Shown piece after piece: positions 1 through 64,000 of a DNA stretch of 64,000 nucleotides. The stretch is taken from assembly GCA_964348155.1 (NCBI GenBank), contig CAYGBN010000002.1, positions 3,520-67,519 of the forward strand, written 5' to 3'. Numbering within the stretch: the stretch's first letter is position 1; each line of letters begins with the position of its first letter. Made by a program: the position numbers and the translations under genes. A model generated the notes under the pieces. It had not been told where the DNA came from and did no database searches. It saw nothing but the letters and a program-made list of their open reading frames with translations. The stretch is from an uncultured Methanomassiliicoccales archaeon. Its GTDB lineage: Archaea; Thermoplasmatota; Thermoplasmata; RBG-16-68-12; JAJISG01.

Positions 1-666
1 CCGGCGGGGAACACGACCCTGGTGACGGGCACCTGCGGGACCGGGAAGACCTCCCTGAGCCTCGAGTTCATCCTTCACGGGGCGGAGGCGGGGGACGTGG
101 GCCTCTACATCTCGGCCACCGAGACCCCCGAGAAGCTCCTGGAGAGCATGATCCCCTACGACTTCTTTCACAAGAAGCTCCTGGACGAGGGGAAGGTGGA
201 GTTCATCGGGCTACCCGAGATCTACAAGGCGGCCAAGGTCGAGGGGCCGGAGATCGACGCCAAGGCGGCGGAGGCCCTTCTGAAGGCCGTGGTGGCCGCC
301 GTGAAGAAGCGGAAGGCGAAGCGCCTGGTCATCGACTCCGTCACCTCCGTGTGCGCCCGTCTCGGCACGACGGACCGCATTCGGGAGTTCATCACCGCCC
401 TGAGCCACGCCCTGGCCCAGGAGGGATGCACAGCGCTCCTGGTGTCGGAGGTGGCCGCCGGCGACGAGCGCTACTCCCCCTACGGGGTGGAGGAGGCCGT
501 GGCGGACGGGGTCATCCTCCTGGGGAACCGGGAGCGACGCGGCGACCTCCTGCGAACCCTGCAAATCGTGAAGATGCGGGGGACGTCCCACTCGCGGGCG
601 CGTTACATCCTCGACCTCACCTCCAGCGGGGTGCTGCTGGCGCCCCTCCTCAAGGGGGGCGGGTAG
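1..666 (+). CDS. KaiC-like RecA-superfamily ATPase (5' end truncated by window edge)
   Basis: Translation from nt 1 reads ...NTTLVTGTCGTGKTSLSLEF... (Walker A GTGKT), followed by a KaiC/RadA-like fold with a Walker B-like LVIDSVT. The reading frame is open to the window edge. Stop is TAG at 664-666. Confidence 0.8.
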   Translation, partial: PAGNTTLVTGTCGTGKTSLSLEFILHGAEAGDVGLYISATETPEKLLESMIPYDFFHKKLLDEGKVEFIGLPEIYKAAKVEGPEIDAKAAEALLKAVVAAVKKRKAKRLVIDSVTSVCARLGTTDRIREFITALSHALAQEGCTALLVSEVAAGDERYSPYGVEEAVADGVILLGNRERRGDLLRTLQIVKMRGTSHSRARYILDLTSSGVLLAPLLKGGG

Positions 667-667
667 G

Positions 668-1237
668 TTGGCCACCTCCCTGGAAAGCCTGGGAAGGCTG
701 CAGGAGCTCCCCCCGGGGTCCGCCGTCGCCCTGCAGACGGGGGCGGAGCACTACTTCGACGCCATCCAGGCCCTCCTGGACGCCTTCGCGCCCCAGAAGG
801 GGCTCCAGGCCGTCTACGTCACGAGCACCATCCCCTCTAAGTCCATCATCCAGGCCCTGGAGGTGCTGGAGGTGGACATGGCGAACATCTACTTCGTGGA
901 CTGCGTCAGCAGCATGATGATGGGGTTCAGCGAGAAGCACCCCCACGCGGTGTACGTGGAGAGCCCCACGATGCTGGAGAACACCCTGCTGAAGGTGGAG
1001 TTCCTCATCCGCAGGCTGGATGGCGCGGACACCGTCGTCATCGTGGACTCCATCAACTCGCTGGCCATCCACAACAGCATGAAGATCCTCTCCGAGTTCC
1101 TCCACATCCTCATCACCCACCTGCGGTCCCGCAACGCCTACACCGTCATTCTGTCGATGGAGGAGTACGCCACGGAGGAGGTGGAGAGCGTCCTCAGCCT
1201 GGTGTGCGACGAGACCGTGATTTTCAGCCTGGGTTGA
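668..1237 (+). CDS. Degenerate KaiC/RecA-like domain protein (no Walker A); possibly the second domain of the upstream KaiC-like gene
   Basis: 189-aa ORF with KaiC-domain-like layout (…AVYVTSTIPS…VVIVDSINSL…) but no P-loop. TTG start 1 nt after the upstream stop. Codon usage matches neighbouring genes. Confidence 0.55.
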   Translation: MATSLESLGRLQELPPGSAVALQTGAEHYFDAIQALLDAFAPQKGLQAVYVTSTIPSKSIIQALEVLEVDMANIYFVDCVSSMMMGFSEKHPHAVYVESPTMLENTLLKVEFLIRRLDGADTVVIVDSINSLAIHNSMKILSEFLHILITHLRSRNAYTVILSMEEYATEEVESVLSLVCDETVIFSLG

Positions 1238-1246
1238 GAACCACGG

Positions 1247-1777
1247 GTGAGAATGGCGGGAAAGCCTTTATCCCGCCCTTCGCGGGAGGTCTCCTTCGTA
1301 GGGAAACCTACAGGAGGACAGAACCTGAGAACGTATACGGCGATCCGAAGGGACCGGAAGGCCGTGTCGCCGGTGATCGCGACCATCCTTATGGTGGCGA
1401 TTACCGTCGTCCTGGCTGCCGTCCTGTACGTGATGGTATCAGGACTGGTCGGGAACCCCGGACAGACGCCGAGAGCCATCGGAGTGGCCGTTAGCAAGAC
1501 GGGCGACGGGTCCAACTGGGCCCTCACCCTCAGCGACGTACAGGTCAGCAAGGCCCCGTCGGCCATCTACCTGACCGTGTTCGCCGCCGACGGCAGCGTT
1601 TCCCTGACCCGGACCGCATTCGCGTCCCTCAGCGGCAACGAGACCTACGTGCAAGTCGGCAGCGGCAACGTCGCAGCGGGTGACAAGATTCTACTCGACG
1701 TCACCACGTACCCGGCCGGCTCCGAGTTCCAGATCTCGGACGACGACGGGATCCTAGCCCAGGGCACCCTGCAGTAG
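1247..1777 (+). CDS. Class III signal peptide protein (archaeal type IV pilin / archaellin-like)
   Basis: Contains RRDRKAVSPVIATILMVAITVVLAAVLYVMVSG, the classic archaeal prepilin/archaellin N-terminal hydrophobic domain. The true start may be internal: the 40 aa upstream of the motif look non-native. Confidence 0.65.
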   Translation: MRMAGKPLSRPSREVSFVGKPTGGQNLRTYTAIRRDRKAVSPVIATILMVAITVVLAAVLYVMVSGLVGNPGQTPRAIGVAVSKTGDGSNWALTLSDVQVSKAPSAIYLTVFAADGSVSLTRTAFASLSGNETYVQVGSGNVAAGDKILLDVTTYPAGSEFQISDDDGILAQGTLQ

Positions 1778-1787
1778 GCAGGGAGGC

Positions 1788-1850
1788 GCACCCGCCTCCC
1801 CCTTCTCCCTTTTTTTCTCTCTTCCTCTCTCTCCCCTTCCCATTCTCCGC
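1788..1850 (+). terminator. Pyrimidine-only tract with a T7 run, immediately after the pilin-like gene; candidate oligo-T archaeal terminator
   Basis: cctcccccttctccctttttttctctcttcctctctctccccttcccattctcc. About 60 nt of C/T only, including TTTTTTT, 10 nt after the stop at 1777. Confidence 0.4.
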
Positions 1851-1965
1851 GGTCCAGGCCTCGCCACGGCAAACGGAAGGGCCACTCAGATCGCCCATCA
1901 CTCATCACCATCAGCGGTGAGGATGTCATCACAGTGGCCTCACACTTATGTGAGGCCCGCCGCTT

Positions 1966-2523
1966 ATGCGTTGTGGCGACGAGGCTTTGACAATCCGGAT
2001 CGTGGCCTACCACGACGAGCGGTGCGACCCCAAGCGGTGCACATCGAAGAAGCTCGCCCGCCACGGCCTCCTGCGGCTGGTGCGTCGCCGCCGCCAGGTG
2101 CCCCGGGGGTCCATCCTCCTCCACCCGGAATCGGAGGTGGCTCTCTCCCCGGCGGACGCTCCGGCCGCGCAACGCCACGGTCTCGCTGTGCTGGACACCT
2201 CGTGGAAGACCGGGCGTTTTCCCCGGGTTTCGGGCACAAGTCACCGGGCTTTGCCCTTCCTCGTGGCGGCGAATCCCGTGAACTACGGCCGCCCGCAGGT
2301 TCTCTCCAGCGTGGAGGCCCTGGCGGCCGCCCTCGTCATCCTGGGGGAGGGGGACCAGGCCCAGGCTCTCCTGGCCAAGTTCAAGTGGGGTCCCACATTC
2401 CTGACGCTCAACGCGGAGCCCCTCCGGGCATACCGGGACGCGTCGAACAGCCGCCAGGTGGTCCTCGCCCAGGCGGACTTCACCGGAGGTCCGGGGGAAG
2501 GAGGTTCGGAATCCCGTCGGTGA
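1966..2523 (+). CDS. tsr3: Tsr3-family (DUF367) 16S/18S rRNA aminocarboxypropyltransferase
   Basis: …IRIVAYHDERCDPKRCTSKKLARHGL… matches the Tsr3 N-terminal Cys-rich signature. Start may be the TTG at 1987 (M-TIRIVAYH). Confidence 0.7.
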   Translation: MRCGDEALTIRIVAYHDERCDPKRCTSKKLARHGLLRLVRRRRQVPRGSILLHPESEVALSPADAPAAQRHGLAVLDTSWKTGRFPRVSGTSHRALPFLVAANPVNYGRPQVLSSVEALAAALVILGEGDQAQALLAKFKWGPTFLTLNAEPLRAYRDASNSRQVVLAQADFTGGPGEGGSESRR

Positions 2524-2656
2524 TCTCGTAGACCTCGTCGCAGGCAGGACAGAAGAGTTCCCCCTCCATAATCTCGTCCTCCTCCACAGCGACGCGGAGC
2601 TCCAGGTCCCCCTTGCACACGGGGCAGCAGAGGATGTCCATGAGATCCCGCTTCAT
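2480..2656 (-). CDS. Trm112-like small zinc-ribbon protein (58 aa)
   Basis: Minus-strand translation MKRDLMDILCCPVCKGDLELRVAVEEDEIMEGELFCPACDEVYEITDGIPNLLPPDLR, with the Trm112 signature (CPxC…C…C…DGIPNLL). Not in the ORF track (below 60 aa). Converges on and overlaps the tsr3 3' end by about 44 nt. Confidence 0.6.
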   Translation of the reverse strand: MKRDLMDILCCPVCKGDLELRVAVEEDEIMEGELFCPACDEVYEITDGIPNLLPPDLR

Positions 2657-2739
2657 GCGGGAGGGGACACCCGGGGGCGTCGCATAAACCCTTCGCTGGG
2701 GTCCCAGAAGCGCTGGGAAAACCGATATATAGCCGGCCC

Positions 2740-5700
2740 ATGTCGTTAGCCGAGCCAGGTGGGGGCGTGACCGACGAGGAAACCTTCCAGAAACGTCTGA
2801 ACTTCGCCCTCGTTCTGGGGGGGATCTTCGCCCTGGCCCTCTTCATCCGGTCATTCTTCGTCTACGACCTGGCCCTGCGGGACTTCCTTCTGTCGGGGGG
2901 ATCGGACGCCTTCTACTACCGCTGGACCATCGACCACATCGTCACCACGGGGACCCACCTCCTCCGTGACGGGATGCTCAACTACCCCCTGGGCATGAAC
3001 AACCCGCGTCCGCCGGTGTACGGGTGGAGCGTCTCCATCGTTGGCATGATGCTGGGCTACCTGCAAGGCTCCCTGGAGCTGGGGATCGCCCAGAGCTTCC
3101 TCTTCTCCACGGCCGTGTGGGGAGCCCTGACGATCTTTCCAACCTACTTCCTGGGGCGCGACATCTTCGGGCGGCGTGCGGGCCTGGTGGGAGCTTTCTT
3201 CCTGGCGCTGATGCCGGCCCACATCCAGCGCTCCCCCCTGAGCAACGGCGACCACGACGCCCTGGTCCTCTTCTTCGTGGTGACGGCCTTCTACTTCTTC
3301 CTCCGGGCCCTCCGGGAGCTGAGACAGGAGGAGTGGGTCACTCGATGGACGAGCCCTCGCGCCGTCGTGCGGGGACTTCGCCAGCTCCTCCTGGGGAACC
3401 GAAGGACGATCCTCTTCTCCGTCATGGCGGGGACGGCCGTGGCCGCCGTGGCCCTGACCTGGCAGGGCTGGGCCTACGTCCCCGTGGTCATCATGGCCTA
3501 CTTCATCGTTCAGCTCCTCGTCCACCAGGTCCGGAACGAGGACCCCCTGGGCGTGCTGCTGGCCTTCACCGTCACCCTGGGAACCGGGGTGCTCCTGGCG
3601 GCCCCCTACTACGTGGCCACGGGCTTCGTTCGCACCTGGTTCGACATTCCCCTGATCCTGTTCGTCGCCTCCATCGGGCTGGGGTTGCTGTTCACCGTTT
3701 TCCATCGGCTCCCGTGGGTCCTGGTCATTCCCCCGGTGCTCCTGGGGTTCACCGGCGGCCTGGCCATCGCCTCGTTCTACAGTCCGGCCGTGGCCAACGC
3801 CCTAACCTCCGGCTTCGGCTACTTCGCCCCCAACAAGGTCTTCGAGACCATCGCAGAGGCGCAGCCGCCGGAGCTCAGCCAGGCCATCCTCTCCTTCGGC
3901 GCCGTCGCCTACTACCTGGCCATCTTCGGCATCGGCTGGATGGCCATCCAGTTCGTGCGGCGGCCGCGGGCGGACTACCTGTTCGCCCTGGCCTGGAGCG
4001 CGGCCGCCATCTTCATGGCCATGTCCGCCGTCCGCTTCATCTTCAACGCCTCCCCCGCCTTCGCCCTCACCTCCGCGTGGATCACGGTCCTCCTGGTGGA
4101 GCGGCTGGGATTCGAGCAGCTTCGCCGGACGGTCACCGCCTCCGGGGGTAGCCGGCTCACGGCCCTCCGAAAGGGGGTGAAGGCCCGCCACGTGGCGGGG
4201 GCGGCCTTCGTCGCCCTCCTCCTCGTCCTCCCCAACGTGTGGTACGGCGTGGACGCCGCCATCCCCTTCGAACGGAAGGCCGAGCTGGACCAGCAGGTGT
4301 ACAACGCGATTCCCGCCCCCCTCCAGCCGGGGGGCTACCAGGAGGGGAGCCTCTTCTACTTCGGGGCCTTCGGCTACAACCTTCCCATGAAGAACACCTA
4401 CTTCCCCCAGGCGTGGGAGTGGTTCCGAACCCAGGACGCGGAGGTCTTCCCCCTCACGGACCGTCCCGCCTTCCTGAGCTGGTGGGACTACGGCTTCGAG
4501 GCCATCGAGGAAGGGCGCCACCCCACGGTGGCCGACAACTTCCAGAACGGGTTCGAGTACGCGGGCCACTTCTTGCTGGCCCAGAGCGAGAACGAGGGAA
4601 TCGCTGTCCTGAACGTCCGTCTTCTCCACGGCGACCTGGTGGAGCATGGCGGCGCCCTCGGCAGCGACGTCCAGGCGATCCTGCTGGCCCACGGCCTGGA
4701 GCCGGACCTTGTCCGCGACGTCCTGGAGCGGCCCACGATCTACATCCCCATCATCAAGGCGGATCCCGACCGCTTCGGCCAGTGGGACGCCCAGATCTCC
4801 CGCCGAAACGCCCGCGTCATCTACCTGAAGGCCCTCCTCACGGAGACCCTGGACCTGGACCTCCAGGCGGCGCTCTACCGGCAGCTGCGCATGGCCACGG
4901 GCCACAGCGTGGACTACTTCGCGGTGGACTCCCGCCTGGTGCCCTTCTCCGGCTCGAACACCGGGATCTTCTACGCCCCCGTGAAGCTGACGGACCACCG
5001 CACGGCGGAGCTGGCGGGGCTCCGGAGCGTCCCGGTGGACTTCTACCGCCTCCTGGCGGAGACCACGGACGGGCGGACGTTCGAACTCCAGGACGTGCCC
5101 CCCGCCGCCCAGATTGCCAACGTCCGCATCGTATACACGGAGATGTTCTACAACAGCATGCTCTACCGCATCTTCTTCGGGCAGAAGGGGAGCGACGTGG
5201 GGCTGGAGGACGAGGGGCTCCCCGCCATCGCGCCCCCCCTGGACGGACAGACCCCGCTCCACGGTTACATGCTGAAGCACTTCCAGCTGGCGTACCGGAC
5301 GGCGTACTACAACCCCCACCCCCCGCAGGAGGTCCTCAACTTCACGGAGGAGTGGACGGCGGTGGGCCTGTTCGAGGCCCAGGACCTCCAGGAGCAGATC
5401 GCCGCGGGGGAGGCGGTGGGGACGGTGGACGTCTCCCCGTCCGTGGCCCTCCGACAGGGCATCGTCGTGCTGCGCTTCTACGACGGGGCGATCCTTCAGG
5501 GCCGCGTCACTGCGGAGGACGGGCGTCCCCTGGAGGGCGTCCGCATCACCGTCCTGGACGAGGAAGGGATCCCCCACGACACGGAGTTCACCGACGCCCA
5601 AGGGGACTACCAGGTGCTCATGCCCTCGGGCGAGGTTCGCGTGGTGGCTTCCACGGGAGACCTTATCGGGCAGTCCCGGACGGGCAGCACTCTCCTAGGG

Positions 5701-8700
5701 GATGTGACCCTTTTCGTCCGGAAGGACCAGGCGGCCCGCGTGCCGCAGGACCGGGACGGGGACGGCCGCCTGGACTACCAGGTCCGTCAGGATTTCACGG
5801 TCCCCGCCTCCACCCTCCGCGGGGTCGTCTTCGCGGACGGAAACCGGAACGCGGGGAGGGAGGGGGGGGAGGGGGGGCGGGGGGGCCTCGGGGGGGAGGT
5901 GCGGGATGGCGACGGGAACGTCGCGGGGGCGGGGATTACGGGGGCGGACGGAGTTTACGAGATCGCGGGACTCCTTCCCGGGGACTACAGCGTCGTCCTC
6001 CTGCGGGACGACAGCCAGCTGGAGGAGGAGGACGTAACCCTCATCTTGGGCCAGGCGACGACCCACGACCTGGACCTTCCGGCCGGGCACCTCTTGGGGA
6101 CCCTGCGCGATGAGTACGGGCTCCCCGCGGTCGGGGGCGTGGTCGACATCGTGGAGGACGCCACGGGGCGACGTTGGACCGTGCCGGTGGACGAGGAGGG
6201 GGCCTTCGACGCGGCGGGGCTTGTGGAGGGCAACTACACGATACAGGGCTTTCTGGGGGCGCGGGAGTCCCTTCCCGAGCGCGTGCGGATCCCACGAGGA
6301 CTGAACGCCTCCCGGGACCTGGTTGCGAAGCCCCTTGGTGCGGTCGAGGGCCGCATCTTCGTGGCCTTCCAGCCCGCCCCCCACGCGAGCGTGTGGCTGC
6401 AGCCCCGAAAAATCCCCACGCCCGTGGCTCTCCAAGCCGACGCCGAGGGCCGATTCCAGGCGTCCCTCCCCGTTGGAACCTACGACGCCTACGCCCTCCA
6501 CTACCGGGCTGCTGAGCCCCACAGCTTCCTGGGCGTCCTCACGGTGGCGGAGGGCGCCGTTCAGACCTGGGACATCTTCCTGCAGCCCGCGGTTCACGTG
6601 TCCGGCCGGGTGACCCTGGCGGACGCCGGGGAGCCCGGCGTGTCCGTCACCTTCGCCCAGGGTGAGGCCTCCCGCACGGCCACCACGGGCGACACGGGCG
6701 ACTACGCCCTCCACCTGCCCAAGGGGCTCTACCGGGTGTGGGCCCTGCACCCCGAGGGGCAGTACGTCGCCAGCCACAGCCTCGGCGGGACCGCCCGGCT
6801 GGACCTCCGCCTGGCGGAGGCCGACTCTGCGGAGGGGCGGGTCTTCTACGACCGCAACGGCAACGGCACCTGGGACCCCGGGGAGGGAGTGGAGGGAGTG
6901 CGCCTCCAGTTCGTGGAGGAGGGCGGAGTCGCCTTCCGTCTCGACGCCGGGGCGGAGGGGACGTACATGGTGTCCCTCCTCCCCGGGACGTCGTACACGC
7001 TGAAGGTGGAGGAGGCCGGCTTCCTTCCCCTCTCCCTGGGCCCCTTCACGTCCGTCACCTTCCTCCCCCAGACCAATCTGGAGCTTCGACCGGAGCCCGT
7101 GGACGTGGACGGCACCCTGGTCCCCCTGGACGCCCTGGACCTGGAGGGGACGCCCGTCGCCTTTGCCCCCCTGGGGGACGGGGCGGAGGCAGCGGAGGCG
7201 ACGGCGGACGCGAGCGGCGCCTTCGTCGTGGACCTGCTGCCGGGGCTGTACGCCGTGGAGGTAGACGCCCCCGAGGACGGGGACGAGGCCGTCCGGATCC
7301 AGCTCCCGGAAGTGCGGACCCTGCGCATTCCCGTGGGGAAGGGGAACACGACCCTGGCCGTCGAGGTCGTGAAGCGCGTGCAGCTCAACGGCAGCCTGGA
7401 GGTGGCCGGAGGTCCAATGCAGGGGGCCCTGCTCCTCCAGGGGCCCGAGGAGCTCGAGGTGAGCGTGGACGGGAACTACACCGTCCTCCTGCGACCGGGC
7501 AACTACACCCTGTTCGGCGGCGCCTTCGCCGGCGGGTTGCCGTATGTCCTGCTGGAGCGCCTCAGCGTCACCGCCCCGACCACGTTCAACGCCTCCCTCA
7601 CGCCCGCGGCCCAGGTGGACGGCCGCGTGACCGTGGAAGGGCAGGCCCCCCCCGCGGCCATGGATCTCACCTTCCTCCGGACGGACGGCGCGAGTCTGAC
7701 CCTGCGGACGGACGCTCAGGGCGGCTACGAGGCGATCCTGGCCCCGGGCAACTACACCGTCTCCCTCGCCTGGCAGGGAGTGGACGGCGTGGACGGGCCC
7801 CTCCGGTTCGTGCGCTACAGCCTGAGCCAGGAGGTCGCCTTAGAGGCGGAAGAGGTCCGGACCCTAGACCTTCCCGTGGTCCGCACGCTCGAAAACGCCA
7901 CCCTGGAGGGGCGCGTCCTCCTGGGCGGGATGCCGGCGTCCGCCCAGGTCACCTTCGAGGCCGCCAACGCCACGGCCATGGACGCGTCCCTGGTCACCGG
8001 CGGCACCTTCACAGTCGCCCTCGCCCCCGGCCGGTACAACGTCTACGTCTTCCGGGAGACGGGGAAGACGGTCAGCCTCTCGTCGCTTCTCGTCCAGCCG
8101 GGAACGAGCAACGAGGTGACGCTCCTCCTGGAGTCGGGCTACCGCGTGGCCGGCATCGTGTCCCTCCCCGACGGGAGCCGAACGACCACGACCCTCACCT
8201 TCGCCGCGGAGGCGAGCGTGAACGTCACCACGGACGCCGCGGGGGTCTACGAGGCCTATCTCCCGGCGGGGACGTACGCTCTAGCGGCCCGGGTCCAGCG
8301 CACGGAGCGCGGCGTTCCCGTGGAGTACAGCCTGGAGGAGGAGTTCGTCCTCGTCGCGAGCACGACCCGTAACCTGCAGCTGGCGCGGCGCGACGACCCC
8401 GCCGTCACCCTGGCGTGGGACGTCCAGCAGCGGGCGACGGTGTCCGCGGGGAGCGTCGTGGACTACACCCTAACCCTCCGGAACACAGGGAACGTGGACG
8501 ACCGCTACGGGATGACGGCCTCCGTCCCGGGTTGGACCTTCGACTTCAAGCCACGTAGGGTGACCCTACCCTTCGGCCAGGACAACGAGGCCGTCGTGGA
8601 GGTGCGCATCACCACGCCTCCCGACGCTCTGGTGGAGCATCCCTCCCTGGTGGTGGAGGCCGCCTCCCTCCTGGGGACGGGGTCGCGGGACCTCCTCTCG

Positions 8701-9228
8701 GTGGACGTGGACATCCTCCAGGTTCGGCGCATCGACCTCCGTTTGGCCGCCCAACCCCCCACCCTCTCTCCCGAAGCCCTGGAGCTCCCCGTGGAGCTGG
8801 TCAATCCCGGGAACGGCCCGGACGTCTACAACGTGATCCTCACGAACCCGCAGACCCTGGAGACCCAGGGTTGGCGAGCCGAGCTCCAGGTGGACGCCGA
8901 GGGGAGGGGGACCGCCGCGGAGGGACTGGCGGTCGCGGCCAGCGAGACGCGTGTCGTCACCCTCCGGCTGGAGGTCGTGGGGGCCGTGGGGCCCACCCGG
9001 GCCCTCCTGCGGGCCTTCTCCCAGGACGACTCCAGGGTGGAGACGTTGCTGGAGGTCCCCGTGGTCTTCCCGTCCCTCTCCATCCCCGTGGAGGACGTGG
9101 TCCTGGACGGCCCCAACGTCCGTTTGGGGGCCCCTTCCTTCCCCGTGTTCCTCTACGGGTCCCTGGCCGCCGCGGCCGCCCTCGTGGCCATCCTCCTCCT
9201 CACACGCCGCCGGAGGTCGCGTCGATGA
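2740..9228 (+). CDS. aglB: AglB/STT3 oligosaccharyltransferase (N-terminal ~900 aa) fused to a ~1250-aa C-terminal array of carboxypeptidase-regulatory-like/CARDB beta-sandwich repeats, with a C-terminal TM anchor
   Basis: Multi-TM N-terminus and the WWDYG catalytic motif (FLSWWDYGFEAIEEGRHPTVADNF). About 10 repeats of the G.Y…L.PG.Y.V type follow (GDYQVLMPSGEVRV, GVYEIAGLLPGDYSVVLL, GDYALHLPKGLYRVWAL, and others). There are two CARDB-like segments (RNTGNVDDRYGM…, VNPGNGPDVYNV…). The C-terminus is …VAILLLTRRRRSRR. Confidence 0.85.
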   Translation: MSLAEPGGGVTDEETFQKRLNFALVLGGIFALALFIRSFFVYDLALRDFLLSGGSDAFYYRWTIDHIVTTGTHLLRDGMLNYPLGMNNPRPPVYGWSVSIVGMMLGYLQGSLELGIAQSFLFSTAVWGALTIFPTYFLGRDIFGRRAGLVGAFFLALMPAHIQRSPLSNGDHDALVLFFVVTAFYFFLRALRELRQEEWVTRWTSPRAVVRGLRQLLLGNRRTILFSVMAGTAVAAVALTWQGWAYVPVVIMAYFIVQLLVHQVRNEDPLGVLLAFTVTLGTGVLLAAPYYVATGFVRTWFDIPLILFVASIGLGLLFTVFHRLPWVLVIPPVLLGFTGGLAIASFYSPAVANALTSGFGYFAPNKVFETIAEAQPPELSQAILSFGAVAYYLAIFGIGWMAIQFVRRPRADYLFALAWSAAAIFMAMSAVRFIFNASPAFALTSAWITVLLVERLGFEQLRRTVTASGGSRLTALRKGVKARHVAGAAFVALLLVLPNVWYGVDAAIPFERKAELDQQVYNAIPAPLQPGGYQEGSLFYFGAFGYNLPMKNTYFPQAWEWFRTQDAEVFPLTDRPAFLSWWDYGFEAIEEGRHPTVADNFQNGFEYAGHFLLAQSENEGIAVLNVRLLHGDLVEHGGALGSDVQAILLAHGLEPDLVRDVLERPTIYIPIIKADPDRFGQWDAQISRRNARVIYLKALLTETLDLDLQAALYRQLRMATGHSVDYFAVDSRLVPFSGSNTGIFYAPVKLTDHRTAELAGLRSVPVDFYRLLAETTDGRTFELQDVPPAAQIANVRIVYTEMFYNSMLYRIFFGQKGSDVGLEDEGLPAIAPPLDGQTPLHGYMLKHFQLAYRTAYYNPHPPQEVLNFTEEWTAVGLFEAQDLQEQIAAGEAVGTVDVSPSVALRQGIVVLRFYDGAILQGRVTAEDGRPLEGVRITVLDEEGIPHDTEFTDAQGDYQVLMPSGEVRVVASTGDLIGQSRTGSTLLGDVTLFVRKDQAARVPQDRDGDGRLDYQVRQDFTVPASTLRGVVFADGNRNAGREGGEGGRGGLGGEVRDGDGNVAGAGITGADGVYEIAGLLPGDYSVVLLRDDSQLEEEDVTLILGQATTHDLDLPAGHLLGTLRDEYGLPAVGGVVDIVEDATGRRWTVPVDEEGAFDAAGLVEGNYTIQGFLGARESLPERVRIPRGLNASRDLVAKPLGAVEGRIFVAFQPAPHASVWLQPRKIPTPVALQADAEGRFQASLPVGTYDAYALHYRAAEPHSFLGVLTVAEGAVQTWDIFLQPAVHVSGRVTLADAGEPGVSVTFAQGEASRTATTGDTGDYALHLPKGLYRVWALHPEGQYVASHSLGGTARLDLRLAEADSAEGRVFYDRNGNGTWDPGEGVEGVRLQFVEEGGVAFRLDAGAEGTYMVSLLPGTSYTLKVEEAGFLPLSLGPFTSVTFLPQTNLELRPEPVDVDGTLVPLDALDLEGTPVAFAPLGDGAEAAEATADASGAFVVDLLPGLYAVEVDAPEDGDEAVRIQLPEVRTLRIPVGKGNTTLAVEVVKRVQLNGSLEVAGGPMQGALLLQGPEELEVSVDGNYTVLLRPGNYTLFGGAFAGGLPYVLLERLSVTAPTTFNASLTPAAQVDGRVTVEGQAPPAAMDLTFLRTDGASLTLRTDAQGGYEAILAPGNYTVSLAWQGVDGVDGPLRFVRYSLSQEVALEAEEVRTLDLPVVRTLENATLEGRVLLGGMPASAQVTFEAANATAMDASLVTGGTFTVALAPGRYNVYVFRETGKTVSLSSLLVQPGTSNEVTLLLESGYRVAGIVSLPDGSRTTTTLTFAAEASVNVTTDAAGVYEAYLPAGTYALAARVQRTERGVPVEYSLEEEFVLVASTTRNLQLARRDDPAVTLAWDVQQRATVSAGSVVDYTLTLRNTGNVDDRYGMTASVPGWTFDFKPRRVTLPFGQDNEAVVEVRITTPPDALVEHPSLVVEAASLLGTGSRDLLSVDVDILQVRRIDLRLAAQPPTLSPEALELPVELVNPGNGPDVYNVILTNPQTLETQGWRAELQVDAEGRGTAAEGLAVAASETRVVTLRLEVVGAVGPTRALLRAFSQDDSRVETLLEVPVVFPSLSIPVEDVVLDGPNVRLGAPSFPVFLYGSLAAAAALVAILLLTRRRRSRR

Positions 9229-9992
9229 AAGCACGCGCTCTCGTCCCGCTGCTCCTCCTTCTCCCCCTCCTCCCCTGGGGAGTGCAGGGCCAGGGGCCCG
9301 TCGCCGTCTTCATCACCGCGCCGGACGCCGCGGGGACGGGGGACACCATCGTGGTCAACGTGACGGCGGCCGGAGGGCCTGCGGAGGAGGGGGGGACCTA
9401 CGAGCTGCGGGCCTTCCTCCGGGGGCCCGGCGACCTGACGGGGGCCTCCCCGGTGGAGGAGGGCCCGCTCCAGGAGAGCTCGGAGAACAACACGTTCTCC
9501 TTCAACGTGACCATGCCCCTGGAGGAGCAGGAGGTGGAGCTCGTGGTGGTGGTCAATTCCACGAAGGATGACACGTGGGTGGAGGGCGAGGCCACGAAGC
9601 GCATCAGGGCCCTGGTCCCCCTGCGCATCTCCGCGCGGGTGGTGAACACGGGCTCCGTGGAGGTGCGGAATGTGCCCGTGTACCTCTACCTGGACGGGAC
9701 GCTGGTGGACGAGACCGCCCTCGTCGTTCTGGGACCCTCGTCGTCGGTGACGGTGAGCTTCCGCTACCTTCCTGTGAACCTCGCGCCGGGGTCCCACACC
9801 CTGGAGATCCGCGTGGACATCAACGGGGACGGCGTGGTGGACCCGGCCCTGGGAGAGGTGTTGCGGCGGGTGACCTTCGTAAGGGAGGCGGAGCCCATCA
9901 ATCCCCTGTGGATCATCCTGGGGGCGGTGGGGGCCTTCGTGGCGGCCCTCTTCGTCGGGGGCTACATCCGGCAGCGGCGGCGCGGGCGCTAG
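9225..9992 (+). CDS. Signal-peptide protein with a CARDB-like domain and a C-terminal TM/basic anchor; start overlaps the aglB stop (ATGA)
   Basis: MKARALVPLLLLLPLLPWGVQG signal peptide. CARDB-like segment RVVNTGSVEVRNVPVYLYLDGTLVDETALVVLGPSSSVTVSF. C-terminal …WIILGAVGAFVAALFVGGYIRQRRRGR. The ATG at 9225 overlaps the aglB TGA at 9226-9228. Confidence 0.55.
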   Translation: MKARALVPLLLLLPLLPWGVQGQGPVAVFITAPDAAGTGDTIVVNVTAAGGPAEEGGTYELRAFLRGPGDLTGASPVEEGPLQESSENNTFSFNVTMPLEEQEVELVVVVNSTKDDTWVEGEATKRIRALVPLRISARVVNTGSVEVRNVPVYLYLDGTLVDETALVVLGPSSSVTVSFRYLPVNLAPGSHTLEIRVDINGDGVVDPALGEVLRRVTFVREAEPINPLWIILGAVGAFVAALFVGGYIRQRRRGR

Positions 9993-10627
9993 TCCTCGCC
10001 CAGCTTCTCCAAGCGCCGCTCCAGCTCGTAGCTCCGAAGGGCCACGGCCACCTCTCCCCTGGTCTTCTCCAGGAGGCCGCGAGCGATGTCCTGCTTCCGC
10101 TTGACGGCCACCAGCGCCGTGGGGTGGTGGAAGCGCATGAGGCCGTCGTAGAGGACCTCCATCGCCTCCAAGGCCTCCATCGCCCGAGGCACCTCGCCCT
10201 CCTTCAGGCACTCCAGGGCGTGCCGTCGCAACTCCCCCACCACATCCCCCAGCCCCAGAAGGTAGGCGTTGGGGGTGACGGCTAGGTCTCGGGGGGTGGG
10301 GAGGGGGGTCCCGTGGATGAGGCTCTGGGCCACGGCCGCCTCCGTCATGTCCTGCTGGGCGTTCTCCACGAAGCCCGCGTGGTAGATGTCCGGGTGGTCC
10401 TTCAGCAGGCTCCGGAGCCTGAGGGCCTCCTCCCGGGCCTTCTCTAGGGGCCCGCCGACGTCGCCGTCGCCGTGGAGGGCCCCTAGGGCGCCCACGGACA
10501 GGCGGGCCACCGCCCGACTGGACTTCAGGGCGAGCTCCCGCACGGTGTCCTTCTCCTCCAGCACCGCCTCGACCTCGTCCAGAATCGCCTGCAGTTCCCT
10601 CCTCCGCTTCTCGTCCAGCAGGGGCAC
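9989..10627 (-). CDS. Translin/TRAX-family protein
   Basis: C-terminal half AYLLGLGDVVGELRRHALECL…LYDGLMRF…LVAVKRKQDIARGLLEKTRGEVAVALRSYE resembles the TRAX/translin conserved block (YLLGIADLTGELMR … KKL..L…L.K.E). GTG start at 10625-10627, 2 nt after the purD stop. The upstream part of the 315-aa track ORF is Arg-rich artefact overlapping purD. Confidence 0.55.
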   Translation of the reverse strand: MPLLDEKRRRELQAILDEVEAVLEEKDTVRELALKSSRAVARLSVGALGALHGDGDVGGPLEKAREEALRLRSLLKDHPDIYHAGFVENAQQDMTEAAVAQSLIHGTPLPTPRDLAVTPNAYLLGLGDVVGELRRHALECLKEGEVPRAMEALEAMEVLYDGLMRFHHPTALVAVKRKQDIARGLLEKTRGEVAVALRSYELERRLEKLGED

Positions 10628-10628
10628 G

Positions 10629-11969
10629 CTACTCCCCCCGGAGCGCCCGCATCCGCTCCACCTTCCTCTCCACCGACCACGCCTTCCCGATGTCGTGGCG
10701 CATGGTGACGCGCCCCTGCACGTGGGTGAGCCCCTTCTCGGCCAGGGCCTCTGCCTCGGGGAGGTCCTCCGCCACACCCACCACGGCCAGGGTCCGAGAC
10801 GTGGTGGTGAACAGCCCCCCGTTCCTCTCGTCGACGGCGGCGTAGTACAGGCGGGCGCCCCCCTCCCGCACCGCCGCCTCGTTGACGTGGACCTCCTGGT
10901 CCGCCAGGGACTTCGTCCCGTATCCTTCGGGGACAACGTACTTGCACACCGTGGCCCGGGGACGGAAAGCGACGCGCTCTCCCAGTCGGCCGTCCACGAT
11001 GGCCATGCACACCTCCACGAAGTCCTCCGTCAGGATGGGGAGGACGTTCATGGCCTCCGGATCGCCGAAGCGGGCGTTGAACTCCAAGACCTTGGGCCCC
11101 TCGGGGGTGAGGATGAAGCCGCCGTAGAGCACGCCCTTGTAGGGACGCCCCTCGGCGCGCAGGGCCTCCACCACGTTCCGCATGATGGCCACGGCGGCGT
11201 CGTAGTCCCTCCGGGGGAGGAAGGGAAGCAGCCCGTCGGCGGCGGAGATGGAGCCCATGCCGCCCGTGTTCGGCCCTTCGTCCCCCTCCCGGGCGCGCTT
11301 GTAGTCCTGGACGGCGGGCATGGGGGCGACGTGCTGTCCGTCGGTGAAGGCCTGCAAGGAGAACTCCTCCCCCTCCTCCCGCCGCTCAATGAGGACGCGG
11401 GCCTCGCCGCCAATGCGCTTCTCCAGAACCTCCTGGACGTACGCCAGCGCCTCCTCCCGCGTGTGGAAGTGGTCCCCCATGACCCGAACCCCCTTTCCCC
11501 CCGTGAGGCCGATGGGCTTCACGACGACGGGGGTCTCGGTCTCCTTGAGGTGCTGCTTCGCCGCCTCGATGTCGCCAAAGGCGCGGTACGCCACCTGGCC
11601 GGGGACGCCGTGATGCCGCATGAGGTCCCGGGCGAACTCCTTGGAGAGCTCGATCTGGGCCGCCTTCCGCGAGGGGCCCACGGTGGGGATCCCGGCGGCC
11701 TCCAGGCGGTCCACGAGGCCGTAGCCCAGCGGGGCCTCGGGTCCCACGACGGCCAGGTCCACGTCCATGGCCTCCCCCCACGCCACGACCTTCGCCACGT
11801 CGTTCTCATCGTGCAGGCGCACCTCCTCCGCCTCCCGCGCGATCCCCGGGTTGCGGTTCTTCATGACGGCGTAGACGCGGGCGTCGCTCCGCCGAAGGGC
11901 CTCCACGATGGCGTGCTCCCTTCCTCCCCCGCCAATGGCCAGGACCTTCAAGGGACCACGGCTCCCCAA
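10629..11969 (-). CDS. purD: Phosphoribosylamine--glycine ligase
   Basis: VLAIGGGGREHAIVEAL…ATP-grasp…FNARFGDPE… over the full length of PurD. Confidence 0.9.
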   Translation of the reverse strand: MGSRGPLKVLAIGGGGREHAIVEALRRSDARVYAVMKNRNPGIAREAEEVRLHDENDVAKVVAWGEAMDVDLAVVGPEAPLGYGLVDRLEAAGIPTVGPSRKAAQIELSKEFARDLMRHHGVPGQVAYRAFGDIEAAKQHLKETETPVVVKPIGLTGGKGVRVMGDHFHTREEALAYVQEVLEKRIGGEARVLIERREEGEEFSLQAFTDGQHVAPMPAVQDYKRAREGDEGPNTGGMGSISAADGLLPFLPRRDYDAAVAIMRNVVEALRAEGRPYKGVLYGGFILTPEGPKVLEFNARFGDPEAMNVLPILTEDFVEVCMAIVDGRLGERVAFRPRATVCKYVVPEGYGTKSLADQEVHVNEAAVREGGARLYYAAVDERNGGLFTTTSRTLAVVGVAEDLPEAEALAEKGLTHVQGRVTMRHDIGKAWSVERKVERMRALRGE

Positions 11970-11990
11970 CCCAGGGGCACGTTAAAACGT

Positions 11991-12866
11991 TTAGGGGGGG
12001 CCCTGTCCGGCGGCCACCGTGTTCTTCAGGAGCATGGCCACGGTCATGGGCCCCACGCCTCCGGGGACGGGGGTGATGGCCCCCGCCACCCGGGACACCG
12101 CGTCGAAATCCACGTCCCCCACGATGCGGTACCCCCGGGGGGCCTCCGGGTCGGGCACCCGGTTGATGCCGACGTCCACCACCACGGCTCCCGCCTGGAC
12201 CATCTCCGCCCCGACCAGCCCCGGGCGCCCCGCGGCCACCACCAGGATCTCCGCCCGTCGCGCGTGGTCCTCCAGCCGCGCCGTGTGCGAGTGGCACACC
12301 GTCACCGTGGCGTTTCCTCCCTCCGCCTTCTGCATGAGAAGCGCCGCCAGGGGCTTGCCCACCAGGCCGCTTCGCCCGACGATGACCACGTCCTTCCCTT
12401 CGGGGGGATGGCCCGAACGAAGGAGGAGCGTCTGGATGCCCAGGGGAGTCGCCGGGACGAAGGTGGGACTGCCCGCCAGCAGCCGCCCCATGCTGACCGG
12501 GTGAAAGCCGTCCACGTCCTTCGCGGGGGCCACGGCTCCCAGGGCCGCTTGCTCGGACAGGTGGGGCGGAAGGGGCCGCTGGACCAAGATGCCGTGCACG
12601 GAGGGGTCCTCGTTCAGGCCGTCGATGCGGGCCTGCAGCTCCCGCTGGGATGCATCCGCCGGCAGCCGCTCCACGCGGGATGTGATGCCCACCTCCCGGC
12701 TCGCCCTCCGCTTGGTCTCGACGTAGATCCGGGAGGCAGGGTCATCGCCCACCAGGACGGCAGCCAGTCCCAGGACCACGCCCTCCCGCCCGAGGCCCGC
12801 CACCTCCTCCTTCACCTCCTGGCGGATGCGGCGGGCTAGGGCCCTCCCGTCGATGATCTCGGCCAT
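11991..12866 (-). CDS. folD: Bifunctional methylenetetrahydrofolate dehydrogenase/cyclohydrolase
   Basis: MAEIIDGRALARRIRQEVKEEV…GLAAVLVGDDPASRIYV…KDVDGFHP…VIVGRSGLVGKPLAALL… Start assigned to the internal ATG (MAEIIDGRAL). The upstream 26 codons of the track ORF are unlikely to be translated. Confidence 0.9.
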   Translation of the reverse strand: MAEIIDGRALARRIRQEVKEEVAGLGREGVVLGLAAVLVGDDPASRIYVETKRRASREVGITSRVERLPADASQRELQARIDGLNEDPSVHGILVQRPLPPHLSEQAALGAVAPAKDVDGFHPVSMGRLLAGSPTFVPATPLGIQTLLLRSGHPPEGKDVVIVGRSGLVGKPLAALLMQKAEGGNATVTVCHSHTARLEDHARRAEILVVAAGRPGLVGAEMVQAGAVVVDVGINRVPDPEAPRGYRIVGDVDFDAVSRVAGAITPVPGGVGPMTVAMLLKNTVAAGQGPP

Positions 12867-13031
12867 GGATCTCACGACGAAACCGCGGCCTTCGGTTAAG
12901 GCTTCCCTCGACGGAGCGGAGGGAGCGGCGGAAAAAGGTGCCAAATGGGTGGGGTTTCAAGGAGGGGGGAGGTTGCCCATTTGACACCCGTCAGTATTCT
13001 ACCGGACGCCTGGATATAAAGCTTTGTCCAC

Positions 13032-14045
13032 TTGTCCGGGACGGCGTTCGACCGAGCCGGGGCGAAGGCGGTTATAGCCCGTGGCCCTTCGGCACCCCGT
13101 GCGGGATCCTGCGGAGGGTCCGGGCTGAGTCGCCTCCAAGACCTCCTTCGGGCCGGCCACTTCGTAGTCACGGCGGAGGTGAACCCCCCAGCCTCCGCGT
13201 CCCTGGCGGACCTTCGAAAGGCGACGGCGGCCATGCGGGGGACCGCGGACGCCTACAACGTGACGGACAACATCCGGGCCTACGTCCGGATGGCCAGCTG
13301 GGCGGGGGCGCTCCTCCTCCTTCGAGAGGGGATGGAGCCCATCCTGCAGATGGTGACTCGGGATCGGAACCGCATCGCCCTGCAGTCCGACCTGCTGGGG
13401 GCGGCGGCCCACGGGGTGCGCAACGTGCTGTGCCTGGGCGGGGACGACCCGAGGAGGGGAGGAGAGCCCAGCGCAAGGGCGGCGGAGGACCTTACCCCGG
13501 AGGACCTGCTGGCGGCCTTCCGTCGGCTTCGGGATGAGGGGGTGCTCCGGGGGGGCGAACGCGTGGAGACCTGGCCGGACGTCTTCCTGGGAGCCGTCTC
13601 CAATCCCTTCGGCGGGAGCTACGCCGTGGGCGCGGACATCCTGGAGCGGCGGGTGGAGGCGGGGGCAGAGTTCGTGCAGACCCAGGCGGTGTTCGACGTG
13701 GAGGGGTTGGAGGCCTACCTGCACGAGGTGCGGGCCCGAAACCTCCACCGGAGGGTGGCCCTCTTGGGCGGCGTGATCCCCTTGAAGTCGGCCAAGATGG
13801 CCCGCTTCCTTGAGGCGAGGGTGGCGGGCATCCGGATGCCCTCCCACGTGGTGGAGCGGATGGAGGGGGCGAGCGACCCGGCGGCGGAGGGGGTCCGGAT
13901 CTGCCTCGAGACCCTGGATGCGGTGCAGGGGCTGGAGGGGCTGGCGGGGGTCCACCTCATGCCCGTGGGATGGGGGGCCCAGGTCGCGGCCATCGTGGAT
14001 CGGGCGGGACTTCTTCCCCGTCCAGACCCCGTTGAAAAGGCTTAA
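13032..14045 (+). CDS. metF: 5,10-methylenetetrahydrofolate reductase (MetF-like)
   Basis: …LSRLQDLLRAGHFVVTAEVNPP… and a MetF TIM-barrel fold throughout. The track start at 13032 (TTG) gives an implausible low-complexity N-terminus. The conserved N-terminus begins at the in-frame CTG at 13125-13127, and no ATG/GTG/TTG is available (see findings). A TATA-like ATATAAAG lies at about 13012. Confidence 0.8.
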   Translation: MSGTAFDRAGAKAVIARGPSAPRAGSCGGSGLSRLQDLLRAGHFVVTAEVNPPASASLADLRKATAAMRGTADAYNVTDNIRAYVRMASWAGALLLLREGMEPILQMVTRDRNRIALQSDLLGAAAHGVRNVLCLGGDDPRRGGEPSARAAEDLTPEDLLAAFRRLRDEGVLRGGERVETWPDVFLGAVSNPFGGSYAVGADILERRVEAGAEFVQTQAVFDVEGLEAYLHEVRARNLHRRVALLGGVIPLKSAKMARFLEARVAGIRMPSHVVERMEGASDPAAEGVRICLETLDAVQGLEGLAGVHLMPVGWGAQVAAIVDRAGLLPRPDPVEKA

Positions 14046-14066
14046 CTAAGCCTTCGCCATAGGGAG

Positions 14067-15623
14067 GTGGTAATAGGCATGGTCGCTTCGCGTTGGGCCC
14101 TCCTCAGCGCCTACGACAAGGAGGGCATCGACGACCTCGCCCGGGAGCTTTTGCACTGGGACTACCGCCTCCTGGCCAGCGCGGGGACGGCCCGCCACCT
14201 GAAGGCGCAGGGCCTCGCCGTGGAGACGGTGGAGGAGCTGACGGGCTGGGGGGAGATGCTCCAGGGGAGGGTGAAGACCCTCCATCCCAAGGTCATGGCG
14301 GGGATCCTGGCCCGACGGGGCGTAGCGGACGATCGGCGGGCCGTGGAGGAGGCGGGGGCGCCCCTCATTGACGCGGTGGCCGTGAACCTCTATCCCTTCG
14401 AGGAGGCGGTCGCCCGCCGTGCCACCCCCGAGGAGGCCCTGGAGATGGTGGATGTGGGGGGGCTGACGCTGCTGCGCGCGGCGGCAAAGAACTGGCCCCA
14501 CGTCACGGTCCTCGCTCACCCCGCCCAGTACCCCTCCCTGGTGGAGGCGCTGCGCCGCGGGAAGGGGGAGATTGGGCCCGAGATGCGGCGACGCTACGCC
14601 GTTGAGGCCTTCGCCGTGACGAGCCGGTACGAGACGTCCGTCTACAACTACCTGGCCTCCTCCGCGGAGGAGGGGAGCCTGCCGCCGGAGTTGCGCCTCG
14701 CCTATCCCCAGGCGTGGAGCCTACGCTACGGGGAGAACCCCTATCAGCAGGCGGCCTTCTACCGGGACCCGCGCTACCTCGGGACCTCCGTCGCCTCCTC
14801 GGAGGAGCTCTTCCGCCGCGGGCTCTCCTTCAACAACATCCTCGACCTGGACGCGGCCCTGGAACTCGTGATGAAGTTCGACCGTCCCACCGCGGCCATC
14901 ATCAAGCACACGAACGCCTCCGGCGTGGCCAGCTCCGACGACCTGGCGGAGGCCTACCGACGCGCCCGGGCCTGCGACCCCAAGTCGGCGTACGGCTGCG
15001 TCGTGGGCTTCAACCGCGAGGTGACCCAGGATGTTGCCGAGGCCATGCGCACGCACTTCGTGGAGGCCATCATTGCCCCCGACTACGCGGAGCGGACGGT
15101 GGAGATCCTGAAGCGAAAGAAGAAGCTCCGCGCCCTGCGGACGGGGGGGCCCATCCGCTGGGAGCCCTCGCGGCAGGTCCTGGGGGTCCGTGGGGGCGTC
15201 CTGCTCCAGACACGGGAGCGGGTCGTTTTGGCGCCGGGCGACCTGAAGCCCGTCACCCGCGTGAAGCCCACCGAGGCCCAGGTGTCGTCCATGCTCTTCG
15301 CGTACCGCGTCCTGGGCCACGTGAAGTCCAACGCCATCGTCCTCGCTGCGGACGAGCGGACGGTGGGCATCGGCAGCGGGCAGATGAGTCGCGTGGACGC
15401 CGTCGTCGTGGCATGCATGAAGGCGGGAGCGGCCGCCAAGGGGAGCGTCCTGGCCAGCGACGCCTTCTTCCCCTTCCGTGACGGCGTCGACGAGGCCGCC
15501 GCAGGGGGGGTGGAGGCCATCATCCAGCCCGGCGGATCCATTCGAGACCAGCAGGTCATCGACGCCGCCGACGAGCACGGCCTGGCCATGGTCTTCACCG
15601 GCGCGCGGGTGTTCCGACACTGA
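14067..15623 (+). CDS. purH: Bifunctional AICAR transformylase / IMP cyclohydrolase
   Basis: MGS-like N-terminus (ALLSAYDKEGIDDLARELL…) plus AICARFT domain with full-length PurH similarity. Confidence 0.9.
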   Translation: MVIGMVASRWALLSAYDKEGIDDLARELLHWDYRLLASAGTARHLKAQGLAVETVEELTGWGEMLQGRVKTLHPKVMAGILARRGVADDRRAVEEAGAPLIDAVAVNLYPFEEAVARRATPEEALEMVDVGGLTLLRAAAKNWPHVTVLAHPAQYPSLVEALRRGKGEIGPEMRRRYAVEAFAVTSRYETSVYNYLASSAEEGSLPPELRLAYPQAWSLRYGENPYQQAAFYRDPRYLGTSVASSEELFRRGLSFNNILDLDAALELVMKFDRPTAAIIKHTNASGVASSDDLAEAYRRARACDPKSAYGCVVGFNREVTQDVAEAMRTHFVEAIIAPDYAERTVEILKRKKKLRALRTGGPIRWEPSRQVLGVRGGVLLQTRERVVLAPGDLKPVTRVKPTEAQVSSMLFAYRVLGHVKSNAIVLAADERTVGIGSGQMSRVDAVVVACMKAGAAAKGSVLASDAFFPFRDGVDEAAAGGVEAIIQPGGSIRDQQVIDAADEHGLAMVFTGARVFRH

Positions 15624-15632
15624 GGGGGGACG

Positions 15633-16268
15633 ATGGCGGAGTTTCGGGTCGGAATCCTGGCCTCGGGGCGGGGAACCGACTTCCAGTCCCTGGTGGATGC
15701 CGTGGAGCGTGGGGACTTGGCCGTCCGCCTGGCCATCCTCGTCTGCAACAACGAGGACGCCATGGCCATCGAGCGGGCGAAGAAGCACGGCATCCCCTGG
15801 CGCTTCATCGACCATCGGGGGAAGACCCGCCAGACGTTCGAGACGGAGGTGGCCATGACGCTGAAGGAGCACCGAGTGGACCTGGTGGTCTTCGCCGGGT
15901 TCATGCGCATCGTCACGGGCCACCTCATCAATCAGTTCCCCGACCGCATCATCAACATCCACCCCTCTCTGCTCCCCTCCTTCCCGGGGATCCACGCCCA
16001 GCGGGACGCCCTCGCCTACGGGGTGCGAGTCAGCGGCTGCACGGTGCACATCGTGGACGAGAGCGTGGATGGCGGGCCCGTGGTCTTCCAGAAGGCGGTC
16101 CCCGTCTACCCCGAAGACACCCCCGAGATCCTAGCGGACCGCATCCTGGAGGTGGAGCACCAGGTCCTGCCCTACGTCGTCCGCATGTTCGCCGAGGGGC
16201 GGGTCCATCGGACGGGGCGGACGGTGTCCATCCGCGACGAGGGGCGGGAGGGGTTCCCGCCGGTCTAG
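15633..16268 (+). CDS. purN: Phosphoribosylglycinamide formyltransferase
   Basis: RVGILASGRGTDFQSLVDAV… NIHPSLLPSFPG… typical PurN. Confidence 0.9.
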   Translation: MAEFRVGILASGRGTDFQSLVDAVERGDLAVRLAILVCNNEDAMAIERAKKHGIPWRFIDHRGKTRQTFETEVAMTLKEHRVDLVVFAGFMRIVTGHLINQFPDRIINIHPSLLPSFPGIHAQRDALAYGVRVSGCTVHIVDESVDGGPVVFQKAVPVYPEDTPEILADRILEVEHQVLPYVVRMFAEGRVHRTGRTVSIRDEGREGFPPV

Positions 16269-16290
16269 GCTCAGCGATGTCCGTGCGGCC

Positions 16291-17241
16291 CTACGTGGAG
16301 GCCGGGCCTTCCCGAGGGGAGAGTTCCAGGCCCAGCGCGTCGGCGATGCTCGTATAACGTACGCGCACCGTAACCTCGGACACCCCCGCGGCCTCGCCGA
16401 TCCGCTCCTGAGACAGCCGGTGGCCCTTCTCCAGGGAGGCCAGGTAGATGCACGCCGCCACGGTGCCCACGGGGGACTTCGTGGAGAACTCCTCCACCTT
16501 CTCGGTCTCTCGTATGAGAGCGAGGGCGCGGGCCTGAACCTTCATGGGCAGGCGGAGGCGGCTGGCGATGCGTCCCAGGTACTCCTCCGCGCGGGGAGGG
16601 GAGAGCCCAAGCTGGAGCCCTCGTGCCAGAGCCTTGTAGGAGAGGCGTACTTCGCGGCGGTCCACCCCCAAGCCGTCCGCCACCTCGTCGAGGGTCCGTG
16701 GTGCCCGGAGGACACGGCAGGCGACGTAGAGGGAGGCCGCGGCCATGCCGCGGATCGTGCGTCCCCGGACAAGGCCCTGGGCCGCCGCCCTCCGGTAGAG
16801 GAGGGCCGCCTCCCGCTTGAACTCCGGCGGGAGGCCCAGGACGGAGGCCATGCGGTCGAGCTTCATGAGGGCCTCTGCCAGGCTCTTCTCCCCCGCCCGG
16901 GAGTACCGCATCCGCTTCTGCAGTGTCCGGAGGCGGCGCATGCGGAGGCGCTCCTCCCCCTGGAGGGGCGTCCCCTGGGCGTCGCGAAGGCCCGGAGAGA
17001 TGTCCGTGGTGAGTCCCCGATCGTGGACCACGACGCTCGAGGGGGACCCCCGCTGGAGTCTGGGCCCGGTGCCGTCGTCCCGCCCCCACACGGGGGACTT
17101 GTCGATGAAGTTCTCCCGGACCACAAGGCCGCAGACACCGCAGACGATCTCCCCTCGTACCTCGTCCTTCACGAGGTAGCCGTTGCGACACTCGGGGCAG
17201 GTCTCCTCACCGGCGGCCTCCTCCTCAAGGGTTGCTTCCAT
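16291..17241 (-). CDS. tfb: Transcription initiation factor IIB (TFB)
   Basis: N-terminal Zn-ribbon CPECRNGYLV…CGVCGLVV, B-finger/linker and two cyclin-fold repeats. Full-length TFB. Confidence 0.9.
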   Translation of the reverse strand: MEATLEEEAAGEETCPECRNGYLVKDEVRGEIVCGVCGLVVRENFIDKSPVWGRDDGTGPRLQRGSPSSVVVHDRGLTTDISPGLRDAQGTPLQGEERLRMRRLRTLQKRMRYSRAGEKSLAEALMKLDRMASVLGLPPEFKREAALLYRRAAAQGLVRGRTIRGMAAASLYVACRVLRAPRTLDEVADGLGVDRREVRLSYKALARGLQLGLSPPRAEEYLGRIASRLRLPMKVQARALALIRETEKVEEFSTKSPVGTVAACIYLASLEKGHRLSQERIGEAAGVSEVTVRVRYTSIADALGLELSPREGPAST

Positions 17242-17350
17242 TCGTGATCACCCGTCGCCGCCCGCCACCAAGGCGGGCGCGCTTGGATCTACGGGCGGGG
17301 GGGAACTAAAGATGAGCTTTGAAGGTTGTAGTACCCCTTGAACAAAGCCC

Positions 17351-17647
17351 CTAGCCCCAGCTGATGTACAGGAGGACCCCGAAGGCCGCGGCCTCCACCA
17401 CGTTCAGGTAGAGCATGGGAAGGGCCGCCTCGGAGCCAATCCCGTGGGCATCCATCTGCAGGTAGGTGACGATTCCCACCACGTTCTCCACGAGGAAGAG
17501 GAGGGCGAAGAGGACGAGGCCCACGGCGAAGGGGGAGCGCAGCTGCCGCAGGTTCCGCCCGTAGATCACCAGGAGGATGCTCAGGAAGACCACGCTCACG
17601 CTCCCGACCAAGATGTCCAGAAGCCAGAGCGTTCCTACCATGGCCAC
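17351..17647 (-). CDS. Small hypothetical membrane protein (3 predicted TM helices)
   Basis: 98-aa hydrophobic ORF MAMVGTLWLLDILVGSVSVVFLSILLVIYG…, apparently co-transcribed downstream of the wHTH gene. Confidence 0.45.
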   Translation of the reverse strand: MAMVGTLWLLDILVGSVSVVFLSILLVIYGRNLRQLRSPFAVGLVLFALLFLVENVVGIVTYLQMDAHGIGSEAALPMLYLNVVEAAAFGVLLYISWG

Positions 17648-17690
17648 CCTCCGTCCACACGACGCCGCTGCATTTCAAGCACCTCCACAT

Positions 17691-17972
17691 CTACTTTTTC
17701 CCAAGACTCCCGCGAACCTCCTCGAACTCCTCCCAGAACCGGAGGATGGTGGGGCTCAGGGCGTACAGGGTGCCGTACGCCTCTTCCGACGCCATCACCA
17801 GGTCGTTCCTCCGAAGGACCTTCAGGTGGTGCCGGATGGTCTTGTAGTCCAGCCCCAATTCCCCCGCCAGCTCGTTGGCGTTCCGGGGGCGCTCCTTCAG
17901 GCGGACCAGAATGCGGGCGCGGTTCACGCCGCCACGGGTGCCCGCCACCAGGTGCCACAGGAGCTTCCGCAC
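17691..17972 (-). CDS. ArsR/SmtB-like winged-helix transcriptional regulator
   Basis: RARILVRLKERPRNANELAGELGLDYKTIRHHLKVLRRNDLV. HTH with an ArsR-like recognition helix. Confidence 0.6.
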   Translation of the reverse strand: MRKLLWHLVAGTRGGVNRARILVRLKERPRNANELAGELGLDYKTIRHHLKVLRRNDLVMASEEAYGTLYALSPTILRFWEEFEEVRGSLGKK

Positions 17973-18086
17973 GGGAACCGCCCGAGGATGGGAGGGGGGC
18001 TATATACCGCTACGGGATGGTGGAGTGTTGGACTTCCGATTGCAGGATTCAAACCGTTCTTATATCGCTGCATCCTAGAGGTAAAC

Positions 18087-18746
18087 ATGCCCCCCAAGAT
18101 TCTGCAGATCGCCACCCTCGGGGACGAGGAGGACCCCATCTACGTCGGCATCCGCGAGTACCCCGTCAGCAAGCTGGTGCTGCTCCACGAGCCGGAGGAT
18201 CGGTTTCGCGCGGCGGACATGGGGCGCAAGCTGGAGGACCTGCGCATCCCCGTGGAGCGCGTGGAGATGGCCAACCCCGCCCGGGACATGTACGAGATCG
18301 TGGCCAACATCGTCCAGCGGCAGCGGGAGAAGTACGACGACATCCTCATCAACGTCTCCAGCGGGCGAAAGCTGGTGACTTGCTCCGCCATCAGCGCCGC
18401 CTTCGTCAACGGGTTGAAGGCCTTCCACGTGGAGGAGGACACCCCCATGATGCTCCCCGTCCTGAAGTTCAGCTACAGCGAGGTCATCTCCCCCAGCAAG
18501 ATCCGGGTCCTGCGCGGGCTGGCGGATCTCGGAGGCGAGGTGGAGTCCCTCAACGAGTTCAGCCAGGCCACGGGCCTGGAGAAGTCCCTTCTCAGCTACC
18601 ACCTCCGTGGGGGGCGAGATTCCAAGGGCCTGGAGGAGCTTGGCCTCGTGGAGATCGACCGAGCGACCCAAGGGCGGCTCCTCATCCGGCTGACAGAGAT
18701 GGGGCGCCTCCTCCTCATCGGGAAGGAGGACGGGGAGGAGGCCTAG
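18087..18746 (+). CDS. CARF-like (Csa3-like) Rossmann domain plus C-terminal winged-helix regulator
   Basis: N-terminus ILQIATLGDEEDPIYVGIREYPVSKLVLLHEPE…ILINVSSGRKLVTCSAISAAF has the Csa3/CARF architecture. C-terminal wHTH LRGLADLGGEVESLNEFSQATGLEKSLLSYHL. A TATA-like TTCTTATAT lies about 25 nt upstream of the ATG at 18087. Confidence 0.5.
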   Translation: MPPKILQIATLGDEEDPIYVGIREYPVSKLVLLHEPEDRFRAADMGRKLEDLRIPVERVEMANPARDMYEIVANIVQRQREKYDDILINVSSGRKLVTCSAISAAFVNGLKAFHVEEDTPMMLPVLKFSYSEVISPSKIRVLRGLADLGGEVESLNEFSQATGLEKSLLSYHLRGGRDSKGLEELGLVEIDRATQGRLLIRLTEMGRLLLIGKEDGEEA

Positions 18747-18797
18747 GAGCGCGTCCGCTGGGCCATGGCAACTCTGGGGTAGGCCAAAGAAAAGGCG

Positions 18798-19025
18798 CTA
18801 CTCTTCCTCTTCCTCCACGACTTCCCCGAAGGCCATTCTCCGCAGGACGCGGGTGATGCGTATCTTCACCCGGTCCCCAATCTTCGTTCCCGGGACGAAG
18901 ACGACGAAGTTCTCGATGCGGGCGAGGCCGTCGCCTTCCCGACCCAGGTCCTCAATGGTGGCCTCGTAGACCTTGCCCTCCTCCACGGGGGCGGAGTAAG
19001 ATCCGGGCCCAAATCCTCGATTCAA
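18798..19025 (-). CDS. TRAM-domain small protein
   Basis: 75-aa protein with a TRAM beta-barrel (…GKVYEATIEDLGREGDGLARIENFVVFVPGTKIGDRVKIRITRV…) and an acidic tail. Confidence 0.75.
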   Translation of the reverse strand: MNRGFGPGSYSAPVEEGKVYEATIEDLGREGDGLARIENFVVFVPGTKIGDRVKIRITRVLRRMAFGEVVEEEEE

Positions 19026-19183
19026 TGCCTCAACTCCTGCGACCGCAGTCGCGCGGCGACCATTTCGGCCTCTCTATTTAAGGCCTTTGCGGTGGTTCCC
19101 CGGGGTGAAGCCAAGCGTGCCTCGTCGGGGTCGGCCGCCGCCGTGGCTGTACATTTAAATGGCATCCGTCGCTACGATGGGCG

Positions 19184-21310
19184 ATGGGCAAGGTCCTTAT
19201 CGGGGTGGCCTGGCCCTACGCCAACGCCCCCCGCCACATCGGCCACGCCGCGGGCGCCTACATCCCCGCGGACATCTTCGCCCGCTACCAGCGCATGGCG
19301 GGCAACGACGTCCTCATGGTCAGCGGCAGCGACATGCACGGGACCCCCACCACCGTACGGGCGGAGGAGGAGGGGGTTCCTCCGCAGGAGGTGGCGGAGC
19401 GGTACCACGCCATTCACGTCCAGAGCTTCGAGGACCTGGCCATCTCCTACGACCTCTACTGGAAGACCTCGGATCCCCACCACATGGCCGTGGCGCAGGA
19501 CGTCCTCCGCACCCTCCGGGAGAAGGGCCACGTGTACGAGGAGGAGATGGAGGCCTCGTGGTGTCCCCAGTGCGAGAAGTTCCGGCCCGATCGGTACGTC
19601 GAGGGGGAGTGTCCTCACTGCGGCTTCGCCAAGGCCCGAGGCGACCAGTGCGAGCAGTGCGGCCGGATGCTAGATCCCTTCGACCTGCACGATCCCCACT
19701 GCCAGGTCTGCGGGACGGGCATCGAACGAAAACGCACGCGCCACTTCTTCTTCCGTCTGAGCGGCTTCCAGGAGGCCCTGGAGGACTGGTTGAAGACAAA
19801 GGGCCACTGGCGGACGCACGTGCTCAACTTCGCCCTGGCCTGGTTGAAGGAGGGCCTGCGGGACCGTCCCGTCACCCGGGACATCGATTGGGGCATCCCC
19901 CTCCCATGGGCCGGATACGAGGACAAGCGCATCTACGTGTGGTTTGAGGCCTTCATCGGCTACCTCTCCGCGAGCATCGAGTGGGCCCGGAGGGGGGGAG
20001 AGCTGGACAGTTGGAGGGATTGGTGGTACGACCCGGAGGCACGCCACTACTACTTCGTTGGGAAGGACAACGTCGTCTTCCACACGCTCTTCTGGCCCGC
20101 CGTGCTGATGGGGTACGACGAGGAACTGGACCTGCCCTACGACGTGCCCGCCAACCAGTACATGAACTTCGGCGGGGAGAAGATGTCCGCCGGACGCGGC
20201 GTAGGCGTCTGGCTCCCCGATCTCCTGGAGGCGTACGACCCGGACGCCCTTCGCTACTACGTGGCGGCGGCCATGCCGGAGAACAAGGACACGGAGTTCA
20301 CCTTCCAAGAGCTCGCGCGGCGTGTGAACACGGAGCTGCTGGCCATCTACGGCAACTTCGTCCACCGCGTCCTCACCTTCACCCACAAGGAGTTCGAGAA
20401 AGTTCCCCCGGCCGGTTCCTTGACCCCTGAGGACGAGACGCTCCTCCGGGAGATGGAGGAGGGGTGGAGGCGGGCGGGCCAGAACCTGGCCTATTGCCAC
20501 TTCAAGGACGGGTTGCGGGAGATCATGGCCCTCGCCCGGAAGGGGAACCAGTACTTCGACGCCAGGGCCCCGTGGGACCTGGCCAAGGGAGACCGCGATG
20601 CCTTGGGCACCAGCCTGCGGGTCTCCCTGCGCCTCGTGAAGGCCCTGGCCATCCTCACGGCCCCCTACCTCCCCTTCTCCGCCGATCGGCTCTGGCGCAT
20701 GCTGGGGTACGAGGGGAGCGTCCACGCGGCCTCGTGGGAGGAGGCGCTGGAGGACCTCCCCCAAGGGCAGGCGCTGCCCGACCCGCAACCCCTTTTCGAG
20801 AAGGTCGCCGTGCCACCGGAGCGAGAGGAGGAGGCGGCCCGACTCGACGTCCGGGTTGGCCGCGTCGTGAAGGTCGAGGACCACCCGCGGGCCGACAAGC
20901 TGTACCTGGTCGACGTGGACCTGGGCACGGAGCGTCGACGTCTGGTTGCCGGACTCCGGCAGGAGTACGAGGCCGAAGAGATGGAGGGCCGGCACATCGT
21001 GGTCCTCTGCAACCTGAAGCCCGCCACCCTCCGCGGCATCACCTCCGACGGCATGCTGCTGGCGGCGGTGGACGGCGATGAGGTCTCCCTCCTCCTGGCG
21101 GGGGAGGCACCCCCGGGGACCCAGGTCCTGGGCCGCCCTGACCTGCCGCAGCTCTCCTTCGAGGAGTTTCGGGCCTTGAAGATGCTGGTCGATGAGGAGG
21201 GCCGGGTGGCCTTTGTGGGCTCGGGCGAGGGGGAGGGCGTCCTCCTGCAGGCCGGGGACCATCCCGTCACCGTCGACCGGCCCATCCGCGCCGGGGCCGA
21301 GGTGACCTAG
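19184..21310 (+). CDS. metG: Methionyl-tRNA synthetase with C-terminal EMAP/Trbp111-like tRNA-binding domain
   Basis: PYANAPRHIGHAAG (HIGH motif), Zn knuckle CPQCEKF…CPHCG, KMSAGRG (KMSKS-like). C-terminal OB-fold domain RVGRVVKVEDHPRADKLYLVDVDLG. A TATA-like CATTTAAAT lies about 30 nt upstream. Confidence 0.95.
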   Translation: MGKVLIGVAWPYANAPRHIGHAAGAYIPADIFARYQRMAGNDVLMVSGSDMHGTPTTVRAEEEGVPPQEVAERYHAIHVQSFEDLAISYDLYWKTSDPHHMAVAQDVLRTLREKGHVYEEEMEASWCPQCEKFRPDRYVEGECPHCGFAKARGDQCEQCGRMLDPFDLHDPHCQVCGTGIERKRTRHFFFRLSGFQEALEDWLKTKGHWRTHVLNFALAWLKEGLRDRPVTRDIDWGIPLPWAGYEDKRIYVWFEAFIGYLSASIEWARRGGELDSWRDWWYDPEARHYYFVGKDNVVFHTLFWPAVLMGYDEELDLPYDVPANQYMNFGGEKMSAGRGVGVWLPDLLEAYDPDALRYYVAAAMPENKDTEFTFQELARRVNTELLAIYGNFVHRVLTFTHKEFEKVPPAGSLTPEDETLLREMEEGWRRAGQNLAYCHFKDGLREIMALARKGNQYFDARAPWDLAKGDRDALGTSLRVSLRLVKALAILTAPYLPFSADRLWRMLGYEGSVHAASWEEALEDLPQGQALPDPQPLFEKVAVPPEREEEAARLDVRVGRVVKVEDHPRADKLYLVDVDLGTERRRLVAGLRQEYEAEEMEGRHIVVLCNLKPATLRGITSDGMLLAAVDGDEVSLLLAGEAPPGTQVLGRPDLPQLSFEEFRALKMLVDEEGRVAFVGSGEGEGVLLQAGDHPVTVDRPIRAGAEVT

Positions 21311-21319
21311 ACGCTCCGC

Positions 21320-21979
21320 CTGGACCTCCACACCCACAGCCGGTACTCGCCGGACAGCGTGCTGGAGGTGCGATCCATGCTGCAAGTGGCCAGGGCCCGG
21401 GGCCTCCACGGTCTGGCGGTGACGGACCACAACTCCCTGGGCGGGAGCCAGGAGGCTCTCGAGCTGGCCCGGGGTTCGGATCTCGTCGTCGTCCGCGGGA
21501 TGGAGATCTCCTCCCGGGACGGGCACATCCTGGCGTACGGGGTGGACGAGGAGGTGCCGCGGGGGCTCAACGCCGCGGAGACCGTGCAGCGGATCGAGGA
21601 TCTGGGGGGCCTCGCCGTGGCCGCCCACCCCTACCGATTCTGGTCGGGGTTGCGGGAGGAGGACGTCCGCGCCGCGCGCTTCCAGGCCGTGGAAGCCCTC
21701 AACTCCCGCTCCGTGACGCGGCACAACCGGAGGGCCGGCGCCCTGGGCCGGGAGCTGCAGCTCCCCGTTACGGGAGGCAGCGACGCCCACCGGCTCGCGG
21801 ACATCGGTCGGGCCCTCGTCACGATTCCGAAGGGTGCGGAGAGCGAGGAGGAGGTCCTGCAGGCCCTGCGGAGGGGGGAGGGGCGCCTGGCAGGTTCCAG
21901 TCGCACCTTCGGCCGCACGCTCCGTTACGTCGGGAAGTCCGTCAGCGAGTGGATCTTCAGGGGCTTCCGCAAGATCTAG
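21320..21979 (+). CDS. PHP-domain metal-dependent phosphoesterase (COG0613-like)
   Basis: LDLHTHSRYSPDSVLEV…LAVTDHN…GGSDAH: PHP motifs I-IV. The conserved N-terminal DLHTHS lies upstream of the first ATG (21359). The reading frame continues from the metG TAG stop. The only possible start before the motif is a CTG at 21320. Confidence 0.7.
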   Translation: MDLHTHSRYSPDSVLEVRSMLQVARARGLHGLAVTDHNSLGGSQEALELARGSDLVVVRGMEISSRDGHILAYGVDEEVPRGLNAAETVQRIEDLGGLAVAAHPYRFWSGLREEDVRAARFQAVEALNSRSVTRHNRRAGALGRELQLPVTGGSDAHRLADIGRALVTIPKGAESEEEVLQALRRGEGRLAGSSRTFGRTLRYVGKSVSEWIFRGFRKI

Positions 21980-21985
21980 GGGGGG

Positions 21986-22771
21986 CTACCCCACGCAGCA
22001 CCGCGGGCTCTCCCAGTAGTCCAGTCCCAGCTGGATGAGGGTCTCGTCGGTGGAGGTGATGGCGTACGTGGCCCCCTTCGGGGTCTCGTTGACGGTGATG
22101 ATCTGCTGCCCATCCACCACCAGAATCATGCAGGTGCACACGATGGCCCGCACCTCCGCCAGGCGGCCAAGCTCCTTCCCCAAGTCCAGGTCGGGAAGGG
22201 CGAGGCCGATCCTGACGCCCCTGCGGGCCGCCTTCGTCAGGCCCTCCTCCAGCTGCCGGAAGAACGCCTCCTCGGACGACAGCAGGATGACCTCTCGACG
22301 CGCGGAGCTCACCATGGCCGAAGCCCGAGACAGTACGTTGGACCATCCCTTCACCACGTACGCGAGGTCCATGGCGGGCGACTCGGCCCCCGCGTGGACG
22401 CCGTCCAAGAGGGAGGTCACACGGGTGACGTGGTCCCGCTCTCGCTCGTACTTCGCCCGAAGCATCTCCTGAAGCCGCGCCTCGACCTCGGCGGGGGAGA
22501 CGGTGCGGTACATCCGGGGCTTTCCCTCCTGGACCTCCACAAGGCCCATCTCCGCAAGTTCGCGCAGGGCGTAGTAGATCTTGGAGTCGGGGATGCCGGT
22601 GGCCAAGATGAGGTCGCCCGCTGTGGCCTCCGTCACGCGGGCCAGCGTGAAGAGGGTGAGGGACGCATGACCCCCCAGGCCCAGCTCCCGCAGCATGGCG
22701 ACGAGGTCGCCCCTGGCGTCCTTGGCGGCCTCCTCGAGGAGGCGATTCGCGCGGGCGGTGACTTCTGACAT
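21986..22771 (-). CDS. trmB: TrmB-family transcriptional regulator
   Basis: N-terminal wHTH (MLRELGLGGHASLTLFTLARVTEATAGDLILATGIPDSKIYYALRELAEMGLV) plus C-terminal TrmB effector domain. Confidence 0.75.
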   Translation of the reverse strand: MSEVTARANRLLEEAAKDARGDLVAMLRELGLGGHASLTLFTLARVTEATAGDLILATGIPDSKIYYALRELAEMGLVEVQEGKPRMYRTVSPAEVEARLQEMLRAKYERERDHVTRVTSLLDGVHAGAESPAMDLAYVVKGWSNVLSRASAMVSSARREVILLSSEEAFFRQLEEGLTKAARRGVRIGLALPDLDLGKELGRLAEVRAIVCTCMILVVDGQQIITVNETPKGATYAITSTDETLIQLGLDYWESPRCCVG

Positions 22772-22837
22772 CTACTCAGCAAAGGGAAGGGAGGTTACTT
22801 AATGTTTACTACTATTGAGTAGTAGTAGGTAGAAATC
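22772..22837. promoter_or_regulatory. AT-rich divergent promoter region (trmB vs methyltransferase gene) with a 7-bp inverted repeat CTACTCA…TGAGTAG and TAGTAG direct repeats
   Basis: ctactcagcaaagggaagggaggttacttaatgtttactactattgagtagtagtaggtag. TATA-like TTAATGTTT sits about 30 nt upstream of the 22838 start. Confidence 0.35.
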
Positions 22838-23551
22838 ATGACAACCCAAGAACGTCGGGCTCGCGTTCGAAGGCACTACGAGGAGGTCTCCCGGTCCGAA
22901 ACCTCCCCATCCGCATGCTGCGATGCCGACTACTCGGAGGCTGAGCTGGCGGCGGTGCCCCCGGCCTCCGTCCTTGGCCAGGGCAGCGGAAACCCCGTGC
23001 GTCACGCCAACCCGCAGGAGGGGGAGGTCGTGGTGGACCTCGGAAGCGGGGCCGGGATCGACGTCTTCCTCGCCGCGTCGCGGGTGGGTCGCGGGGGGCG
23101 GTCCATCGGCGTCGACATGACCGAGGGGATGGTGGAGAGGGGGCGGGCGATCGCGAAACAGTCGGGCGCCGAGAATGTGGAGTTCCGCCAGGCCTACATT
23201 GAGGAGCTGCCCCTGGAGGACGCCACGGCGGACGTCGTCGTGAGCAACTGCGTAATCAACCTCAGCCCCGATAAGGCGACCGTCTTCCGCGAGGCGTATC
23301 GGATCCTGAAGCCCGGTGGGCGGCTCGTGATCTCTGACATCGTGCAGGAGCGCCCTCTAGACCTGGAAGCGGGCTGCGACTGTGTCTCCACGGCCATGCT
23401 TCGGGCGGACTACTTCGAGACCATCGGGGATGCCGGGTTCACACAGCTGGAGGTCCTGGAGGACCGGCCGTGGGTTCAGGGCGCCCAGGGCGTGGAAGCG
23501 TCGGCGATTACCCTGCGGGCGTACAAGGCCCAGCATGAGGTGGAGGCCTGA
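22838..23551 (+). CDS. SAM-dependent methyltransferase, ArsM/AS3MT-like (arsenite methyltransferase family)
   Basis: …SPSACCDADYSE… (Cys pair), VVDLGSGAGIDVF (motif I), VVSNCVINLSPDK, ILKPGGRLVISD. Class I methyltransferase fold of the ArsM type. Confidence 0.7.
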   Translation: MTTQERRARVRRHYEEVSRSETSPSACCDADYSEAELAAVPPASVLGQGSGNPVRHANPQEGEVVVDLGSGAGIDVFLAASRVGRGGRSIGVDMTEGMVERGRAIAKQSGAENVEFRQAYIEELPLEDATADVVVSNCVINLSPDKATVFREAYRILKPGGRLVISDIVQERPLDLEAGCDCVSTAMLRADYFETIGDAGFTQLEVLEDRPWVQGAQGVEASAITLRAYKAQHEVEA

Positions 23552-23643
23552 GGCACGGACCTGCGGGGCGGACGGACCCCATGTGAAGCCCATTCCCGCG
23601 GGTTGCCTCTGCTCCACCTGAGCCGGCACGGGTCACAGGGGGC

Positions 23644-24003
23644 CTAGAGGGCCTCCTCGAGGGCGGCGTGGTAGCGGCGCAACGTCTCTTTCAGCCGGCG
23701 CACCCGGACCTCGTTGGCCACACGCAGCACAAAGATGGCCTTGGGCCCATCGGGGATCACCACCATCTTGGAACGATCCAGGTTCACCACCACGCTGGAG
23801 AGGTTCTCGTCCAGCTCGGAGGTGGCGGTGTCCGCCGCCCCCAGGAGGACGGCGAACATGCTGGAGTAGGTCTCCGGGTGGACGCTGGAGGGGAGCTTGC
23901 CGGCGATGAACATCCCGGAGCGAGAGACCAGGATGGCCTCGCCGATCCCCTCGAGGGCCTCGATCTTCTGGAGGACCTTCTCAATCTTGGGGATGTCGGC
24001 CAT
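23644..24003 (-). CDS. Roadblock/LC7 (MglB-like) domain protein
   Basis: 119 aa. …GIGEAILVSRSGMFIAGKLP… is the typical Roadblock fold signature. Confidence 0.75.
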   Translation of the reverse strand: MADIPKIEKVLQKIEALEGIGEAILVSRSGMFIAGKLPSSVHPETYSSMFAVLLGAADTATSELDENLSSVVVNLDRSKMVVIPDGPKAIFVLRVANEVRVRRLKETLRRYHAALEEAL

Positions 24004-24070
24004 GGAACCGCCCGCTCCTCCCGGGACCTTCCCGTGTATGGAGGGGGCGCTATAACCTTTTGTCCCGGCT

Positions 24071-24487
24071 TCAGCCGCTGGCCTGCCGGACGGCCTTCAG
24101 CAGCTTCACCACCGCCTCCACCGCCTCCCGGGCCTTCTCCACCCGCGCCATGGCCTGAAGCTTCGACTCCCCATGGCCAGAGATGCCCAGCCCGATGGGC
24201 TTCTCGTACTCCAGCGCCAGGTCCATGATCTTCCGGGCGGCGTGCTGCATGACGACCTCATCGTGGGCCGTCTCCCCCTGGATGACGGCTCCCAGCGCCA
24301 CCACGGCGTCGATGTCCTTTCGCTGGACGAGCGTCTTCAGGACCAGAGGCATGTCGTACACCCCGGGGACCTTCACGACCTCCTTCACCGTCAGCCCCAG
24401 GAAGGCGGCCTGATCCCGGGCCCGCTCCAGCATGACGGTCGTCACGTCCGCGTTGAACTCGCTTACCACGATTCCCAGGTTGGGCAT
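24071..24487 (-). CDS. ribH: 6,7-dimethyl-8-ribityllumazine synthase
   Basis: MPNLGIVVSEFNADVT…VPGVYDMPLV…GAVIQGETAHDEVV. Lumazine synthase fold. Confidence 0.85.
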   Translation of the reverse strand: MPNLGIVVSEFNADVTTVMLERARDQAAFLGLTVKEVVKVPGVYDMPLVLKTLVQRKDIDAVVALGAVIQGETAHDEVVMQHAARKIMDLALEYEKPIGLGISGHGESKLQAMARVEKAREAVEAVVKLLKAVRQASG

Positions 24488-24495
24488 GGCATCAC

Positions 24496-24972
24496 CTAGT
24501 GCTTCGAGGCCCGAAGGGGCCCCGCGTCCTCAAACCCCTCCCGCTGGCCCGTGCCGGCGTCTCGCCGCAGCACCTCCGGCCGGAAGAGGAGATTGTAGGC
24601 GTTCCGGGCGTGCTCCCGGGACCGGCGATCCGCCAGCCAGGAGAGCTCCGCCTCGTCTTCCGCCTCGTCCTCGTAGACGAAGACCCCCAAGATGGGGGCC
24701 CCCGTCAGCACCTGCACCTGCTGCATCCCCAGGTCCGCCACCAGGGCGCTCTGCTTGTCCACGGGGAGGGGGCCCGGCATCCCCGTGGCCAGGACGATGT
24801 CGCACCCCTCCTGGATGAGAGCCTTGCACGCCACGGCCAGGTCCTTGATGCCGGGGACCGTCCTCCGCAAGATGCGGAAGCCCGTGCCCAGGGCGTGGAG
24901 CTCCTCGTCCACCGCGCCCCCCATGTCGTAGCGGGCGAAGGTCGTGTCCACAATGCCGATGGTGCGCACCCT
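24496..24972 (-). CDS. ribC: Archaeal-type riboflavin synthase
   Basis: …VRTIGIVDTTFARYDMGGAVDEELHALG…DIVLATGMPGP… is the archaeal RibC (lumazine-synthase-like) family. Start assigned to an internal GTG. The Arg/Gly-rich N-terminal extension of the track ORF is rejected. Confidence 0.7.
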   Translation of the reverse strand, partial: RVRTIGIVDTTFARYDMGGAVDEELHALGTGFRILRRTVPGIKDLAVACKALIQEGCDIVLATGMPGPLPVDKQSALVADLGMQQVQVLTGAPILGVFVYEDEAEDEAELSWLADRRSREHARNAYNLLFRPEVLRRDAGTGQREGFEDAGPLRASKH

Positions 24973-25445
24973 TACTCCTCCGGAGGCCGGCCCTCGATGC
25001 GCTCCAGGTTCTTCTGCAGTGACCAGAGGCTCAGCACCTTGTTGATGATCTTCGTCGTTCCGTCCAGGTCGCCGTGCAGGCGCTCCAGCCGCACGACCTC
25101 CGCCGGAACCCCGCGGCGTCGGCACTCCGCCTCCACGTCCGCGGCGTCGAAGGTCTGATCCCAGCCCAGGGCGATGACGTCGGGCCGCACCTCCTCCACC
25201 GTCCGGTAGATGTCCCCCTCGTGGCCGAGGAGGGCGCGGTCCACGGGCTTCAGGGCGGCCACCAGCTCCCGCCGCATCTCCTCCGGGGTCACGGGCTCGT
25301 GCTTCATCCGGCGCACCGTCGCGTCCCGGGCCACCACAACCACGAGTTCATCCCCCAACTTCTTCGCCTGTCGCAGATAGTGGAGATGGCCTAGGTGGAG
25401 GATGTCAAAGACGCCGGTAGCCATGACCCGGACCATCGTCGCCAC
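24972..25445 (-). CDS. ribL: Archaeal FAD synthetase (CTP-dependent, cytidylyltransferase fold)
   Basis: VMATGVFDILHLGHLHYLRQAKKLGDELVVVVARD. The HxGH nucleotidyltransferase motif matches the RibL family. Confidence 0.8.
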   Translation of the reverse strand: MATMVRVMATGVFDILHLGHLHYLRQAKKLGDELVVVVARDATVRRMKHEPVTPEEMRRELVAALKPVDRALLGHEGDIYRTVEEVRPDVIALGWDQTFDAADVEAECRRRGVPAEVVRLERLHGDLDGTTKIINKVLSLWSLQKNLERIEGRPPEE

Positions 25446-26122
25446 GCCCGGAGGACCTCCTCCCCCTCAACGAACGGAAGAGCACGGTCTCTCGCATAGT
25501 TCTTTGCCTCCGCCTTGGAGAGGGCGTCGCCCCCGTCCCCCATCATCTCGCAGAGCGCCACGCTGGGCACGACGCCCGCCAGGAGGGCCAGGCCCGTGGC
25601 CAGCTCCGTGTGGCCGCGCCGTCCCTCCAGCAGGGGCTCCTCCGCGATGAGGAGGGGCACGTGGCCGGGGGAGCGGAACTCCGTCGCAAAGGCCTGTCGG
25701 GCCCATCCGTCCCCCCGCGCCAGGGCCTCCCGCGTGACCCGCGCCAGGGCGACGATGGTGCGCGCCCGATCCCGGTCCGTGACCCCCGTGTACGTCTCCC
25801 GGTGGTTCACGGAGATGCTGAAGGCCGATCGGGCGTCGTAGGGGAGGCGCTCCTCCAAGAGCTCCCCCAGGAGGGGGTAGTGGGGAGCGAGCCTCTCCAG
25901 CGCCTCCTCCATGCGGGGCAGCCCCAGGGTGGCGGCCACGCGGTGGGGGAGGGTAACGCAGATGAGGCCCCCTGCCTCCCGACGCAGGATGCGCACAACG
26001 GAGGGGGTCACTGCCGCCGAAGCGACGACCAGATCCGTCTCCTCCTCCCGTCCGTCCGCGTCGTACACGAGGACGGGGCTCCCCGCCCGGAGGGCCCCCA
26101 GGGCCTCCTCCCAGGCTTCCAT
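25391..26122 (-). CDS. ribB: 3,4-dihydroxy-2-butanone 4-phosphate synthase
   Basis: MEAWEEALGALRAGSPVLVYDADGREEETDLVVASAAVT…CVTLP…RETYTGVTDRDRA. DHBP synthase. The C-terminal ~18 codons overlap the ribL start, so the true stop may lie earlier. Confidence 0.8.
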   Translation of the reverse strand: MEAWEEALGALRAGSPVLVYDADGREEETDLVVASAAVTPSVVRILRREAGGLICVTLPHRVAATLGLPRMEEALERLAPHYPLLGELLEERLPYDARSAFSISVNHRETYTGVTDRDRARTIVALARVTREALARGDGWARQAFATEFRSPGHVPLLIAEEPLLEGRRGHTELATGLALLAGVVPSVALCEMMGDGGDALSKAEAKNYARDRALPFVEGEEVLRAWRRWSGSWLPASLTSST

Positions 26123-26226
26123 GGTGGATTCCACCGGCCCTCCATTAATAATCTTTTTGTAAATACCAATATTATGGTTTCGTACAGGCGCAACGCTTCT
26201 ACCCCCTCGTCGCATCTCCCTGGAGC

Positions 26227-27267
26227 GTGCTGGACGACCCTGAACGGCGCAGGGCCGTGGATCCCCAGGGGACGCTGGGCATTGTGGCGTCCCTCCCCGA
26301 GCAGCTGGAGGAGGGGCTCCGCCTCGGCCGCGCCCTGAAGGTCCGGGCACCGGCGGACGGGGGCCTCGTGGTCGTGGGCATGGGGGGCTCCGCCATCGCC
26401 GGCGACCTGGCGGGCGCCGTGGCTCGACGGGAGGGCTACCCCCTGCGGGTCGTCCGGGACGTTCGGCTCCCTCCCTCCCTCGGCGGAAACGCGCTCCACG
26501 TCTTCATCAGCTACTCCGGGAACACGTGGGAGACGCTGGCCTGCTACCGGGAGGCCCTCCGCCGCGGCCTGCCCTCCCTCACGATCAGCGCCGGTGGCGA
26601 GCTCCAGGAGACGTCCGCCGCCAGTGGCACGCCCCACCTAAGGATCCCCTCGGGCCTCCCCCCGCGGGGGGCCCTGGGGTATCTGTTGGCCCCCCTCCTG
26701 GCCCTCCTGGAGGACCCCCTGCCAAAGCTTAGGGAAGCGGTCCCCACGGGCATCGAATTCCTGGCGGGGCTGCGGGCGCGGTGGGCCCCCACCGTCCCCA
26801 CGGTGGAGAACGAGGCCAAGGCCCTGGCCCTGGCGTTGCGCGGGAAGGTGCCCGTTGTCTACGCCCCGCCCTCCTTCCAGGGGGTGGCCCGTCGGTGGAG
26901 GACGGAGCTGAACGAAATGGCCAAGGTCCTGGCGTGGAGCGGCGTCCTGCCGGAGATGGATCACAACGAGCTCGTGGGGTGGATGGAGGATCCTGAGGCC
27001 TCCCGCTTCGCCCCTGTCTTCCTGGTGGCGCTGGAGGACCCGCGCCTCGACGCGCAGGTGGCGGTGACCCTGGAGATGCTGGAGGAAAGGGTCCCCGTCC
27101 AGGTGGTGCGGCCCAGCGACCCCGCCTTCCTCCACCAGCTGCTGGAGCTGGTGCACCTTGGGGACATGGTCAGTGTCTACCTCGCCATCGCTCGCGGCGT
27201 GGACCCGTACCCTGTTGCGGCCATCGCCCGCTTGAAGGAGGAGGTGCGGAACCGGCAGGAGGAGTAG
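26227..27267 (+). CDS. Bifunctional phosphoglucose/phosphomannose isomerase (SIS-domain, archaeal PGI/PMI)
   Basis: …LVVVGMGGSAIAGDLAG…FISYSGNTWET… SIS domains. GTG start. The AT-rich divergent promoter region 26123-26226 is shared with ribB. Confidence 0.8.
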   Translation: MLDDPERRRAVDPQGTLGIVASLPEQLEEGLRLGRALKVRAPADGGLVVVGMGGSAIAGDLAGAVARREGYPLRVVRDVRLPPSLGGNALHVFISYSGNTWETLACYREALRRGLPSLTISAGGELQETSAASGTPHLRIPSGLPPRGALGYLLAPLLALLEDPLPKLREAVPTGIEFLAGLRARWAPTVPTVENEAKALALALRGKVPVVYAPPSFQGVARRWRTELNEMAKVLAWSGVLPEMDHNELVGWMEDPEASRFAPVFLVALEDPRLDAQVAVTLEMLEERVPVQVVRPSDPAFLHQLLELVHLGDMVSVYLAIARGVDPYPVAAIARLKEEVRNRQEE

Positions 27268-27375
27268 CGCCGAGGGGGAGATTTGAACTCCCGAGGCGGT
27301 TGCCCGCCACGAGCTGCCGAGGAGCCCCTGGGGCTCTCTCCAGGCTCGCGCCCTACCGGACTAGGCGACCTCGGC
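27268..27375 (-). tRNA. tRNA-Ser (anticodon GGA), class II with long variable arm, interrupted by a ~22-nt intron in the anticodon loop
   Basis: Minus strand: GCCGAGG-TC-GCC-TAGTCCGGTAG-GGC-G-CGAGC-CTGGAG[AGAGCCCCAGGGGCTCCTCGGC]A-GCTCG-TGGCGGGCAACCGCCTC-GGGAG-TTCAAAT-CTCCC-CCTCGGC-G. Acceptor 7 bp. T-arm GGGAG/TTCAAAT/CTCCC. Variable arm GGCGG/CCGCC. Anticodon stem CGAGC/GCTCG forms only after removing the structured insert. TATA-like TTTATG lies about 27 nt upstream of the 5' end. Confidence 0.8.
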
Positions 27376-27430
27376 CTGCGCACCAACGGTGCCCGGCGCC
27401 ATAAAGGTACTGCGGCGCCTCCGCCCTCGC

Positions 27431-28384
27431 TTACTTCCAGACGCGGGGATAGGTCCCCGGCTTCATGAGGACGCGCGATGGGTTGGCGGCGATGCCGCGG
27501 CCCGCGGAGACCATCCGCTCGGAGCCCATGGCGGCGACCCCTACGGCCACGGCCTCGCCCTGACGGGTGAGGATCCGGACGACCGTGCCCTCCACGATGC
27601 CCCGATCCACTCGCAACAGGCCCGGCGCCGCCAGGGGTGCGCCGTGGCAGAGGGCGTCCACGGCCGTGTCCTTCACCACGACCTGCGGCAGGTGGGTGAG
27701 CATGTGCTCCACGGGATGGAGGAGCGTCGGGAGCTCCCCCTTCCCCTCCTCCCGCCATCGGACCAGGGCGTCCCGCAGGTGAACGAGGGGAACCGCCTGG
27801 TCCTCGGCGAGGTCCGCCGTCCGCGTCCTCCGCAGGTCTTGGAGGTGGGCTCCCACGCCCAGCGCCTCCCCCACGTCCACGCAGAGGGTGCGCACGTACG
27901 TGCCCGCCTCGCACCGCGCGCGGAAGAGGTGGTCTCGCCCCCGCCGTTCCAGGATCTCCAGCGCGTGGACTCGCCGCACGCGGAGCTCCCGCTTCACGGC
28001 GGCCCGGACCGGCGGCGTCTGGTAGATCTCCCCCACGAACTCCCGCAGGACGTCCCGCACGCTCTCCTCGGGCACGTCCTGGTGGAGCCGAAGGACGCCC
28101 ACGTACTCCTTGTCCCCTGCGTGGAGGGCGTCCACCGCCCGAACGGCCTCGTTGAGGGCCACAGGAAGGACGCCCGTGACCCGGGGATCGAGGGTCCCGC
28201 CGTGGGCCGTCTTCCCCACGTCCAGCATGTCCCGCACCCAAGCGGAGACCTGGTGGGACGTGGGGCCCTGGGGCTTGTCCACCACCACCACGCCTGCCCG
28301 GAGGATTTCCTCCACGGTTCGCTCCTGGGGGGGCTTCCCGTAGCGGGTGGGGCTCAGGTCCTCCACGCGCTCGAGGGCGCTCAC
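27431..28384 (-). CDS. cbf5: tRNA/rRNA pseudouridine synthase Cbf5 (TruB family with PUA domain)
   Basis: …VVVVDKPQGPTSHQVSAWVRDML…GHGGTLDPRVTGVL… (TruB catalytic Asp) with a C-terminal PUA domain. Confidence 0.9.
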   Translation of the reverse strand: MSALERVEDLSPTRYGKPPQERTVEEILRAGVVVVDKPQGPTSHQVSAWVRDMLDVGKTAHGGTLDPRVTGVLPVALNEAVRAVDALHAGDKEYVGVLRLHQDVPEESVRDVLREFVGEIYQTPPVRAAVKRELRVRRVHALEILERRGRDHLFRARCEAGTYVRTLCVDVGEALGVGAHLQDLRRTRTADLAEDQAVPLVHLRDALVRWREEGKGELPTLLHPVEHMLTHLPQVVVKDTAVDALCHGAPLAAPGLLRVDRGIVEGTVVRILTRQGEAVAVGVAAMGSERMVSAGRGIAANPSRVLMKPGTYPRVWK

Positions 28385-28926
28385 AGGCCCGTCTCCTGGA
28401 GGAGGAGGTCCACCACCTCCGCGGGGGTCCGGTCCGAGGTGTCCAGCACCACGTCGTAGATGCTGCGGTCCGCCAGGTCGATGCCGTAGATCTCCCGGTA
28501 CCGGCGGGCCTCCAGGGACTCCCTCTCCTGCACCTCCCGGGAGGCCACCTCCTCCGCCTTGGACTCACGGCCGGAGATCCGCTTCACGCGGACCTTCAGG
28601 GGGGCGTCCAGCCACACCTTGATGGCGGGCACGTCCTCGCGCGCCAGCATGTGGGCCGGGAGGCGACCCTCCACGACCAGGTCCTCCCCCCGGGCGGCCC
28701 GGGCCCTCACCTGGGCCACCACCTCCTCGTCCAGGGTTCGGTCGATGGCGTGGTCTTCCGCGGCCAGCTGGCCAAAGGCCTCGAGGCTCAGCCCCCGCTC
28801 CCGGGCCATCCTCCGGAAGCGTCGGCCAGCGGACACCAGAGCAAAGCCGCAACGCTTGGCGAGGAGCTCCGCCACCGTGGTCTTGCCGCTGCCCGGGGGG
28901 CCGGCGATGGCGACGACCGTGGCCAT
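28381..28926 (-). CDS. cmk: Archaeal cytidylate kinase
   Basis: MATVVAIAGPPGSGKTTVAELLAKRCGFALVSAG… P-loop. 181 aa. The rest of the 420-aa track ORF upstream is alt-frame artefact. Confidence 0.85.
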   Translation of the reverse strand: MATVVAIAGPPGSGKTTVAELLAKRCGFALVSAGRRFRRMARERGLSLEAFGQLAAEDHAIDRTLDEEVVAQVRARAARGEDLVVEGRLPAHMLAREDVPAIKVWLDAPLKVRVKRISGRESKAEEVASREVQERESLEARRYREIYGIDLADRSIYDVVLDTSDRTPAEVVDLLLQETGL

Positions 28927-28934
28927 GGCGGCGG

Positions 28935-29582
28935 CTAGCCCTCCCCCATCTCTTGGAGGCGCCGGCGGAAGCTGAAGAACTTCAGAACCCGCGGGAGGAC
29001 GAGGCTCAGGGGGAGGGTGATGAGGAAGTAGAGGAGGGTCCAGTGGGGGAACACGGTGGCCCCCCGGATGTCGGCGCTGAAGGACCAGGGGACGGCCACC
29101 GTGGGGGGCACGGTGGCGCCGTACACGAAGATGCTGAGCCAGGAGAAGACGGCGATGAAGAGGAACATCGTGACCACCGTGGGCCGCATCTGAGCCATCT
29201 GGACGGGCATGAACTCCCGCATGACCTCCATGCGGGTCTCCTGGAGCTTCTTCACCTTGGCCATGTTGCGGTTGGACATGGCCTCCCGGACCTCCTTCCC
29301 CAGGGCCCGGTTGACCTCCGTCATGCGCCCCATGGTGATCCAGTCCACCATGAAGTGGCGGAGGAGAATGGAGATGATGAGGGGGATGGCCCCCGCCAGG
29401 AGGATCGTGGCCACGGGGAAGTTGCCCCCGAACCCGATGGCGGGCTCCAGCAGGAAGCCGATGGCGCTTCCCAGGGCGATCCGGATGTTGGGGATGAAGA
29501 GGATGATCATGCCCATGAACAGGACCAGGAGCATCATGGTCGACTGGGAGGCTTGGGGGGGCCTTGCAGGGGGTTCTGCCAT
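28935..29582 (-). CDS. DUF106 membrane protein (archaeal YidC/Oxa1/EMC3-like insertase homologue)
   Basis: 3 TM helices with a coiled, basic cytosolic loop (…RALGKEVREAMSNRNMAKVKKLQETRMEVMREF…). Typical of the DUF106/Mj0480 family. Confidence 0.7.
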   Translation of the reverse strand: MAEPPARPPQASQSTMMLLVLFMGMIILFIPNIRIALGSAIGFLLEPAIGFGGNFPVATILLAGAIPLIISILLRHFMVDWITMGRMTEVNRALGKEVREAMSNRNMAKVKKLQETRMEVMREFMPVQMAQMRPTVVTMFLFIAVFSWLSIFVYGATVPPTVAVPWSFSADIRGATVFPHWTLLYFLITLPLSLVLPRVLKFFSFRRRLQEMGEG

Positions 29583-29611
29583 CCGATCTCCTCCTCGTTC
29601 TCCTCCGATGC

Positions 29612-29976
29612 CTACCCGGCCCCCGTGACCCCGGAACCGCCAAGGGCCTGGGAGATCTGCTGCTGCATGCGCTCGTACCGCTCGGCCATGGTCTTCTCCT
29701 GCTTCTCCAGGGTCTTCACCCGGATGGCGAGGGTCTCCTTCTGGTCCTCCAGCTCCTTCTTGACCTCCGCCCGGTCCTCGGCGCGGAGGAGGAGGCTGCC
29801 AACGCTCTTGTAGATGGGGACGCCCTCGCCCGCCTTCTCCAGCTCCTCCAGGGTGACCTCCACCTCCTTCAACCGCGTCTCCAGCTGGACGCGCTGGGCC
29901 GTCACCACCTGCATCTGCTGCTGCAACTGGCGGAACTGGTTGATCTGGTTCTGCAGCTGGGGGGAGATCTCCCTCA
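29612..29976 (-). CDS. pfdB: Prefoldin beta subunit
   Basis: Coiled-coil protein …ISPQLQNQINQFRQLQQQMQVVTAQRVQLETRLKEVEVTLEELEK…IYKSVGSLLLRAED…. GTG start overlapping the pcc1 stop (GTGA). Confidence 0.75.
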
Positions 29977-30204
29977 CGTCGCCTCCTCCACCATCTCCAA
30001 GGCGGTGGCCGTCCACCGAAGGTAGGAGTTCAGGGCCGCGCGCAGGGCGGGAGTGTCCTGGGCGGAGATCTCCAGACGGAACACGTGCTCCGCCGCCTCC
30101 AGGGTCACGCGGGTCCGAGGCGTGGGGCGAGCGACCTCCGGCTGGAGGGCGGCCAGAAGCTTGTCTGCCTGGGCCGTCTGCACCCGTATCGTCGCCGTCC
30201 GCAC
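29974..30204 (-). CDS. pcc1: KEOPS complex subunit Pcc1
   Basis: 76 aa. …ALRAALNSYLRWTATALEMVEE is the Pcc1 family C-terminal signature. Lies in the conserved superoperon position. Confidence 0.6.
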   Translation of the reverse strand: MRTATIRVQTAQADKLLAALQPEVARPTPRTRVTLEAAEHVFRLEISAQDTPALRAALNSYLRWTATALEMVEEAT

Positions 30205-30205
30205 G

Positions 30206-30346
30206 CTACCGCACCTTCGAGATCTTCTTGACGTTCGGTCGCTCCTTGTAGAACACCTTGGAGCCGCAGTGCTCGCACTGGATGCCCACCGTGTTGATGT
30301 TGGCCCGGACGGGCTCCTTGCACACCGCGCACTTGTACACCGTCAC
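30206..30346 (-). CDS. rpoP: DNA-directed RNA polymerase subunit P (RpoP / Rpb12 / RPC10)
   Basis: VTVYKCAVCKEPVRANINTVGIQCEHCGSKVFYKERPNVKKI. Zn-ribbon, 46 aa. GTG start overlapping the L37Ae stop. Confidence 0.75.
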   Translation of the reverse strand: MTVYKCAVCKEPVRANINTVGIQCEHCGSKVFYKERPNVKKISKVR

Positions 30347-30636
30347 TCCTCCACGCCTTCGGGTACCTCCACCTCTTCTCCCGTCTTCCGGGCCACCTGC
30401 CGGGCGACGGAGGTCGTGACCACGGGGCGGTAGGCCCCGCCGGCGAAGGTGTACTCGCACCGACGGCAACGCCAGATGCCCGAGGCCACCCGCTTCACGG
30501 AGGCGTGGTTGCAGCGAGGGCAGACGTGCCAGCGGGACTTGGTCTCTACGATCTCCCGGACCCGCCGGCGCACGCGAACGCCGTAGCGCGGGCCCAGGGG
30601 CCCCGCGGCCCCGGTCTTCCTCGTCTTGCGAGCCAC
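30343..30636 (-). CDS. rpl37ae: 50S ribosomal protein L37Ae
   Basis: …RYGVRVRRRVREIVETKSRWHVCPRCNHASVKRVASGIWRCRRCEYTFAGGAYRP… GTG start. Confidence 0.9.
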   Translation of the reverse strand: MARKTRKTGAAGPLGPRYGVRVRRRVREIVETKSRWHVCPRCNHASVKRVASGIWRCRRCEYTFAGGAYRPVVTTSVARQVARKTGEEVEVPEGVEE

Positions 30637-30641
30637 CCTCC

Positions 30642-31421
30642 CTACGCCTCCAGAATGGTCTTTCGCACCCCCTTCCCGACTTGCTGGGAGAGGGCGATGA
30701 CCCGATGCACCTCGTCCACGGTGAAGCTGCCGTTTAAGCCTTTCTGCATGGCGCGCACGTCGCCGTTCTCGTCCGTGGTCACCGTCAACCGGGCGTCTGC
30801 GATGCGCTCCTCATCCAGAGAGGGATCGACGAAGAGAACGTCCTCGATCTTGGCCGTGGTGACGGAGACCGGGTGGTGGTGGACCTCCAGGGGGACGTCC
30901 TTCCCCTCCCCCAGCTTCGACTCCATGGGAACCACGGTGTTCGTCAGGGCGGCCAAGGCGGCGTAATTGCAGGCGTCGAAGAGGTTCCCGTCGTAGTCCA
31001 GCACGTGGAGGTCCAGGAAGAGAAGCCACACCTTCTCCCCCGCCTCGATGCCCAGGGCGTCGAAGTCCACCGTTTTCGTCTCGCGGATGCCGCGATCCAC
31101 CACCCGGGCCAGCTCCACGGCCGCAGGCTTGGGGGGCCCCGCCTCAAACTCGGGGCTGGCCATGGGAATGAGCTCCGCGTTCGTGATTAGCACGCCGCTC
31201 TCGGGGCGGTCGGAGTAGGGCTGGCCCACCTCCATCTTCACCCCCACCAGGACGTCGGTGTTTCCCAACCACACGCGGGCGCTCCCCTCGGCGGAGGCCA
31301 CGAAGCCCTTCTGCACGCGCAGCGGGCGGTGCTCCTCCAGGCCGCGACCGTCCACCCTCTTTCCGGCGGCGGCAAGCTTCTGGATGTGCGTTCGGGTCAG
31401 CTGATGCACGACGCTGGACAT
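30642..31421 (-). CDS. rrp42: Exosome complex component Rrp42 (RNase PH-like, inactive subunit)
   Basis: Full-length RNase PH fold. Lies in the Rrp41-adjacent position. Confidence 0.9.
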   Translation of the reverse strand: MSSVVHQLTRTHIQKLAAAGKRVDGRGLEEHRPLRVQKGFVASAEGSARVWLGNTDVLVGVKMEVGQPYSDRPESGVLITNAELIPMASPEFEAGPPKPAAVELARVVDRGIRETKTVDFDALGIEAGEKVWLLFLDLHVLDYDGNLFDACNYAALAALTNTVVPMESKLGEGKDVPLEVHHHPVSVTTAKIEDVLFVDPSLDEERIADARLTVTTDENGDVRAMQKGLNGSFTVDEVHRVIALSQQVGKGVRKTILEA

Positions 31422-31422
31422 C

Positions 31423-32190
31423 TCAGGCCTCCTCCTGGATGGGCTCCTCCTCCATCTCCTCGGCGTCTACGGCGTAGCGGCTCTTCAGGGCCTCCTTCTG
31501 CATCTCGTAGATCTGCTTGCAGGCGTCGACGCCCATCTTGAACCCTTTCTCGAACTCCTTCACCGTCAGGTGGCCGTCCATCTGCAGCAGGACGACCTCC
31601 TCCGTGCGGGGGATGATGGCCATGGGCACGTCGGCCTCGCCGTAGTTGTCCTCCTCCTTGCCGAGGTCCAGCACGACGCTCCCGCCGATCTTCCCGAAGG
31701 CGCAGGAAGCCACCAGGTCCCGCATGGGGATGCCCGCGTCCGCCAGCGCAACGGTCGCCGCCGTGAGCCCCGCACACCGGGTGCCGGCATCCGCCTGGAG
31801 AATCTCAATGAAGACGTCGATGCTGGCGCGGGGGAACTGCTCCACGAAGACCACGGAGGTGAACGCCTCCGAAATGACCTTGGAGATCTCCGTGGAGCGG
31901 CGGTCCGGTCCTGGTCGCTTTCGTTCCCCCACGGAGAACGAGGCCATGTTGTACCGGCACCGCACCAAGGCCCGGGCCGGGTCCTGCAGGTGGCGGGGGT
32001 GGCACTCCCGGGGGCCGTAGACGGCGGCCATGACCCGGTTGTTCCCCCACTCCAGGTAGGCCGATCCGTCGGCCCGCTTCAATACGTTCGCTTCCAGCTT
32101 GATGGGGCGGAGCTCGTTGGCTTTCCGCCCGTCCAATCGCTTTCCCTTTGAGTCTATGAGCTTTGGCTTCTCCTCTGCCACAACAATCAC
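31423..32190 (-). CDS. rrp41: Exosome complex exonuclease Rrp41
   Basis: [45 protein letters not shown]… RNase PH catalytic subunit. Confidence 0.9.
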
Positions 32191-32196
32191 CGCCAG

Positions 32197-32877
32197 CTAG
32201 TCGCGCTTGCCGTACACACCTTCCAAGTGGGACCGCACGGCCTCCGTCAGGCCTATCGCTTGGGCCTGCTCCTCGATCATGTGAACGGCGGCGATGGCGT
32301 TCACGATGTCATCGACCTCGCCATCGATCCAAATCCGACCGTTCTGGCCCACGAACATCCGGGTGCCGGTGTAGTTCTTAATCAGGTTGATCATGCTTCC
32401 CTTCCGCCCGATGATGCGGGGCACTTTCGCGTGGGAGACCTCCACGATCTGACCTCCCGTCAGCTTCCGGGAGGTGTGGTTCTTCATGGTCAGGCTGACG
32501 CGTCGGGTCTCATCCACGCTCTGGACCTTCGCCAGGATGGCGTCCTCCACGTCCAGGTAGCGGGCCGTGTCGCCGTACTCCACCCGCCACGGGACCTCGT
32601 TGACGTGGAGGGGGGCGGGGTACGGAGAGTTCAGGTCCACCAGCCAGAAGGAGGACCCCACGTCCACAATCTTGCCGACGATGGCGTCGCCCGGGTGGGG
32701 GATGTAGACCCCGCTGAGGGGGATTACGTCCACGTGTCCCGACCGCTCGGAGCGGATTCCCAACTGGGAGGCGTAGATGTGGCCCCCCTCGCTGAAGGTC
32801 CCGGAGCCCGGCTTCAGGCCCTTGCCGTCGAGCACGTCCCCTGGGACGACAACCTCGCGCTTGATGGAAGGACTCAT
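32197..32877 (-). CDS. rrp4: Exosome complex RNA-binding protein Rrp4 (S1 + KH)
   Basis: N-terminal domain, S1 (…DAIVGKIVDVGSSFWLVDLNSP…) and KH (…GRKGSMINLIKNYTGTRMFVGQNGRIWI…). Confidence 0.9.
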   Translation of the reverse strand: MSPSIKREVVVPGDVLDGKGLKPGSGTFSEGGHIYASQLGIRSERSGHVDVIPLSGVYIPHPGDAIVGKIVDVGSSFWLVDLNSPYPAPLHVNEVPWRVEYGDTARYLDVEDAILAKVQSVDETRRVSLTMKNHTSRKLTGGQIVEVSHAKVPRIIGRKGSMINLIKNYTGTRMFVGQNGRIWIDGEVDDIVNAIAAVHMIEEQAQAIGLTEAVRSHLEGVYGKRD

Positions 32878-32913
32878 AACGGTACCACGTTTCGCGAAGA
32901 TAGAGAGGGGGCT

Positions 32914-33636
32914 TTACTTAAGAATTGTCGTCTCGGCGTTTCCCTGGGTCCGCTCGTTCAGGCGATCCAGAAACTCCCCCTGGAGGCCCGCGGGGAGCTC
33001 CACCACGCCTATCCAGGAGCCGTCGGGCTGCCACTCCTCCTGGAGGAGGGTGCCGTAGGAGCGGATCTCCCCGTAGGCCCGTCCGGCGTCGGAGGGGAGG
33101 AGCTTCACGGCAATCTTCGTCCGCTCGATGCTGAGGGGAAGCAGCGGGCGGAGGGCGTCCAGGATGGGCCCCACCTGCTCCTCGACGGACTTGAAGGGGT
33201 CCACGTGGACCTTCGCCTCCTGGAGGGCCGTCTCCAGCCGCCGGGGAGGGTGGGGGGTCCCCGTCTGGGGGTTGACGGCGTTGGCGGCGATGTAGGAGAT
33301 GATGCGCTTCCGCTTGTGCTCCAGGAGGGCCCGGCGCTGCTCCGTGGTGAGGTGAATCTCCCCCTTCTTGATGATGCGTTTGGCCACCTGGAGGGCGTCC
33401 TCGGTGCCAAAGAGCTCCTTCATCTTCTCCTCCGATGCCCGCAGGCCCTTCTTCACGTCCTTGAAGACCGTGTCGATGGCCAGGCTCTCCACGAGGTCCA
33501 CATCCTCCCCGGCGCGGATCCTCTCCACGGCCTCGGGCTGCACCAGGACCTCGAAGGTCTCGCCGCCCCGCACGAGGCGGGCCGTTACCATCTCGTCAAA
33601 AATCTCCCCGTGACCGGTGCGAAGCTCCTTGGGCAT
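32914..33636 (-). CDS. Ribosome maturation protein SBDS (Sdo1)
   Basis: MPKELRTGHGEIFDEMVTARLVRGGETFEVLV… FYSH domain plus the C-terminal domains. ATG at 33634-33636. Upstream track-ORF codons are artefact. Confidence 0.85.
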   Translation of the reverse strand: MPKELRTGHGEIFDEMVTARLVRGGETFEVLVQPEAVERIRAGEDVDLVESLAIDTVFKDVKKGLRASEEKMKELFGTEDALQVAKRIIKKGEIHLTTEQRRALLEHKRKRIISYIAANAVNPQTGTPHPPRRLETALQEAKVHVDPFKSVEEQVGPILDALRPLLPLSIERTKIAVKLLPSDAGRAYGEIRSYGTLLQEEWQPDGSWIGVVELPAGLQGEFLDRLNERTQGNAETTILK

Positions 33637-33644
33637 GGCCGAAC

Positions 33645-34364
33645 CTAGGTCTCCTGGAGGCGGCGCAGGTAGGCGCCCACCTCGTCCAAGGTGAGCATGC
33701 GGAACCGCTCCCCCTCCTCCATGACGCCGACCTCCACGGCGTCGGGCTTCAGATCCTCGTCCGCGGCGCTCTGGAGGGCCTCCAGGCCGAGGACAACAGC
33801 GGCATCCCGGTCCATCTCTTCCTGGTACTTCTCCTCGAAGACCTCGCGAACGGCGTTGCTCCCGGAGCCGATGCTCCCCGCCTTGTAGGAGACGAGGGCC
33901 CCGCTGGGGTCCGTCTCGTAGAGGTGGATGCCCTGGTCGTCCACGCCTCCGATGAGGAGGGCGGTGCCGAAGGGGCGGACGCCCCCGTACTGGGTGTAGT
34001 TCTGCTTGTAGTCGCACACCCGCTTCACGAGCATGTCCACGGAGATGGGCTCCTTATAGGTGACCTTGTTGATCTGGGCAGCCACTCGGGCGTAGTCCAC
34101 CAGGACCCGAGCGTCCGCCACCAGGCCGGAGGTGGCGCAGCCGATGTGCTGGTCGATCTGGAAGATCTTCTCGATGGAGGAGGGCTCCATGAGGCGGGTG
34201 CTGACGCCCTTCCCCGCCAGGAGCACAACGCCATCCTTGAACTTGAGTCCCGCGGTGGTCGCGCCCCGGGTTACCGCCACCCGGGCGTACTCGACTTGGA
34301 AGAGGCGACCGTCGGGGGAGAAGACGGTGATGGCGCGGTCGTATGCCATTTGGCCTGGTTGCAC
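33645..34364 (-). CDS. psmA: Proteasome alpha subunit
   Basis: MQPGQMAYDRAITVFSPDGRLFQVEYA… Full-length PsmA. TATA-like GTTTATAG lies about 40 nt upstream. Confidence 0.95.
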   Translation of the reverse strand: MQPGQMAYDRAITVFSPDGRLFQVEYARVAVTRGATTAGLKFKDGVVLLAGKGVSTRLMEPSSIEKIFQIDQHIGCATSGLVADARVLVDYARVAAQINKVTYKEPISVDMLVKRVCDYKQNYTQYGGVRPFGTALLIGGVDDQGIHLYETDPSGALVSYKAGSIGSGSNAVREVFEEKYQEEMDRDAAVVLGLEALQSAADEDLKPDAVEVGVMEEGERFRMLTLDEVGAYLRRLQET

Positions 34365-34455
34365 AAACTCACCTGGAGGCGACTAAAGGCCTCGAATCTA
34401 TAAACCTTCTCCCGTGGCTGGAACGGGCTGATAACCACCCTCTGGCGGACCCTCA

Positions 34456-34770
34456 TCAACCCTGGGATGGGTCCATGTACTTCCGCCGCGCCCGGCGGAT
34501 GGTCCCGGAGGTTCCCAGGGTGCGGACGCGCACGGGGGCGCCACCCACCCGGCGGATGCCCTGCAGCATGCGAATGGCCTCCTCCTTCGCCGTGTGGGGG
34601 CAGCGCACGATGCCCTGCCCCCCCTCCAGGGCGACGAGCCAGGGGCGGGAGGCCTCGGGCAGGCCGAGGGAGGCTTCCCGAAGGGCCTGGAGGAAAGCGG
34701 CCCGCTCCACCTCCCCTCCTTCCACCCGGAAGGCGACGTAGCGATGCCGGCCCGTCCGATCCTTCACCAC
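34456..34770 (-). CDS. RNase P protein component Pop5 (Rnp2)
   Basis: …KDRTGRHRYVAFRVEGGEVER… resembles the Pop5 N-terminus (RYIAFEI…). Located immediately upstream of psmA, as in the conserved archaeal superoperon. Confidence 0.55.
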   Translation of the reverse strand: MVKDRTGRHRYVAFRVEGGEVERAAFLQALREASLGLPEASRPWLVALEGGQGIVRCPHTAKEEAIRMLQGIRRVGGAPVRVRTLGTSGTIRRARRKYMDPSQG

Positions 34771-34798
34771 CGTGGGGATCCCTGGGTCCCAAAGGGGC

Positions 34799-35908
34799 TC
34801 AGCTGATAAGGTCTAGCTCCCCCTCCACCACGTAGGCGGTCTCCTTTCCCAGGAGGTTCTCTCCGTGGACCCCCGTCAGCACGACCAGAACCTGGACCTC
34901 CTCGTGGAGGTCGGGGTCCACGGAGCAACCCCAGATGAGTCGGGCCATGGGGTTGATGGTGTCCCCCACAAGCTCCGCCGCCAACTCCGCCTCCGAAACG
35001 GTGAGGTCGGCGCCCCCGACGACGCGAATCAGGGCTCCGCCCACCTGGCTCAGGTCCACCGCCCCGAGGAGCGGCGACTCCAGGGCCTCCGCCACGGCCA
35101 CCTCGATGCGGTCCCGCTCCCGGGATCCCTCGCCCAGGCCGATCATGGCCGTTCCTCCCTCCTCGATGATCGTCAGGAGGTCGCTGAAGTCGATGTTCAC
35201 CAGGCCGGGTCGGGTGACGATCTCCGTCATCCCCTTGATGCTCTGGGTCAGAATCTCGTCCGCCACCTTGAAGGCGTGGTCCAGCGGAAGGTCCGGGACG
35301 AGCTCCAGGAGCTTGTCGTTCGCGATGACGGCGGTGGTGTCGCAGTAGCGACGGAGCTTCGCCAGGCCGCCCTCGGCGTTCTCCCGTCGCATCCCTCCCT
35401 CCGCCGTGAAGGGCATCGTGATGACCCCCATGACCAGGGCGCCCGTGTCCTTGGCCAGGCGGGCCACCATGGGGGCGACGCCGGTCCCGGTGCCTCCGCC
35501 GAGACCCGCCGTAACGAAGACCACGTTGGCCCCCTGAAGCAGGGCCCGGAGCTCCCCCTGAGACTCCGTGGCCGCCCTCTCGCCCACCTCCGGCAGGGCC
35601 CCCGCCCCCAGGCCGCGGGTGACCCGCTTCCCCAGGAGGACCTTCTTGGGGGACCGGATGTGGAGGAGGTGCTTGGCGTCGGTGTTGATGGCCACGAGCT
35701 GCGCTCCCAGGACCCCCGTCTCCGTTAGCCGGCTGATGGTGTTGGACCCTCCCCCGCCGCATCCCACGATCTTGATGCTCACGTCCAGGGCGTTCACGAT
35801 GCGCCGGAGCTCCGCATCCTCCTCCGGCGACTCGTACGCGGGGACCTCCGCCTCCCCGGCGGGGGCCGAACGAATTCGCTCAATGGCCTGGTTGACAATG
35901 GACCGCAT
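34799..35908 (-). CDS. ftsZ: Cell division GTPase FtsZ
   Basis: [17 protein letters not shown]…[22 protein letters not shown] (tubulin signature GGGTGTG) plus the C-terminal domain. Start assigned to the internal ATG ([12 protein letters not shown]). Confidence 0.9.
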
Positions 35909-35984
35909 GCCGCATCCCATCCCTTGGGTGGCCGGCATCCCCTCCAGGCTATTTAAGCCTGACCCGCAGGCCCGGGCCAACGGC

Positions 35985-36746
35985 CTAGGTCTCCGCCGCG
36001 TGGACCACCAGGCCCCCCGTCCGGATCTCCATGGGCACGATGTACTCCAGGTGGGGGGACCCCTTGTACTTCTCGATGGAGATGAAGCGCTTGATGCCGT
36101 CCTCCTGGCGGAAGCGGTGCAGCCGGACCTCCCCCCGGGCCAGGAAGGTCTCCAGGTTGGATCCCGTGTTGTCCGGGGTCTCCACCGTCATGAGGGCCGT
36201 CTTCCCCGCCTCCGTGAGGAAGCGGATGAAGGATTGCGTGCTGAGGTTCTCCTCGAAGTCCCGCATGCAGAACATGCGCAGGGCCGTCAGGCTGTCGATG
36301 ACCACCCGGGCGTACTTCTTCCGGGTGAAGAGGTTCTTCAGCGCCTGCTGGAGAGAGTGGACCGTGACCTCCCGGGACTCCCCCTCGGGCGTCTTGCGGA
36401 TCTTGAAGGGGATGGTCTTCATGGGGACGGCGCCGATCTCCGAGGAGATCTCCAGGATGGGCTTGGGCTCGAACCGGCGGATGTCGGAATTGGCGTCCAG
36501 GATGTCCACGTCCCCCACCTTCCACTCGTGGGACTCCATGTTGTACCGGATCTCGTTGGGGGGCTCCTCCAGGGCGACGAAGAGGACCTGCTCCCCCGTC
36601 TTCATCCCCTCCAGGAGGAACTGCGTGCAGAGGGTCGTCTTCCCGCTCCCGGGAGGGCCGGCGACGATGTAGGGGCGGCCGGGGATGAGGCCGCCGTCCA
36701 GCATGACGTCCAGCCCCTCCACGCCGGTCCGGATCTTCTCCACCAT
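35985..36746 (-). CDS. KaiC-like single-domain RecA-superfamily ATPase
   Basis: [40 protein letters not shown]…VVIDSLTAL… Walker A and B. 253 aa. Confidence 0.8.
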   Translation of the reverse strand: MVEKIRTGVEGLDVMLDGGLIPGRPYIVAGPPGSGKTTLCTQFLLEGMKTGEQVLFVALEEPPNEIRYNMESHEWKVGDVDILDANSDIRRFEPKPILEISSEIGAVPMKTIPFKIRKTPEGESREVTVHSLQQALKNLFTRKKYARVVIDSLTALRMFCMRDFEENLSTQSFIRFLTEAGKTALMTVETPDNTGSNLETFLARGEVRLHRFRQEDGIKRFISIEKYKGSPHLEYIVPMEIRTGGLVVHAAET

Positions 36747-36749
36747 GGG

Positions 36750-37805
36750 CTAGCCCCCCGCGGTCACGGGCACCGAGGCGCGCTCCTTCCGTCTTCGCAG
36801 GGCCTTCAGCAGGGGCACGCACTGCCGCAGGACGTCGTCGTGGCGTCCCAACTGGAGGTGGACCATGACCCGGTAGATGCGGGGCTTCAGATCCTGGATG
36901 CTCACCCCCTTGGCCTCCAGGTCCTCCCAGAGGAGGATGATCTCCTCCAGGACCTCGAAGGCCTCGTCGGCCATGATGTCGTGGACGAAGCGCTTCAGCA
37001 CCCCGTCCGTGCGCTTCCCGTGGAGGGCGACCTCCCCGCCGCCCTGGACGAAGAGGCCCTCCTTGCCGATGACCATGGGCCGGTAGTGCTCGTCGAAGGG
37101 GGAGCCTCGCATCTTCTCGATGGAGATGGCCCGCCGGACGGCGTTGGACTCGAACCACTTCTGGATGCGGATTTCCCCGCGGGCCAGCAGAAACTCCGTA
37201 AGGAGCTCGCCGGGCTCGGGGATCTCCGCGACGATGAGGCTGGTGGCCTCGAGCTCTGCGAGGAACCGCATGAAGGACTGGATGAGGATGCGCCGGTCCT
37301 CTCCCTTCATGCCGAACATCTTCAGGCTGGTCATGGAGTCGATGACGACCCGGGTGTAGCGCTTCCCCGTGGCCTTGAAATGGGCCTGGAACTCCTGCTT
37401 GAGCATCTTCTGGACGGAGTGGATGGAAACCTCCATGCTGCGCATCTTCTGGCTCTTCCGCATCTCGTTGACCTGCTCCATGTCCCGGATGTCCAGGGTC
37501 GTCCCCACGTCGATGATGGACTTGCTCTTGCTGTGGGGCCGGATGTCCGGGGTGGCGTCCAGGATGCGGAGGCGGTCCAGGTTCCAGCCGAAGTGGGCCA
37601 GGTTGTCCTTGATCTCGTTGGGGGGCTCGTCCACGGCCACGAGGATGACGCTCTCCCCGTTCTGGATCCCCGCCAGGAGGAACTGCACCCCGAGGATGCT
37701 CTTCCCGCTCCCCGGAGGGCCGGAGACGATGTAGGGGCGACCCGGGATGAGGCCGCCGTCGAGCATCTCGTCCAATCCCTCCACGCCCGTGGAGATCCGA
37801 TTCAT
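36750..37805 (-). CDS. KaiC-like ATPase with ~140-aa C-terminal helical extension
   Basis: [46 protein letters not shown]…VVIDSMTSL… plus an unassigned C-terminal domain. Start chosen at the internal ATG ([12 protein letters not shown]). An alternative upstream start lies at 37925. A 3-nt gap separates it from the downstream KaiC-like gene. Confidence 0.75.
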
Positions 37806-38092
37806 GGTCCGCAGCCCGGGCCTCCCCTCGGCCGCGAGAGTGATAAGCCTATCCGTACGATTCTTACAGGCGATAAGGTGGCTGCCGGGGGATAGCGGGG
37901 CCTGGACGCTCCGTCCGAGGCTCACGGCACGTGCCGCCCTCGGACCTTTGAACCAGGGATCTCCGGGTTATGAGCCCGGCGGGATTTTAGGCGCTGTTCA
38001 CCGGAAAGGACCGGGATCCAGGGTTTCCTAGCTACCCCACCCCGCTTCCCCTCTCCCACCGACGCGGGGAATATTAAGGTATCGGGGCCACC

Positions 38093-38428
38093 CTATGACA
38101 GCAGCTTCCGGAAGCGGAGGGTGTCCTCGAGGGACGCCTTCACCCTGAGCTTTCCCGTGGCCAGAGCCTTGAAGGGGGCGATCTCCCGGGCGATGACGCC
38201 CCGGAGAACCTCCTCGTCGGCGGTGATGGTCAGATCGGCGTCGCCCTGCGCCTGGCCCTCCTCCAAGTCCACGATCTGGCCCTCCTCCAGCCGCATGTTA
38301 TACGTGGCCCTGTCCGTCACCACCTGAATGCGCTTCACCATGCCCGCCAGCTCCTCTTGCATGCGAGGGTTCGTTCGGGCCCGCTCGTTGAAGCGCCGGA
38401 TGAGGTCCTCCAGAAGGTCGCGCACGCT
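38093..38428 (-). CDS. SCP2 (sterol carrier protein 2-like) domain protein
   Basis: …NPRMQEELAGMVKRIQVVTDRATYNMRLEEGQIVDLEEG…KALATGKLRVKASLEDTLRFRKL. SCP2 fold. Start assigned to an internal GTG. The rest of the track ORF is artefact overlapping rnhB. Confidence 0.6.
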   Translation of the reverse strand, partial: SVRDLLEDLIRRFNERARTNPRMQEELAGMVKRIQVVTDRATYNMRLEEGQIVDLEEGQAQGDADLTITADEEVLRGVIAREIAPFKALATGKLRVKASLEDTLRFRKLLS

Positions 38429-39071
38429 ACCACTCCGTGAGCTTTCGCAGCTTGGCCCGGGCCAGCAGGCGCTGGGAGGTTCTCCACGCCCGCCGGGCGT
38501 GGGGGGGCACGTCCCCTTGCTCCCGCACCCATGCCCGCAGGAAGGCCACGGTCTGGGGGTCGTGGGCGTAGCCGCTCCCCACGGGCTGCCCAAGCTCCGC
38601 ACCGATGCGCTCCATCTCCTCGTCCCGCCGAACCTTCGCCACGATGGAGGCGGCAGAGACCACCGGGTGCCGTTCGTCCGCCCCATGCTCCGACCGCAGC
38701 GGGAGGTCGTAGCCCACGCCCCGGAGGATCTGGCGTCGAAATCGGGCCTCGGAGGTGTCGCAGCAATCCACCACGACCTCGTCAGGGGCCAGGGCCCGAA
38801 TGACGTCCGCGAAGAGGGTCGCCTCCAAGAGGTTGAGGGAGGTCGCGTCCATCCCTCGGTCCAACTCCGCCGCGGAGACCACGCGAACCTGGCACTCCGC
38901 CACCGCCTGGACCTCCTGGGCCAGGCCTCGTCTTCGCTGGGGAGTCAACCGCTTGGAGTCCCGAACGCCCAGAGACCGCAGGGAGCCGGGGTCCGTGGTC
39001 AGGACTCCCGCCACGACCAAGGGCCCCAGGACGGGGCCGCGTCCCGCCTCGTCGACGCCCAGAACCCTCAG
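38427..39071 (-). CDS. rnhB: Ribonuclease HII
   Basis: …LRVLGVDEAGRGPVLGPLVVAGVL…DSKRLTP…VDCCDTSEARF…SAASIVAKVRRD. RNase HII catalytic residues are present. The N-terminus begins at an in-frame CTG (39069-39071) that overlaps the upstream gene's TGA (CTGA). No ATG/GTG/TTG is available. Confidence 0.8.
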   Translation of the reverse strand: MRVLGVDEAGRGPVLGPLVVAGVLTTDPGSLRSLGVRDSKRLTPQRRRGLAQEVQAVAECQVRVVSAAELDRGMDATSLNLLEATLFADVIRALAPDEVVVDCCDTSEARFRRQILRGVGYDLPLRSEHGADERHPVVSAASIVAKVRRDEEMERIGAELGQPVGSGYAHDPQTVAFLRAWVREQGDVPPHARRAWRTSQRLLARAKLRKLTEW

Positions 39072-40339
39072 GGGGCCACCTCCCGACGCAGGCCCTCCAC
39101 ATCCTCCCGCAGGGCCGCGACGTCGACTCCGGTGAGTGCGCCGTTCTCCACCACGATCCGCCCCTCCACGACGACGTCCCTCACCTGACCTCCCTCCGCC
39201 AGATACACCAGGTAGGATAAGACCTCCGACGGATCGCGGGGGGGCCGCCGGCCCCGGAGATCGAGGACGACCACATCGGCGACGGTGCCCGCCTGGAGGG
39301 ATCCCCCCTCCAACCCCAGGACCTTCGCCCCGCCCCGGGTGCAGAGGTCCAGCACGAGGGAAGCCGTGGCGGCCCCCGGGTCCCACCGCGCGGCCTTGTG
39401 CTGGCCTGCGCAACCCCGCATGTGCTGGAAGAGGTCCAGGGTGCCGACCTGGGCGGGGGAGGCCGTGCCCAGGGCGACGGAGACGCCCTCCGCCCGCACC
39501 TCCGGCAGGGCCAGGCTGCCTCCCGTTCCACCCATGGCGTCGGCCAGGGGGCAGTGGACGACCTGCGCCCCGGATCGGCCGAGGGCGCGAATCTCGTTCA
39601 AGGTGAGCCAGACGGCGTGAAGGGCCAGGAGACGGGGGGAAAGGAGGCCGCGGGCCTCCAGCCAGGCTCCGGGCCGGTCGCCCGTGGCACGCTGGAAGCG
39701 GTAGACCTCGCGGCGGGTGCGGGCCAGGGGCAGGCACCATCGCAGGCCCCGATCCTCCGCGAAGGCCGCCACCTCCTCCAAGAGGGCAGGGTCCTCCGGG
39801 TTCGCGACCCCCACCGAGGGTTCCACACGGTCCCACGCCTGTACGCGGGCAAGCCCCTTGGCGCACCCCTCCAGCTCTTCGGGGGAGGCCACCTCCCAGC
39901 AGGGGAAGCCTCGGCTCCCCACCTGCGTCACGGCGCGGGCCAGCTCCTCCGCCCCTGGGAAGAGGTCGAGAAAGGACGTCGTTCCCCCAAGGAGCATCTC
40001 CGCAGCGGCCGCGGCCGCGGCGAGCTCCACGTCCCGACGGGTGAGGTTCTCCCGCAGAAGGCGGCGGCGCTCGCGCAGGTCCTCCGGAGGAAGGTCGCGG
40101 GGCGGGCCCAGCAGGAGGTCGACGGCCCGCGTGTAGGCGTTGACGAGCCCCGGGAGCACGAGGCATCCCGCGGCGTCCAGGACGTGGTCCGCGCCCTGGT
40201 CCGCGCCCCGTTCGGGTCCGGCGACCTCCGCCACGCGCCCGCCCTCCACGTAGAGGTTGCCCTCCACCACCCGGCGGCCGTCGTCCTGGGTGACCAGAAG
40301 GCCCCCCTTCACCAGGAGGGACACGCCCGGAGCCATCCC
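39068..40339 (-). CDS. Amidohydrolase-family deaminase/chlorohydrolase (MtaD/SsnA/TrzA-like)
   Basis: MAPGVSLLVKGGLLVT…VLPGLVNAYTR (metal-binding)…HAVWL…HCPLADAM. Amidohydrolase_1 fold. Confidence 0.7.
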   Translation of the reverse strand, partial: GMAPGVSLLVKGGLLVTQDDGRRVVEGNLYVEGGRVAEVAGPERGADQGADHVLDAAGCLVLPGLVNAYTRAVDLLLGPPRDLPPEDLRERRRLLRENLTRRDVELAAAAAAAEMLLGGTTSFLDLFPGAEELARAVTQVGSRGFPCWEVASPEELEGCAKGLARVQAWDRVEPSVGVANPEDPALLEEVAAFAEDRGLRWCLPLARTRREVYRFQRATGDRPGAWLEARGLLSPRLLALHAVWLTLNEIRALGRSGAQVVHCPLADAMGGTGGSLALPEVRAEGVSVALGTASPAQVGTLDLFQHMRGCAGQHKAARWDPGAATASLVLDLCTRGGAKVLGLEGGSLQAGTVADVVVLDLRGRRPPRDPSEVLSYLVYLAEGGQVRDVVVEGRIVVENGALTGVDVAALREDVEGLRREVAP

Positions 40340-40393
40340 CGCCTCTCTATTTGAAGGCCGGGCCCGGGCAAGGTTTAACTCCGCCGGCCTTTG

Positions 40394-41327
40394 GGTGCGC
40401 GTGGACTTTCTCCGGGAGGTGCGCGCCCTCCTGCGGCAGGTCCCGCGGGGACGCGTGACGAGCTTCAAGGCCGTGGCCGAAGCGCTGGGAGATGTCCGGG
40501 CCGCGAAGGCGGTCCGACAGGTCCTCCGCGAGGCGCGTCCCGAGGGGTGGCACCGCGTCGTGCGGGCCGACGGCGGCCTCTCCTTCCCGGAGGCCCGCGC
40601 GCCCCTCCAGGAGGAGGGGGTGCCCGTGACCGACGGGCGGGTGGAGGGCTTCACGGCACGGAAGCTAGACGCCCTCGCCTCCACGCACCCCCTCCGGGCC
40701 CTCCGGGAGGAGCAGCGCAACCTGGCTCGTCGCGTCCGCCTGGAGGACGCCCCCGAGGAGGGGGGAACGGTGGCGGGGTTCGACGTCGCCTACGAGGGGG
40801 AGCGGGCCTACGCTGCGGCGGTTGTCGTGGCCCCGGACAGCCTGGAGGTGCTTCAGCAAGTCGCCCTCACCACCCCGGTCACCTTCCCCTACGTGCCCAC
40901 ATACCTGGCCCATCGCGAGTGGGGGCCCCTCGCCCGCTGCTACGAGCGCCTTGAGGATCCCCTGGCCCTCCTCCTGGTTGACGGCAACGGAATCCTCCAT
41001 CCGGCGCGCTTCGGCATCGCCTGTCTCGTGGGCGTCCGCACGGGACGTCCCACCGTGGGGGTGGCCAAGAGCCTCCTCCTGGGGGAGGTGGCAGGGGCTC
41101 CGGGGCCCGGGGAGGCGGCGGAGGTGCGGCACCAAGAGGACATCCTGGGCTACGCCTTTCGGCCGGCCGAGGGAAAGCCCATCTACATCTCCCCCGGCCA
41201 CCGCATTAGCCTGGCCACGGCTCTGGAGCGCGTCCGAGGGCTCTGTCGCCAGCGCATCCCGGAGCCCCTCCGCCTGGCCCACCGCGCCTGCAGCCAGCTG
41301 CGCCGCGAGGGGGCGCAGGGGTCTTAA
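40394..41327 (+). CDS. nfi: Alkyltransferase-like (MGMT DNA-binding domain with Trp in place of the active-site Cys) fused to endonuclease V
   Basis: N-terminus …VTSFKAVAEALGDVRAAKAVRQVLREARPEGWHRVVRADGGLSF is MGMT-fold, with WHRVV where Ogt has PCHRVV. C-terminus GFDVAYEGERAYAAAVV…PYVPTYLAHREWGP…LLVDGNGILHPARFGIACLVGV…PTVGVAKS is EndoV (catalytic D/E/D/H/K present). GTG start at about 40394-40400. Confidence 0.75.
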
Positions 41328-41350
41328 GGGCGCTGGCTCCATGGCCCTCC

Positions 41351-42283
41351 GTGCGCTTCCTGGTCTTTGGGGCCGGGGCCCTGGGGAGCCTCTTGGGCGG
41401 CCTCCTCTCCCGGAGGCACGAGGTGGTGCTCGTCGCCCGGGGGCCTCACGCAGAGGCCGTTCGTCGACGAGGGCTCCGCATCTCGGGGAAGACCGAAACG
41501 GTGGCCCGTCCGCGGGCCGTCTACACCGTGGAAGGAGAGGAGCCGCCGGACGTGGTCGTTCTGGCCGTCAAGGCCTACGACACCGCTGAGGCCGTGGAGG
41601 CGCTGCGCCCGTACTGGGACACCTCCGCCTTCCTCTCCCTCCAGAACGGGCTGGGGAACGAGGACCTCTTGGCGGAGAGGACGGAGCGGGTTCTGGGAGG
41701 CGTCACGAGCCAGGGCGTCACGTTCGTCAGGCCGGGGGAGATCTTCCACGCGGGGGTGGGGGCCACCGTCATCGGCCCGTACCGAGACGCCGCCGCGTCG
41801 GACGCCCCCGCCGTCGTCCAGGCGTTCCAGGAGAGCGACCTTCCCTGCCGCCTGGCAGAGGACATCCGGACGGAGCTGTGGCGCAAAGCCCTGGTGAACG
41901 CCTCCATCAACCCCCTCACGGCCCTCCTTCGGGTGCGCAACGGGGAGGTGGCCCGGAGCGAGGCCCTCCGGGGGATCGTGAAGGAGGTGGTGGACGAAGG
42001 CGTGCGGACGGCCGGCGCCCACGGCGTCCGCCTGGAGGTGGGGGAGGTGTTGGCGCAGGTGTGGAAGACCGCGAAGGCCACGGCGGAGAACCGCTCCAGC
42101 ATGCTCCAGGACTTGGAAGCAGGCCGGCGGACGGAGATCGCGGCCATCAACGGCGCGCTGGTGGAACGTGGAAGCCGCGTGGGCATCCCGTGCCCGGCCA
42201 ACGCGACCCTCATGCGCCTCGTCCAAGCCGCGGAAGCGGCGGGGCGGGAGGCCCTCCTACGGGCCCGCGAGGCTCCTCCCTGA
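41351..42283 (+). CDS. panE: 2-dehydropantoate 2-reductase (ketopantoate reductase, ApbA/PanE)
   Basis: MRFLVFGAGALGSLLGGLL (Rossmann)…C-terminal ApbA domain …TELWRKALVNASINPLTALL…. Confidence 0.8.
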   Translation: MRFLVFGAGALGSLLGGLLSRRHEVVLVARGPHAEAVRRRGLRISGKTETVARPRAVYTVEGEEPPDVVVLAVKAYDTAEAVEALRPYWDTSAFLSLQNGLGNEDLLAERTERVLGGVTSQGVTFVRPGEIFHAGVGATVIGPYRDAAASDAPAVVQAFQESDLPCRLAEDIRTELWRKALVNASINPLTALLRVRNGEVARSEALRGIVKEVVDEGVRTAGAHGVRLEVGEVLAQVWKTAKATAENRSSMLQDLEAGRRTEIAAINGALVERGSRVGIPCPANATLMRLVQAAEAAGREALLRAREAPP

Positions 42284-42285
42284 CA

Positions 42286-42342
42286 AAGCATTTATAAGCG
42301 CCCTTTAAATACTGGTGAACCAGCGGGAAGCTCTTTTTCCGC
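42286..42342 (+). promoter_or_regulatory. tbp promoter: two TATA-like boxes (TTTATAA, CTTTAAATA) 30-55 nt upstream of the GTG start
   Basis: caaagcatttataagcgccctttaaatactggtgaaccagcggg… directly upstream of 42343. Confidence 0.5.
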
Positions 42343-42906
42343 GTGGGAGGAAGTGCGTTGGCAAAGATTAAAATCGAAAACGTCGTGGCATCGACCTCCT
42401 TGGGGGGGGAGCTGGACCTCCAGGCCATCGCCCTGGCCCTGGGCGGGGCGGAGTACGAGCCGGAGCAGTTCCCCGGTCTCATCTACCGATTGAAGGAGCC
42501 CAAGACGGCGACCCTCCTCTTCCGCAGCGGCAAGGTCGTGTGTACCGGCGCCAAGAGCCTGGAAGACGTCCGGACGGCGATCCGGACGGTGGCGGGCCAG
42601 ATTGAGGCCGCCGGCATCGACATCGACAAGGACCCCGAGATCGAGGTTCAGAACATCGTGGCCTCGTCGGACCTGGGGCAGGAGATCAACCTCAACGCCA
42701 TCGCCATCAGCCTGGGGCTGGAGCGGGTGGAGTACGAGCCGGAGCAATTTCCCGGCCTCGTGTATCGTCTGGACGACCCGAAGGTCGTGGTCCTCCTGTT
42801 CGGCAGCGGGAAGCTGGTCTGCACCGGCGCCCGGAAGCCGAACGACGTGGAGCGCGCCGTGGAGCGCATCACGGAGGAGCTCCAGGCGGCAGGCCTTCTG
42901 CGTTAG
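42343..42906 (+). CDS. tbp: TATA-box binding protein
   Basis: Two direct repeats: …IENVVASTSLGGELDLQAIA…QFPGLIYRL… and …VQNIVASSDLGQEINLNAIA…QFPGLVYRL…. Full-length TBP. Confidence 0.95.
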   Translation: MGGSALAKIKIENVVASTSLGGELDLQAIALALGGAEYEPEQFPGLIYRLKEPKTATLLFRSGKVVCTGAKSLEDVRTAIRTVAGQIEAAGIDIDKDPEIEVQNIVASSDLGQEINLNAIAISLGLERVEYEPEQFPGLVYRLDDPKVVVLLFGSGKLVCTGARKPNDVERAVERITEELQAAGLLR

Positions 42907-42921
42907 GCCCCTTGAGGACGC

Positions 42922-43770
42922 GTGGCGACGTCAGGGGACCTCCTCCAGGGCATCCCCGTCACGGACGATCACGTCCACTTCCGACCCGGAGGGCGGATGG
43001 AGGCTGCCCTGCGGGGCTTCCGCCGTCATGGGGGCCGTCGCATCCTCTTGGTCCACGCGCCTTACGAGGAGTGGCCCGTCGTCCGCGTGGACTTCGAGAA
43101 GGCCTACGGGGTGACGCTGGGCCTAGCGCGGAGCGCGCGCCACCTGGGCGTGGAGGTCCAGGTGGCCCTCGGCCCCCACCCCGTGGAGCTTCTGGCCCTG
43201 GAAAAGGCCCGAGGACTTCCCGCGGCCGTGGAGGCGATGAGATCCGGGATGGAGGCTGCCGTCGCCCACGTGGAGGAGGGGGAGGCCGTGGCCTTGGGGG
43301 AGATCGGCCGTCCCCACTTCCCGGTGGGCGAGGTCCAGTGGGAGGCCTCCAACGACCTCATGGCCTACGGGATGGAGCTCGCTCGGCAGGTCGGGTGTCC
43401 CGTGATCCTCCACACCGAGGAGGCCACGCCGGAGGTGTACCAGGACCTGGCGGCCCGGGCGGCGAAGGTCGGGCTGCCCCCGGAGCGGGTGGTGAAGCAC
43501 CACGCCGGCCCCCAGGTGCGTCCCGAGGAGACCCATGGCCTCTTCCCCTCCGTGGTGGCCAAGCGGCGCCACCTCGAGGAGGCGGCCAGCAAGGGGCTCC
43601 GCTTCCTCATGGAGACGGACTACCTCGACGACCCCCAGCGTCCGGGGGCCGTCCTGGGACTCAACACCGTGCCGCGGCGATGCGCGCGCCTGCTGCAGGA
43701 CGGCGTCCTCACCCGCGAGGGGCTCTTTCGCATCCACGAAGAGAACGTCCGTCGCGTCTACGGGGTGTAG
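42922..43770 (+). CDS. TIM-barrel metal-dependent hydrolase, TatD-related (COG1099-like)
   Basis: …PVTDDHVHFRPGG…LGEIGRPHFPV…PVILHTEEA… Metal-binding His/Glu pattern of TatD-like hydrolases. Confidence 0.55.
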   Translation: MATSGDLLQGIPVTDDHVHFRPGGRMEAALRGFRRHGGRRILLVHAPYEEWPVVRVDFEKAYGVTLGLARSARHLGVEVQVALGPHPVELLALEKARGLPAAVEAMRSGMEAAVAHVEEGEAVALGEIGRPHFPVGEVQWEASNDLMAYGMELARQVGCPVILHTEEATPEVYQDLAARAAKVGLPPERVVKHHAGPQVRPEETHGLFPSVVAKRRHLEEAASKGLRFLMETDYLDDPQRPGAVLGLNTVPRRCARLLQDGVLTREGLFRIHEENVRRVYGV

Positions 43771-43771
43771 C

Positions 43772-44047
43772 CTACCGCCGGACGACGAAGCCCTCAAAGG
43801 CCCCTCTCGGCTCCTCCCACGCCACCTTCGTCTCCGTCACCCTGGCGCGAGGCTGGTCGTGCTGGCACCACGCGATGAGGGCCTCCACTCGCTCTCGGGA
43901 CCCCTCCATGACGGCCTCAACGGAGCCGTCGGGAAGGTTGCGCACCCATCCCTCCACGCCCAGCTCCCGGGCCTTCCGCCGGGCGTTGTCCCGGAAGAAG
44001 ACGCCTTGGACCCGTCCGAAGAAGAGCACGTGGGCCCGGGCCTCCAT
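43772..44047 (-). CDS. acyP: Acylphosphatase
   Basis: [43 protein letters not shown]… Acylphosphatase signatures. Confidence 0.85.
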
Positions 44048-44137
44048 GGAGGGGCATGCGGGGGGCGGCTTATGATGCCTTCGTGCAGTACCCTCTTATA
44101 GGCAGCCCTCCTTGAAAGGCCCTCCCGACGTGATGGA

Positions 44138-45289
44138 ATGGCGCAGGCCACGCTCCTGGACCTCCGGGTGAAGGACCTCATGTCCAGGAATCCCATGACG
44201 TCGTCCCCCGACGAGGAGGTCTCCAAGGTTCTCGGGATGATGCGACAGCACGACATCCACGAGGTGCCCGTGGTTCGGGGGGAGACCTTTCTGGGCATGG
44301 TCTCGTACGCCACCGTCCTCCAGCGTCGCAACCTCCCCATGACGACGCGGATCGAGAGCCTGCTCGTCCGCCCCCCCGCCATCCACGAGGAGGACGTCCT
44401 GCCCCCGGTGGCGGAGATCCTCATGTCCTCGGGGTTCCGGGCCCTCCCCGTGCTCGAGGGGGAGCGCCTGGTGGGGCTGGTCTCGCGCACCGACCTCGCC
44501 CGGGCCATCGCCGAGGCGCCGGACCTCGCGGACCTGCCCATCCCGCGGGTCATGACGCCGGATCCCCACGTGGTCCAGGAGGAGGAGACGGTGCGCAGGG
44601 CGCGGGATCTGATGCGGGAGCTGGACGAGCGGGCCCTGCCCGTGGTGGACGCCAAGGGGAAGGTGACGGGTGTCGTGGGGCTCAAGGACCTCGTGGAGGT
44701 GTTCGCGCGGCCGCGAGAGAGGGCGACCCGCGGGGACGTGGGCGGTGAGCGGACGCCGGTGGACGTGGAGGTCAAGGGGGTCATGAGCACGCCGCCGGTG
44801 ACCGTGGGGGTGGAGCAGAGCGCCGCCGAGGCCGCCCGCCTCATGGACGAATTCGGGATCTCCAGCGTCGTGGTCGTGGACGGGGGCCGCCCCATCGGCA
44901 TCGTCACCCAGGTCGACCTCTTGGAGCAGCTCGCCTCCCTCCAGACCCGGGAGGAGGCCTTCGTCCAGATCAGCGGCCTGGACAACGAGGACTGGTGGAC
45001 GTACGAGATTCTCTACGCCGCCATCGGACGGGGGCTGCGCCGCATCGCCAACATCGTCCACCCCCGGATCCTCAACGTGCACGTGGTCACCCACCGGACC
45101 GGCGGGGACACGAACAAGTACTCCATCCGGGCCCGCCTGACGACGACGGACGGGCTCTACGTCGCCCGCGACTACGACTGGGACCCCTGGATGGCCATGC
45201 AAAAGGTCATGGAGCAGTTCGAGCGGCGGATCAAGAAGGAGAAGGAGCAGAGCGTGGACCGCCGCAAGCGGCCGCGGCGGCCGGGCTAG
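44138..45289 (+). CDS. CBS-domain protein (two CBS pairs) with a C-terminal uncharacterised domain
   Basis: Four CBS repeats (…VKDLMSRNPMTSSPD…, …VAEILMSSGFRALPVLEG…, …IPRVMTPDPHVVQEE…, …VKGVMSTPPVTVGVEQS…) and a C-terminal ~120-aa domain with a basic tail. Confidence 0.7.
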   Translation: MAQATLLDLRVKDLMSRNPMTSSPDEEVSKVLGMMRQHDIHEVPVVRGETFLGMVSYATVLQRRNLPMTTRIESLLVRPPAIHEEDVLPPVAEILMSSGFRALPVLEGERLVGLVSRTDLARAIAEAPDLADLPIPRVMTPDPHVVQEEETVRRARDLMRELDERALPVVDAKGKVTGVVGLKDLVEVFARPRERATRGDVGGERTPVDVEVKGVMSTPPVTVGVEQSAAEAARLMDEFGISSVVVVDGGRPIGIVTQVDLLEQLASLQTREEAFVQISGLDNEDWWTYEILYAAIGRGLRRIANIVHPRILNVHVVTHRTGGDTNKYSIRARLTTTDGLYVARDYDWDPWMAMQKVMEQFERRIKKEKEQSVDRRKRPRRPG

Positions 45290-45290
45290 C

Positions 45291-45968
45291 TCAGATCTGG
45301 CGGAACTCCCGGGTCAGAAGGGCCCGCTGCCGCTCCACCAGGCTGAGCAGGTCGATGGGAAGGAGGAGCTTCCCCCCGTGGGAGGGCATGGCGTCCTTCA
45401 GGTCCTGGAGGAGCTTCATAACCTCCGTGAAGCTGTTCTGCACGAAGAGGTATTCCACCCCATCCAGGAGGATCACGCCCTTCTCCTCGGCGTCCTCCGT
45501 CAGGAAGCGCTCCACGTGTTGGGAGAGATCCTCCAACGTGGCGAGGGCGCCCTCCTCCGCGGTGTGGCCGTTGGCCAGCCAGTAAAGGTCCGCCCCCTCC
45601 AGGTCCCAGCTCTCTTGGAGCTTCGCAGGGAAGGTGCGGCTAATGCAGAGACCCCGGTGGCCCTCCTTCAACTCCCGACGAAAGACCTTCAGCGCCTTCT
45701 GCTGCCCCTGGCTCACCATGTACGCCTCTACCCCCTCCAGCTCCGGGTGGCGCTCCACCTTCGGGGCCTCGGAGCGCAGCTCGCCCCAGAAGCGGCTCCG
45801 GCTGCGCTTCAGGTGCCGCACGGCCATGTAGAGGCCCACGAGGGTCGTCATGAAGAGGACCAGGAACATGGTGACGGCCCGCTCGGGGGACTGCATGACC
45901 GAGTCTGTGGGCAGCTCCGCAAGGGGGAGGAGACCTGCGAGTGGCAGGATGACAGGGCGCCTCGTCAT
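45291..45968 (-). CDS. DUF835-like protein with N-terminal membrane anchor
   Basis: N-terminal TM (AVTMFLVLFMTTLVGLYMAV). Soluble domain …GLCISRTFPAKL…VILLDGVEYLFVQNSFTEVMKLL… resembles DUF835. Confidence 0.45.
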   Translation of the reverse strand: MTRRPVILPLAGLLPLAELPTDSVMQSPERAVTMFLVLFMTTLVGLYMAVRHLKRSRSRFWGELRSEAPKVERHPELEGVEAYMVSQGQQKALKVFRRELKEGHRGLCISRTFPAKLQESWDLEGADLYWLANGHTAEEGALATLEDLSQHVERFLTEDAEEKGVILLDGVEYLFVQNSFTEVMKLLQDLKDAMPSHGGKLLLPIDLLSLVERQRALLTREFRQI

Positions 45969-46113
45969 CGACTGGACGTTCCAGGGGGTGCTGGCCTTAA
46001 ATGGATGCTGGGGCCATTTTCGCGTTTGATTCCCGGACGCGATAAGCGGACGCGGGCCGAGAGGTTACCGCGCAGGGTTTATCCGTCCCCGGCCCTTGCC
46101 CTCGACGACCTCG

Positions 46114-46233
46114 ATGCCCAAGTGCTACGAGTGCGGCACCAACGTCCGGGAGCCCGTGGACTTCTACTATTGCCCCACGTGCGGCGACTCCCTCTGCCCG
46201 ACCTGCCGGCGGGACCACACCCACTCCGACTAG
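46114..46233 (+). CDS. Small zinc-ribbon protein (39 aa)
   Basis: MPKCYECGTNVREPVDFYYCPTCGDSLCPTCRRDHTHSD. Two CxxC pairs. TATA-like GTTTATCC lies about 38 nt upstream. Not in the ORF track (below 60 aa). Confidence 0.35.
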   Translation: MPKCYECGTNVREPVDFYYCPTCGDSLCPTCRRDHTHSD

Positions 46234-47318
46234 ATCTCCAGCAGTTCCCTCGTAGCGGGGGTGAGGACCTCCACCCCTTCCGCCGTCACCAGGACGTCGT
46301 CCTCAATGCGGACGCCCCCGTATCCCGGGAGGTAGACCCCGGGCTCCACCGTGAGGGCCATGCCCTCCTCCAGGGGGAGGCTCACGGACGCCCGCATGGC
46401 CACCCCGTCGTGGACCGCCAGGCCGATGCTGTGGCCCAGGCCGTGGGTGAAGCGGTCCTTGAACTCCGTGGCGTCGATCACCCGCTGGGCCGCCAGATGG
46501 ACCTCCCGGCCGTCCACCCCCGGCTTCATGGCGGCGAGGGCGGCCTGCTGGGCGTCCAAGACGACCTCGTGGATCCTCCGCTGCTTGCGACCCGCGCGAC
46601 CCACCACCACCGTCCGGGTCACGTCCGAGGCATATCCCCGGTACAAGGCGCCGAAGTCCATGAGGAGGAAGTCCCCGTCCTGCACGCGGCGATCCGCCGT
46701 CTCGTAGTGCGGCAGGGCGGAGTTGGGCCCAGAGGCGACGATGGAGCGGAAGGAGGGACCCGAGGCGCCCTTCTGCTGCATGAGGTAGCTCAGCTCGGCG
46801 GCGATCTCCGACTCGGACCGGCCCACCTGGATGTAGGGGAGGAGCTCCTCCCAGGCCTCCACGGCGATGGCGCAGGCCCGTCGGAGGGTCTCCACCTCCT
46901 TCGCGTCCTTCACCTGCCGCGCCTGCACGACGGCCTCGGAGACGTCGACGATCTCCGCCTCGGGGCACGCGGCCCGGAGGTCCTGGAAGCCGGCGTAGGT
47001 GAGCTCCCGGCCGTTGATGCCCAGGCTCAGGACGCTGTCGAGGTGCGCCTGGAGGGCTGCCTGCCTCTCCTCCTTCGTGGCGAAGACCTCCACGGGGTTG
47101 CCGAAGGCCTGGGCGATGTCCGCCTCCAGGCGTGAGGTGAGGACGTGGCACCCTCCGTCGGGTCGCAGCAGGGCCGCGCAGCCTTCGAACAGCCCCCCAT
47201 GGATCCCCGTGGCGTAGAAGAACGTGTGATCCAGGTGGGGCTCCGTCCCGTTGAGGAGGGCGATGGCATCGGGGGCCTCCTCCAGGAAGCGAAAGATGCG
47301 CCGGACCCGGGCCTCCAT
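46230..47318 (-). CDS. M24-family Xaa-Pro aminopeptidase/dipeptidase
   Basis: …HYETADRRVQDGDFLLMDFGALYRGYASDVTRT…HGLGHSIGLAVHD…VEPGVY…IEDDVLV. Pita-bread fold with metal ligands. Start assigned to the internal ATG (MEARVRRIF). Confidence 0.85.
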   Translation of the reverse strand: MEARVRRIFRFLEEAPDAIALLNGTEPHLDHTFFYATGIHGGLFEGCAALLRPDGGCHVLTSRLEADIAQAFGNPVEVFATKEERQAALQAHLDSVLSLGINGRELTYAGFQDLRAACPEAEIVDVSEAVVQARQVKDAKEVETLRRACAIAVEAWEELLPYIQVGRSESEIAAELSYLMQQKGASGPSFRSIVASGPNSALPHYETADRRVQDGDFLLMDFGALYRGYASDVTRTVVVGRAGRKQRRIHEVVLDAQQAALAAMKPGVDGREVHLAAQRVIDATEFKDRFTHGLGHSIGLAVHDGVAMRASVSLPLEEGMALTVEPGVYLPGYGGVRIEDDVLVTAEGVEVLTPATRELLEI

Positions 47319-47372
47319 GGGCCGACGTAGGCGAGGGGTAAGGATAAAGGTTGGGAGCCCCTGGTCCACGAG

Positions 47373-47714
47373 ATGCCCCGCCGACGGAGGGGGCTGGAGA
47401 GGCGGATCGCCCGGGAGCGCATGGAGCTCCTCTTCGAGCTTGCGGAGGAGGAAGGGTTGCGCGGGCGGAAGGCCCGGGCCGACCGGTACGCCCGGCGGGC
47501 CCGACGCATCGGGATGCGGTACAACGTTCCCCTCCCCAAGCCCCTTCGGCTCCGCCTCTGTCGCCGCTGCGGGAGCCACCTCCTTCCCGGGGAGACGGCG
47601 ACCGTCCGCCTGCGGCCATCCCGGGTGGTGGTCACGTGCCAGGCGTGCGGAACGGTGTACCGCCACCCGTTCCTGCGGGAGGCCAAGGCGCGCCGGGCGT
47701 CTAGTACGCCGTAG
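47373..47714 (+). CDS. RNase P protein component Rpp21 (Rnp4)
   Basis: …RIARERMELLFELAEEE…RYARRARRIGMRYNVPLPK…LCRRCGSHLLPGETATVRL…VVVTCQACG. Rpp21 Zn-ribbon family. Confidence 0.8.
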   Translation: MPRRRRGLERRIARERMELLFELAEEEGLRGRKARADRYARRARRIGMRYNVPLPKPLRLRLCRRCGSHLLPGETATVRLRPSRVVVTCQACGTVYRHPFLREAKARRASSTP

Positions 47715-48537
47715 TCATGTCGATCTTTCCCTTCTTCCTGGCTAGATGCTCGGCCAGGTGGAAGACCCCCAGGGAGAGGAGGAAGAAGACGGCCGTCGAT
47801 CCCGCGAGGATGAGAAAGATGACCGCGTCGGGCATGGACAGGAGATAGGGGTCGCCGAAGGTCAGCGGGGGCAGCACGGCGCGGCGCAGGCCCTCGAACC
47901 AGTACGTGAGGGGGATGTAGCGGCCGAAGGTCTGCGCCCAGGACGGGAGGATTGACAGCGGGAAGATCACGCCGGAGAAGATGTAGAAGACGCCGGCCAC
48001 CCCCTCGCTGATCCCCATGCCGTGCCGGGCGGTGAAGAAGGTGATGCCGGCGATGGAGATGCCAATGGCCACCGTGACCAGGGCCCCCAGGAGGAGAATG
48101 CCCAGGAAGAAAGGCATCTTCCCGAGGGTGAGTCCCAGCGTCACCCCCGGGATGACGAAGTGGCCGAAGAGGAGGACGATGGCCACCCCGAACCCCGCCA
48201 CCATCATCTGCGTGGCCCCCCGGCCGGCGACGTAGGCGTAGTAGCTGATGGGGGAGATGTAGACGTAAGTGATCGTGCGGAACCACTCCCGATCCCCTTG
48301 AATGACCTCCAAGAGCCCCCAGAAGGCCTGGAAGACGAACATGTAGAAGGCCGCTCCCACGTAGATGAAGGAGAGCATCTCGGGCTGAGAGGCGCCCCCG
48401 GCCAAGGCGGCCACGAAGAAGACGAAGACCAGGATGAGGCTGCCGGAGATGGGCTTGATGACGGAGTAGATCACGAAGAGCCAGGGCTCCGTCCAGTTGG
48501 AGCTGTACTGCCAGCCCAACCACGCTCCCGTCTTCAC
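47701..48537 (-). CDS. ABC-2 family transporter permease
   Basis: 6-TM ABC-2 permease (…LFVIYSVIKPISGSLILVFVFFVAALAGG…). Start assigned to an in-frame GTG after the upstream permease's stop. Confidence 0.7.
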   Translation of the reverse strand: MKTGAWLGWQYSSNWTEPWLFVIYSVIKPISGSLILVFVFFVAALAGGASQPEMLSFIYVGAAFYMFVFQAFWGLLEVIQGDREWFRTITYVYISPISYYAYVAGRGATQMMVAGFGVAIVLLFGHFVIPGVTLGLTLGKMPFFLGILLLGALVTVAIGISIAGITFFTARHGMGISEGVAGVFYIFSGVIFPLSILPSWAQTFGRYIPLTYWFEGLRRAVLPPLTFGDPYLLSMPDAVIFLILAGSTAVFFLLSLGVFHLAEHLARKKGKIDMTTAY

Positions 48538-48554
48538 GGCCCTCCAGTGCTGGT

Positions 48555-49386
48555 CTATTGATGGCGTAGGGTCAACCTCCCTTGCTCCTTGCCCAGCCGC
48601 TCCAGATAGGCCAGGGAGGCCCTCGCCAGGAGCAGAAAGATGGGCGTCAAGATGAGGAGGATGAGGAATTCCACGCCCGCCGGGAGGAGGGCGAACTCCA
48701 AGAGGTCGGGGAAGAGGAGCTGGCGAATGGCGTCCAGGCCCAGGGTCATGGGGATGATCGAGGCGCCCGCAGCCACCCAGAAGCCCCCGGGCCCCAGGGC
48801 TTGGACGAAGATGCGAATGGGGAAGAACAGGCCGGAGGCCAGGAAGACGGGCTCCTGCATGAGGGCGGCGGCGTTCCATGCCTCCCGGCCGTACAGCAGA
48901 TAGACGGAAGCGAACAGCATCCCCAGGCCGTACAGCGCGACCAGCGTCACGAGGAAGATGGCCGTCAGCAAGAGGGGATCCAGCACCACCAGGTTGACCC
49001 GGAAGATCACGATGCCGATGACGAGGGTGGCGGCCGCCCGCGTGGAGGTCATCACGGCTCCCCCAACCGCCATGCCTCCCAGGAGGGCCATGCGCGACAT
49101 GGGGGCCATCATGTACAGGCTGAGGTTGCCGATCTGCTTCTCCCAGTAGAGCTGGGCCGCCATGCTCCAGAGGACGTTCATCCAGAACGCCACCATGGTG
49201 CCCCCGAGGATGACGAAGCCGGCGAACATCCCCACCCCTAGGGATTCGTAAATCAGGACGTACGCGGAGACGGTGAGGAGGGGGAGCACCGTCTCGAAGA
49301 AGATCCAGCTGGGCTCCCGCTGGGCCCCGATGACACGGGGGTACGCCCGGCCGACCAGGGCCTTCAGGTTCAGCCTCGCGTTCACC
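48555..49386 (-). CDS. ABC-2 family transporter permease
   Basis: 6-TM permease (…SWIFFETVLPLLTVSAYVLIYESLG…). GTG start overlapping the ATPase stop (GTGA). Confidence 0.7.
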
Positions 49387-49387
49387 C

Positions 49388-50392
49388 TCACTCCAACCCC
49401 CTCCCCACCAGGCTGATGAAGACCTCCTCCAGGGTGGGCTCCGCCTTTCGGAGGGAGTGGACCCTCCCGCCCTGGCGGATGATCTCCGACATGATGTCGG
49501 CAATGGGGGCGTCGTCCTCCAGGATGAAGGTCACTGTCATCTGCCCCATCGAGGCATCCCCCGCGACGGCGAAGTTCTTCACGCCCCCGATTCGGCGGAA
49601 GACCTCGGTCTCCTTCAACGGATCCGTCTCCACCTTCAGGGTCACGTCTTGCTTGACCATCCGCTTCAGCCGGTCGGGGGTGTCGCAGGCCAGGATGCGG
49701 CCGTGGTCGATGATGGCGATGCGGTCGCAGAGCTCGTCCGCCTCCGCCATGTAGTGGGTCGTCAGCAGGACCGTCCGCCCGGTGTCGTCCTGAATCCACT
49801 CCTGCACGAAGCGTCGAATGGAGCGGGCCGCCTGGACGTCCAGGCCCAGGGTGGGCTCGTCGAGAAACACGATGCTGGGCTTCGTGATGAAGCCCCGGAT
49901 CATGTTCATCTTCTGGCGCTCCCCCGTGGAGAGGGTTCGGACCTTGGCGTTCACGCGGTCCGTCAGGTCGAACTCCCCCGCCAGACGGTCGATCTCCTCG
50001 TTCACCCAGCGGGAGGGCATGCCGTAGAACTGGGAGAACATCCAGATGTTCTCCCGGGCCGTGAGAAGGCCGTAGCCCGTGGTCTCCCCTCCAGACACCA
50101 TGTTGATGCGCTGGCGGATGGGGAAGGGATCCTTCGAGACGTCAAACCCTGCGACGAAGGCCTGGCCCGACGTAGGCAGGAGGAGGGTCGACAGGATCTT
50201 CAGGAGGGTGGTCTTCCCGGCGCCGTTGGGCCCCAAGAGGCCGAAGAGCTCACCCTCGGCGATGCGCAGGTCGACCTTGTCCAAGGCCACGACCTCCTTC
50301 TCCCCGTCTTCCTGGGATCGCTTCCGCTGGCGGCGGCGTCTCCGGCGGCCGAAGACCCTTGTCAGCTCCTCGGTGACGACGGCGTCTTGCAT
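49388..50392 (-). CDS. ABC transporter ATP-binding protein (ABC-2/DrrA-like)
   Basis: GLLGPNGAGKTTLLKIL (Walker A), LSTGERQKMNMIRGF (signature), IVFLDEPTLGLD (Walker B). Confidence 0.9.
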   Translation of the reverse strand: MQDAVVTEELTRVFGRRRRRRQRKRSQEDGEKEVVALDKVDLRIAEGELFGLLGPNGAGKTTLLKILSTLLLPTSGQAFVAGFDVSKDPFPIRQRINMVSGGETTGYGLLTARENIWMFSQFYGMPSRWVNEEIDRLAGEFDLTDRVNAKVRTLSTGERQKMNMIRGFITKPSIVFLDEPTLGLDVQAARSIRRFVQEWIQDDTGRTVLLTTHYMAEADELCDRIAIIDHGRILACDTPDRLKRMVKQDVTLKVETDPLKETEVFRRIGGVKNFAVAGDASMGQMTVTFILEDDAPIADIMSEIIRQGGRVHSLRKAEPTLEEVFISLVGRGLE

Positions 50393-50428
50393 GGACTCGC
50401 CCAGAACACCCGGGGGTCAGGCGGGACC

Positions 50429-50620
50429 TCACGTCTCTTGCGCCTTCTTCAACCGGGTGACGTACCCTGCGATTCGGTTGCGCATCTTGGCGGTGGTTAC
50501 GTCCGTCAACTCCCCCACGCGCTCCTTGTTGTGCTGGAAGTCCTCGTTGAACTGCTCCGGATAGAGCCTCGTGAGCTCCAGCGCGACGCGCTTGATGTAC
50601 GTGGGTCGGATGCTGCCCAT
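50429..50620 (-). CDS. rps17e: 30S ribosomal protein S17e
   Basis: MGSIRPTYIKRVALELTRLYPEQFNEDFQHNKERVGELTDV…. 63 aa. TATA-like CCTTTATC lies about 40 nt upstream. The N-terminal extension of the track ORF is artefact. Confidence 0.85.
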   Translation of the reverse strand: MGSIRPTYIKRVALELTRLYPEQFNEDFQHNKERVGELTDVTTAKMRNRIAGYVTRLKKAQET

Positions 50621-50819
50621 GGGGTGCTCTCCGTGGATGGGAGACGTACGCTCACGCCACCCCACGTGATAAAGGTTACTGGCCCTCGGCCGATTCCGTC
50701 CACGTAGGATGAAAGGGGCACCCGTTTTCGGGGAACAACCCTCGACTTTTCCGCGTCTTTTTCCTTCTGGACAACCAGTCCGCAACGCTTAAGTAACCCT
50801 CTCGTTTGACCTAGCGAAG

Positions 50820-51002
50820 GTGCAGCCATTGAGCGTGGAGGAGTCCCTATGCAACGTGGAGTTTCTTAAGAGCTCCAACACCTACGTTGCGAGGGTCCAG
50901 AGCGAGTTGGGCGGCCTCCGCGAGTACCGCAGCTCCACCTTCGAGGAGGTCCTGGAACAGGTCATCATCGACCTGCAGGAGGAGTTCGAGAGCACCTCCT
51001 GA
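50820..51002 (+). CDS. Small acidic hypothetical protein (60 aa)
   Basis: MQPLSVEESLCNVEFLKSSNTYVARVQSELGGLREYRSSTFEEVLEQVIIDLQEEFESTS. Native-like composition and high GC3. TATA-like CTTAAGTAA lies about 25 nt upstream of the GTG start, suggesting a leaderless transcript. No recognisable family. Confidence 0.35.
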   Translation: MQPLSVEESLCNVEFLKSSNTYVARVQSELGGLREYRSSTFEEVLEQVIIDLQEEFESTS

Positions 51003-51785
51003 TCACTCGCCTCGAAAGGCGGGCTTCCGCTTCTCGGTGAAGGCCTTCAACCCCTCGACCTTGTCCTCCGTGGAGAAGATCAGGCTGAAGGCCTCCCGTT
51101 CGTAGGAGAGGCCGGAGGAGAGGCCCACCTCCTGCGACTGCTGGACGGCGCTCTTCGCCATCTTCAGGGCCAAGGGTCCGCGCTCCAGCATGCGGCGGGC
51201 CAGCCGCCGGGCCTCCTCCATCAGCTCCCCGTGGGGTACGACCCGGTTCACCAGACCAATGCGGGCCGCCTCCTCGGCGTCCACCGGATCCCCCGTGAAG
51301 ATGAGCTCCGACGCCCTCCCCCGCCCCACCAGGCGGGTGAGGCGCTGCGTCCCGCCGAACCCCGGGAAGATGCCCAGGCCGACCTCCGGGAGGCCCAGCG
51401 TTGCCCGGTCGGAGGCCAGCCGCAGGTCGCAGGCCAGGGCGAGCTCGCACCCGCCCCCCAGGGCGTAGCCGTTGACGGCGGCGACGACGGGCTTCTCCAT
51501 CCGCTCCAGGAGGCGTGTGATCTCGTGCCCCAAGGCAGCAAACCTTCGGGTCTCCAGGGGCCTCATGGGGAGCATCTCCCGGATGTCCGCCCCCGCCACG
51601 AAGGCCTTGTCCCCCGCTCCCGTCAGGATGACGGCTCGGACGTCCTCCCGCCCCTCGACCTCCCGGAGGACGTCCCGCAGCTCCCGCAGGACCTCCAGGT
51701 TCAGGGCGTTCAGCGCCTCCGGCCGGTTTACCGTCACCTCGGCGAGGCCGTCCTCCACCTGGAGGCGCACGTGCCCCGCCGGCAT
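51003..51785 (-). CDS. Enoyl-CoA hydratase (crotonase family)
   Basis: …VAAVNGYALGGGCELALACDLRLAS…GLPEVGLGIFPGFGGTQRL…. Crotonase fold. Confidence 0.85.
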   Translation of the reverse strand: MPAGHVRLQVEDGLAEVTVNRPEALNALNLEVLRELRDVLREVEGREDVRAVILTGAGDKAFVAGADIREMLPMRPLETRRFAALGHEITRLLERMEKPVVAAVNGYALGGGCELALACDLRLASDRATLGLPEVGLGIFPGFGGTQRLTRLVGRGRASELIFTGDPVDAEEAARIGLVNRVVPHGELMEEARRLARRMLERGPLALKMAKSAVQQSQEVGLSSGLSYEREAFSLIFSTEDKVEGLKAFTEKRKPAFRGE

Positions 51786-52655
51786 CTACCCGCCTCGGTA
51801 GTCGTACACTCCGCGGCCCGCCTTGCGGCCCACGCGGCCCGCCCGGACGTACTGCCGCAGGAGGGGGGAGGGGCGGAACCGGGGATCCCCGGTCTCCCGG
51901 TGCAGCACCTCCATGACCGCCAGGCCGACGTCCAGGCCCGTGAAGTCCGCGAGCTCGAAGGGACCCATGGGCATGTTCGTCCCCAGCTTCATGGCCTTGT
52001 CGATGTCCTCCGGCGTGGCCACCCCCTCTTGGAGGAGGTTGAAGGCCTCGTTCATCATGGGCACCAGGAGCCGGTTCACCACGAAACCGGCGGACTCCAC
52101 TACCTCCACGGGCTCCTTTCCCAGCCGTTCGCTGAGGGCCCGTCCCAGGGCCATGGTCTCGTCGGAGGTCTCGGAGCCCCGGATGAGCTCGACGAGCCTC
52201 ATGACGGGGGCGGGGTTGAAGAAGTGCATCCCCAGGAACCGATCCGGTCGGGCGGTGACGGCGGCCATCTCCGTCACGCTGAGGGACGAGGTGTTGGAGG
52301 CGAAGACCACCTCCGGGCGGCAGGCCGCGTCGACGGCCCCGTAGACCTCCTTCTTCACCGCCATGTCCTCGAAGACGGCCTCGATGACAAAGTCAGCGTC
52401 CTTCGCCGTCGCCTTTAGGTCCGTGGAACCCTGAATGCGGTCGAGGATCTCCTCCACCTCCTCCTGGGCCATCTTCCCCTTGGCGACGCGCTTCTCCAGG
52501 GGCGTCCGAATCCTGCCGAAGCCTCCCTCCACGAACTCGTCCGTCAGGTCCATCATGGTGACCCGGAAGCCCGCCTGGCTGCAGGTCTGGGCGATGCCCG
52601 CACCCATGGTTCCGGCCCCCAGGACGGCGATCCGCTTGATGTCCTCGACCTTCAT
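51786..52655 (-). CDS. 3-hydroxyacyl-CoA (3-hydroxybutyryl-CoA) dehydrogenase
   Basis: MKVEDIKRIAVLGAGTMGAGIAQ (Rossmann) plus C-terminal 3HCDH domain. A 1-nt gap to the crotonase gene suggests an operon. Confidence 0.85.
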   Translation of the reverse strand: MKVEDIKRIAVLGAGTMGAGIAQTCSQAGFRVTMMDLTDEFVEGGFGRIRTPLEKRVAKGKMAQEEVEEILDRIQGSTDLKATAKDADFVIEAVFEDMAVKKEVYGAVDAACRPEVVFASNTSSLSVTEMAAVTARPDRFLGMHFFNPAPVMRLVELIRGSETSDETMALGRALSERLGKEPVEVVESAGFVVNRLLVPMMNEAFNLLQEGVATPEDIDKAMKLGTNMPMGPFELADFTGLDVGLAVMEVLHRETGDPRFRPSPLLRQYVRAGRVGRKAGRGVYDYRGG

Positions 52656-52768
52656 GTTCCTCCCTGCTGAAGCCAACCGCCGGGCCGTATAACTAGCTTT
52701 GTCACGGGCGCTGGCGAGGCTGCAATCCCAGAAGAACGCAGCGCCCTGCTGTTGCGCGGGTACGCCCG

Positions 52769-53471
52769 TCAGCCCCGCCCATAGAGACCGTATCCGACGA
52801 CCAGCGCCCAGATGGGGGGAAGGATCGCGATGGGGGCAAAGCCAACAGCCAGCACCAATGCGGCCGATGACGGGCCAAGGCCGATTGTGGCCGCAGCTAC
52901 GGATGACGCCAAGACGCCCGCCAGCCCCACGATGCCCCCTACCACGCTTAGGTAGGCCGTCCCGCGCCCGAAGATGCCCTTGCGCATGACCAGACCCGCG
53001 ACCAGCATGTGAAGAAAGAGGAGGGAGAAGCGTACGAAGAAGGCGGAGCCTAGCGTGCCACGAACAAGGTCGGTCGCCGTCACATAGGCGGCTTGCTGTG
53101 CCTCACTCGTCGCGGCCATGTAGCCATCACTAAGCACGACCTCAGACAGGACCAGGGGGGAGATCCAGGTGACCTGTATGGCGGCGAGGAGGCCGACCGT
53201 GACTGCCATGAGCATGTAGGTCTTGTTGACCTCCCGCATGGCCACGTAGAGCGCCAGCACGCCTGGCATCAGCAAGAGGAATCCCAGCAGCAACACCCCG
53301 TGGATCTGGAAGAGCAGTCTCCGTTCCGCTATGATCTGCAGGCCCTCCTCGGGACCGGCCGCCCCCCCGACGAGGTAAAACAAGGGGAAGTCCAGGACGT
53401 GGATTGCTGCCATGACCACAAGGGACAAGCCGCCCGCCTTGTAGAGGCCCTTCCAGGCTGGATCCACATCC
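52769..53471 (-). CDS. Hypothetical polytopic membrane protein
   Basis: About 6 predicted TM helices. No recognisable family. Confidence 0.4.
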
Positions 53472-53600
53472 ATGGCTAGGCCCGGCACCCCAATGCGCGT
53501 CCCCACAAGAAGCTATGGAGAGAGGGTGCCGAGGTATGATGCCGTGGCCCGCCGGACCTACAGGACCACGGTGCGGAGGTGCGGGGGTCTTCTCGGTCCC

Positions 53601-54560
53601 CTAACTCTCTCGGATCGCCGGCGGAAGGATACAGGCCTCGGGGTCCGCCCCCGGCCGCATCCGGACGAAGGCGGGCGCCCGCAGCTTCAGGTCCGGCGTG
53701 AACTGGAGGTACTTCACGCGGCACACGAGCCGGGGCTCCAGCCACGCCTTGACCCCCGGCATGACCTCCGGGGTGTCGGGGAAGGGGCACGGGCCCTCAA
53801 GGGGGCGGGTCCGATCCACAATCTCCGCCATCAAGGCCTCGTCGAAGCCGGTCCCCACGCTCCCCACGAACCGCAGCGCGGGGCCGTCGTACACCCCCAG
53901 GATGAGAGAGCCGAAGTAGGGCTCCCGCCACCCCTTGCCCACCGTGAGCCCGCAGACTACGCAGTCCAAGGGCTTGTAGGTCTTGATCTTCAGCCAGAAA
54001 TCCACCCGCTTCCCGGGGAGGTAGGGCGTGCCCCGTCGCTTCGCCATGATGCCCTCCAGCCCCCGCTCCTCCGCCACCTGGAAGAGGGCGCGGCCGTCCC
54101 CGCGCACCGCCTCGCTCAGGTAGACGTTGTCCTGCGGCTCCACCACCTCTTGGAGCAACGCCTGGCGCTCCTCCAGGGGGCGCTTCAGCAGGCTGCGGTC
54201 GTTCCAGTGCAGGAGGTCGAACACGACGTAGGTGGCCGGGAACTGCTTCGCCAGGAGGCCCGCCTTGAACTCATCCAGGGCGTGCTCGCGCTGCTGGAGC
54301 TTGACGAAGTCCGGCCGGCCCTCGTGCATGACCACGATCTCCCCGTCCAGGATCGCCTGCCCCTTCACCACGGGCCGGATCTCGGGGTACCGGTAGGCAA
54401 TCTGGTTGAGCCGCCGGTTCTGGAAGCGGCACTCCTCGTCCACGAAGGCGACGGTCCGCGTGCCGTCCCACTTCACCTCGAAGGACCACGCCTCCCCGTC
54501 GAAGGGGTCGTCCCGGGACCGGGCGAGCATGGGGTGGATGGGACCACGGGGCAGGGGCAT
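53601..54560 (-). CDS. ATP-dependent DNA ligase, LigD ligase-domain type (NHEJ-associated)
   Basis: …GEAWSFEVKWDGTRTVAFVDE… (KxDG adenylation motif), …EGIMAKR…, …DFWLKIK…. 319 aa, with no N-terminal DNA-binding domain. Its ATG overlaps the Ku stop. Confidence 0.8.
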   Translation of the reverse strand: MPLPRGPIHPMLARSRDDPFDGEAWSFEVKWDGTRTVAFVDEECRFQNRRLNQIAYRYPEIRPVVKGQAILDGEIVVMHEGRPDFVKLQQREHALDEFKAGLLAKQFPATYVVFDLLHWNDRSLLKRPLEERQALLQEVVEPQDNVYLSEAVRGDGRALFQVAEERGLEGIMAKRRGTPYLPGKRVDFWLKIKTYKPLDCVVCGLTVGKGWREPYFGSLILGVYDGPALRFVGSVGTGFDEALMAEIVDRTRPLEGPCPFPDTPEVMPGVKAWLEPRLVCRVKYLQFTPDLKLRAPAFVRMRPGADPEACILPPAIRES

Positions 54561-54561
54561 G

Positions 54562-55365
54562 TCACGAGGGCTTCGTCACGGCCTCCAGACTGGCCTTCAG
54601 CGCGGTCATGAGGTCCTCCGGCGACTCCCGCTCCGCCGCCGTCGGCACCTCCACCTCCTTCCCCTCCACCTTGGCCTCGATGAGCTGCAGGAGGGCCTCC
54701 CGGTAGCGGTCCTGGAACTGGCCTATGTCGAAGGGGATCGTCTGCGCCTTCACGAGGTCCACGGCCAGGTCCAGCTCCGGCTCCGAGACCTCCACCGGCT
54801 TCTCCAGGGGGACGTCCGGCGGCTGACGGACCTCGTCCTCGTAGTAGAGGGTCGAGAGCACCAGAACGCCCTCCCGGGGCCGGACGGTGACGACCTGCTC
54901 CTTCTTCCAGATGGAGGCCTGGGCCACGGCGACCTTGTTCGTCAGCTCCAGGGCCTGGCGAAGGAGCTCGAATGCCTTCACCGCCGACTCGGCGGGCGCC
55001 AGGTAGTAGCTTGAGTCGTGGAGGAGGGGGTCCACCTCCTCCCGCTCCACGAAGCCCACCACCTCCAGGGCCTTGCTGCTCTCCAGGGGCACCCTCTCGA
55101 AGTCCTCCTCCGTCAGGACGACGTACTTGCCCTTCGTGTACTCGTACCCCTTCCGGATCTCCTGGTAGGGGACCTGCTCCTCACAGGTCGGGCAGTAGTA
55201 GGGGCGCTTCAGGGGGGTGCCGCACTCCGCGTGGAGGCTCCGGAAGGCCACGTCCCGCCGTTGGGTGGCGGTGAAGAGCTTGACCGGGATGTTGACCAGG
55301 CCGAAGGTGACGGCCCCCGACCAGATGGCCCGCGGCATCATGGGAGGCTGTCCAAAGATGGCCTG
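54562..55365 (-). CDS. ku: Ku protein (bacterial/archaeal-type NHEJ end-binding protein)
   Basis: MPRAIWSGAVTFGLVNIPVKLFTATQRRDVAFRSLH… Canonical prokaryotic Ku N-terminus and core. Start assigned to the internal ATG. The upstream part of the track ORF is artefact. Confidence 0.85.
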   Translation of the reverse strand, partial: QAIFGQPPMMPRAIWSGAVTFGLVNIPVKLFTATQRRDVAFRSLHAECGTPLKRPYYCPTCEEQVPYQEIRKGYEYTKGKYVVLTEEDFERVPLESSKALEVVGFVEREEVDPLLHDSSYYLAPAESAVKAFELLRQALELTNKVAVAQASIWKKEQVVTVRPREGVLVLSTLYYEDEVRQPPDVPLEKPVEVSEPELDLAVDLVKAQTIPFDIGQFQDRYREALLQLIEAKVEGKEVEVPTAAERESPEDLMTALKASLEAVTKPS

Positions 55366-55427
55366 GGTTAAAGGCGTTGCCCCGCACGACGGCGGATAAG
55401 TGAGAATGGAAGCCTCATGGTATAAGT

Positions 55428-55443
55428 AGGGGGCTCCTCTGAA
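55428..55443. promoter_or_regulatory. Perfect 16-bp palindrome CCTCTGAATTCAGAGG between a TATA-like GGTATAAG box and the start codon of the PKD-repeat protein gene
   Basis: …catggtataagtagggggctcctctgaattcagaggcATG. The palindrome overlaps the expected transcription start and may be an operator or a 5' hairpin. Confidence 0.3.
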
Positions 55444-55452
55444 TTCAGAGGC

Positions 55453-58400
55453 ATGCGGGAGGCGAGGACTGGAACGAGGCTTACGCCGCTGCATGTGGCG
55501 GCCCTGATGGGCGTCACCCTCAGCCTGTTGGGGGCCACGGCGGCGGTCATGAACGCGGGGCCCGTGGGGGTCCTGGAAAACGGCGAGGCCCCCCTGGAGG
55601 CCGTGGCGGGTCCCGACGTCACCGTGGAGATGGGGGAGGAAGTACCCTTCGATGCCACGGGCTCCACGGGCGGGGAGGACCTCCTGTACCTCTGGTTCTT
55701 CGGGGACGGGGAGGCGGAGCTGGAGGGCCTGCCCTCCTACAGCACGGAGCCCGTGACCGCCTTCACCTACACGAAGGAGGGCGTGTATGAGGCCCTCCTC
55801 CTGGTGGTGGGGGAGGACGGGGCCTCGGACTGGGACACCCGGGTGATCACCGTGCGCAACGTCCTGCCCACCCCCCACATCGCCGCGGACGGGGAGGCCA
55901 CGGACGAGATCCTGGAAGTCCAGGAGGACCAGGTGGTCACCTTCAGCGGTGCCGCCAGCGAGGACACGGAGCCCCTAACGTACCGCTGGACCTTCGGAGA
56001 CGGCGAGACGACGGAGGGCGTGGAGGTGGAACACGCCTACGCCCAGGAGGGCGCCTATGTGGCCCGGCTGGAAGTCGAGGACGCCCAAGGGGCCCGGAAC
56101 CGCGCTCCCCTCGTCGTCCTGGTGGGCAACGTCGCCCCCACGGCGGTGGCGAGCTTCCCCGCGGAGGCGGGGGAGGACGAGTCGGTGGTCTTCGACGCCT
56201 CCGGCACCACGGACACCCCGTCGGACGTGGAGCACCTCACTTACATCTGGGAGCTTGGCGGGGTCCGTAAGGTCGGGCCCGTCGTTGAGCACGCGTTCGG
56301 CCTGGGGGGGACGCACGCCGTCCTCCTGGTGGTGGTCGATGACAACGGCGCCGCATCCCTTGTGGAGGGGAGCATCGAAATCCTGAACGCGGCGCCGACG
56401 GCCGCGATGGCGCAGGTCCTGGTGGCGGAGGAGGGGTCCACGACCTTCTTCGACGCGTCCGACTCCGGGGACACCCCCTCCGACACGCCCCTCCTCCAGT
56501 TCGCGTGGGACTTCGACGGGGACGGGACACCGGAGACGCAGGGTGCCAACGCCCCTCACGTGTTCCCCGACGACAGCCCCCATCCGGTGGAGCTGACAGT
56601 GATGGACGACGACGGGTCGACGGCCGCCCTCCTGCAGGAGGTGGAGATTCTGAACGTCGCCCCTCACGCCGGGATCGTCGACGTCGCCCGCGTGGTCACG
56701 GTGAACCTCACGGTGGCGGGGACCCCGGGCCACCGGGTGGAGATCGTTCTCTTCCAGGACGGGGAGGTCATCGCCTCAGGGCTTGCGATCCGGGAGCCGG
56801 GAGACCCCAAGGCCCAGAGCATCGTGTTCGAGGACCTGGACTTCCCGCTCGGCCACGGGTACGCGGCCCTTGTATCGTACCTCCCCCTTGAGGACGAGGA
56901 GGGCGCGAACCCCGCGCGGCTCAACCTCAGCTTTGGGGATGGCTCCTACGTCCGCCTCCACCACACCTTCAACGTGCAGCATGAGGACACCCATACGTGG
57001 GAGCTGGACCTGGATCCCCATCTCACCAGAGTTCGGCTGCTCGGCACGGTGTACGACCCGGGGGCGGACGACCTGGTCTTGCGGTGGGGCTTCGGCGACG
57101 GCACGGCGATGGAGGTCGGCCATGCCGCGGCGGGTCTCCCCACCCGTTGGGTGAGCGAGGTCTACCACACCTTCCCCCTGGGTGACTTCTCCGTGGAGTT
57201 CCGGGCAACCGACGACGACGGGGGCACGGGAGCGGACGAGATGCCCGTCCACGCCGGGGAGGACGCCTTCGTCGTGGGCAACCTGCGGCCCCGCCTCTTC
57301 CTCGCCGACCTCATGGAGGTCCAGGAGGACCAGGAGGTCCTCTTCGTGGCCGACGCCCTGGACGCCGACGGCGAGGTGGGGAGCTTCCGCTGGGACTTCC
57401 GCGACGGGGAGGTTGCCGAGACGGAGGAGGCGTTCCACGCCTTCACCCAGGCAGGGACGTACCACGTCCTCCTCACGGTGACGGACGACGAGGGAGAGGC
57501 GACCGTGGACTCCATAGAGGTGCGGGTCTCCAACCCCGCTCCCGAGCCGGCCATCGCAACGGAAGGGACGGCCGTGGAGGATGCGGTGCTGGAGTTCAGC
57601 GCCGTTGGCACCGAGGACAACCCGTCGGACCTGGCGTCGCTTCGCTATTACTGGACGTTCGGAGACGGGTCCGTCGCTCCCGGTCCCGAGGTGACGCATC
57701 GCTACGCGAGGGCGGGTCCGTACACTGTCACGCTGTACGTGCAGGACGACAACGGCGCCTCGGCGGAGGCTTCCGTGGACGTCGTCGTGGAGAACCTCCC
57801 ACCCGTTGCAGGTCTCGAGGGGCCCGTTGAGATCTTGGTCGAGGATCCTGCCCTCTTTGTCAGCACCTCTTCGGATACGCCGACGGACGCAGCGTTCCTT
57901 GAGCTGCTCTGGGCGCTCCCCGATGAGGGGGAGGGGGAGGGCTCTCGACTCCTGCACACGTTCTTCGAACCCGGCGTCTTTGATGTGGAGCTCACGGCCA
58001 CGGACGACAACGACGAGGTCGACGGTGCCACCGTGGAGGTGGAGGTCCTGAATCGCGCCCCCGTGGCGCACATCCCCTTCAGCACTCTCCACGTCTACGC
58101 TCACGGCGGCACGGTGAGCTTGCGCGGGTTCGGCTTCGACACCCTCCTCGACGAGGCGTCCCTCGTCTTCGGCTGGGACCTCGGCGACGACACCCTGGTG
58201 GAGGGAGCAGAGGTGACCCATACCTACGCGGCCTCCGGCGTGTACGAGATCGCCTTTGGGGTCATGGACGCGCACGGCGCGTTGGGCCTGGATCATGCCG
58301 AGATCTTGGTCGTCCTCGATGCGGACGGCGACGGCCTCCCGGACCTCTACGAGACGGCGGTCCTGGGAACGGATCCGACCAACCCCGACACGGACGGGGA

Positions 58401-58467
58401 CGGCGTCTGGGACTCGGTGGAGATACTCCTGCTGGAGACCCACCCCCTCGTGCCTCCGGAGGGGTAG
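55453..58467 (+). CDS. Secreted/surface PKD-repeat protein (~8 PKD domains) with C-terminal thrombospondin type 3-like Ca-binding repeats
   Basis: N-terminal TM/signal (LTPLHVAALMGVTLSLLGATAAV). Repeated WxFGDG PKD signatures (YRWTFGDGETTEG, FAWDFDGDGTPE, LRWGFGDGTAME, FRWDFRDGEVAE, YYWTFGDGSVAP, FGWDLGDDTLVE). C-terminal DADGDGLPDLYE…DPTNPDTDGDGVWD. Confidence 0.8.
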   Translation: MREARTGTRLTPLHVAALMGVTLSLLGATAAVMNAGPVGVLENGEAPLEAVAGPDVTVEMGEEVPFDATGSTGGEDLLYLWFFGDGEAELEGLPSYSTEPVTAFTYTKEGVYEALLLVVGEDGASDWDTRVITVRNVLPTPHIAADGEATDEILEVQEDQVVTFSGAASEDTEPLTYRWTFGDGETTEGVEVEHAYAQEGAYVARLEVEDAQGARNRAPLVVLVGNVAPTAVASFPAEAGEDESVVFDASGTTDTPSDVEHLTYIWELGGVRKVGPVVEHAFGLGGTHAVLLVVVDDNGAASLVEGSIEILNAAPTAAMAQVLVAEEGSTTFFDASDSGDTPSDTPLLQFAWDFDGDGTPETQGANAPHVFPDDSPHPVELTVMDDDGSTAALLQEVEILNVAPHAGIVDVARVVTVNLTVAGTPGHRVEIVLFQDGEVIASGLAIREPGDPKAQSIVFEDLDFPLGHGYAALVSYLPLEDEEGANPARLNLSFGDGSYVRLHHTFNVQHEDTHTWELDLDPHLTRVRLLGTVYDPGADDLVLRWGFGDGTAMEVGHAAAGLPTRWVSEVYHTFPLGDFSVEFRATDDDGGTGADEMPVHAGEDAFVVGNLRPRLFLADLMEVQEDQEVLFVADALDADGEVGSFRWDFRDGEVAETEEAFHAFTQAGTYHVLLTVTDDEGEATVDSIEVRVSNPAPEPAIATEGTAVEDAVLEFSAVGTEDNPSDLASLRYYWTFGDGSVAPGPEVTHRYARAGPYTVTLYVQDDNGASAEASVDVVVENLPPVAGLEGPVEILVEDPALFVSTSSDTPTDAAFLELLWALPDEGEGEGSRLLHTFFEPGVFDVELTATDDNDEVDGATVEVEVLNRAPVAHIPFSTLHVYAHGGTVSLRGFGFDTLLDEASLVFGWDLGDDTLVEGAEVTHTYAASGVYEIAFGVMDAHGALGLDHAEILVVLDADGDGLPDLYETAVLGTDPTNPDTDGDGVWDSVEILLLETHPLVPPEG

Positions 58468-58479
58468 GGGCTTTGGAGG

Positions 58480-60069
58480 CTAAGGGCGCAGGCGCCCCTT
58501 ACGCGTGAACTGCCGGTCGTAGAGGTCCTTGAGCCTGTCCAGGGTGTCCACGTCCTCCGGCGTCCGGTCCTCCCGCACCCCGGTGATGCGGGCGAAGCGG
58601 AGGGCGAAGCCCGAGTCGTAGTGAGGGCTTCGCTGGATCTCGTTGTACGCCACCTCCACCACGACCTCGGGCCGTACGCGGACGACGTAGGGATCTTCCC
58701 GCACCTTCAGCCTCAGGAGCGCCTCCGTCATCTCGCGAAACTCCGCGTCCGTCAGCCCCTTGAACGTCTTCCCGATCATGTGGAAGGCCCCCGCCTCGTC
58801 TCGCACCCCCAGGTGGTAGTTGCTGAGCCACTCCTTCCGCCGGCCGTGACCCCATTCGGCCGCCAGGATGACCACGTCCAGCGTCTCGGCCCGCTTCACC
58901 TTCAGCCACCTCTTCCCCCGCTTCCCGGGCGTGTAGGGGCTGGCGGGGTCCTTGGCCATGAGGCCCTCGTGGCCCGCTTCCAGGGCCTTCTGCATGAACG
59001 CCTTCGCGGTGGTCGCCGTGGGCTCCGTGAGCCGCGGGACCAGCAGCTTCTTGGGGACGGCCTCCTCCAGGGCCCTCCAACGCTCCCGGTGCGGGCGGTC
59101 GATGAGGAGCGTCCCCTCGATCACCAGCGCGTCGAAGAGGTACAGCTCCAACGGGATGCGGCGCCGCAGGGCCTCGATGTCGTGGACCCGTCGGAACCGC
59201 CGCATGAGGTCCTGGAAGGGCAGCGGACGTCCTCGCTTGTCCACGGCCACCACCTCCCCCTCCACCAGCAGGTCCCCCCCGCGGAAGGCGGCCGCCCACT
59301 CCACCACCTCGGGGAGGCTCTCCGTCACCTCCGTCAGCCGCCGGGTGAAGACCTTGACTCGACCCGCCTTCCGGTGGATCTGGATGCGCGCTCCGTCCAG
59401 CTTGTACTCAAGGACGGTCCCCTCCCCATGCTCCTGGAAGACCGCCTCCAAGTCGTCCGCCATCTCCGCCATCATGGGCTTGATGGGGGTGAAGAGCCGC
59501 AGCCGCTGTGCCTCCAGCCCCTTTGCCCCCTTTGTCAGCGCCACCCGGGCGGTCTCCCCGAGGTCGCCCAGGAGCATGTTCGCCCGCCGCACCGCGTCCA
59601 GCTCTGCCCCCGAGGCGTCGGCTAGGGCCTCCAGGAAAACCCCCTCGTTCACCCCGATGCGCATCTCGCCGCCGATGGCCCGGAGGAGAAGGTCCCTCTC
59701 TCCCTCGGAGGCCCGGGCGAACAGGGACTGCAGGAGGCGCCGCTTCTTCCGCACGGAGTCCCGGCCCGTGGCGGCGGCGATGGCCCCGAAGGTCTGGCGG
59801 ACCTTGGGGATCGTGAGCTCCTCGGGGACGAGGGTGGCCTGGCGGAAGGAGCGCAGGGCCTGGCTCACGGTGGCCCACCCCACGTTCAGCGCCTGGGCCT
59901 CGGACTTCGGCAGGACGCGGCCCGTAAGCAGAAGGACGGCGGGCGCGACCTCCGCCGGCGGCAGGCCCTCAAGGAACGCCGCCAGCAGCGCCCGCTTCTT
60001 CAGGCGACTTCGGGTGCCCTTCAGCTCCCGGGAGAGATCCACCAGCGCCCGCAACGGCGTCCCGCTCAC
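58480..60069 (-). CDS. lig: ATP-dependent DNA ligase (replicative, Lig1-type with N-terminal DNA-binding domain)
   Basis: DBD plus adenylation domain (…VLEYKLDGARIQIH… KxDG motif) plus OB domain (…EGLMAKDPASPYTPGKRGKRWLKVK…). Confidence 0.9.
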   Translation of the reverse strand: MSGTPLRALVDLSRELKGTRSRLKKRALLAAFLEGLPPAEVAPAVLLLTGRVLPKSEAQALNVGWATVSQALRSFRQATLVPEELTIPKVRQTFGAIAAATGRDSVRKKRRLLQSLFARASEGERDLLLRAIGGEMRIGVNEGVFLEALADASGAELDAVRRANMLLGDLGETARVALTKGAKGLEAQRLRLFTPIKPMMAEMADDLEAVFQEHGEGTVLEYKLDGARIQIHRKAGRVKVFTRRLTEVTESLPEVVEWAAAFRGGDLLVEGEVVAVDKRGRPLPFQDLMRRFRRVHDIEALRRRIPLELYLFDALVIEGTLLIDRPHRERWRALEEAVPKKLLVPRLTEPTATTAKAFMQKALEAGHEGLMAKDPASPYTPGKRGKRWLKVKRAETLDVVILAAEWGHGRRKEWLSNYHLGVRDEAGAFHMIGKTFKGLTDAEFREMTEALLRLKVREDPYVVRVRPEVVVEVAYNEIQRSPHYDSGFALRFARITGVREDRTPEDVDTLDRLKDLYDRQFTRKGRLRP

Positions 60070-60158
60070 GGTGTCCCATGGTCCGGGCCCGATAATCTAG
60101 CTTTCGTCCGCGCCCTGGAAGCCGGTTCGCAAAGCTTAAGCCCGCCACCCGGCATGGC

Positions 60159-61247
60159 ATGCCAGGGGTCACGGTGGCCCAGGAACTCCTCCAAATCCTC
60201 GACAAGGAAGGCGGCCTCGTCGGAGAGGACCCCGACCTGGGAGACGGGGACTACCTGCGCATGTACCGCCACATGCTCCTCATCCGCCTCCTGGACGAGC
60301 GGATGATGGGGCTCCAGCGCCAGGGGCGGTTGGGCTTCTACGGGGCCGCCACGGGGGAGGAGGCCGCCGTCGTGGGCTCGGCCTACCCGTTGGAGCGGCA
60401 GGACTGGATCTACCCCGCCCTCCGCCAGGGCGGCGCCGCCCTCCTCCGGGGGTACCCCCTGGTGAAGTACATCGCCCAGCTTCTGGGGAGCGAGGAGGAT
60501 ACGCTGAAGGGGCACATGCAGCCCTGCCACTACGCCTCCCGGGACGTGAACCACGTCTCCTGGTCCAGCTGCGTGGGGACTCAGCTTCCCCACGCCGTGG
60601 GCACCGCCATGGCCGTCCAGCACCTGGGCGACCCGGCGGTGGTCCTGGCGTACCTGGGGGACGGCGGGACCTCCACCGCCGACTTCCACGTGGCCCTGAA
60701 CTTCGCCGGGGTCTACAAGCCCCCCGTCGTCTTCCTCTGCCAGAACAACCAGTGGTCCATCTCCGTTCCCCTGGCCTGGCAGACCGCCTCCGAGGGACTG
60801 GCCATCAAGGCCAAGGCCTACGGCCTGCCGGGGGTACGCGTGGACGGGAACGACGTCCTCGCCATGTACACCGCCACGCGGGACGCCGTGGCCGCGGCGC
60901 GGCGGGGGGAGGGCCCCGCCTTCATCGAAGCGGTCACCTACCGCATGGGGGCCCACGCCACGGCGGACGACCCCTCCCGCTACCGCCCGGAGGAGGAGTT
61001 GCAGGCGTGGAGAACGCGGGACCCCATCGCCCGGTTCCGGGCGTACCTCCGGCGGCGGCGCGTCCTGGACGAGGTGAAGGACGAGAAGATCGAGGAGGAG
61101 CTCGCGGGCGAGATCACTCAGGCCCTCGCTTTCGCGGAGAAGGCGGGCCCCCCGCCCTGGGAGAGCCTGCTGGAGGACGTTTACGCCGAGGAGCCCCCCC
61201 ACCTGGCCGAGCAGCGCGCCTGGCTCGCGGAGTTCGTGGAGAAGTGA
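60159..61247 (+). CDS. 2-oxoacid dehydrogenase E1 component alpha subunit (TPP-dependent; PDH/BCKDH E1-alpha)
   Basis: …YRHMLLIRLLDERMMGLQRQGRLGFY…GDGGTSTADFHVALNFAG… (TPP-binding GDG…N) …YRMGAHATADDPSRYR. Confidence 0.85.
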   Translation: MPGVTVAQELLQILDKEGGLVGEDPDLGDGDYLRMYRHMLLIRLLDERMMGLQRQGRLGFYGAATGEEAAVVGSAYPLERQDWIYPALRQGGAALLRGYPLVKYIAQLLGSEEDTLKGHMQPCHYASRDVNHVSWSSCVGTQLPHAVGTAMAVQHLGDPAVVLAYLGDGGTSTADFHVALNFAGVYKPPVVFLCQNNQWSISVPLAWQTASEGLAIKAKAYGLPGVRVDGNDVLAMYTATRDAVAAARRGEGPAFIEAVTYRMGAHATADDPSRYRPEEELQAWRTRDPIARFRAYLRRRRVLDEVKDEKIEEELAGEITQALAFAEKAGPPPWESLLEDVYAEEPPHLAEQRAWLAEFVEK

Positions 61248-61287
61248 GGGGGCCAAAGGCTTATGGAAGCCCCTCCTTGCCCGTGCC

Positions 61288-62274
61288 ATGGGTGACCTGA
61301 CCTTCGGGGCCATGATCCCCCAGGGCTGGATCCACGACCTCCCGAAGGACGCCCGGCCGGAGGAGATGTACGACCTCATGGTGGAGACCGCCCGCGCGCT
61401 GGAGCGGGGGGGGTTCGCCTCGGGCTGGTTCTACGATCACCTCCACCCGGTCCCCCGGCCCAGCCCCTTCCCCGTCTTCGAGTGCTGGACCATGACCGCC
61501 GCCATCGCCGCCGTGACCTCCCGCCTCCGGGTGGGGCAGATGGTGACCTGCAACTCCTACCGCAACCCCGCCCTGCTGGCGAAGATGGCCGCCTCCGTGG
61601 ACGCCCTTTCCAGGGGACGTCTGGAGTTCGGCCTCGGGGCGGGGTGGTACGAGCATGAGTACAACGGGTACGGGTACAACTTCCCCAGCGACGCCACCCG
61701 CATCCGGATGATGGACGAGGCCATGGAGATCATCATCAAGCTGTGGCGGGAGGAGCTCGTTACGTTCCAGGGCCGGTACTACGACCTCAAGGGGGCCTAC
61801 TGCAGCCCCAAGCCCGTCCAGGAGCCCCACCCTCCGGTGACCATCGGGGGCGGAGGCGAGCGATTCACCCTACGGGCCGCCGCCAAGTGGGCCGATCGCT
61901 CCAACTTCTTCGGGGAGCCGGCGGCCTTCGCCCGGAAGTCGCGCATTCTGGACGGGCACTGCGAGGCGGTAGGTCGCGACCCCAGGGAGATCGAGCGCAG
62001 CTACAACGAGGTCGTGGTCACGGGGGAGGATCAGGAGGCGGCGGAGGCCAGGGCACGCCCCCACGCCCGGGTGCTGGGGCGGACCCTGGCGGACTACGCG
62101 GAACGCAACCTCGTTGCGGACTACGACGACGTGGCCCACTACTTCAAGACGTACGTGGACGTGGGCGTGACGTACTTCGTCGTGTACTTGCCGGGCGCCT
62201 ACGACATCGAGCCCGTGGAGACCTTCGCCCGGGAGGTCGTCCCCCGCATCCACGAGCTGGTGCGGGAGGCGTGA
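61288..62274 (+). CDS. LLM-class (luciferase-like) flavin/F420-dependent oxidoreductase
   Basis: …MIPQGWIHDLP…FASGWFYDHL…VTCNSYRNPALLAKMAASVDALSRGRLEFGLGAGW… TIM-barrel LLM family. Confidence 0.75.
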   Translation: MGDLTFGAMIPQGWIHDLPKDARPEEMYDLMVETARALERGGFASGWFYDHLHPVPRPSPFPVFECWTMTAAIAAVTSRLRVGQMVTCNSYRNPALLAKMAASVDALSRGRLEFGLGAGWYEHEYNGYGYNFPSDATRIRMMDEAMEIIIKLWREELVTFQGRYYDLKGAYCSPKPVQEPHPPVTIGGGGERFTLRAAAKWADRSNFFGEPAAFARKSRILDGHCEAVGRDPREIERSYNEVVVTGEDQEAAEARARPHARVLGRTLADYAERNLVADYDDVAHYFKTYVDVGVTYFVVYLPGAYDIEPVETFAREVVPRIHELVREA

Positions 62275-62275
62275 G

Positions 62276-62986
62276 GTGAGCATGGGGCTCCCCCGATCCC
62301 CTCGGTGGATCACCTTCGACGTCTTCGGCACCCTCTTTCGAGTGGAGGAGATTGCCCATCCGGACCTGATGGAGGAGATCATCCAGCGGACGGGGCTCAC
62401 CATGGGCGTGGAGGAGCTGGGCCAGCGCTGGTGGGACGCGAGCTACCGAGTGGCCCACGAGTCCTTCGTCACCGTCCGCGAGGCGACACGGCGGGCCCTC
62501 GGCCTGCTGTTCGAAGAGGTGGAGGCCCGGGAGGATCCGGGGCCCTTCGCCGACCGGCTCCTCGCGCGATGGGGCACGACGAATCCCTACGACGAGGTGC
62601 CCGAGGTGCTGCGCCGCCTCGAGGGGTTCCGCCTGGGCATTGTGTCCAACATCGACGATGAGCTGCTGGAGACCCTTCTGCATCGCTCCGGCCTGGCCGC
62701 CGCCTTCGCCCTGCGGGTGACCTCCGAGGCCTCCCGCGCTTACAAGCCGGAGGCGAAGATCTTCCGGGACGCCGTCAAGGCGGCGGAATGTCCGCCGGAG
62801 GAGGTCCTGCACCTGGGGGACACCCCCGTGGATGACGTCCTGGGCCCGAAGCGCGTGGGCATGATGGCGGGGTGGATCAATCGTCGTGGGGAAGCAATGC
62901 GCGGCCGCATCCCGGCCCCAGACCTCGTGGCCGCCGACCTGCGGGAGGCCGCGGACCTCATCCTCCGGCGCGCGCCAGGGTCGTGA
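62276..62986 (+). CDS. HAD-superfamily hydrolase (haloacid dehalogenase-like, subfamily IA)
   Basis: ITFDVFGTLF (motif I DxxGT), …GIVSNID… (motif II), …KPEAKIF… (motif III), …HLGDTPVDD… (motif IV). Confidence 0.75.
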   Translation: MSMGLPRSPRWITFDVFGTLFRVEEIAHPDLMEEIIQRTGLTMGVEELGQRWWDASYRVAHESFVTVREATRRALGLLFEEVEAREDPGPFADRLLARWGTTNPYDEVPEVLRRLEGFRLGIVSNIDDELLETLLHRSGLAAAFALRVTSEASRAYKPEAKIFRDAVKAAECPPEEVLHLGDTPVDDVLGPKRVGMMAGWINRRGEAMRGRIPAPDLVAADLREAADLILRRAPGS

Positions 62987-64000
62987 CTCTCTCCGCCAGG
63001 GCGTCCCCCACCTGGCTTCCCTTCGCCTTCCCGCCCAGGTCCCGGGGGAACACCTTCCCCTCTTGCAGGATGCCCTCCACGGCGGCCTCCACCGTCCGGG
63101 ACGCCTCCAGGAGGCTCGTCTCCCCCCTCCGGTCGCCCAGCCACTCCAGCATCATGGAAGCGGCCAGCACGGCGGCCATGGGGTTGGCCACGTCCTTCCC
63201 CTCGTGCTTCGGGGCGCTCCCGTGGATGGGCTCGAACATGGCGTGGCGGTCCCCCACGTTTCCCCCTGCGGCCAGGCCCATGCCACCCTGGAGAACGGAG
63301 GCCAGGTCCGTGGCGATGTCGCCGAAGACGTTGCTCGTCACCGCCACATCGTACCCCTCCGGGGCGCGAATCATCCACTGCATGAAGGCGTCCACGAAGG
63401 CGTAGTCCCGCTCCACCCCGGGATGCTCCTCCGCCACCTCGTCGTAGATGCGTCGAAACATGCGGCAGCCATCCAGGACGTTCGACTTGTCCACGCACGT
63501 GACCCGCCGGACGCCGTCCGAAGGCGCCCCCTCCCGCTTCTCGCAGAGGGCGAAGGCGAAGCGGATGACGCGCTCGGCCCCCCTCCGCGTGGTGATCCGG
63601 TTGTCCACGGCGAGCTCCTCCAGGCCGCCCCGCCGCAGGATGCCTCGGACGGGGGCGTAGAGGTCCTCCGTGTTCTCCCGGATGATCACGAAGTCCACCT
63701 TCCCCGGCTCCCACACCTGCTTGAAGGTGTCGTGGATCTTGTGGCGGACGTTCGGGTAGAGCTTCGTGGGGCGGACGTTGGCGTAGAGGTCCAGGCCGAA
63801 GCGGAGGCCGAACACAACCCCTGCGCCGGCTAGATTCCCGTCGGGCAGCGTGGCGCCCGGGTACCCCACGGCCCCCAGAAGGATGGCGTCCGCCTGCCGA
63901 CACGACTCAAAGGCGCCGTCCGGCCACTCCTCCCCCGTCTCCAGGTAGTGCTGTCCGCCGCAGGGATAAGGGACGAGGTCGAACTCCAGGCCGTATGCCT
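62958..64000 (-). CDS. Isocitrate/3-isopropylmalate dehydrogenase-family enzyme (N-terminus beyond window edge)
   Basis: …LRFGLDLYANVRP…IRENTEDLYA…NVFGDIATDLASVLQGGMGLAAGGNVGD… IDH/IMDH signature. The frame is open upstream of the ATG at 63869 through to the window end, so the gene is truncated by the window. Confidence 0.85.
   Translation of the reverse strand, partial: AYGLEFDLVPYPCGGQHYLETGEEWPDGAFESCRQADAILLGAVGYPGATLPDGNLAGAGVVFGLRFGLDLYANVRPTKLYPNVRHKIHDTFKQVWEPGKVDFVIIRENTEDLYAPVRGILRRGGLEELAVDNRITTRRGAERVIRFAFALCEKREGAPSDGVRRVTCVDKSNVLDGCRMFRRIYDEVAEEHPGVERDYAFVDAFMQWMIRAPEGYDVAVTSNVFGDIATDLASVLQGGMGLAAGGNVGDRHAMFEPIHGSAPKHEGKDVANPMAAVLAASMMLEWLGDRRGETSLLEASRTVEAAVEGILQEGKVFPRDLGGKAKGSQVGDALAERVTTLARAGG

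Follow-up and report, generated by a model that had tools for sequence, protein, structure and literature searches.

A giant AglB-type oligosaccharyltransferase with a predicted 13-domain stalk and a second membrane anchor in Thermoplasmata

Can one archaeal gene encode a complete AglB oligosaccharyltransferase followed by more than a thousand residues of additional extracellular domains and, if so, what might such an extension do? This question is raised by an open reading frame in a 64-kb stretch of DNA (the window, meaning the whole stretch that was analysed) from a high-GC Thermoplasmata archaeon. The gene occupies positions 2740..9228 of the forward strand, as do all features below within their own coordinates, starts with ATG, ends with a TGA stop at 9226-9228 and is translated into 2162 aa that include no cysteine. 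Its product is arranged as a catalytic core, 13 beta-sandwich domains (hereafter the stalk) and a C-terminal transmembrane (TM) anchor. The original prediction, made from the sequence alone, had described an AglB core with more than ten prealbumin-like repeats, two CARDB-like modules and a TM segment with an RRRRSRR tail, and the Pfam, hhalign and AlphaFold2 results all agree with it. The window holds no second AglB copy.

Gene integrity and the catalytic core

We considered whether the junction between the core and the stalk could be an assembly chimera, a concern raised with the original prediction. GC3 was 0.86-0.97 (about 0.9) in all 150-codon blocks of the gene, including the junction, and 118 full-length homologues were colinear with the giant AglB, with gaps of about 0-3% per 50-residue block. 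Because GC3 is uniform and these homologues are colinear, a chimera is refuted, and the gene is a genuine, single intact open reading frame.

Sequence matches and structural models indicate that residues 1-914 form a complete AglB-L-like enzyme, in which 13 TM helices make up the GT-C domain and the WWDYG domain is extracellular. The multi-span GT-C membrane part lies at the N-terminus (residues 1-510; 2740..4269) and is matched by Pfam STT3 (residues 56-466, E = 1.9e-14) and PMT_2, and NCBIfam archaeo_STT3 extends over residues 24-625 (211 bits). Its motifs are GGSD56, D171-H172-D173 and T370-I-A-E373, whose residues are invariant across the family and which face GGND, NDHH and TIAE when aligned to Archaeoglobus fulgidus AglB-L (3waj/5gmy). 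The extracellular C-terminal globular domain of AglB (residues 511-914; 4270..5481) is matched by two structures of the AglB C-terminal domain, 3vgp and 3vu0, and contains a WWDYG motif that is also invariant in the family (residues 581-585, nt 4480-4494). The AlphaFold2 model of the core has about 13 TM helices (pTM 0.79), and Foldseek places 7e9s_A first among its structural matches (E = 1.7e-23, TMt 0.65), ahead of STT3A/B and PglB. The Pfam AglB_core-like model is weak in the window protein and matches 13 of 23 family members; no DK/MI Ser/Thr-pocket motif was identified in the giant AglB.

The fold and the order of elements over residues 1-914 are shared with A. fulgidus AglB-L (3WAJ/3WAK/5GMY/7E9S), while the sequence identity is only about 16%. 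The A. fulgidus protein, described as a single-subunit enzyme (PMC3703281), has 875-aa chains that end after the globular domain and a single membrane domain. In comparison, the giant AglB is more than twice as large, with an additional 1248 aa (residues 915-2162) that carry the 13 beta-sandwich domains and a second TM anchor, and its gene has a conserved partner gene.

The stalk and its second membrane anchor

AlphaFold2 predicts 13 beta-sandwich domains in a row over residues 915-2114 (mean pLDDT 90.4), with the core and stalk modelled as two separate halves and a pTM of only 0.50 for the shape of the array. Linkers between the domains are very short. Across the extension, Pfam CarboxypepD_reg matches in 10 stretches (E = 9.8e-51) and SdrD_B matches with E = 9.4e-21. 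Domains D1 to D11 are mutually homologous, mostly at 90-99% probability when family sub-alignments are compared by hhalign, and are of the transthyretin-like (CarboxypepD_reg/SdrD-B) type.

Conservation differs along the array. The first domain, D1, and its conserved DxDGDG linker (residues 915-1011; 5482..5772; Pfam CarboxypepD_reg E = 2.1e-10) have a mean commonest-residue frequency of 0.60, with the core at 0.61-0.63 and D2-D11 at 0.40-0.48; D12 ranks between D1 and D2-D11. D1 also has a pLDDT above 90 in both AlphaFold2 models. Because it is conserved as strongly as the core, D1 would belong to the catalytic head. The ten following transthyretin-like beta-sandwiches, D2-D11 (residues 1012-1880; 5773..8379), include two SdrD-B-like domains, D2 and D6, that match Pfam SdrD_B and carry DxNGNG/DGDG loops. 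Both DxDGDG and DxNGNG loops are conserved in the stalk, and we take these acidic loops to resemble the Ca-binding loops of SdrD B-repeats. N-x-S/T sequons are abundant in D2-D11, and the stalk is about 2-fold enriched in them (12 observed versus 3.3 expected in the window protein; family mean 17.7 versus 8.2 expected; enrichment in 118 of 118 members), with N1719 kept in 110 of the 118 homologues.

The last two domains, D12-D13 (residues 1886-2110; 8395..9069), form a CARDB/DUF11-like pair with NxGN motifs. By hhalign they are related to each other (97% probability) and neither is related to D1-D11; weak Pfam and NCBIfam matches are to HYDIN_VesB_CFA65-like_Ig, DUF7507, choice-of-anchor T and the DUF11 repeat. 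Invariant residues in the pair are N1915, G1917, N2022, G2024 and N2025. The second membrane anchor and its predicted cytoplasmic tail follow (residues 2131-2162; 9130..9225; hydropathy peak 2.46). Residues 2131-2156 are the sole hydrophobic segment beyond residue 509, RRRRSRR then ends the protein, and every aligned homologue likewise has a TM helix and a poly-Arg/Lys tail.

Distribution and the downstream partner gene

The giant AglB has matches at 34-69% identity in at least 120 clusters of 2140-2205 aa. Among GTDB species genomes there are 340 matching loci, the best 80 of which all belong to Thermoplasmata or Methanomassiliicoccales, and a search found 562 relatives, including a protein of the cultured Methanomassiliicoccus luminyensis (WP_081579967.1, 2173 aa) and one MAG protein already named AglB. 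Because homologues are common, the giant AglB is not one genome's oddity; judged by these sequence matches, the doubly anchored protein is the usual form of the enzyme across Thermoplasmata/Methanomassiliicoccales. The expectation of an unusual and possibly undescribed protein consequently stands in part: full-architecture homologues are widespread, while the size exceeds twice that of A. fulgidus AglB-L and a literature search found no paper describing a giant double-anchored AglB. Database entries for the homologues carry generic names only, and the architecture is apparently undescribed so far.

Among 318 homologues of at least 2000 aa with a WWDYG motif, 315 have the C-terminal anchor and 258 are 2100-2199 aa long. 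The domain number is constant within the ~2160-aa family, whose alignment is almost gap-free. Elsewhere in the clade, subfamilies are between 2000 and 2775 aa long and ~1125-1290-aa forms also occur; therefore, a single universal 'ruler' length fails clade-wide. These short members have a 36-39% identical core and CarboxypepD_reg/SdrD_B domains after the WWDYG domain, but only 2-4 stalk domains, and lack the CARDB pair, the C-terminal TM helix and the basic tail. They may represent an ancestral or a reduced state.

The AglB gene overlaps by 4 nt (ATGA, start and stop) with a downstream gene (9225..9992; GC3 0.93) for a 255-aa protein that has a signal peptide, two beta-sandwich domains, one of them CARDB (Pfam E = 8.9e-11), a TM helix and an RQRRRGR tail. 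In 69 of 83 related loci this partner gene directly follows the gene for AglB; it is likewise downstream at an M. luminyensis-type locus and in a distant 2110-aa AglB subfamily (HMM E = 2.6e-43). The synteny of AglB and its partner is conserved over deep divergence.

Proposed architecture and alternative explanations

Based on the sequence and the models, we propose an active AglB whose stalk forms a glycosylated arch or spacer of fixed length, anchored at both ends and working together with the partner protein, an account that we judge to be evenly poised between right and wrong, with the stalk's function being what we infer. The chain would leave the core outside the membrane, continue through 11 transthyretin-like and 2 CARDB-like domains and re-enter the membrane via a 14th TM helix, placing the poly-Arg tail in the cytoplasm. 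Because both ends would sit in the cytoplasmic membrane, the 13-domain array would have to loop or arch. Typical Ig-domain dimensions give an estimated contour of ~40-50 nm, with the arch standing up to ~20 nm high. N-glycosylation of the arch is probable, and stiffening may come from its two SdrD-B-like modules of the Ca-binding type. D2-D11 would act as the spacer of fixed length, drifting in sequence at a constant domain count in the ~2160-aa family, while D12-D13 and the C-terminal helix would form a membrane-proximal foot that is proposed to pair with the co-translated CARDB membrane protein. The eukaryotic NOMO proteins, described below, offer an analogy for such a length-setting array. 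In eukaryotes, ribophorin I/II and OST48 hold lumenal beta-sandwich domains on single TM anchors beside STT3. The position of the foot and partner would be comparable to that of these accessory subunits, as a purely architectural analogy: no OST subunit family is among the Pfam matches of the stalk or partner, and no sequence or structural match to one was found.

Alternatively, the stalk could be a NOMO/BOS-like or ribophorin-like accessory module in cis that, with the CARDB partner, makes a multi-component archaeal OST. Rather than serving as a passive spacer, it would putatively dock at the Sec translocon, or fence it off, and recruit substrates by taking on nascent or unfolded acceptor proteins. 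NOMO1/2/3, which are BOS subunits at the ER translocon (PDB 9C7V), likewise string about 12 tandem Ig/transthyretin-like domains ahead of one C-terminal TM helix with a short tail; NOMO consists of 12 Ig-like 'beads' and a C-terminal TM, and its length sets the width of the ER lumen (PMC8327139; bioRxiv 10.1101/2023.11.28.569136). The layouts agree in their 12-13 beads, C-terminal TM and short basic tail. BOS is located behind Sec61, a site otherwise taken by OST, although its components are absent from prokaryotes according to the literature (PMC9630114). The family profile's top PDB sequence match is NOMO2 9c7v_B (E = 1.6e-29, 105 bits, compared to 86 bits for AglB), NOMO Pfam models match many family members (NOMO_5th in 17 of 23, NOMO1-like_9th in 10 of 23), and the partner is a conserved membrane protein whose translation is coupled to that of AglB. 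However, the NOMO alignments are not colinear (query 1381-1556 to NOMO 56-232, 1056-1296 to 270-521 and 1036-1216 to 887-1081), and each stretch spans 2-3 domains with only 23-43 bits; therefore, most of the summed score comes from one domain type being present in many tandem copies. In per-domain Pfam scans of D1-D10, generic CarboxypepD_reg or SdrD_B models beat the NOMO models in 9 of 10 cases (D8 has no match), and the stalk shows no structural preference for NOMO. NOMO is also a separate type I protein that has its own signal peptide and no fused enzyme, while the giant AglB is an enzyme fusion. The sequence likeness is at the level of the domain family only, and we regard this explanation as unlikely.

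In bacteria, the usual role of SdrD-type B repeats and of CnaB-like domains is to form the stalks of adhesins. The SdrD_B matches, likened to the Staphylococcus aureus SdrD B-repeats (4JDZ, 10PS), and the conserved acidic loops could indicate an adhesin-like appendage that binds surfaces, cells or an outer layer, such as an S-layer or the second membrane of M. luminyensis, for which two membranes are reported (PMC10673518). SdrD, however, is an adhesin of Gram-positive bacteria, anchored through LPXTG and bearing a ligand-binding A domain at its N-terminus. The giant AglB has neither an LPXTG motif nor a distal A-type domain, is membrane-embedded at both ends and has a fixed domain number, whereas adhesins are variable. 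The stalk lacks a free tip, because it ends distally in a TM helix and a positive-inside tail. Moreover, Methanomethylophilus alvi, a relative in culture, is bounded by one membrane and has no cell wall or S-layer (PMC10673518). An adhesin role is accordingly quite improbable, and the same two observations, a membrane anchor at the distal end and a relative devoid of S-layer, weaken the earlier idea of an S-layer tether; the substrate-recruiting scaffold suggested beside it is possible.

We give little credence to the C-terminal helix being a cleavable archaeosortase/exosortase-type signal, which would leave the stalk lipid-anchored or released. The hydrophobic helix and basic tail at the extreme C-terminus have a tripartite look, and among NCBIfam models the core matches the 'archaeosortase A system-associated' STT3 subfamily best. 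But that model (TIGR04154) scores 211, far under its cut-off of 450, no conserved sorting motif precedes the helix across the 118 homologues, and C-terminal sorting-domain models gave no significant match (Loki-CTERM E = 0.071 and MYXO-CTERM E = 0.076, below cut-offs). The chance that the long reading frame is an artefact, either an assembly chimera or a read-through of AglB and a separate surface protein, is negligible, as nothing more than its unusual length favours it, GC3 is even across the junction and cross-assembly colinearity rejects it (over 300 full-length homologues that come independently from many assemblies and sources, among them an isolate genome).

Returning to the doubly anchored arch, its role may be that of a scaffold or ruler on the surface of mostly wall-less cells. 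Speculatively, it would place the oligosaccharyltransferase and organise the glycoprotein coat, while the chemistry of glycan transfer would be unchanged.

Integrity of the gene, its partner and its surroundings

The giant AglB is encoded by a single open reading frame on the forward strand (window 2740–9228), which the ORF listing and its translation follow from ATG to TGA over 2162 codons, and its C-terminal end reads ...LYGSLAAAAALVAILLLTRRRRSRR. The original prediction had raised the concern that the AglB core and the stalk of repeated domains were joined by an assembly chimera or hid a frameshift at their junction. We found that GC3, taken in blocks of 150 codons, stays between 0.86 and 0.97 throughout and runs unbroken across the core/stalk junction, and that 118 homologues align to all 2162 query positions, essentially gap-free. 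Because composition is continuous and the homologues are colinear over the full length, the open reading frame is not an artefact, and both concerns are ruled out.

We searched the databases with the 2162-aa protein and obtained at least 120 clusters of 2140–2205 aa with 34–69% identity and 97–99% query coverage. When one genome per GTDB species was scanned, 340 related loci were found, the best 80 of which are all labelled Thermoplasmata, Thermoplasmatota, Methanomassiliicoccales or Methanomassiliicoccaceae and match over the full length wherever the contig permits; a search seeded with a Methanomassiliicoccus MAG protein returned 562 relatives. Retrieved proteins of at least 2000 aa with the WWDYG motif number 318 (median 2167 aa), and all but three (315/318) end in a hydrophobic helix and a basic tail; the exact WWDYG motif occurs in 318 of 319 giant homologues. 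The isolate M. luminyensis carries a 2173-aa member (WP_081579967.1, 'carboxypeptidase regulatory-like domain-containing protein'), and one MAG protein of 2169 aa is already named AglB (OPY34830.1). The best match of the giant AglB itself is at most 69% identical, and its partner is 100% identical to a database entry (P0282). In the literature on AglB, STT3, NOMO, Thermoplasmata and Methanomassiliicoccales, we found no description of the architecture; subscription-only surveys of AglB diversity lay outside this search. Consequently, the prediction of an unusual and possibly undescribed protein holds for the searchable literature and fails for the databases, where a large family is held under generic names. 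The giant AglB in this window is an ordinary member of it.

Directly downstream lies the partner gene (9225–9992, +). Its start codon and the stop codon of AglB overlap (ATGA), and its GC3 is 0.93. The encoded 255-aa protein comprises a signal peptide, a pair of beta-sandwich domains, one being CARDB (E 8.9e-11), a TM helix and an RQRRRGR tail. The same gene directly follows that of the giant AglB in 69 of 83 related loci; it does so in loci whose AglB is only 34–56% identical and in the M. luminyensis-type locus (L085). In a distant case (L084), a partner recognized by its HMM (E 2.6e-43) follows, with a 4-nt overlap, a 2110-aa AglB with a core only 31% identical. The giant AglB and its translationally coupled partner form a two-gene module kept over deep divergence. 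A 107-aa thioredoxin gene after the partner in the M. luminyensis-type locus (12437–12760 of that locus, +) has a weak OST3_OST6 Pfam match; we rejected it as a lead to an OST subunit because it is of the cytoplasmic WCGPC type, has no signal peptide and occurs neither in the window nor in the other loci.

The gene order around the giant AglB matches that of a Thermoplasmata MAG locus (L001). Upstream, two adjacent KaiC-like ATPase genes (22–666 and 668–1237, +) precede a gene for an archaeal type IV pilin (Pilin_N, 1247–1777, +), a trio that is syntenic in the MAG locus and not in Methanomassiliicoccales loci. A small Trm112-like ORF (approximately 2520–2668, −; MKRDLMDILCCPVCKGDLEL...) is divergent from the giant AglB gene, and the 71-bp spacer between them (2669–2739) holds a TATA-like ACCGATATATAGCC shortly before the AglB start codon. 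After the partner comes a translin-family gene (9992–10936, −), found at the same position in the MAG locus, in L085 and in a related locus (L002), then purD and folD (10629–11969 and 11991–12944, both −), assigned by synteny with the MAG locus, and further downstream an MTHFR gene. An 817-aa ATG-started ORF on the opposite strand (10386–12839, +) is spurious, with GC3 of 0.78, GC1 of 0.86, an Arg/Pro/Gly-rich product and no Pfam match; the real genes lie on the minus strand. No glycosylation gene cluster adjoins the giant AglB gene in the window, and an Rfam scan of the window gave no match. A tblastn search of the 64-kb window for a second AglB or a stalk paralogue returned self-hits only, the internal repeats being too diverged to match each other at E < 1e-3.

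The catalytic core and its clade

AglB is usually seen as a single-subunit enzyme of roughly 600–1050 aa. We examined whether residues 1–914 of the giant protein correspond to such an enzyme by profile, motif and structure comparison. Pfam places STT3 at residues 56–466 (E 1.9e-14), together with PMT_2 and a weak AglB_core-like match. The top NCBIfam model, archaeo_STT3 (TIGR04154, archaeosortase A system-associated), scores 211 bits over residues 24–625 only, below its cut-off of 450; the protein is therefore related to that subfamily and not a member of it. With phmmer, residues 45–604 align to AfAglB-L, the Archaeoglobus fulgidus enzyme (3waj/5gmy), and this alignment keeps the motifs in register. 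GGSD56, with the acidic residue of the first external loop, stands opposite GGND of AfAglB, and D171-H172-D173, the second DxD/DxH-type motif, stands opposite NDHH; both are invariant or nearly so in the family. The TIXE/SVSE motif of external loop 5, T370-I371-A-E373, lies opposite TIAE, with T370, I371 and E373 invariant, and the likewise invariant WWDYG of the extracellular C-terminal domain (W581–G585) lies opposite its counterpart. The motif of the +2 Ser/Thr pocket (DK/MI) has the consensus DxxKxxx(M/I), with a variant E<>KxxxM/I/P (PMC3703281); compared with it by sequence, the conserved stretch AQxE617xxAIALLxxR627 has no obvious Lys.

An AlphaFold2 model of residues 1–1010 (pLDDT 84.9, pTM 0.79) has a helix bundle, compatible with 13 TMs in an N-terminal GT-C membrane domain, and a mixed alpha/beta globular domain. 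Its top Foldseek match in the PDB is AfAglB-L (7e9s_A, E 1.7e-23, TMt 0.65), followed by human and yeast STT3 (STT3A/B) and then by PglB. Because the motifs are in register and invariant or nearly so, and because the model finds these enzymes, residues 1–914 are probably a complete AglB and are predicted to be active.

The core alone (residues 1–900) was compared with 1.84 billion representatives, yielding 1220 matches at E ≤ 1e-3 and 298 at E ≤ 1e-30. Among the best 150 of the 1220, nearly all complete proteins measure 2000–2775 aa and carry several TTR-like domains and the C-terminal anchor, in most cases along with two CARDB-like domains. A separate class of about 1125–1290 aa (P0229–P0260, for example P0246, P0243 and P0232) has 2–4 CarboxypepD_reg/SdrD_B domains and no second anchor, and other subfamilies reach 2400–2775 aa, in some of which extra sequence separates the TM domain from the WWDYG domain. 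Since both the giant and the 1125–1290-aa classes carry these domains, their addition to AglB is a trait of the clade, and the 13-domain, doubly anchored form is its commonest elaboration.

The stalk and the second membrane anchor

The anatomy originally proposed for the protein, an AglB core followed by a repeat array, CARDB-like modules and a TM helix with a basic tail, is borne out by Pfam, NCBIfam and hydropathy. Over the stalk (residues 915–2110), Pfam reports CarboxypepD_reg in ten stretches (E 9.8e-51), SdrD_B (E 9.4e-21) and weak Ig-like matches around residues 1887–1963. An AlphaFold2 model of residues 915–2114 (mean pLDDT 90.4, no segment below 50) resolves 13 beta-sandwich domains, D1 to D13, joined by very short linkers; its pTM of 0.50 leaves the overall path of the chain unfixed. 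Scanned singly, seven of the domains D1–D10 match CarboxypepD_reg best, D2 and D6 match SdrD_B best, and D8 has no match. Profile–profile comparison of 13 family sub-alignments groups D1–D11 as one domain type, mostly at 90–99% probability, and D12–D13 as a second, at 97% to each other and at most 3% to D1–D11. D12 bears a weak similarity to the first domain of the partner (hhalign 81%).

Conservation differs along the protein. D1 (residues 915–996, CarboxypepD_reg) has a mean conservation of 0.60, at the level of the enzyme (0.61–0.63), followed by D12 (1886–1996, CARDB/DUF11-like; 0.54), while the transthyretin-like D2–D11 (1012–1880, with D2 and D6 SdrD_B-like) are lowest (0.40–0.48); D13 (1997–2110, CARDB/DUF11-like) has 0.44. 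The number of domains is fixed within the family of about 2160 aa. Two motifs are conserved as well, DxDGDG in the linker that follows D1 and DxNGNGxxDxGEG in a loop at D6; both are similar to the Ca-binding loops found in B repeats of SdrD. The stalk holds 12 N-x-S/T sequons compared to 3.3 ± 1.7 expected from composition, and across the family the mean is 17.7 compared to 8.2 expected, with enrichment in all 118 members; one sequon, N1719, is kept in 110 of the 118, and the sequon at N867 is conserved too. The whole 2162-aa protein is free of cysteine. Together, the model, the sequons, the lack of cysteine and the loops fit an extracellular, N-glycosylated, semi-rigid array.

The sole hydrophobic segment after the AglB membrane domain spans residues 2131–2156 and is followed by RRRRSRR. 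Each aligned homologue ends in such a helix and 3–7 Arg/Lys. By the positive-inside rule the basic tail should be cytoplasmic, which agrees with a stalk lying outside, as does the C-terminal domain of every AglB. With this predicted topology, both ends of the giant AglB would be held in one and the same membrane.

Possible roles of the stalk

From these features, we infer the following function for the stalk. The 13-domain array would form an arch anchored at both ends, in which D1 would belong to the catalytic head, D2–D11 would act as a spacer, and D12–D13 with the C-terminal helix would make up a foot pairing with the partner. More speculatively, the arch may give the envelope of these mostly wall-less organisms a structural scaffold or ruler. 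Most Thermoplasmatales are wall-less (PMC5155288), M. alvi has neither wall nor S-layer, and two membranes are reported for M. luminyensis (PMC10673518).

Alternatively, the stalk could be a NOMO- or ribophorin-like module that handles the substrate or the translocon. Compared with all PDB sequences, the full-length family profile has human NOMO2 as its best match (9c7v_B, E 1.6e-29, 105 bits), ahead of AglB itself (86 bits), and NOMO-specific Pfam models match many family members. In NOMO, 12 Ig-like beads precede a C-terminal TM helix and a short tail. The membrane-proximal domains of NOMO touch nicalin and TRAP (PMC8327139; bioRxiv 10.1101/2023.11.28.569136), and the length of the protein sets how far apart ER sheets lie (PMC8327139). 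BOS takes up the position behind Sec61 that OST otherwise holds, and BOS components are described as missing from prokaryotes (PMC9630114). The giant AglB similarly has 13 domains and then a TM helix and a basic tail. However, NOMO is a stand-alone, secreted type I protein found with nicalin and TMEM147, whereas the array is part of the AglB chain, lacks a signal peptide of its own and has a CARDB protein as its conserved partner. Moreover, the aligned stretches of NOMO and the family are out of order, with only 23–43 bits each and no colinear domain-by-domain correspondence; generic models are best for nine of the ten domains D1–D10 and a NOMO model for none; and structure searches give NOMO no special rank. 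A Foldseek search of the whole 1200-aa stalk model against the PDB was uninformative, returning only generic multi-Ig proteins (HYDIN, NUP210, alpha-2-macroglobulins and BaTIE) at TM ~0.1. For these reasons, the resemblance is one of domain superfamily and overall architecture, and no specific homology is established. We consider it improbable that the giant AglB and its co-translated CARDB partner are a true multi-component archaeal OST, with the stalk a prokaryotic relative of NOMO whose 13 beads do the job of BOS/NOMO and the ribophorins in cis. If true, two views would be overturned: that the OST of archaea has a single subunit, and that BOS-type components are missing from prokaryotes. 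The parallel also offers a concrete but weak hypothesis on the origin of ER-lumenal bead arrays.

An adhesin-like stalk would share B-like domains with Sdr-type MSCRAMMs, which combine an N-terminal ligand-binding A region, B repeats and an LPXTG wall anchor, but only the B-like domains are present; there is no LPXTG, and the MSCRAMM_SdrD model (NF012181) scores 14.5 bits compared to a cut-off of 2500. A cleaved archaeosortase/exosortase-type sorting signal (PGF-CTERM-like) at the C-terminus is also unlikely and was rejected, as the residues preceding the helix hold no conserved motif and NCBIfam models match the last 50 aa below threshold only.

These ideas are open to experiment, since cultured organisms are expected to carry the gene and M. 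luminyensis is shown to (WP_081579967.1). A whole archaeal clade, including the human-gut and rumen methanogen order Methanomassiliicoccales, has an AglB of more than 2100 aa with a fixed 13-domain array predicted to be glycosylated, predicted anchoring at both ends and a small membrane partner. Should the array have a part in substrate handling, it would count as the first accessory module in a prokaryotic OST; as a spacer or scaffold, it would help to build the envelopes of wall-less Thermoplasmata, which are poorly understood.

What the first reader, a model, noticed from the sequence alone, without database searches (positions are those of the whole stretch)
21300..21365. Apparent CUG initiation: PHP-domain gene and metF have canonical N-termini starting at in-frame CTG with no ATG/GTG/TTG available
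The PHP catalytic motif DLHTHS is encoded before the first ATG (21359). The only upstream in-frame codons after the metG TAG are ACG CTC CGC CTG, so a CTG at 21320 would give M-DLHTHSRYS. metF shows the same pattern: the CTG at 13125 gives M-SRLQDLLRAGHFVVTAEVNPP, a textbook MetF N-terminus, whereas the annotated TTG start at 13032 adds 31 low-complexity residues. With rnhB (separate finding) that makes three genes in one window. This suggests CUG start-codon use in this lineage, or systematic mis-annotation risk for tools restricted to ATG/GTG/TTG.
Basis: partly seen in the sequence, partly recalled or inferred. Interest (0 to 1): 0.55.

Follow-up and report, generated by a model that had tools for sequence, protein, structure and literature searches.

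The report
Near-cognate ACG/CTG start codons, Thermoplasmata
Three ordinary enzymes in this uncultured archaeon have a near-miss codon (ACG once, CTG twice) exactly where their relatives have a normal start codon, and related species keep two of these codons, so translation probably starts there and public annotations wrongly cut off the catalytic N-termini.

Summary
21359 is GTG, not ATG; the first ATG is 21377.

**PHP gene.** The conserved N-terminus lies upstream of every canonical start. The orthologous start is ACG 21311, directly after the metG stop, not CTG 21320. Full-length orthologs begin MLRLDLHTHS, against the window's T-LRLDLHTHS. ACG is invariant in five species across nine assemblies. 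Sister lineages have ATG or TTG at that position.

**metF.** CTG 13125 aligns with the GTG start of the closest relative. The TTG 13032 extension is not conserved.

**rnhB.** CTG 39071 overlaps the upstream stop (CTGA) and is conserved in three species. Orthologs begin MR[ILV]LGIDEAGRG.

**Shared features.** All three sites lie 7-8 nt downstream of a strong Shine-Dalgarno match. The codons upstream of the first canonical start are under purifying selection. Of 36 ortholog-checked starts in the window, three are non-canonical.

**Best explanation.** Shine-Dalgarno-anchored initiation at near-cognate codons, aided for PHP and rnhB by coupling to upstream termination. There is no direct proof. 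Sequencing error, TAG readthrough or recoding, and frameshifting are disfavoured. Public gene calls truncate all three proteins.

The parts
19184..21310 (+). metG (methionine--tRNA ligase). It ends in TAG at 21308-21310, in the same frame as the PHP gene.
   Evidence: Pfam tRNA-synt_1g and NCBIfam PRK00133 at 700 bits. ATG 19184 matches the relatives' start.
21299..21305 (+). Shine-Dalgarno match GAGGTGA, embedded in the last metG codons (E-V-T).
   Evidence: 7-nt match to AGGAGGTGATC. Aligned spacing is 8 nt to ACG 21311 and 17 nt to CTG 21320. Conserved in all relatives.
21311..21313 (+). ACG, the proposed initiation codon of the PHP gene and the position of the orthologous ATG/TTG.
   Evidence: 222-aa orthologs start MLRLDLH. 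L004 has TGA-ATG and L097/L098 have TGA-TTG at this position. ACG is invariant in 5 species and 9 assemblies.
21320..21322 (+). It is most likely just Leu-4.
   Evidence: It is CTC in L093-L096. It lies 17 nt from the Shine-Dalgarno core. Orthologs have L/V/M/F here.
21311..21979 (+). PHP-domain CehA/McbA-family metallohydrolase, 222 codons, stop TAG.
   Evidence: PF02811 and PF13263 match. NF038032 scores 95.3 bits against a cutoff of 80. Same length as the orthologs.
21364..21379 (+). Internal GGAGGTG followed by ATG 21377. This is the start used by public gene calls (200 aa, lacks the HxH motif).
   Evidence: P0001 is 100% identical and 200 aa. The Shine-Dalgarno match is 7 nt at spacing 8. 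The ATG is not conserved in L090 or L093.
13113..13118 (+). Shine-Dalgarno match GGAGGG upstream of metF.
   Evidence: Aligned spacing is 7 nt to CTG 13125. Conserved in L084.
13125..14045 (+). metF (MTHFR) starting at CTG 13125, 306 codons.
   Evidence: PF02219 profile position 1 aligns to the residue two codons after the CTG. L084 has GTG at the aligned position, and P0122 begins MSRLQDLL.
13032..13034 (+). In-frame TTG giving a 31-codon extension. Judged not to be the start.
   Evidence: Relatives differ by indels in this stretch, and the ATG at this spot in L084 is out of frame. pN/pS is about 0.7 for the 20 codons before the CTG. The TTG lies only 11 nt after the conserved TATA-like box at 13012-13021, so it is probably upstream of the transcription start (inference).
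38427..39071 (-). rnhB (RNase HII) starting at CTG 39071-39069, 214 codons.
   Evidence: Orthologs are 215 aa and begin MR[ILV]LGIDEAGRG. CTG is conserved in L088 and L089. The first downstream canonical start is TTG at codon 18, after the DEAGRG motif.
39077..39083 (-). Shine-Dalgarno match GGAGGTG upstream of rnhB, inside the 3' end of the amidohydrolase gene.
   Evidence: 7-nt match at aligned spacing 7. Conserved in L088 and L089.
39068..39070 (-). TGA stop of the upstream amidohydrolase. It overlaps the rnhB CTG, giving the tetranucleotide CTGA.

Best explanation
**What it is.** The window comes from a high-GC Thermoplasmata archaeon whose genes are mostly led by Shine-Dalgarno (SD) sequences. 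Three housekeeping genes have lost the canonical initiator at the ancestral start position and carry a one-base near-cognate instead.
- PHP phosphoesterase: ACG 21311, where relatives have ATG or TTG.
- metF: CTG 13125, where the closest relative has GTG.
- rnhB: CTG 39071, where relatives predict an M start; their start-codon DNA was not examined.

**How it most likely works.** The 30S subunit is held by a strong SD:anti-SD duplex that places the near-cognate codon in the P site at the normal 7-8 nt spacing. Initiator Met-tRNA then pairs with one mismatch, at the second position for ACG and the first position for CUG. For PHP and rnhB, ribosomes terminating on the abutting or overlapping upstream stop (TAG|ACG, CTGA) raise the local ribosome supply, which is translational coupling. 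The products are full-length enzymes with the normal catalytic N-termini, probably made at reduced rates.

**Shown here.** The homology of the start positions. The conservation of ACG and CTG across species. The SD geometry. Purifying selection on the codons upstream of any canonical start.

**Inferred, not shown.** That initiation really occurs on these codons, with Met, and that coupling contributes.
For: **PHP**
- 222-aa orthologs start MLRLDLHTHS, the same length as the stop-to-stop ORF.
- L004 has TGA-ATG-TTG-AGG-CTG-GAC. L097 and L098 have TGA-TTG.
- Five species (window/L001, L002, L003, L090-92, L093-96) all have stop-ACG. The stop varies (TAG or TAA). Codon 2 is CTC/CTG, codon 3 is CGC/CGG/AGG, and codon 4 is CTG/CTC.
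- Window versus L090, codons 2-16: 7 synonymous and 0 nonsynonymous differences. If placed at random, the chance that all 7 fall on synonymous sites is about (11/45)^7, or 5e-5.

**rnhB**
- CCCTGAGG is conserved in the window, L088 and L089.
- Codons 2-56 have the same pN/pS (about 0.17) as the rest of the gene.

**metF**
- GTG in L084 sits at the aligned position.
- An identical CTG is present in a second assembly, L087.

**Geometry and survey**
- SD matches of 5-7 nt lie at aligned spacing 7, 8 and 7 nt. This is the same spacing as the strong-SD canonical genes in the window.
- Of 36 ortholog-checked starts in the window, 16 are ATG, 16 GTG, 1 TTG and 3 non-canonical.
- Further cases in relatives: CTG at the PHP start in L005 and CTG at the Cbf5 start in L093.

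**Precedent in the literature**
- E. coli initiates at CUG at 1-2% and at ACG at 0.1-1% of the AUG level, with N-terminal Met (bioRxiv 10.1101/063800).
- About 30% of harringtonine-mapped alternative start sites in Haloferax were near-cognates (PMC7261190).
- A possible CTG start has been suggested for Haloferax HVO_1510 (PMC8305020).
Against: - There is no direct evidence: no N-terminal peptide, ribosome footprint or transcript data.
- ACG is a second-position mismatch. To my knowledge it is not in the NCBI table 11 start set and has not been reported as an archaeal initiator. Expected efficiency is low.
- The metF CTG is seen in one species only, and the two assemblies carrying it may share reads.
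- Each ACG-clade species also has a CTG at codon 2 or 4 of the PHP gene. A CTG start at a variable position is therefore not strictly excluded.
- An SD plus ATG exists at 21364-21379 and could give a truncated isoform in the window genus.
- A figure of 3 of about 55 genes from one 64-kb window cannot establish a genome-wide property.
Confidence: 0.68

Rival explanations
1. The PHP gene initiates at CTG 21320 (M-DLHTHS...), and ACG/CTC/CGC are untranslated.
For: CUG is generally a better near-cognate than ACG in E. coli. Each ACG-clade species has a CTG at codon 2 or codon 4.
Against: - Codon 4 is CTC in L093-L096.
- The spacing to the Shine-Dalgarno core is 17 nt, against 7-9 nt for normal genes.
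- Codons 2-3 keep encoding L-R through synonymous changes (CTC/CTG; CGC/CGG/AGG), which implies they are translated.
- Orthologs start three codons upstream.
Confidence: 0.08
2. The genes are translated only from the next canonical start: PHP from GTG 21359 or ATG 21377, metF from ATG 13233 or TTG 13032, and rnhB from TTG 39020. The products are truncated or extended and possibly inactive, i.e. decaying genes.
For: Public gene calls use these starts (P0001, P0121/P0361, P0245/P0362). ATG 21377 has a good Shine-Dalgarno match.
Against: - The regions upstream of these starts are under purifying selection at the protein level across species.
- Truncation removes the PHP HxH motif, which to my knowledge is metal-binding, and the RNase HII DEAGRG motif, which to my knowledge is catalytic.
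- The downstream canonical starts are not positionally conserved: GTG 21359 is ATC or GCC in L002/L003, and ATG 21377 is ATA in L090.
- The TTG 13032 extension is not conserved and differs by indels in relatives.
Confidence: 0.1
3. The downstream proteins are made by recoding rather than initiation. PHP would arise by readthrough of the in-frame metG stop (or Pyl at TAG), giving a MetRS-PHP fusion. rnhB would arise by a -1 frameshift on the C-run before the amidohydrolase TGA.
For: - PHP is in the same frame as metG with only one stop between them.
- The window has CCCCC-TGA before the rnhB frame.
Against: - The metG stop is TAA in the L093 lineage and TGA in L004, L097 and L098.
- In L005 the PHP gene is in a different frame from metG.
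- TAG ends about half of the roughly 55 candidate ORFs listed in the window, so it is not reassigned.
- The C-run is not conserved: GCGCCC in L088 and TTCCCC in L089.
- ACG is invariant. Under readthrough it would be a freely varying Thr codon.
- No fused ortholog was seen in about 140 loci.
- metF has no upstream gene on the same strand.
Confidence: 0.05
4. C-to-U editing of the mRNA converts ACG to AUG and CUG to UUG, restoring canonical initiators, as happens at ACG start codons in plant organelles.
For: Both kinds of non-canonical codon seen here (ACG, CUG) become canonical starts through a single C-to-U change. The conservation of ACG fits a maintained editing site. (Established knowledge: ACG-to-AUG start-codon editing occurs in chloroplasts; C-to-U tRNA editing occurs in Methanopyrus.)
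Against: To my knowledge no mRNA C-to-U editing is known in archaea. No editing factor or recognition element was identified here. Near-cognate initiation explains the data without new machinery.
Confidence: 0.03
5. Sequencing or assembly errors at the start codons of a metagenome-assembled genome.
For: The window is from an uncultured organism. The metF CTG is seen in only one species.
Against: - The window's PHP junction is identical in Logan contig L001.
- ACG is present in 9 assemblies of 5 species.
- The rnhB CTG is present in 3 species.
- The metF CTG is identical in L087.
Confidence: 0.02

Closest known systems
Near-cognate (non-AUG/GUG/UUG) initiation in prokaryotes. Examples are the CUG/AUU/AUC/AUA starts allowed by NCBI table 11, AUU of E. 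coli infC, and the measured initiation from all 64 codons in E. coli.
   Same: The codon is one base from AUG and is placed at normal distance from a Shine-Dalgarno sequence. It is expected to be decoded as Met by initiator tRNA at reduced efficiency. CUG initiates at 1-2% and ACG at 0.1-1% of AUG in E. coli, with a confirmed Met N-terminus (bioRxiv 10.1101/063800).
   Different: The host is an archaeon, which uses aIF1/aIF2 rather than IF3. To my knowledge ACG is not among the table 11 starts. Here the ACG is evolutionarily conserved across five species rather than being an engineered or sporadic case. Nothing here is experimentally measured.
Suspected atypical starts in haloarchaea: HVO_1510 and the near-cognate initiation sites seen by harringtonine ribosome profiling in Haloferax volcanii.
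   Same: These are archaeal genes whose conserved N-terminal region lies upstream of any canonical start. A CTG start has been proposed for HVO_1510, with peptides found upstream of the first Met (PMC8305020). About 30% of the mapped alternative start sites were near-cognates (PMC7261190).
   Different: Those are different genes in a different phylum with mostly leaderless mRNAs. The sites here are Shine-Dalgarno-led and, in two cases, coupled to an upstream stop. The present cases rest on comparative sequence evidence only.
Translational coupling through overlapping or abutting stop and start codons (ATGA or TGATG arrangements in operons).
   Same: In rnhB the start overlaps the upstream stop, as CTGA in place of ATGA. 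The PHP start directly abuts the metG stop. In both cases the Shine-Dalgarno sequence lies inside the upstream coding sequence.
   Different: The restart codon is a near-cognate rather than ATG or GTG. metF shows the same codon substitution without any upstream gene on its strand, so coupling is not required.
ACG initiation codons in eukaryotic and viral mRNAs, and ACG-to-AUG start-codon editing in plant organelles.
   Same: ACG sits at a conserved initiation position and encodes an N-terminal Met.
   Different: Those systems rely on scanning and Kozak context or on PPR-directed editing. Neither is known in archaea. Here the context is a Shine-Dalgarno sequence.

Membership tests
Near-cognate translation initiation site | A conserved protein N-terminus is encoded upstream of the first in-frame ATG/GTG/TTG. 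| tested here: met
   PHP: DLHTHS precedes GTG 21359. rnhB: DEAGRG precedes TTG at codon 18. metF: the Pfam profile starts 2 codons after the CTG, and the next downstream canonical start is at codon 18 (GTG 13179).
Near-cognate translation initiation site | The codon aligned with the orthologs' start codon is one base from AUG. | tested here: met
   ACG against ATG/TTG. CTG against GTG for metF. CTG against the orthologs' predicted M start for rnhB.
Near-cognate translation initiation site | A ribosome-binding site lies at functional distance. | tested here: met
   Shine-Dalgarno matches of 5-7 nt at aligned spacing 7-8 nt, the same as canonical genes in the window.
Near-cognate translation initiation site | The near-cognate codon is conserved across species while flanking synonymous sites vary. 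| tested here: met
   ACG is conserved in 5 species. The rnhB CTG is conserved in 3 species. This is not met for metF, where only the window lineage has CTG.
Near-cognate translation initiation site | Direct demonstration of initiation at the codon (N-terminal peptide, initiation-site profiling or toeprint). | not testable with these tools
   No proteomic, ribosome-profiling or transcript data are available for this uncultured organism.
PHP-domain CehA/McbA-family metallohydrolase | Profile match above the curated cutoff, with the N-terminal HxH motif present. | tested here: met
   NF038032 scores 95.3 bits against a cutoff of 80. PF02811 and PF13263 match. DLHTHS aligns to the N-terminal motif of PDB entries 3e0f and 2yb1.
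Methylenetetrahydrofolate reductase (MTHFR, PF02219) | Full-length profile match. | tested here: met
   PF02219 positions 1-287 of 287 match, 93.5 bits against a cutoff of 24. The equivalog NCBIfam models score below their cutoffs, so the exact subfamily is not assigned.
RNase HII (PF01351) | Family match and an N-terminal DEAGRG motif. | tested here: met
   Homologs carry PF01351 and are named ribonuclease HII. GVDEAGRGP lies at codons 5-13. The window protein itself was not scanned against Pfam.
Programmed stop-codon readthrough or pyrrolysine recoding at the metG TAG | A conserved stop-codon identity and a conserved reading frame between the two ORFs. | tested here: not met
   The stop is TAG, TAA or TGA in relatives, and L005 is out of frame. 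TAG ends about half of the roughly 55 candidate ORFs listed in the window.
Programmed -1 frameshift (amidohydrolase into rnhB) | A conserved slippery sequence at the shift site. | tested here: not met
   CCCCC-TGA occurs only in the window. L088 has GCGCCC and L089 has TTCCCC.
C-to-U mRNA editing that creates a start codon | The transcript differs from the genome at the start codon. | not testable with these tools
   No RNA data are available.

The most novel reading that the evidence does not exclude
The most novel reading not excluded is that ACG and CUG are converted to AUG and UUG by C-to-U editing of archaeal mRNA. Both codon types seen here become canonical starts through that single change. 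A less radical version has a probability of about 0.3: this Thermoplasmata lineage has generally relaxed start-codon stringency, so several percent of its genes start on CUG or ACG.
Probability: 0.03. Interest if true: 0.9.

Novelty: new variant of a known kind. Interest (0 to 1): 0.5.

Why it matters
If ACG and CUG really act as initiators here, this would to my knowledge be the first evolutionarily conserved ACG start reported in an archaeon. It would also indicate that Shine-Dalgarno-led archaeal initiation tolerates second-position mismatches.

The lineage would become a natural test case for how aIF1 and aIF2 set start-codon stringency.

There is also a practical consequence. Gene callers restricted to ATG/GTG/TTG have deposited truncated or over-extended versions of all three proteins:
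- PHP: 200 aa instead of 222.
- MTHFR: 270 or 337 aa instead of 306.
- RNase HII: 158 or 195 aa instead of 214.

The truncated PHP and RNase HII calls lack the catalytic motifs, and such errors propagate into protein databases and metabolic reconstructions of uncultured archaea.

Tried and rejected
- **Exact look-ups.** The window's MetG and the 206-aa GTG-started PHP protein are not on record.
- **RNA families and tRNAs.** The Rfam gathering scan of the whole window and a permissive scan of 12860-13135 found nothing. ARAGORN found no tRNA in the window or in 17 related loci, so the initiator tRNA could not be inspected.
- **Genome scan.** It returned no member of the window's own genus; the best match was 62% identical.
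- **Sequencing error.** Rejected because of multiple assemblies and multiple species.
- **TAG reassignment or Pyl.** Rejected. TAG ends about half of the roughly 55 candidate ORFs listed in the window, and relatives have TAA or TGA at the metG stop.
- **-1 frameshift into rnhB.** Rejected because the C-run is not conserved.
- **TTG 13032 as the metF start.** Rejected. The extension differs by indels and is not conserved as protein in relatives. It also starts only 11 nt after a conserved TATA-like box.
- **False alarms in relatives.** Apparent CTG at ribC, ATC at DUF8036 and GTA at RpoP all have a canonical start within two codons.
- **GC pressure as the sole cause.** Only suggestive. ACG-clade members L090 and L093 are about 60% GC, like the canonical-start sisters L004, L097 and L098.
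Full report
**Context**

The window is 68.5% G+C and archaeal. It encodes TFB, TBP, TrmB, exosome subunits, a proteasome alpha subunit and Cbf5. The closest database proteins are labelled Thermoplasmata archaeon. The flagged site is the junction between metG (19184-21310) and a PHP-domain gene.

**Checking the observation**

metG ends with TAG at 21308-21310. The same frame continues ACG CTC CGC CTG GAC CTC CAC ACC CAC AGC..., which reads TLRLDLHTHS. The first ATG is 21377. Pfam PHP starts at residue 5 of the stop-to-stop ORF, and NCBIfam models align their positions 3-4 to residues 3-4. The conserved N-terminus is therefore encoded before any ATG/GTG/TTG.

For metF, CTG 13125 and the in-frame TTG 13032 are as described. 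rnhB is on the minus strand. Its frame reads ...GGGP-L-R-V-L-G-V-D-E-A-G-R-G, with CTG at 39071-39069 overlapping the amidohydrolase TGA at 39070-39068.

**Where the PHP gene really starts**

Among 120 homologs, the closest full-length ones (57-67% identity) are exactly 222 aa. That is the length of the stop-to-stop ORF, and most of them begin MLRLDLHTHS.

DNA from relatives confirms this:
- L004 has ...GAGGTAACC TGA ATG TTG AGG CTG GAC.
- L097 and L098 have TGA TTG at the same place.
- Five species have a stop followed by ACG: window/L001, L002, L003, L090-92 and L093-96, with 67-82% protein identity to the window, in nine assemblies.

Within that clade the metG stop is TAG or TAA. Codon 2 is CTC or CTG. 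Codon 3 is CGC, CGG or AGG. Codon 4 is CTG or CTC. The ACG never changes.

GTG 21359 is ATC in L002 and GCC in L003. ATG 21377 is ATA in L090.

**Is the upstream part translated?**

Between the window and L090, codons 2-16 of the PHP gene differ at 7 synonymous and 0 nonsynonymous positions. There are 11 synonymous and 34 nonsynonymous sites. If differences fell at random, the chance of that split is about 5e-5.

For rnhB, codons 2-56 have pN/pS of about 0.17, like the rest of the gene. Codons 2-17, which lie upstream of the first canonical start in the window, show 3-8.5 synonymous against 1-3.5 nonsynonymous differences.

For metF, codons 2-36 look coding (pN/pS 0.39, against 0.29 for the rest of the gene). 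The 20 codons before the CTG do not (about 0.7), and relatives differ there by indels.

**metF and rnhB**

The closest metF relative is L084, at 84% identity. It has GTG exactly where the window has CTG, behind the same GGAGGG, and its protein is called MSRLQDLL. L085 uses a TTG a few codons upstream. More distant relatives use an ATG about 10 codons further up. The window's CTG is reproduced in a second assembly, L087.

For rnhB, about 30 orthologs of 214-217 aa begin MR[ILV]LGIDEAGRG. The window, L088 (90%) and L089 (82%) all have GGGAGGTG-N3-CC CTG AGG, with the CTGA overlap.

**Geometry**

All three sites follow a 5-7 nt match to AGGAGGTGATC. The aligned spacing is 7, 8 and 7 nt, the same as strong-SD canonical genes in the window. 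CTG 21320 would be 17 nt away.

**How common is this?**

I mapped the gene calls of relatives onto the window, and the window's genes onto relatives. Of 36 starts checked, 16 are ATG, 16 GTG, 1 TTG and 3 non-canonical. Pfam coordinates for the remaining genes are compatible with canonical starts.

Of about 140 PHP loci from two collections, only three lineages lack a canonical start: the ACG clade, L005 (CTG) and L104 (GTC). L093 also carries CTG at the orthologous GTG start of Cbf5.

**Alternatives**

- Sequencing error is excluded for PHP and rnhB by the multiple assemblies and species.
- Readthrough or Pyl is unlikely. TAG ends about half of the roughly 55 candidate ORFs listed in the window. 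The metG stop is TAA or TGA in relatives. L005 is out of frame. ACG would be free to vary if it were simply a Thr codon.
- A -1 frameshift into rnhB is unlikely because the C-run is not conserved.
- Translation only from downstream canonical starts conflicts with the purifying selection. It would also remove the PHP HxH and RNase HII DEAGRG motifs, which to my knowledge are the metal-binding and catalytic residues.
- C-to-U editing would neatly convert both ACG and CUG into canonical starts. To my knowledge it has no precedent in archaeal mRNA, and it cannot be tested here.

**Comparison with what is known**

CUG is an accepted rare bacterial start. In E. coli, CUG gives 1-2% and ACG 0.1-1% of AUG-level initiation, with a Met N-terminus (bioRxiv 10.1101/063800). 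A review describes archaea as using AUG, GUG and UUG (PMC4705826). Near-cognate sites appeared in Haloferax ribosome profiling but were set aside (PMC7261190). A CTG start has been suggested for HVO_1510 (PMC8305020). I found no report of a conserved ACG start codon in an archaeon in the three literature searches I ran on this question.

**Verdict**

The best explanation is Shine-Dalgarno-anchored initiation at near-cognate codons, helped for PHP and rnhB by coupling to upstream termination. It is supported by comparative evidence only. Public gene calls for all three proteins are wrong in length.

Noticed in passing
window 12940-12991 (folD/metF intergenic region); also L084, L085, L090, L093: A 52-nt hairpin-forming element, AGGTGCCAAATGGG...CCCATTTGACACCC. 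It is invariant in five species whose proteins are only 63-84% identical. The only change is AA to GG on the 5' arm, matched by T to C on the 3' arm, giving one AU-to-GC compensatory pair and one AU-to-GU pair. It lies just upstream of a conserved TATA-like box, GGATATAAAG, at 13012-13021. There is no Rfam match. It may be a regulatory RNA or a protein-binding site for the folate/purine gene cluster.
   Followed up: partly
window 21364-21379: A perfect GGAGGTG lies 8 nt (aligned spacing) before the internal ATG 21377 of the PHP gene. It could give an N-terminally truncated isoform lacking the HxH motif. It is conserved in L002 and L003 but not in L090 or L093.
   Followed up: partly
L005 about 545-560; L104 about 100-115; L093 near 15360 (minus strand): More candidate non-canonical starts in relatives. 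L005 has CTG at the PHP start position with an in-frame TGA two codons upstream. L104 has GTC at the PHP start position after GGAGG. L093 and L096 have CTG at the position of the GTG start of Cbf5, after AAGGAGG.
   Followed up: partly
window, 36 ortholog-checked gene starts: GTG is used as often as ATG as the start codon (16 each), and TTG once. This is an unusually high share of non-ATG starts.
   Followed up: partly
window 53601-55974 and 58480-60096 (minus strand): A Ku-domain gene sits next to an ATP-dependent DNA ligase domain gene, and a second full-length ATP-dependent DNA ligase lies nearby. To my knowledge Ku and non-homologous end-joining genes are uncommon in archaea.
   Followed up: no
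window, whole: TAG ends about half of the roughly 55 candidate ORFs listed in the window. Several adjacent genes abut in the same frame with no spacer (14045/14046, 15623/15624, 21310/21311, 32196/32197, 36749/36750, 51785/51786).
   Followed up: no
window 2644-9228 (+): A very long ORF of about 2,160 aa from ATG at codon 33. Its ortholog in L085 carries STT3/PMT_2 oligosaccharyltransferase domains and CarboxypepD_reg domains.
   Followed up: no

Follow-up and report, generated by a model that had tools for sequence, protein, structure and literature searches.

Gene content of the locus

The analyzed window is a stretch of 64 kb (68% GC) from an uncultured Methanomassiliicoccales archaeon. Its minus strand carries two genes for KaiC-like ATPases, here designated kaiC-A and kaiC-B. 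Downstream of this pair the genes are arranged in the order ftsZ-pop5-psmA-SBDS-rrp4-rrp41-rrp42-rpl37ae-rpoP-prefoldin. The features of the locus are, in the direction of transcription:

37893..38046, minus strand: tRNA-Met(CAU) gene with two introns, from orthologue alignment and in-silico splicing
37840..37880, minus strand: promoter-like block 5' of kaiC-A, conserved in the window's subclade
36750..37805, minus strand: kaiC-like gene A, 351 aa, PF06745 with E 1.1e-40, homologues of 351 aa
35985..36746, minus strand: kaiC-like gene B, 253 aa, PF06745 with E 3.4e-40
35949..35957, minus strand: TATA box of ftsZ, CTTAAATAG, aligning with the box in related loci
35913..35923, minus strand: leader motif of ftsZ, GGGATGGGATG, conserved in related loci
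34799..35908, minus strand: ftsZ, 369 aa from the ATG at 35908, TIGR00065 with E 4.6e-111

Pfam and NCBIfam domain matches agree with the first-pass annotation that two same-strand KaiC-domain genes lie 5' of ftsZ, and the 3-nt gap given there between them is correct (stop of kaiC-A at 36750, ATG of kaiC-B at 36746). Two of the gene starts had to be revised. The start of kaiC-A had been set at 37925, an artefact of choosing the longest ORF: the ATG at 37805 is supported by the closest homologues, whose length is 351 aa and which cover 93-100% of the query from this codon. The false extension overlaps the tRNA-Met(CAU) gene at 37893-37925. The 4-nt gap reported between kaiC-B and ftsZ results from taking a TTG at 35980 as the start codon and is likewise an ORF artefact. 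Homologue alignments, which begin with M-R/K-S, place the start of ftsZ at the ATG at 35908, with an in-frame ATG at 35920 as an alternative, so that the true spacer is 64-76 nt. The ftsZ product matches TIGR00065 above the cut-off as well as the Pfam families Tubulin and FtsZ_C, and its supposed N-terminal extension holds the conserved TATA box and the 5'-UTR motif. In this high-GC archaeal DNA, calling the longest ORFs thus concealed the tRNA gene and the predicted promoter behind a spurious N-terminal extension and a spurious operon junction. The KaiC pair had also been described as heading the exosome/proteasome superoperon. This position belongs to ftsZ, and the pair is a separate upstream unit.

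The tRNA-Met gene separates the SCP2 gene from kaiC-A and was identified by alignment with intron-poor orthologues (including those of loci L048 and L054). Both introns are non-canonical, one between the D-arm and the anticodon stem and one in the T-loop. ARAGORN and Rfam reported no RNA genes on the raw window, where the unspliced tRNA-Met was missed by both. When the two intron segments were excised with varied boundaries, ARAGORN recovered tRNA-Met(CAT) in 1,415 of 2,268 trials.

Domain architecture and family assignment

Both proteins match PF06745 (KaiC-like, COG0467) with 139.9 bits for KaiC-A and 138.3 bits for KaiC-B, above the gathering cut-off of 26.6, and cover positions 1-227 and 1-229, respectively, of the 231 positions of the profile. 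They are paralogs that share 46% identity. As originally noted, the Walker A (GPPGSGKS/GPPGSGKT) and Walker B (VVIDS) motifs are intact in both ATPases, and the catalytic acidic pair is also retained (DEPP/EEPP). In phmmer alignments the Walker A motif, the EE/DE pair and the Walker B motif of both proteins align to those of KaiC, with higher scores on the CI than on the CII domain (57.7 versus 33.0 bits for KaiC-A). Both proteins appear to be catalytically competent. In KaiC-A, residues 1 to ~255 form a RecA/KaiC-CI-like ATPase domain, in which the LDATPD motif is followed by an expanded loop (residues ~88-124). A C-terminal tail follows the domain. KaiC-B is a single KaiC-CI-like ATPase domain without C-terminal extension and carries the same family-specific insert (LDANSD...). 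KaiC-A alone was modelled with AlphaFold (pLDDT 78), and the top PDB matches of the model were PH0284 and KaiC CI with a probability of 1.0. The RecA-like fold is indicated by this model and by the motifs of both proteins.

For the C-terminal extension of KaiC-A the first-pass annotation gave a length of 140 aa and no recognisable family. The tail is shorter, ~95-97 aa (residues ~255-351), and it was confirmed that no family matches it above threshold. In the AlphaFold model, residues ~269-344 form a three-helix bundle with a pLDDT of ~90. A search for TPR repeats yielded no match at E<=1 for the copy in the window, while TPR_12, TPR_16 and TPR_2 matched 3-4 of 18 orthologous tails with E values of 1e-4 to 6e-3, below the cut-offs, and a profile of the tail matched multi-repeat proteins 5-12 times each. 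The tail may be regarded as weakly TPR-like, with the predicted fold of a generic three-helix bundle. A resemblance to EzrA was attributed to this generic fold, since identity was 8% and designed bundles reached similar Z scores.

Assignment to narrower families was also assessed. Against the KaiC equivalogs (NF006799 and TIGR02655), KaiC-A and KaiC-B scored 98.9 and 106.1 with a cut-off of 408 and 69 and 54.8 with a cut-off of 546. Both are single-domain proteins, and the two-domain CI-CII arrangement occurs only as fusions in relatives. The phosphorylation sites S431/T432 of KaiC have no S/T pair as counterpart: the segment SHISTITD aligns to 'teflla..rgeiri' of KaiC-A, and the phmmer alignment places LETFLARGEV of KaiC-B at this position. 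No KaiB-family protein was present among the Pfam-annotated neighbours in related neighbourhoods. The cut-offs of the archaeal KaiC subfamilies TIGR03877, TIGR03878, TIGR03880 and TIGR03881 were not reached (91.9 versus 307 for KaiC-A with TIGR03877, 88.6 versus 249 for KaiC-B with TIGR03880). For ArlH/FlaH the scores were 18.7 and 32.9 with a cut-off of 215, and the annotated neighbourhoods contained no archaellum genes. A role in defence was rejected because the PADLOC matches to mad8 (E 2.7e-5 and 9.8e-8) are weak, partial and at the level of the P-loop.

Homologues are labeled "RAD55 family ATPase" in the source databases, which raises the possibility that the pair is a RadA-paralogue mediator, either aRadC/SSO2452-like or a Rad55-Rad57-like heterodimer, in recombinational DNA repair. 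This name, however, is a generic label of COG0467. The RecA-superfamily fold agrees with such a role, as do PDB sequence matches to Sulfolobus SSO2452 (E 5.9e-12 and 3.1e-10; those to RadA, RecA and RadB are weaker), but KaiC is matched much better (E 5e-32 versus 1e-4 to 1e-5 for RadA/RecA), and all scores remain far below the NCBIfam cut-offs of RadB (16.2 and 22.8 versus 278) and RadA (sms; ~31 versus 403). The presence of two paralogous subunits recalls Rad55-Rad57, but neither protein has a DNA-binding N-terminal domain. Within the syntenic block, genes for RNase HII and endonuclease V/MGMT occur a few kb 5' of the pair. SCP2, the tRNA gene and a putative promoter lie between these repair genes and the pair, and the other strand encodes endonuclease V. 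A function in DNA repair is thus considered improbable.

Linkage of kaiC-A and kaiC-B

The two genes are separated by -10 to +35 nt in all related loci (60+), and their junction is never broken. Moreover, relatives harbor seven fused A-B proteins of 529-537 aa, in which the N-terminal half is orthologous to KaiC-A (56%) and the C-terminal half to KaiC-B (57%). Invariable adjacency combined with fusion in the same order is the pattern of a Rosetta-stone pair and suggests that KaiC-A and KaiC-B form a hetero-oligomer. A distant A-B pair (locus L056) and fusions (L066, L071, L072) are located in unrelated contexts, away from ftsZ. Family-specific peptide patterns were used to retrieve the related loci, so that the taxonomic range is thinly sampled, and contexts outside the clade amount to ~5 loci.

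Promoters were sought by a simple TATA pattern search; a bacterial promoter and terminator scanner was passed over because sigma-70 rules do not apply in archaea. Upstream of kaiC-A a block of the form CACCTTATCG...GGATAGGCTTATCAC is conserved in the window's subclade. A TATA-like element, AGGCTTATCAC, is located at 37840-37850, ~35 nt before the ATG of kaiC-A, and other subclades show an analogous block, TGATTCTCAcGtCGcAACgTTTATCG, at equal distance from the gene. This block is a putative promoter of the pair.

In two contigs with fused A-B genes, a PAC2-family proteasome assembly chaperone gene follows on the same strand at a distance of 52-57 nt, and in the window psmA is located three genes downstream, behind ftsZ and pop5, within the same syntenic block. 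Cultivated relatives of this lineage are not known to possess PAN. The pair could accordingly be viewed as a proteasome-associated ATPase or assembly factor. However, the two contigs with PAC2 are closely related and represent one sub-lineage, the link is absent in L071 and L056, and neither KaiC-A, KaiC-B nor the fusion contains an HbYX-like C-terminal motif. In addition, Koonin, Wolf and Aravind reportedly described in 2001 that psmA is part of the archaeal exosome/proteasome superoperon independently of KaiC genes. We regard a proteasomal function as very improbable.

The predicted ftsZ promoter and the junction between kaiC-B and ftsZ

The TATA box sequence CTTAAATAG has three exact matches in the window, this site included, and aligns with a TTTAAATA box that is found at a constant distance 5' of ftsZ in related loci. 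Of 56 related loci, 53 have a TATA box together with GGGATGGGAT 5' of ftsZ, regardless of the upstream gene. The block is also retained where a gene for an S8 protease, an opposite-strand HTH gene or up to 8.7 kb intervene. The leader of ftsZ contains the GGGATGGGATG motif 4-6 nt 5' of the start codon, and this is its sole exact copy in the window; the ATGs inside the motif are out of frame with ftsZ in most relatives. RNAalifold predicted no supported or covarying hairpin in the ftsZ leader (three pairs without compensatory changes, -0.86 kcal/mol).

The adjacency of the KaiC pair to ftsZ is conserved: of the 55 informative loci, all in one Thermoplasmata clade, 53 have a same-strand ftsZ no more than 9 kb downstream of the pair. 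The distance between kaiC-B and ftsZ is 64-162 nt in 36 of these 55 loci, whereas inserts of 0.5-8.7 kb, sometimes with opposite-strand genes, occupy the junction in 17, and two have no ftsZ within 7-10 kb. At least four different types of insertion were distinguished. Co-transcription with ftsZ had been proposed on the basis of tight spacing. This conclusion is not supported, since the spacing is artefactual, the predicted ftsZ promoter travels with ftsZ and the junction has been broken repeatedly. A predicted promoter intervenes between kaiC-B and ftsZ, and the short distance is not maintained in all relatives. The conserved elements suggest that ftsZ is transcribed separately, from its own TATA promoter. 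In the window, read-through from kaiC-B into ftsZ may occur, as no oligo-T terminator was found in the 76-nt spacer.

These results bear on the earlier proposal that the two ATPases and ftsZ constitute a division or cell-cycle regulatory module. A dedicated regulator of this kind would be co-expressed with FtsZ and act on it, for instance on Z-ring assembly via the tail of KaiC-A. The conserved order of the three genes on one strand would agree with this, and it persists down to 47% identity of KaiC-A, which weak selection for proximity could explain. However, this order is part of a syntenic block of more than 15 kb (15-20 kb) in which unrelated upstream genes (amidohydrolase, RNase HII, SCP2 and tRNA) are equally syntenic, and the fused and distant relatives reside away from ftsZ. 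The spacer without an obvious terminator would permit co-expression in the window, but the 4-nt gap does not exist, the conserved promoter moves with ftsZ and the insertions into the junction include opposite-strand genes. The clade with adjacent ftsZ has the tail of KaiC-A, and the L056 pair, which is not next to ftsZ, lacks it; this correlation, however, represents a single phylogenetic event, and the similarity of the tail to EzrA is a property of its generic fold. Literature searches yielded no publication that connects archaeal FtsZ with KaiC-like proteins. A dedicated role in division is thus unlikely, and the evidence argues against reading a link to division from gene order alone. The adjacency to ftsZ most likely reflects inherited synteny.

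Proposed function and comparison with known systems

Taken together, kaiC-A and kaiC-B probably form an autonomous two-gene operon for a heteromeric KaiC-like ring ATPase, next to ftsZ by inherited synteny. The two genes would be expressed from their own promoter and translationally coupled. Their products would be the two subunits of a RecA-superfamily ring ATPase, each resembling KaiC CI, and would most likely assemble into stacked or mixed hexameric rings, by analogy to KaiC CI-CII and to the fusions in sister lineages. Conformational switching of the rings would in that case be powered by ATP hydrolysis. The conserved expanded loop that follows the (L)DA(T/N)(P/S)D motif corresponds in position to the B-loop through which KaiC CI binds KaiB, and together with the TPR-like tail of KaiC-A it would be a likely surface for partner binding. 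The position next to ftsZ would represent synteny instead of operonic coupling, because ftsZ is predicted to be transcribed from its own conserved TATA promoter.

There is a small chance that the A/B ring is a lineage-specific regulator whose B-loop-like segment and KaiC-A tail dock onto one of the machines for which the block holds genes, either the FtsZ ring or the 20S proteasome/PAC2. If so, function and not neutral synteny would explain why the pair stays close to ftsZ-pop5-psmA, and the fused genes close to PAC2. A real link to division would make the ring the first ATPase switch to be connected with FtsZ in archaea. Irrespective of such docking, the conserved ftsZ promoter and leader motif provide a handle for studying the regulation of a division gene in this clade. 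The A-B pair defines a distinct, uncharacterised KaiC-like subfamily, which is confined to uncultured Thermoplasmata as sampled and is a natural example of split versus fused two-domain KaiC architecture.

In Halobacteria, the small regulator gene cdrS is co-transcribed with ftsZ2. The locus described here resembles cdrS-ftsZ2 in that an archaeal ftsZ is directly preceded by a same-strand non-division gene. Whereas cdrS and ftsZ2 share a transcript, kaiC-B and ftsZ are separated by a conserved predicted TATA promoter, and inserts at their junction are frequent. The genes from pop5 to prefoldin are a textbook copy of the archaeal exosome/proteasome superoperon (see also PMC2695463). KaiC-like genes are not known to be a component of this superoperon.

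ArlH/FlaH and the archaeal KaiC-like ATPases regarded as signalling hubs are single-domain members of the superfamily that includes KaiC-A and KaiC-B. Makarova, Galperin and Koonin are said to have proposed in 2017 (mBio) that such ATPases act as hubs by contacting partner machines. PH0284 and PH0186 of Pyrococcus horikoshii (PDB 2dr3 and 2zts) are single-domain hexameric KaiC-like ATPases of the RecA superfamily. They share with KaiC-A and KaiC-B a single KaiC-type domain of ~250 aa and its fold (Foldseek E 1e-18, TM ~0.79 on the target, 26% identity; sequence matches with E 2.8e-18 and 1.3e-18). Unlike these proteins, KaiC-A and KaiC-B are encoded by an obligate gene pair, the segment from DA(T/N)(P/S)D to Walker B is ~35 aa longer, and KaiC-A has an additional three-helix tail. 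Cyanobacterial KaiC belongs to the same domain family, and the Walker A, EE/DE, Walker B and DASPD-like motifs align. Whereas KaiC-A and KaiC-B are two separate polypeptides, both CI-like, the natural A-B fusions in relatives recreate the two-domain architecture of cyanobacterial KaiC.

Gene order and gene starts

The window is archaeal sequence with a GC content of 65-73%. ORF listing and family searches gave the minus-strand order amidohydrolase, RNase HII, SCP2, KaiC-A, KaiC-B, ftsZ, pop5, psmA, SBDS, rrp4, rrp41, rrp42, rpl37ae, rpoP and prefoldin beta. Both KaiC-like proteins match Pfam PF06745 over the full profile (KaiC-A, E 1.1e-40; KaiC-B, E 3.4e-40) and are paralogues sharing 46% identity. 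Thus, the tandem ATPase genes that the first-pass annotation placed before ftsZ and the exosome/proteasome block are real and far beyond chance. Its 3-nt gap between the two genes is also correct, as are the intact Walker motifs (Walker A GPPGSGKS/T, Walker B VVIDS).

Two gene starts had to be revised, and they expose two features:

37893-38046, minus strand: tRNA-Met(CAU) gene with two non-canonical introns (alignment of relatives and in-silico splicing)
35913-35965, minus strand: putative ftsZ promoter and leader, comprising half-sites, a TTTAAATA box and an invariant GGGATGGGATG (clade-wide conservation, e.g. related loci L003:7880-8000, L025 and L042)

The KaiC-A start at GTG 37925 was a longest-ORF artefact, whose 40 extra codons enter the conserved tRNA gene. 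ATG 37805 fits the homologues, the closest of which are 351 aa long, with alignments covering 93-100% of a query begun there. With this start, the C-terminal extension, formerly put at 140 aa, measures ~95 aa beyond the KaiC domain. The reported 4-nt gap between KaiC-B and ftsZ is an artefact of the same kind: it requires TTG 35980, but more than 50 homologue alignments begin with M-R/K-S, corresponding to ATG 35908. The 76 nt between these two codons hold CTTAAATAG (35949-35957) and GGGATGGGATG (35913-35923).

Conservation of the neighbourhood

A pattern scan with one genome per species yielded 60 loci, all from uncultured Thermoplasmata/Thermoplasmatota MAGs, some of them titled Methanobacteriota, Euryarchaeota or Methanomassiliicoccales in their records. 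Exact-protein look-ups added 12 metagenome/MAG loci, and all loci were annotated by tblastn with the proteins of the window. The junction between KaiC-A and KaiC-B was unbroken throughout, with a gap of -10 to +35 nt. At two MAG loci KaiC-A appeared in two tblastn pieces lacking the middle (L061:9582-10450, L062:9517-10522), with KaiC-B and ftsZ intact downstream; this could reflect a frameshift, a masked stretch or a pseudogene.

The KaiC-KaiC-ftsZ adjacency is conserved within the clade, contrary to one of the two findings that the first-pass annotation had named as refuting its proposal, namely that no relative shares this order. It forms part of a block (TatD, TBP, ApbA, EndoV, amidohydrolase, RNase HII, SCP2, tRNA, KaiC-A, KaiC-B, ftsZ, pop5, psmA, SBDS, rrp4, rrp41) that is syntenic down to 47% KaiC-A identity. 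As this long block includes unrelated genes, the adjacency of KaiC to ftsZ is no better conserved than that of functionally unrelated neighbours. The spacer between KaiC-B and ftsZ measured 64-162 nt in 36 of the 55 informative loci, 0.5-0.6 kb of apparently non-coding DNA in two, 1.1-2.3 kb in 13 and 6.8-8.7 kb in two, and ftsZ was not found within 7-10 kb of KaiC-B in another two. The inserted DNA encodes a subtilisin-like (S8) protease that is possibly membrane-anchored, small ORFs, or an HTH regulator in convergent orientation together with a small opposite-strand ORF. The junction between SCP2 and KaiC-A is likewise variable (0.2-2.2 kb). Distant relatives of the pair lie away from ftsZ: at L056 an unfused pair, its A protein lacking the tail, neighbours isochorismatase and UbiA genes, and fused A-B genes (L066, L071, L072) neighbour RibD_C, PAC2, methyltransferase and other unrelated genes. 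A true link of the pair to division, as first proposed, would fit the adjacency seen within the clade; given the variable spacer and these distant relatives, we consider it improbable.

Several inserted or neighbouring genes recur. In several subclades (L011:11861-12919, L048:5237-6379, L069:9193-10293, L004:8768-9931, L007:17412-18425) the S8 protease gene is the immediate upstream neighbour of ftsZ, and its product carries an N-terminal hydrophobic stretch that, judged by eye, is possibly a membrane anchor. The gene adjoins ftsZ even where 6.8 kb separate ftsZ from kaiC-B, an arrangement that may predate the direct KaiC-B/ftsZ junction of the window. A winged-helix regulator (HTH_HVO_0163_N/ArsR-like, ~173 aa) with an 89-93-aa ORF is convergent to kaiC-B, the 3' ends overlapping by 4 nt, in two distant subclades with 77% and 52% KaiC-A identity (L001:7818-8631, L004:7829-8630, L006:2627-3437); the window has no copy. 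In another KaiC-KaiC neighbourhood, unrelated to ftsZ, the genes for a 620-aa, more distant double-KaiC protein and for a 514-aa GvpD-type P-loop/KaiC protein converge (L070:5255-8756).

Promoters and transcription units

Within the 110 nt before ftsZ, a TATA box (TTTAAATA/CTTAAATA) is located ~45-60 nt upstream of the start codon in every lineage, and 47 of 56 upstream regions match the strict TATA pattern. GTCTGAC/GTCAGA half-sites usually flank the box, and an invariant GGGATGGGAT, found in 53 of the 56 loci, lies 4-6 nt upstream of the ATG. Only three exact YTTAAATAS matches occur in the 64-kb window, this TATA element being one of them, and the leader motif is single-copy there and specific to ftsZ. 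The block keeps its place before ftsZ irrespective of what lies further upstream, be it kaiC-B, the S8 protease gene or non-coding DNA. In most relatives, ATGs that fall within the motif are not in the ftsZ reading frame, so the motif is a non-coding leader. It shows no complementarity to the usual anti-Shine-Dalgarno sequence, and no covarying hairpin was found in the leader. Archaeal transcription initiates ~22-27 nt downstream of the TATA box, so the ftsZ transcript would start at or just upstream of the leader motif.

An independent ftsZ promoter, part of the other finding that the first-pass annotation had named as refuting its proposal, is predicted from sequence conservation. A promoter-like block is also conserved before KaiC-A, ~35-50 nt ahead of the ATG. 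With predicted promoters before both genes, the region reads as three putative units: tRNA-Met, kaiC-A/kaiC-B, and ftsZ with the genes after it. Read-through into ftsZ may still occur, as the KaiC-B to ftsZ spacer of the window contains no oligo-T tract.

The first unit was recognized by aligning the DNA between SCP2 and KaiC-A with its counterpart in three relatives. In this alignment the acceptor stem (AGCGGGG...CCCCGCTA) does not vary and the anticodon arm carries CAU, with lineage-specific insertions breaking them up. The unspliced gene (38046..37893) was missed by both ARAGORN and Rfam. After removal of two ~35-45-nt segments with varied boundaries, ARAGORN called tRNA-Met(CAT) in 1,415 of 2,268 excision variants. 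The introns, ~35-45 nt each, lie in the D-arm/anticodon-stem interval and in the T-loop. Orthologous genes differ, with one intron after the anticodon loop at L004 and none in the 3' half at L048 and L054. This two-intron tRNA and the promoter/leader motif shared by ftsZ throughout the clade merit as much attention as the initial KaiC-ftsZ claim.

Properties of KaiC-A and KaiC-B

Both proteins contain an acidic pair (DEPP/EEPP) aligned with the catalytic EE of KaiC. They align better with the CI than with the CII half of KaiC, and neither retains the CII phosphosites S431/T432. All curated NCBIfam models (KaiC, archaeal KaiC, ArlH, RadA/RadB) scored far below their cut-offs for both, so the pair belongs to the KaiC-like domain family as a subfamily that has no curated model. 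The AlphaFold model of KaiC-A, built on a 32-sequence alignment, has a RecA/KaiC fold (pLDDT 78), and its nearest solved structures are PH0284, which is hexameric and single-domain, and KaiC CI. A repair function as RadA paralogues would agree with this fold, but is unlikely in view of the RadA/RadB scores.

Residues 88-124 of KaiC-A directly follow LDATPD, which aligns with DASPD of KaiC CI, and occupy the position of the KaiB-binding B-loop. They are highly conserved but have a pLDDT below 50, and the segment up to Walker B is ~35 residues longer here, an insert shared by KaiC-B. This suggests a surface that is ordered only within a complex.

Whether modelled alone or in context, the KaiC-A tail folds with confidence (pLDDT ~90) into a bundle of three helices (269-298, 307-318 and 322-344). 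Its length is conserved across the clade; its sequence is poorly conserved except for one invariant Arg. In line with the statement that it has no recognisable family, no tail reached Pfam thresholds; a few orthologous tails gave sub-threshold TPR matches. An exhaustive tail-profile search retrieved KaiC-A orthologues first and then large proteins matched 5-12 times each, as is typical of helical repeats. The extension is better viewed as a TPR-like helical adaptor than as a new fold. Among the large proteins are P0164, P0167, P0169 and P0172 (700-2,400 aa). In several of them Pfam annotates nothing where the tail profile matches, which suggests a helical repeat that is akin to the tail and uncharacterised. 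Many KaiC-A orthologues, e.g. P0043, P0045 and P0053, carry a proline-rich tail (PPPPP...PPPP) after the bundle; that of the window lacks it and ends in ...SVPVTAGG.

A putative heteromeric ring ATPase

Seven A-B fusion proteins of 529-537 aa occur in sister lineages, with the domains in gene order. The N-terminal half is 56% identical to KaiC-A and 43% to KaiC-B, the C-terminal half 57% to KaiC-B and 44% to KaiC-A, with a short basic linker in place of the helical tail. Combined with the A-B junction, which is invariable and often overlaps, this is classic Rosetta-stone evidence that the two proteins would function as one complex. In the most economical model, they would be two CI-like subunits of a KaiC-like double or mixed ring, in which ATP hydrolysis may drive conformational signalling to partners docked at the expanded loop and the KaiC-A tail.

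At L066:4732-5499 and L072:4657-5343, the fused gene is followed after 52-57 nt by a same-strand gene of the PAC2 family, whose members are proteasome assembly chaperones. A proteasome link could be read from this and from the nearby psmA, but L066 and L072 are related contigs and PAC2 is absent at L071 and L056; we regard such a link as very unlikely. The genes probably constitute an autonomous kaiC-A/kaiC-B operon for a heteromeric KaiC-like ring ATPase, and their proximity to ftsZ is probably inherited synteny.

Comparison with known KaiC-like proteins

A literature search found no link between KaiC and ftsZ. Archaea have KaiC-like ATPases in great number and variety, and pairs as well as fusions are known in general, as reportedly described by Makarova et al. 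(2017). KaiC-A and KaiC-B are a new subfamily within the already known KaiC-like ATPases.
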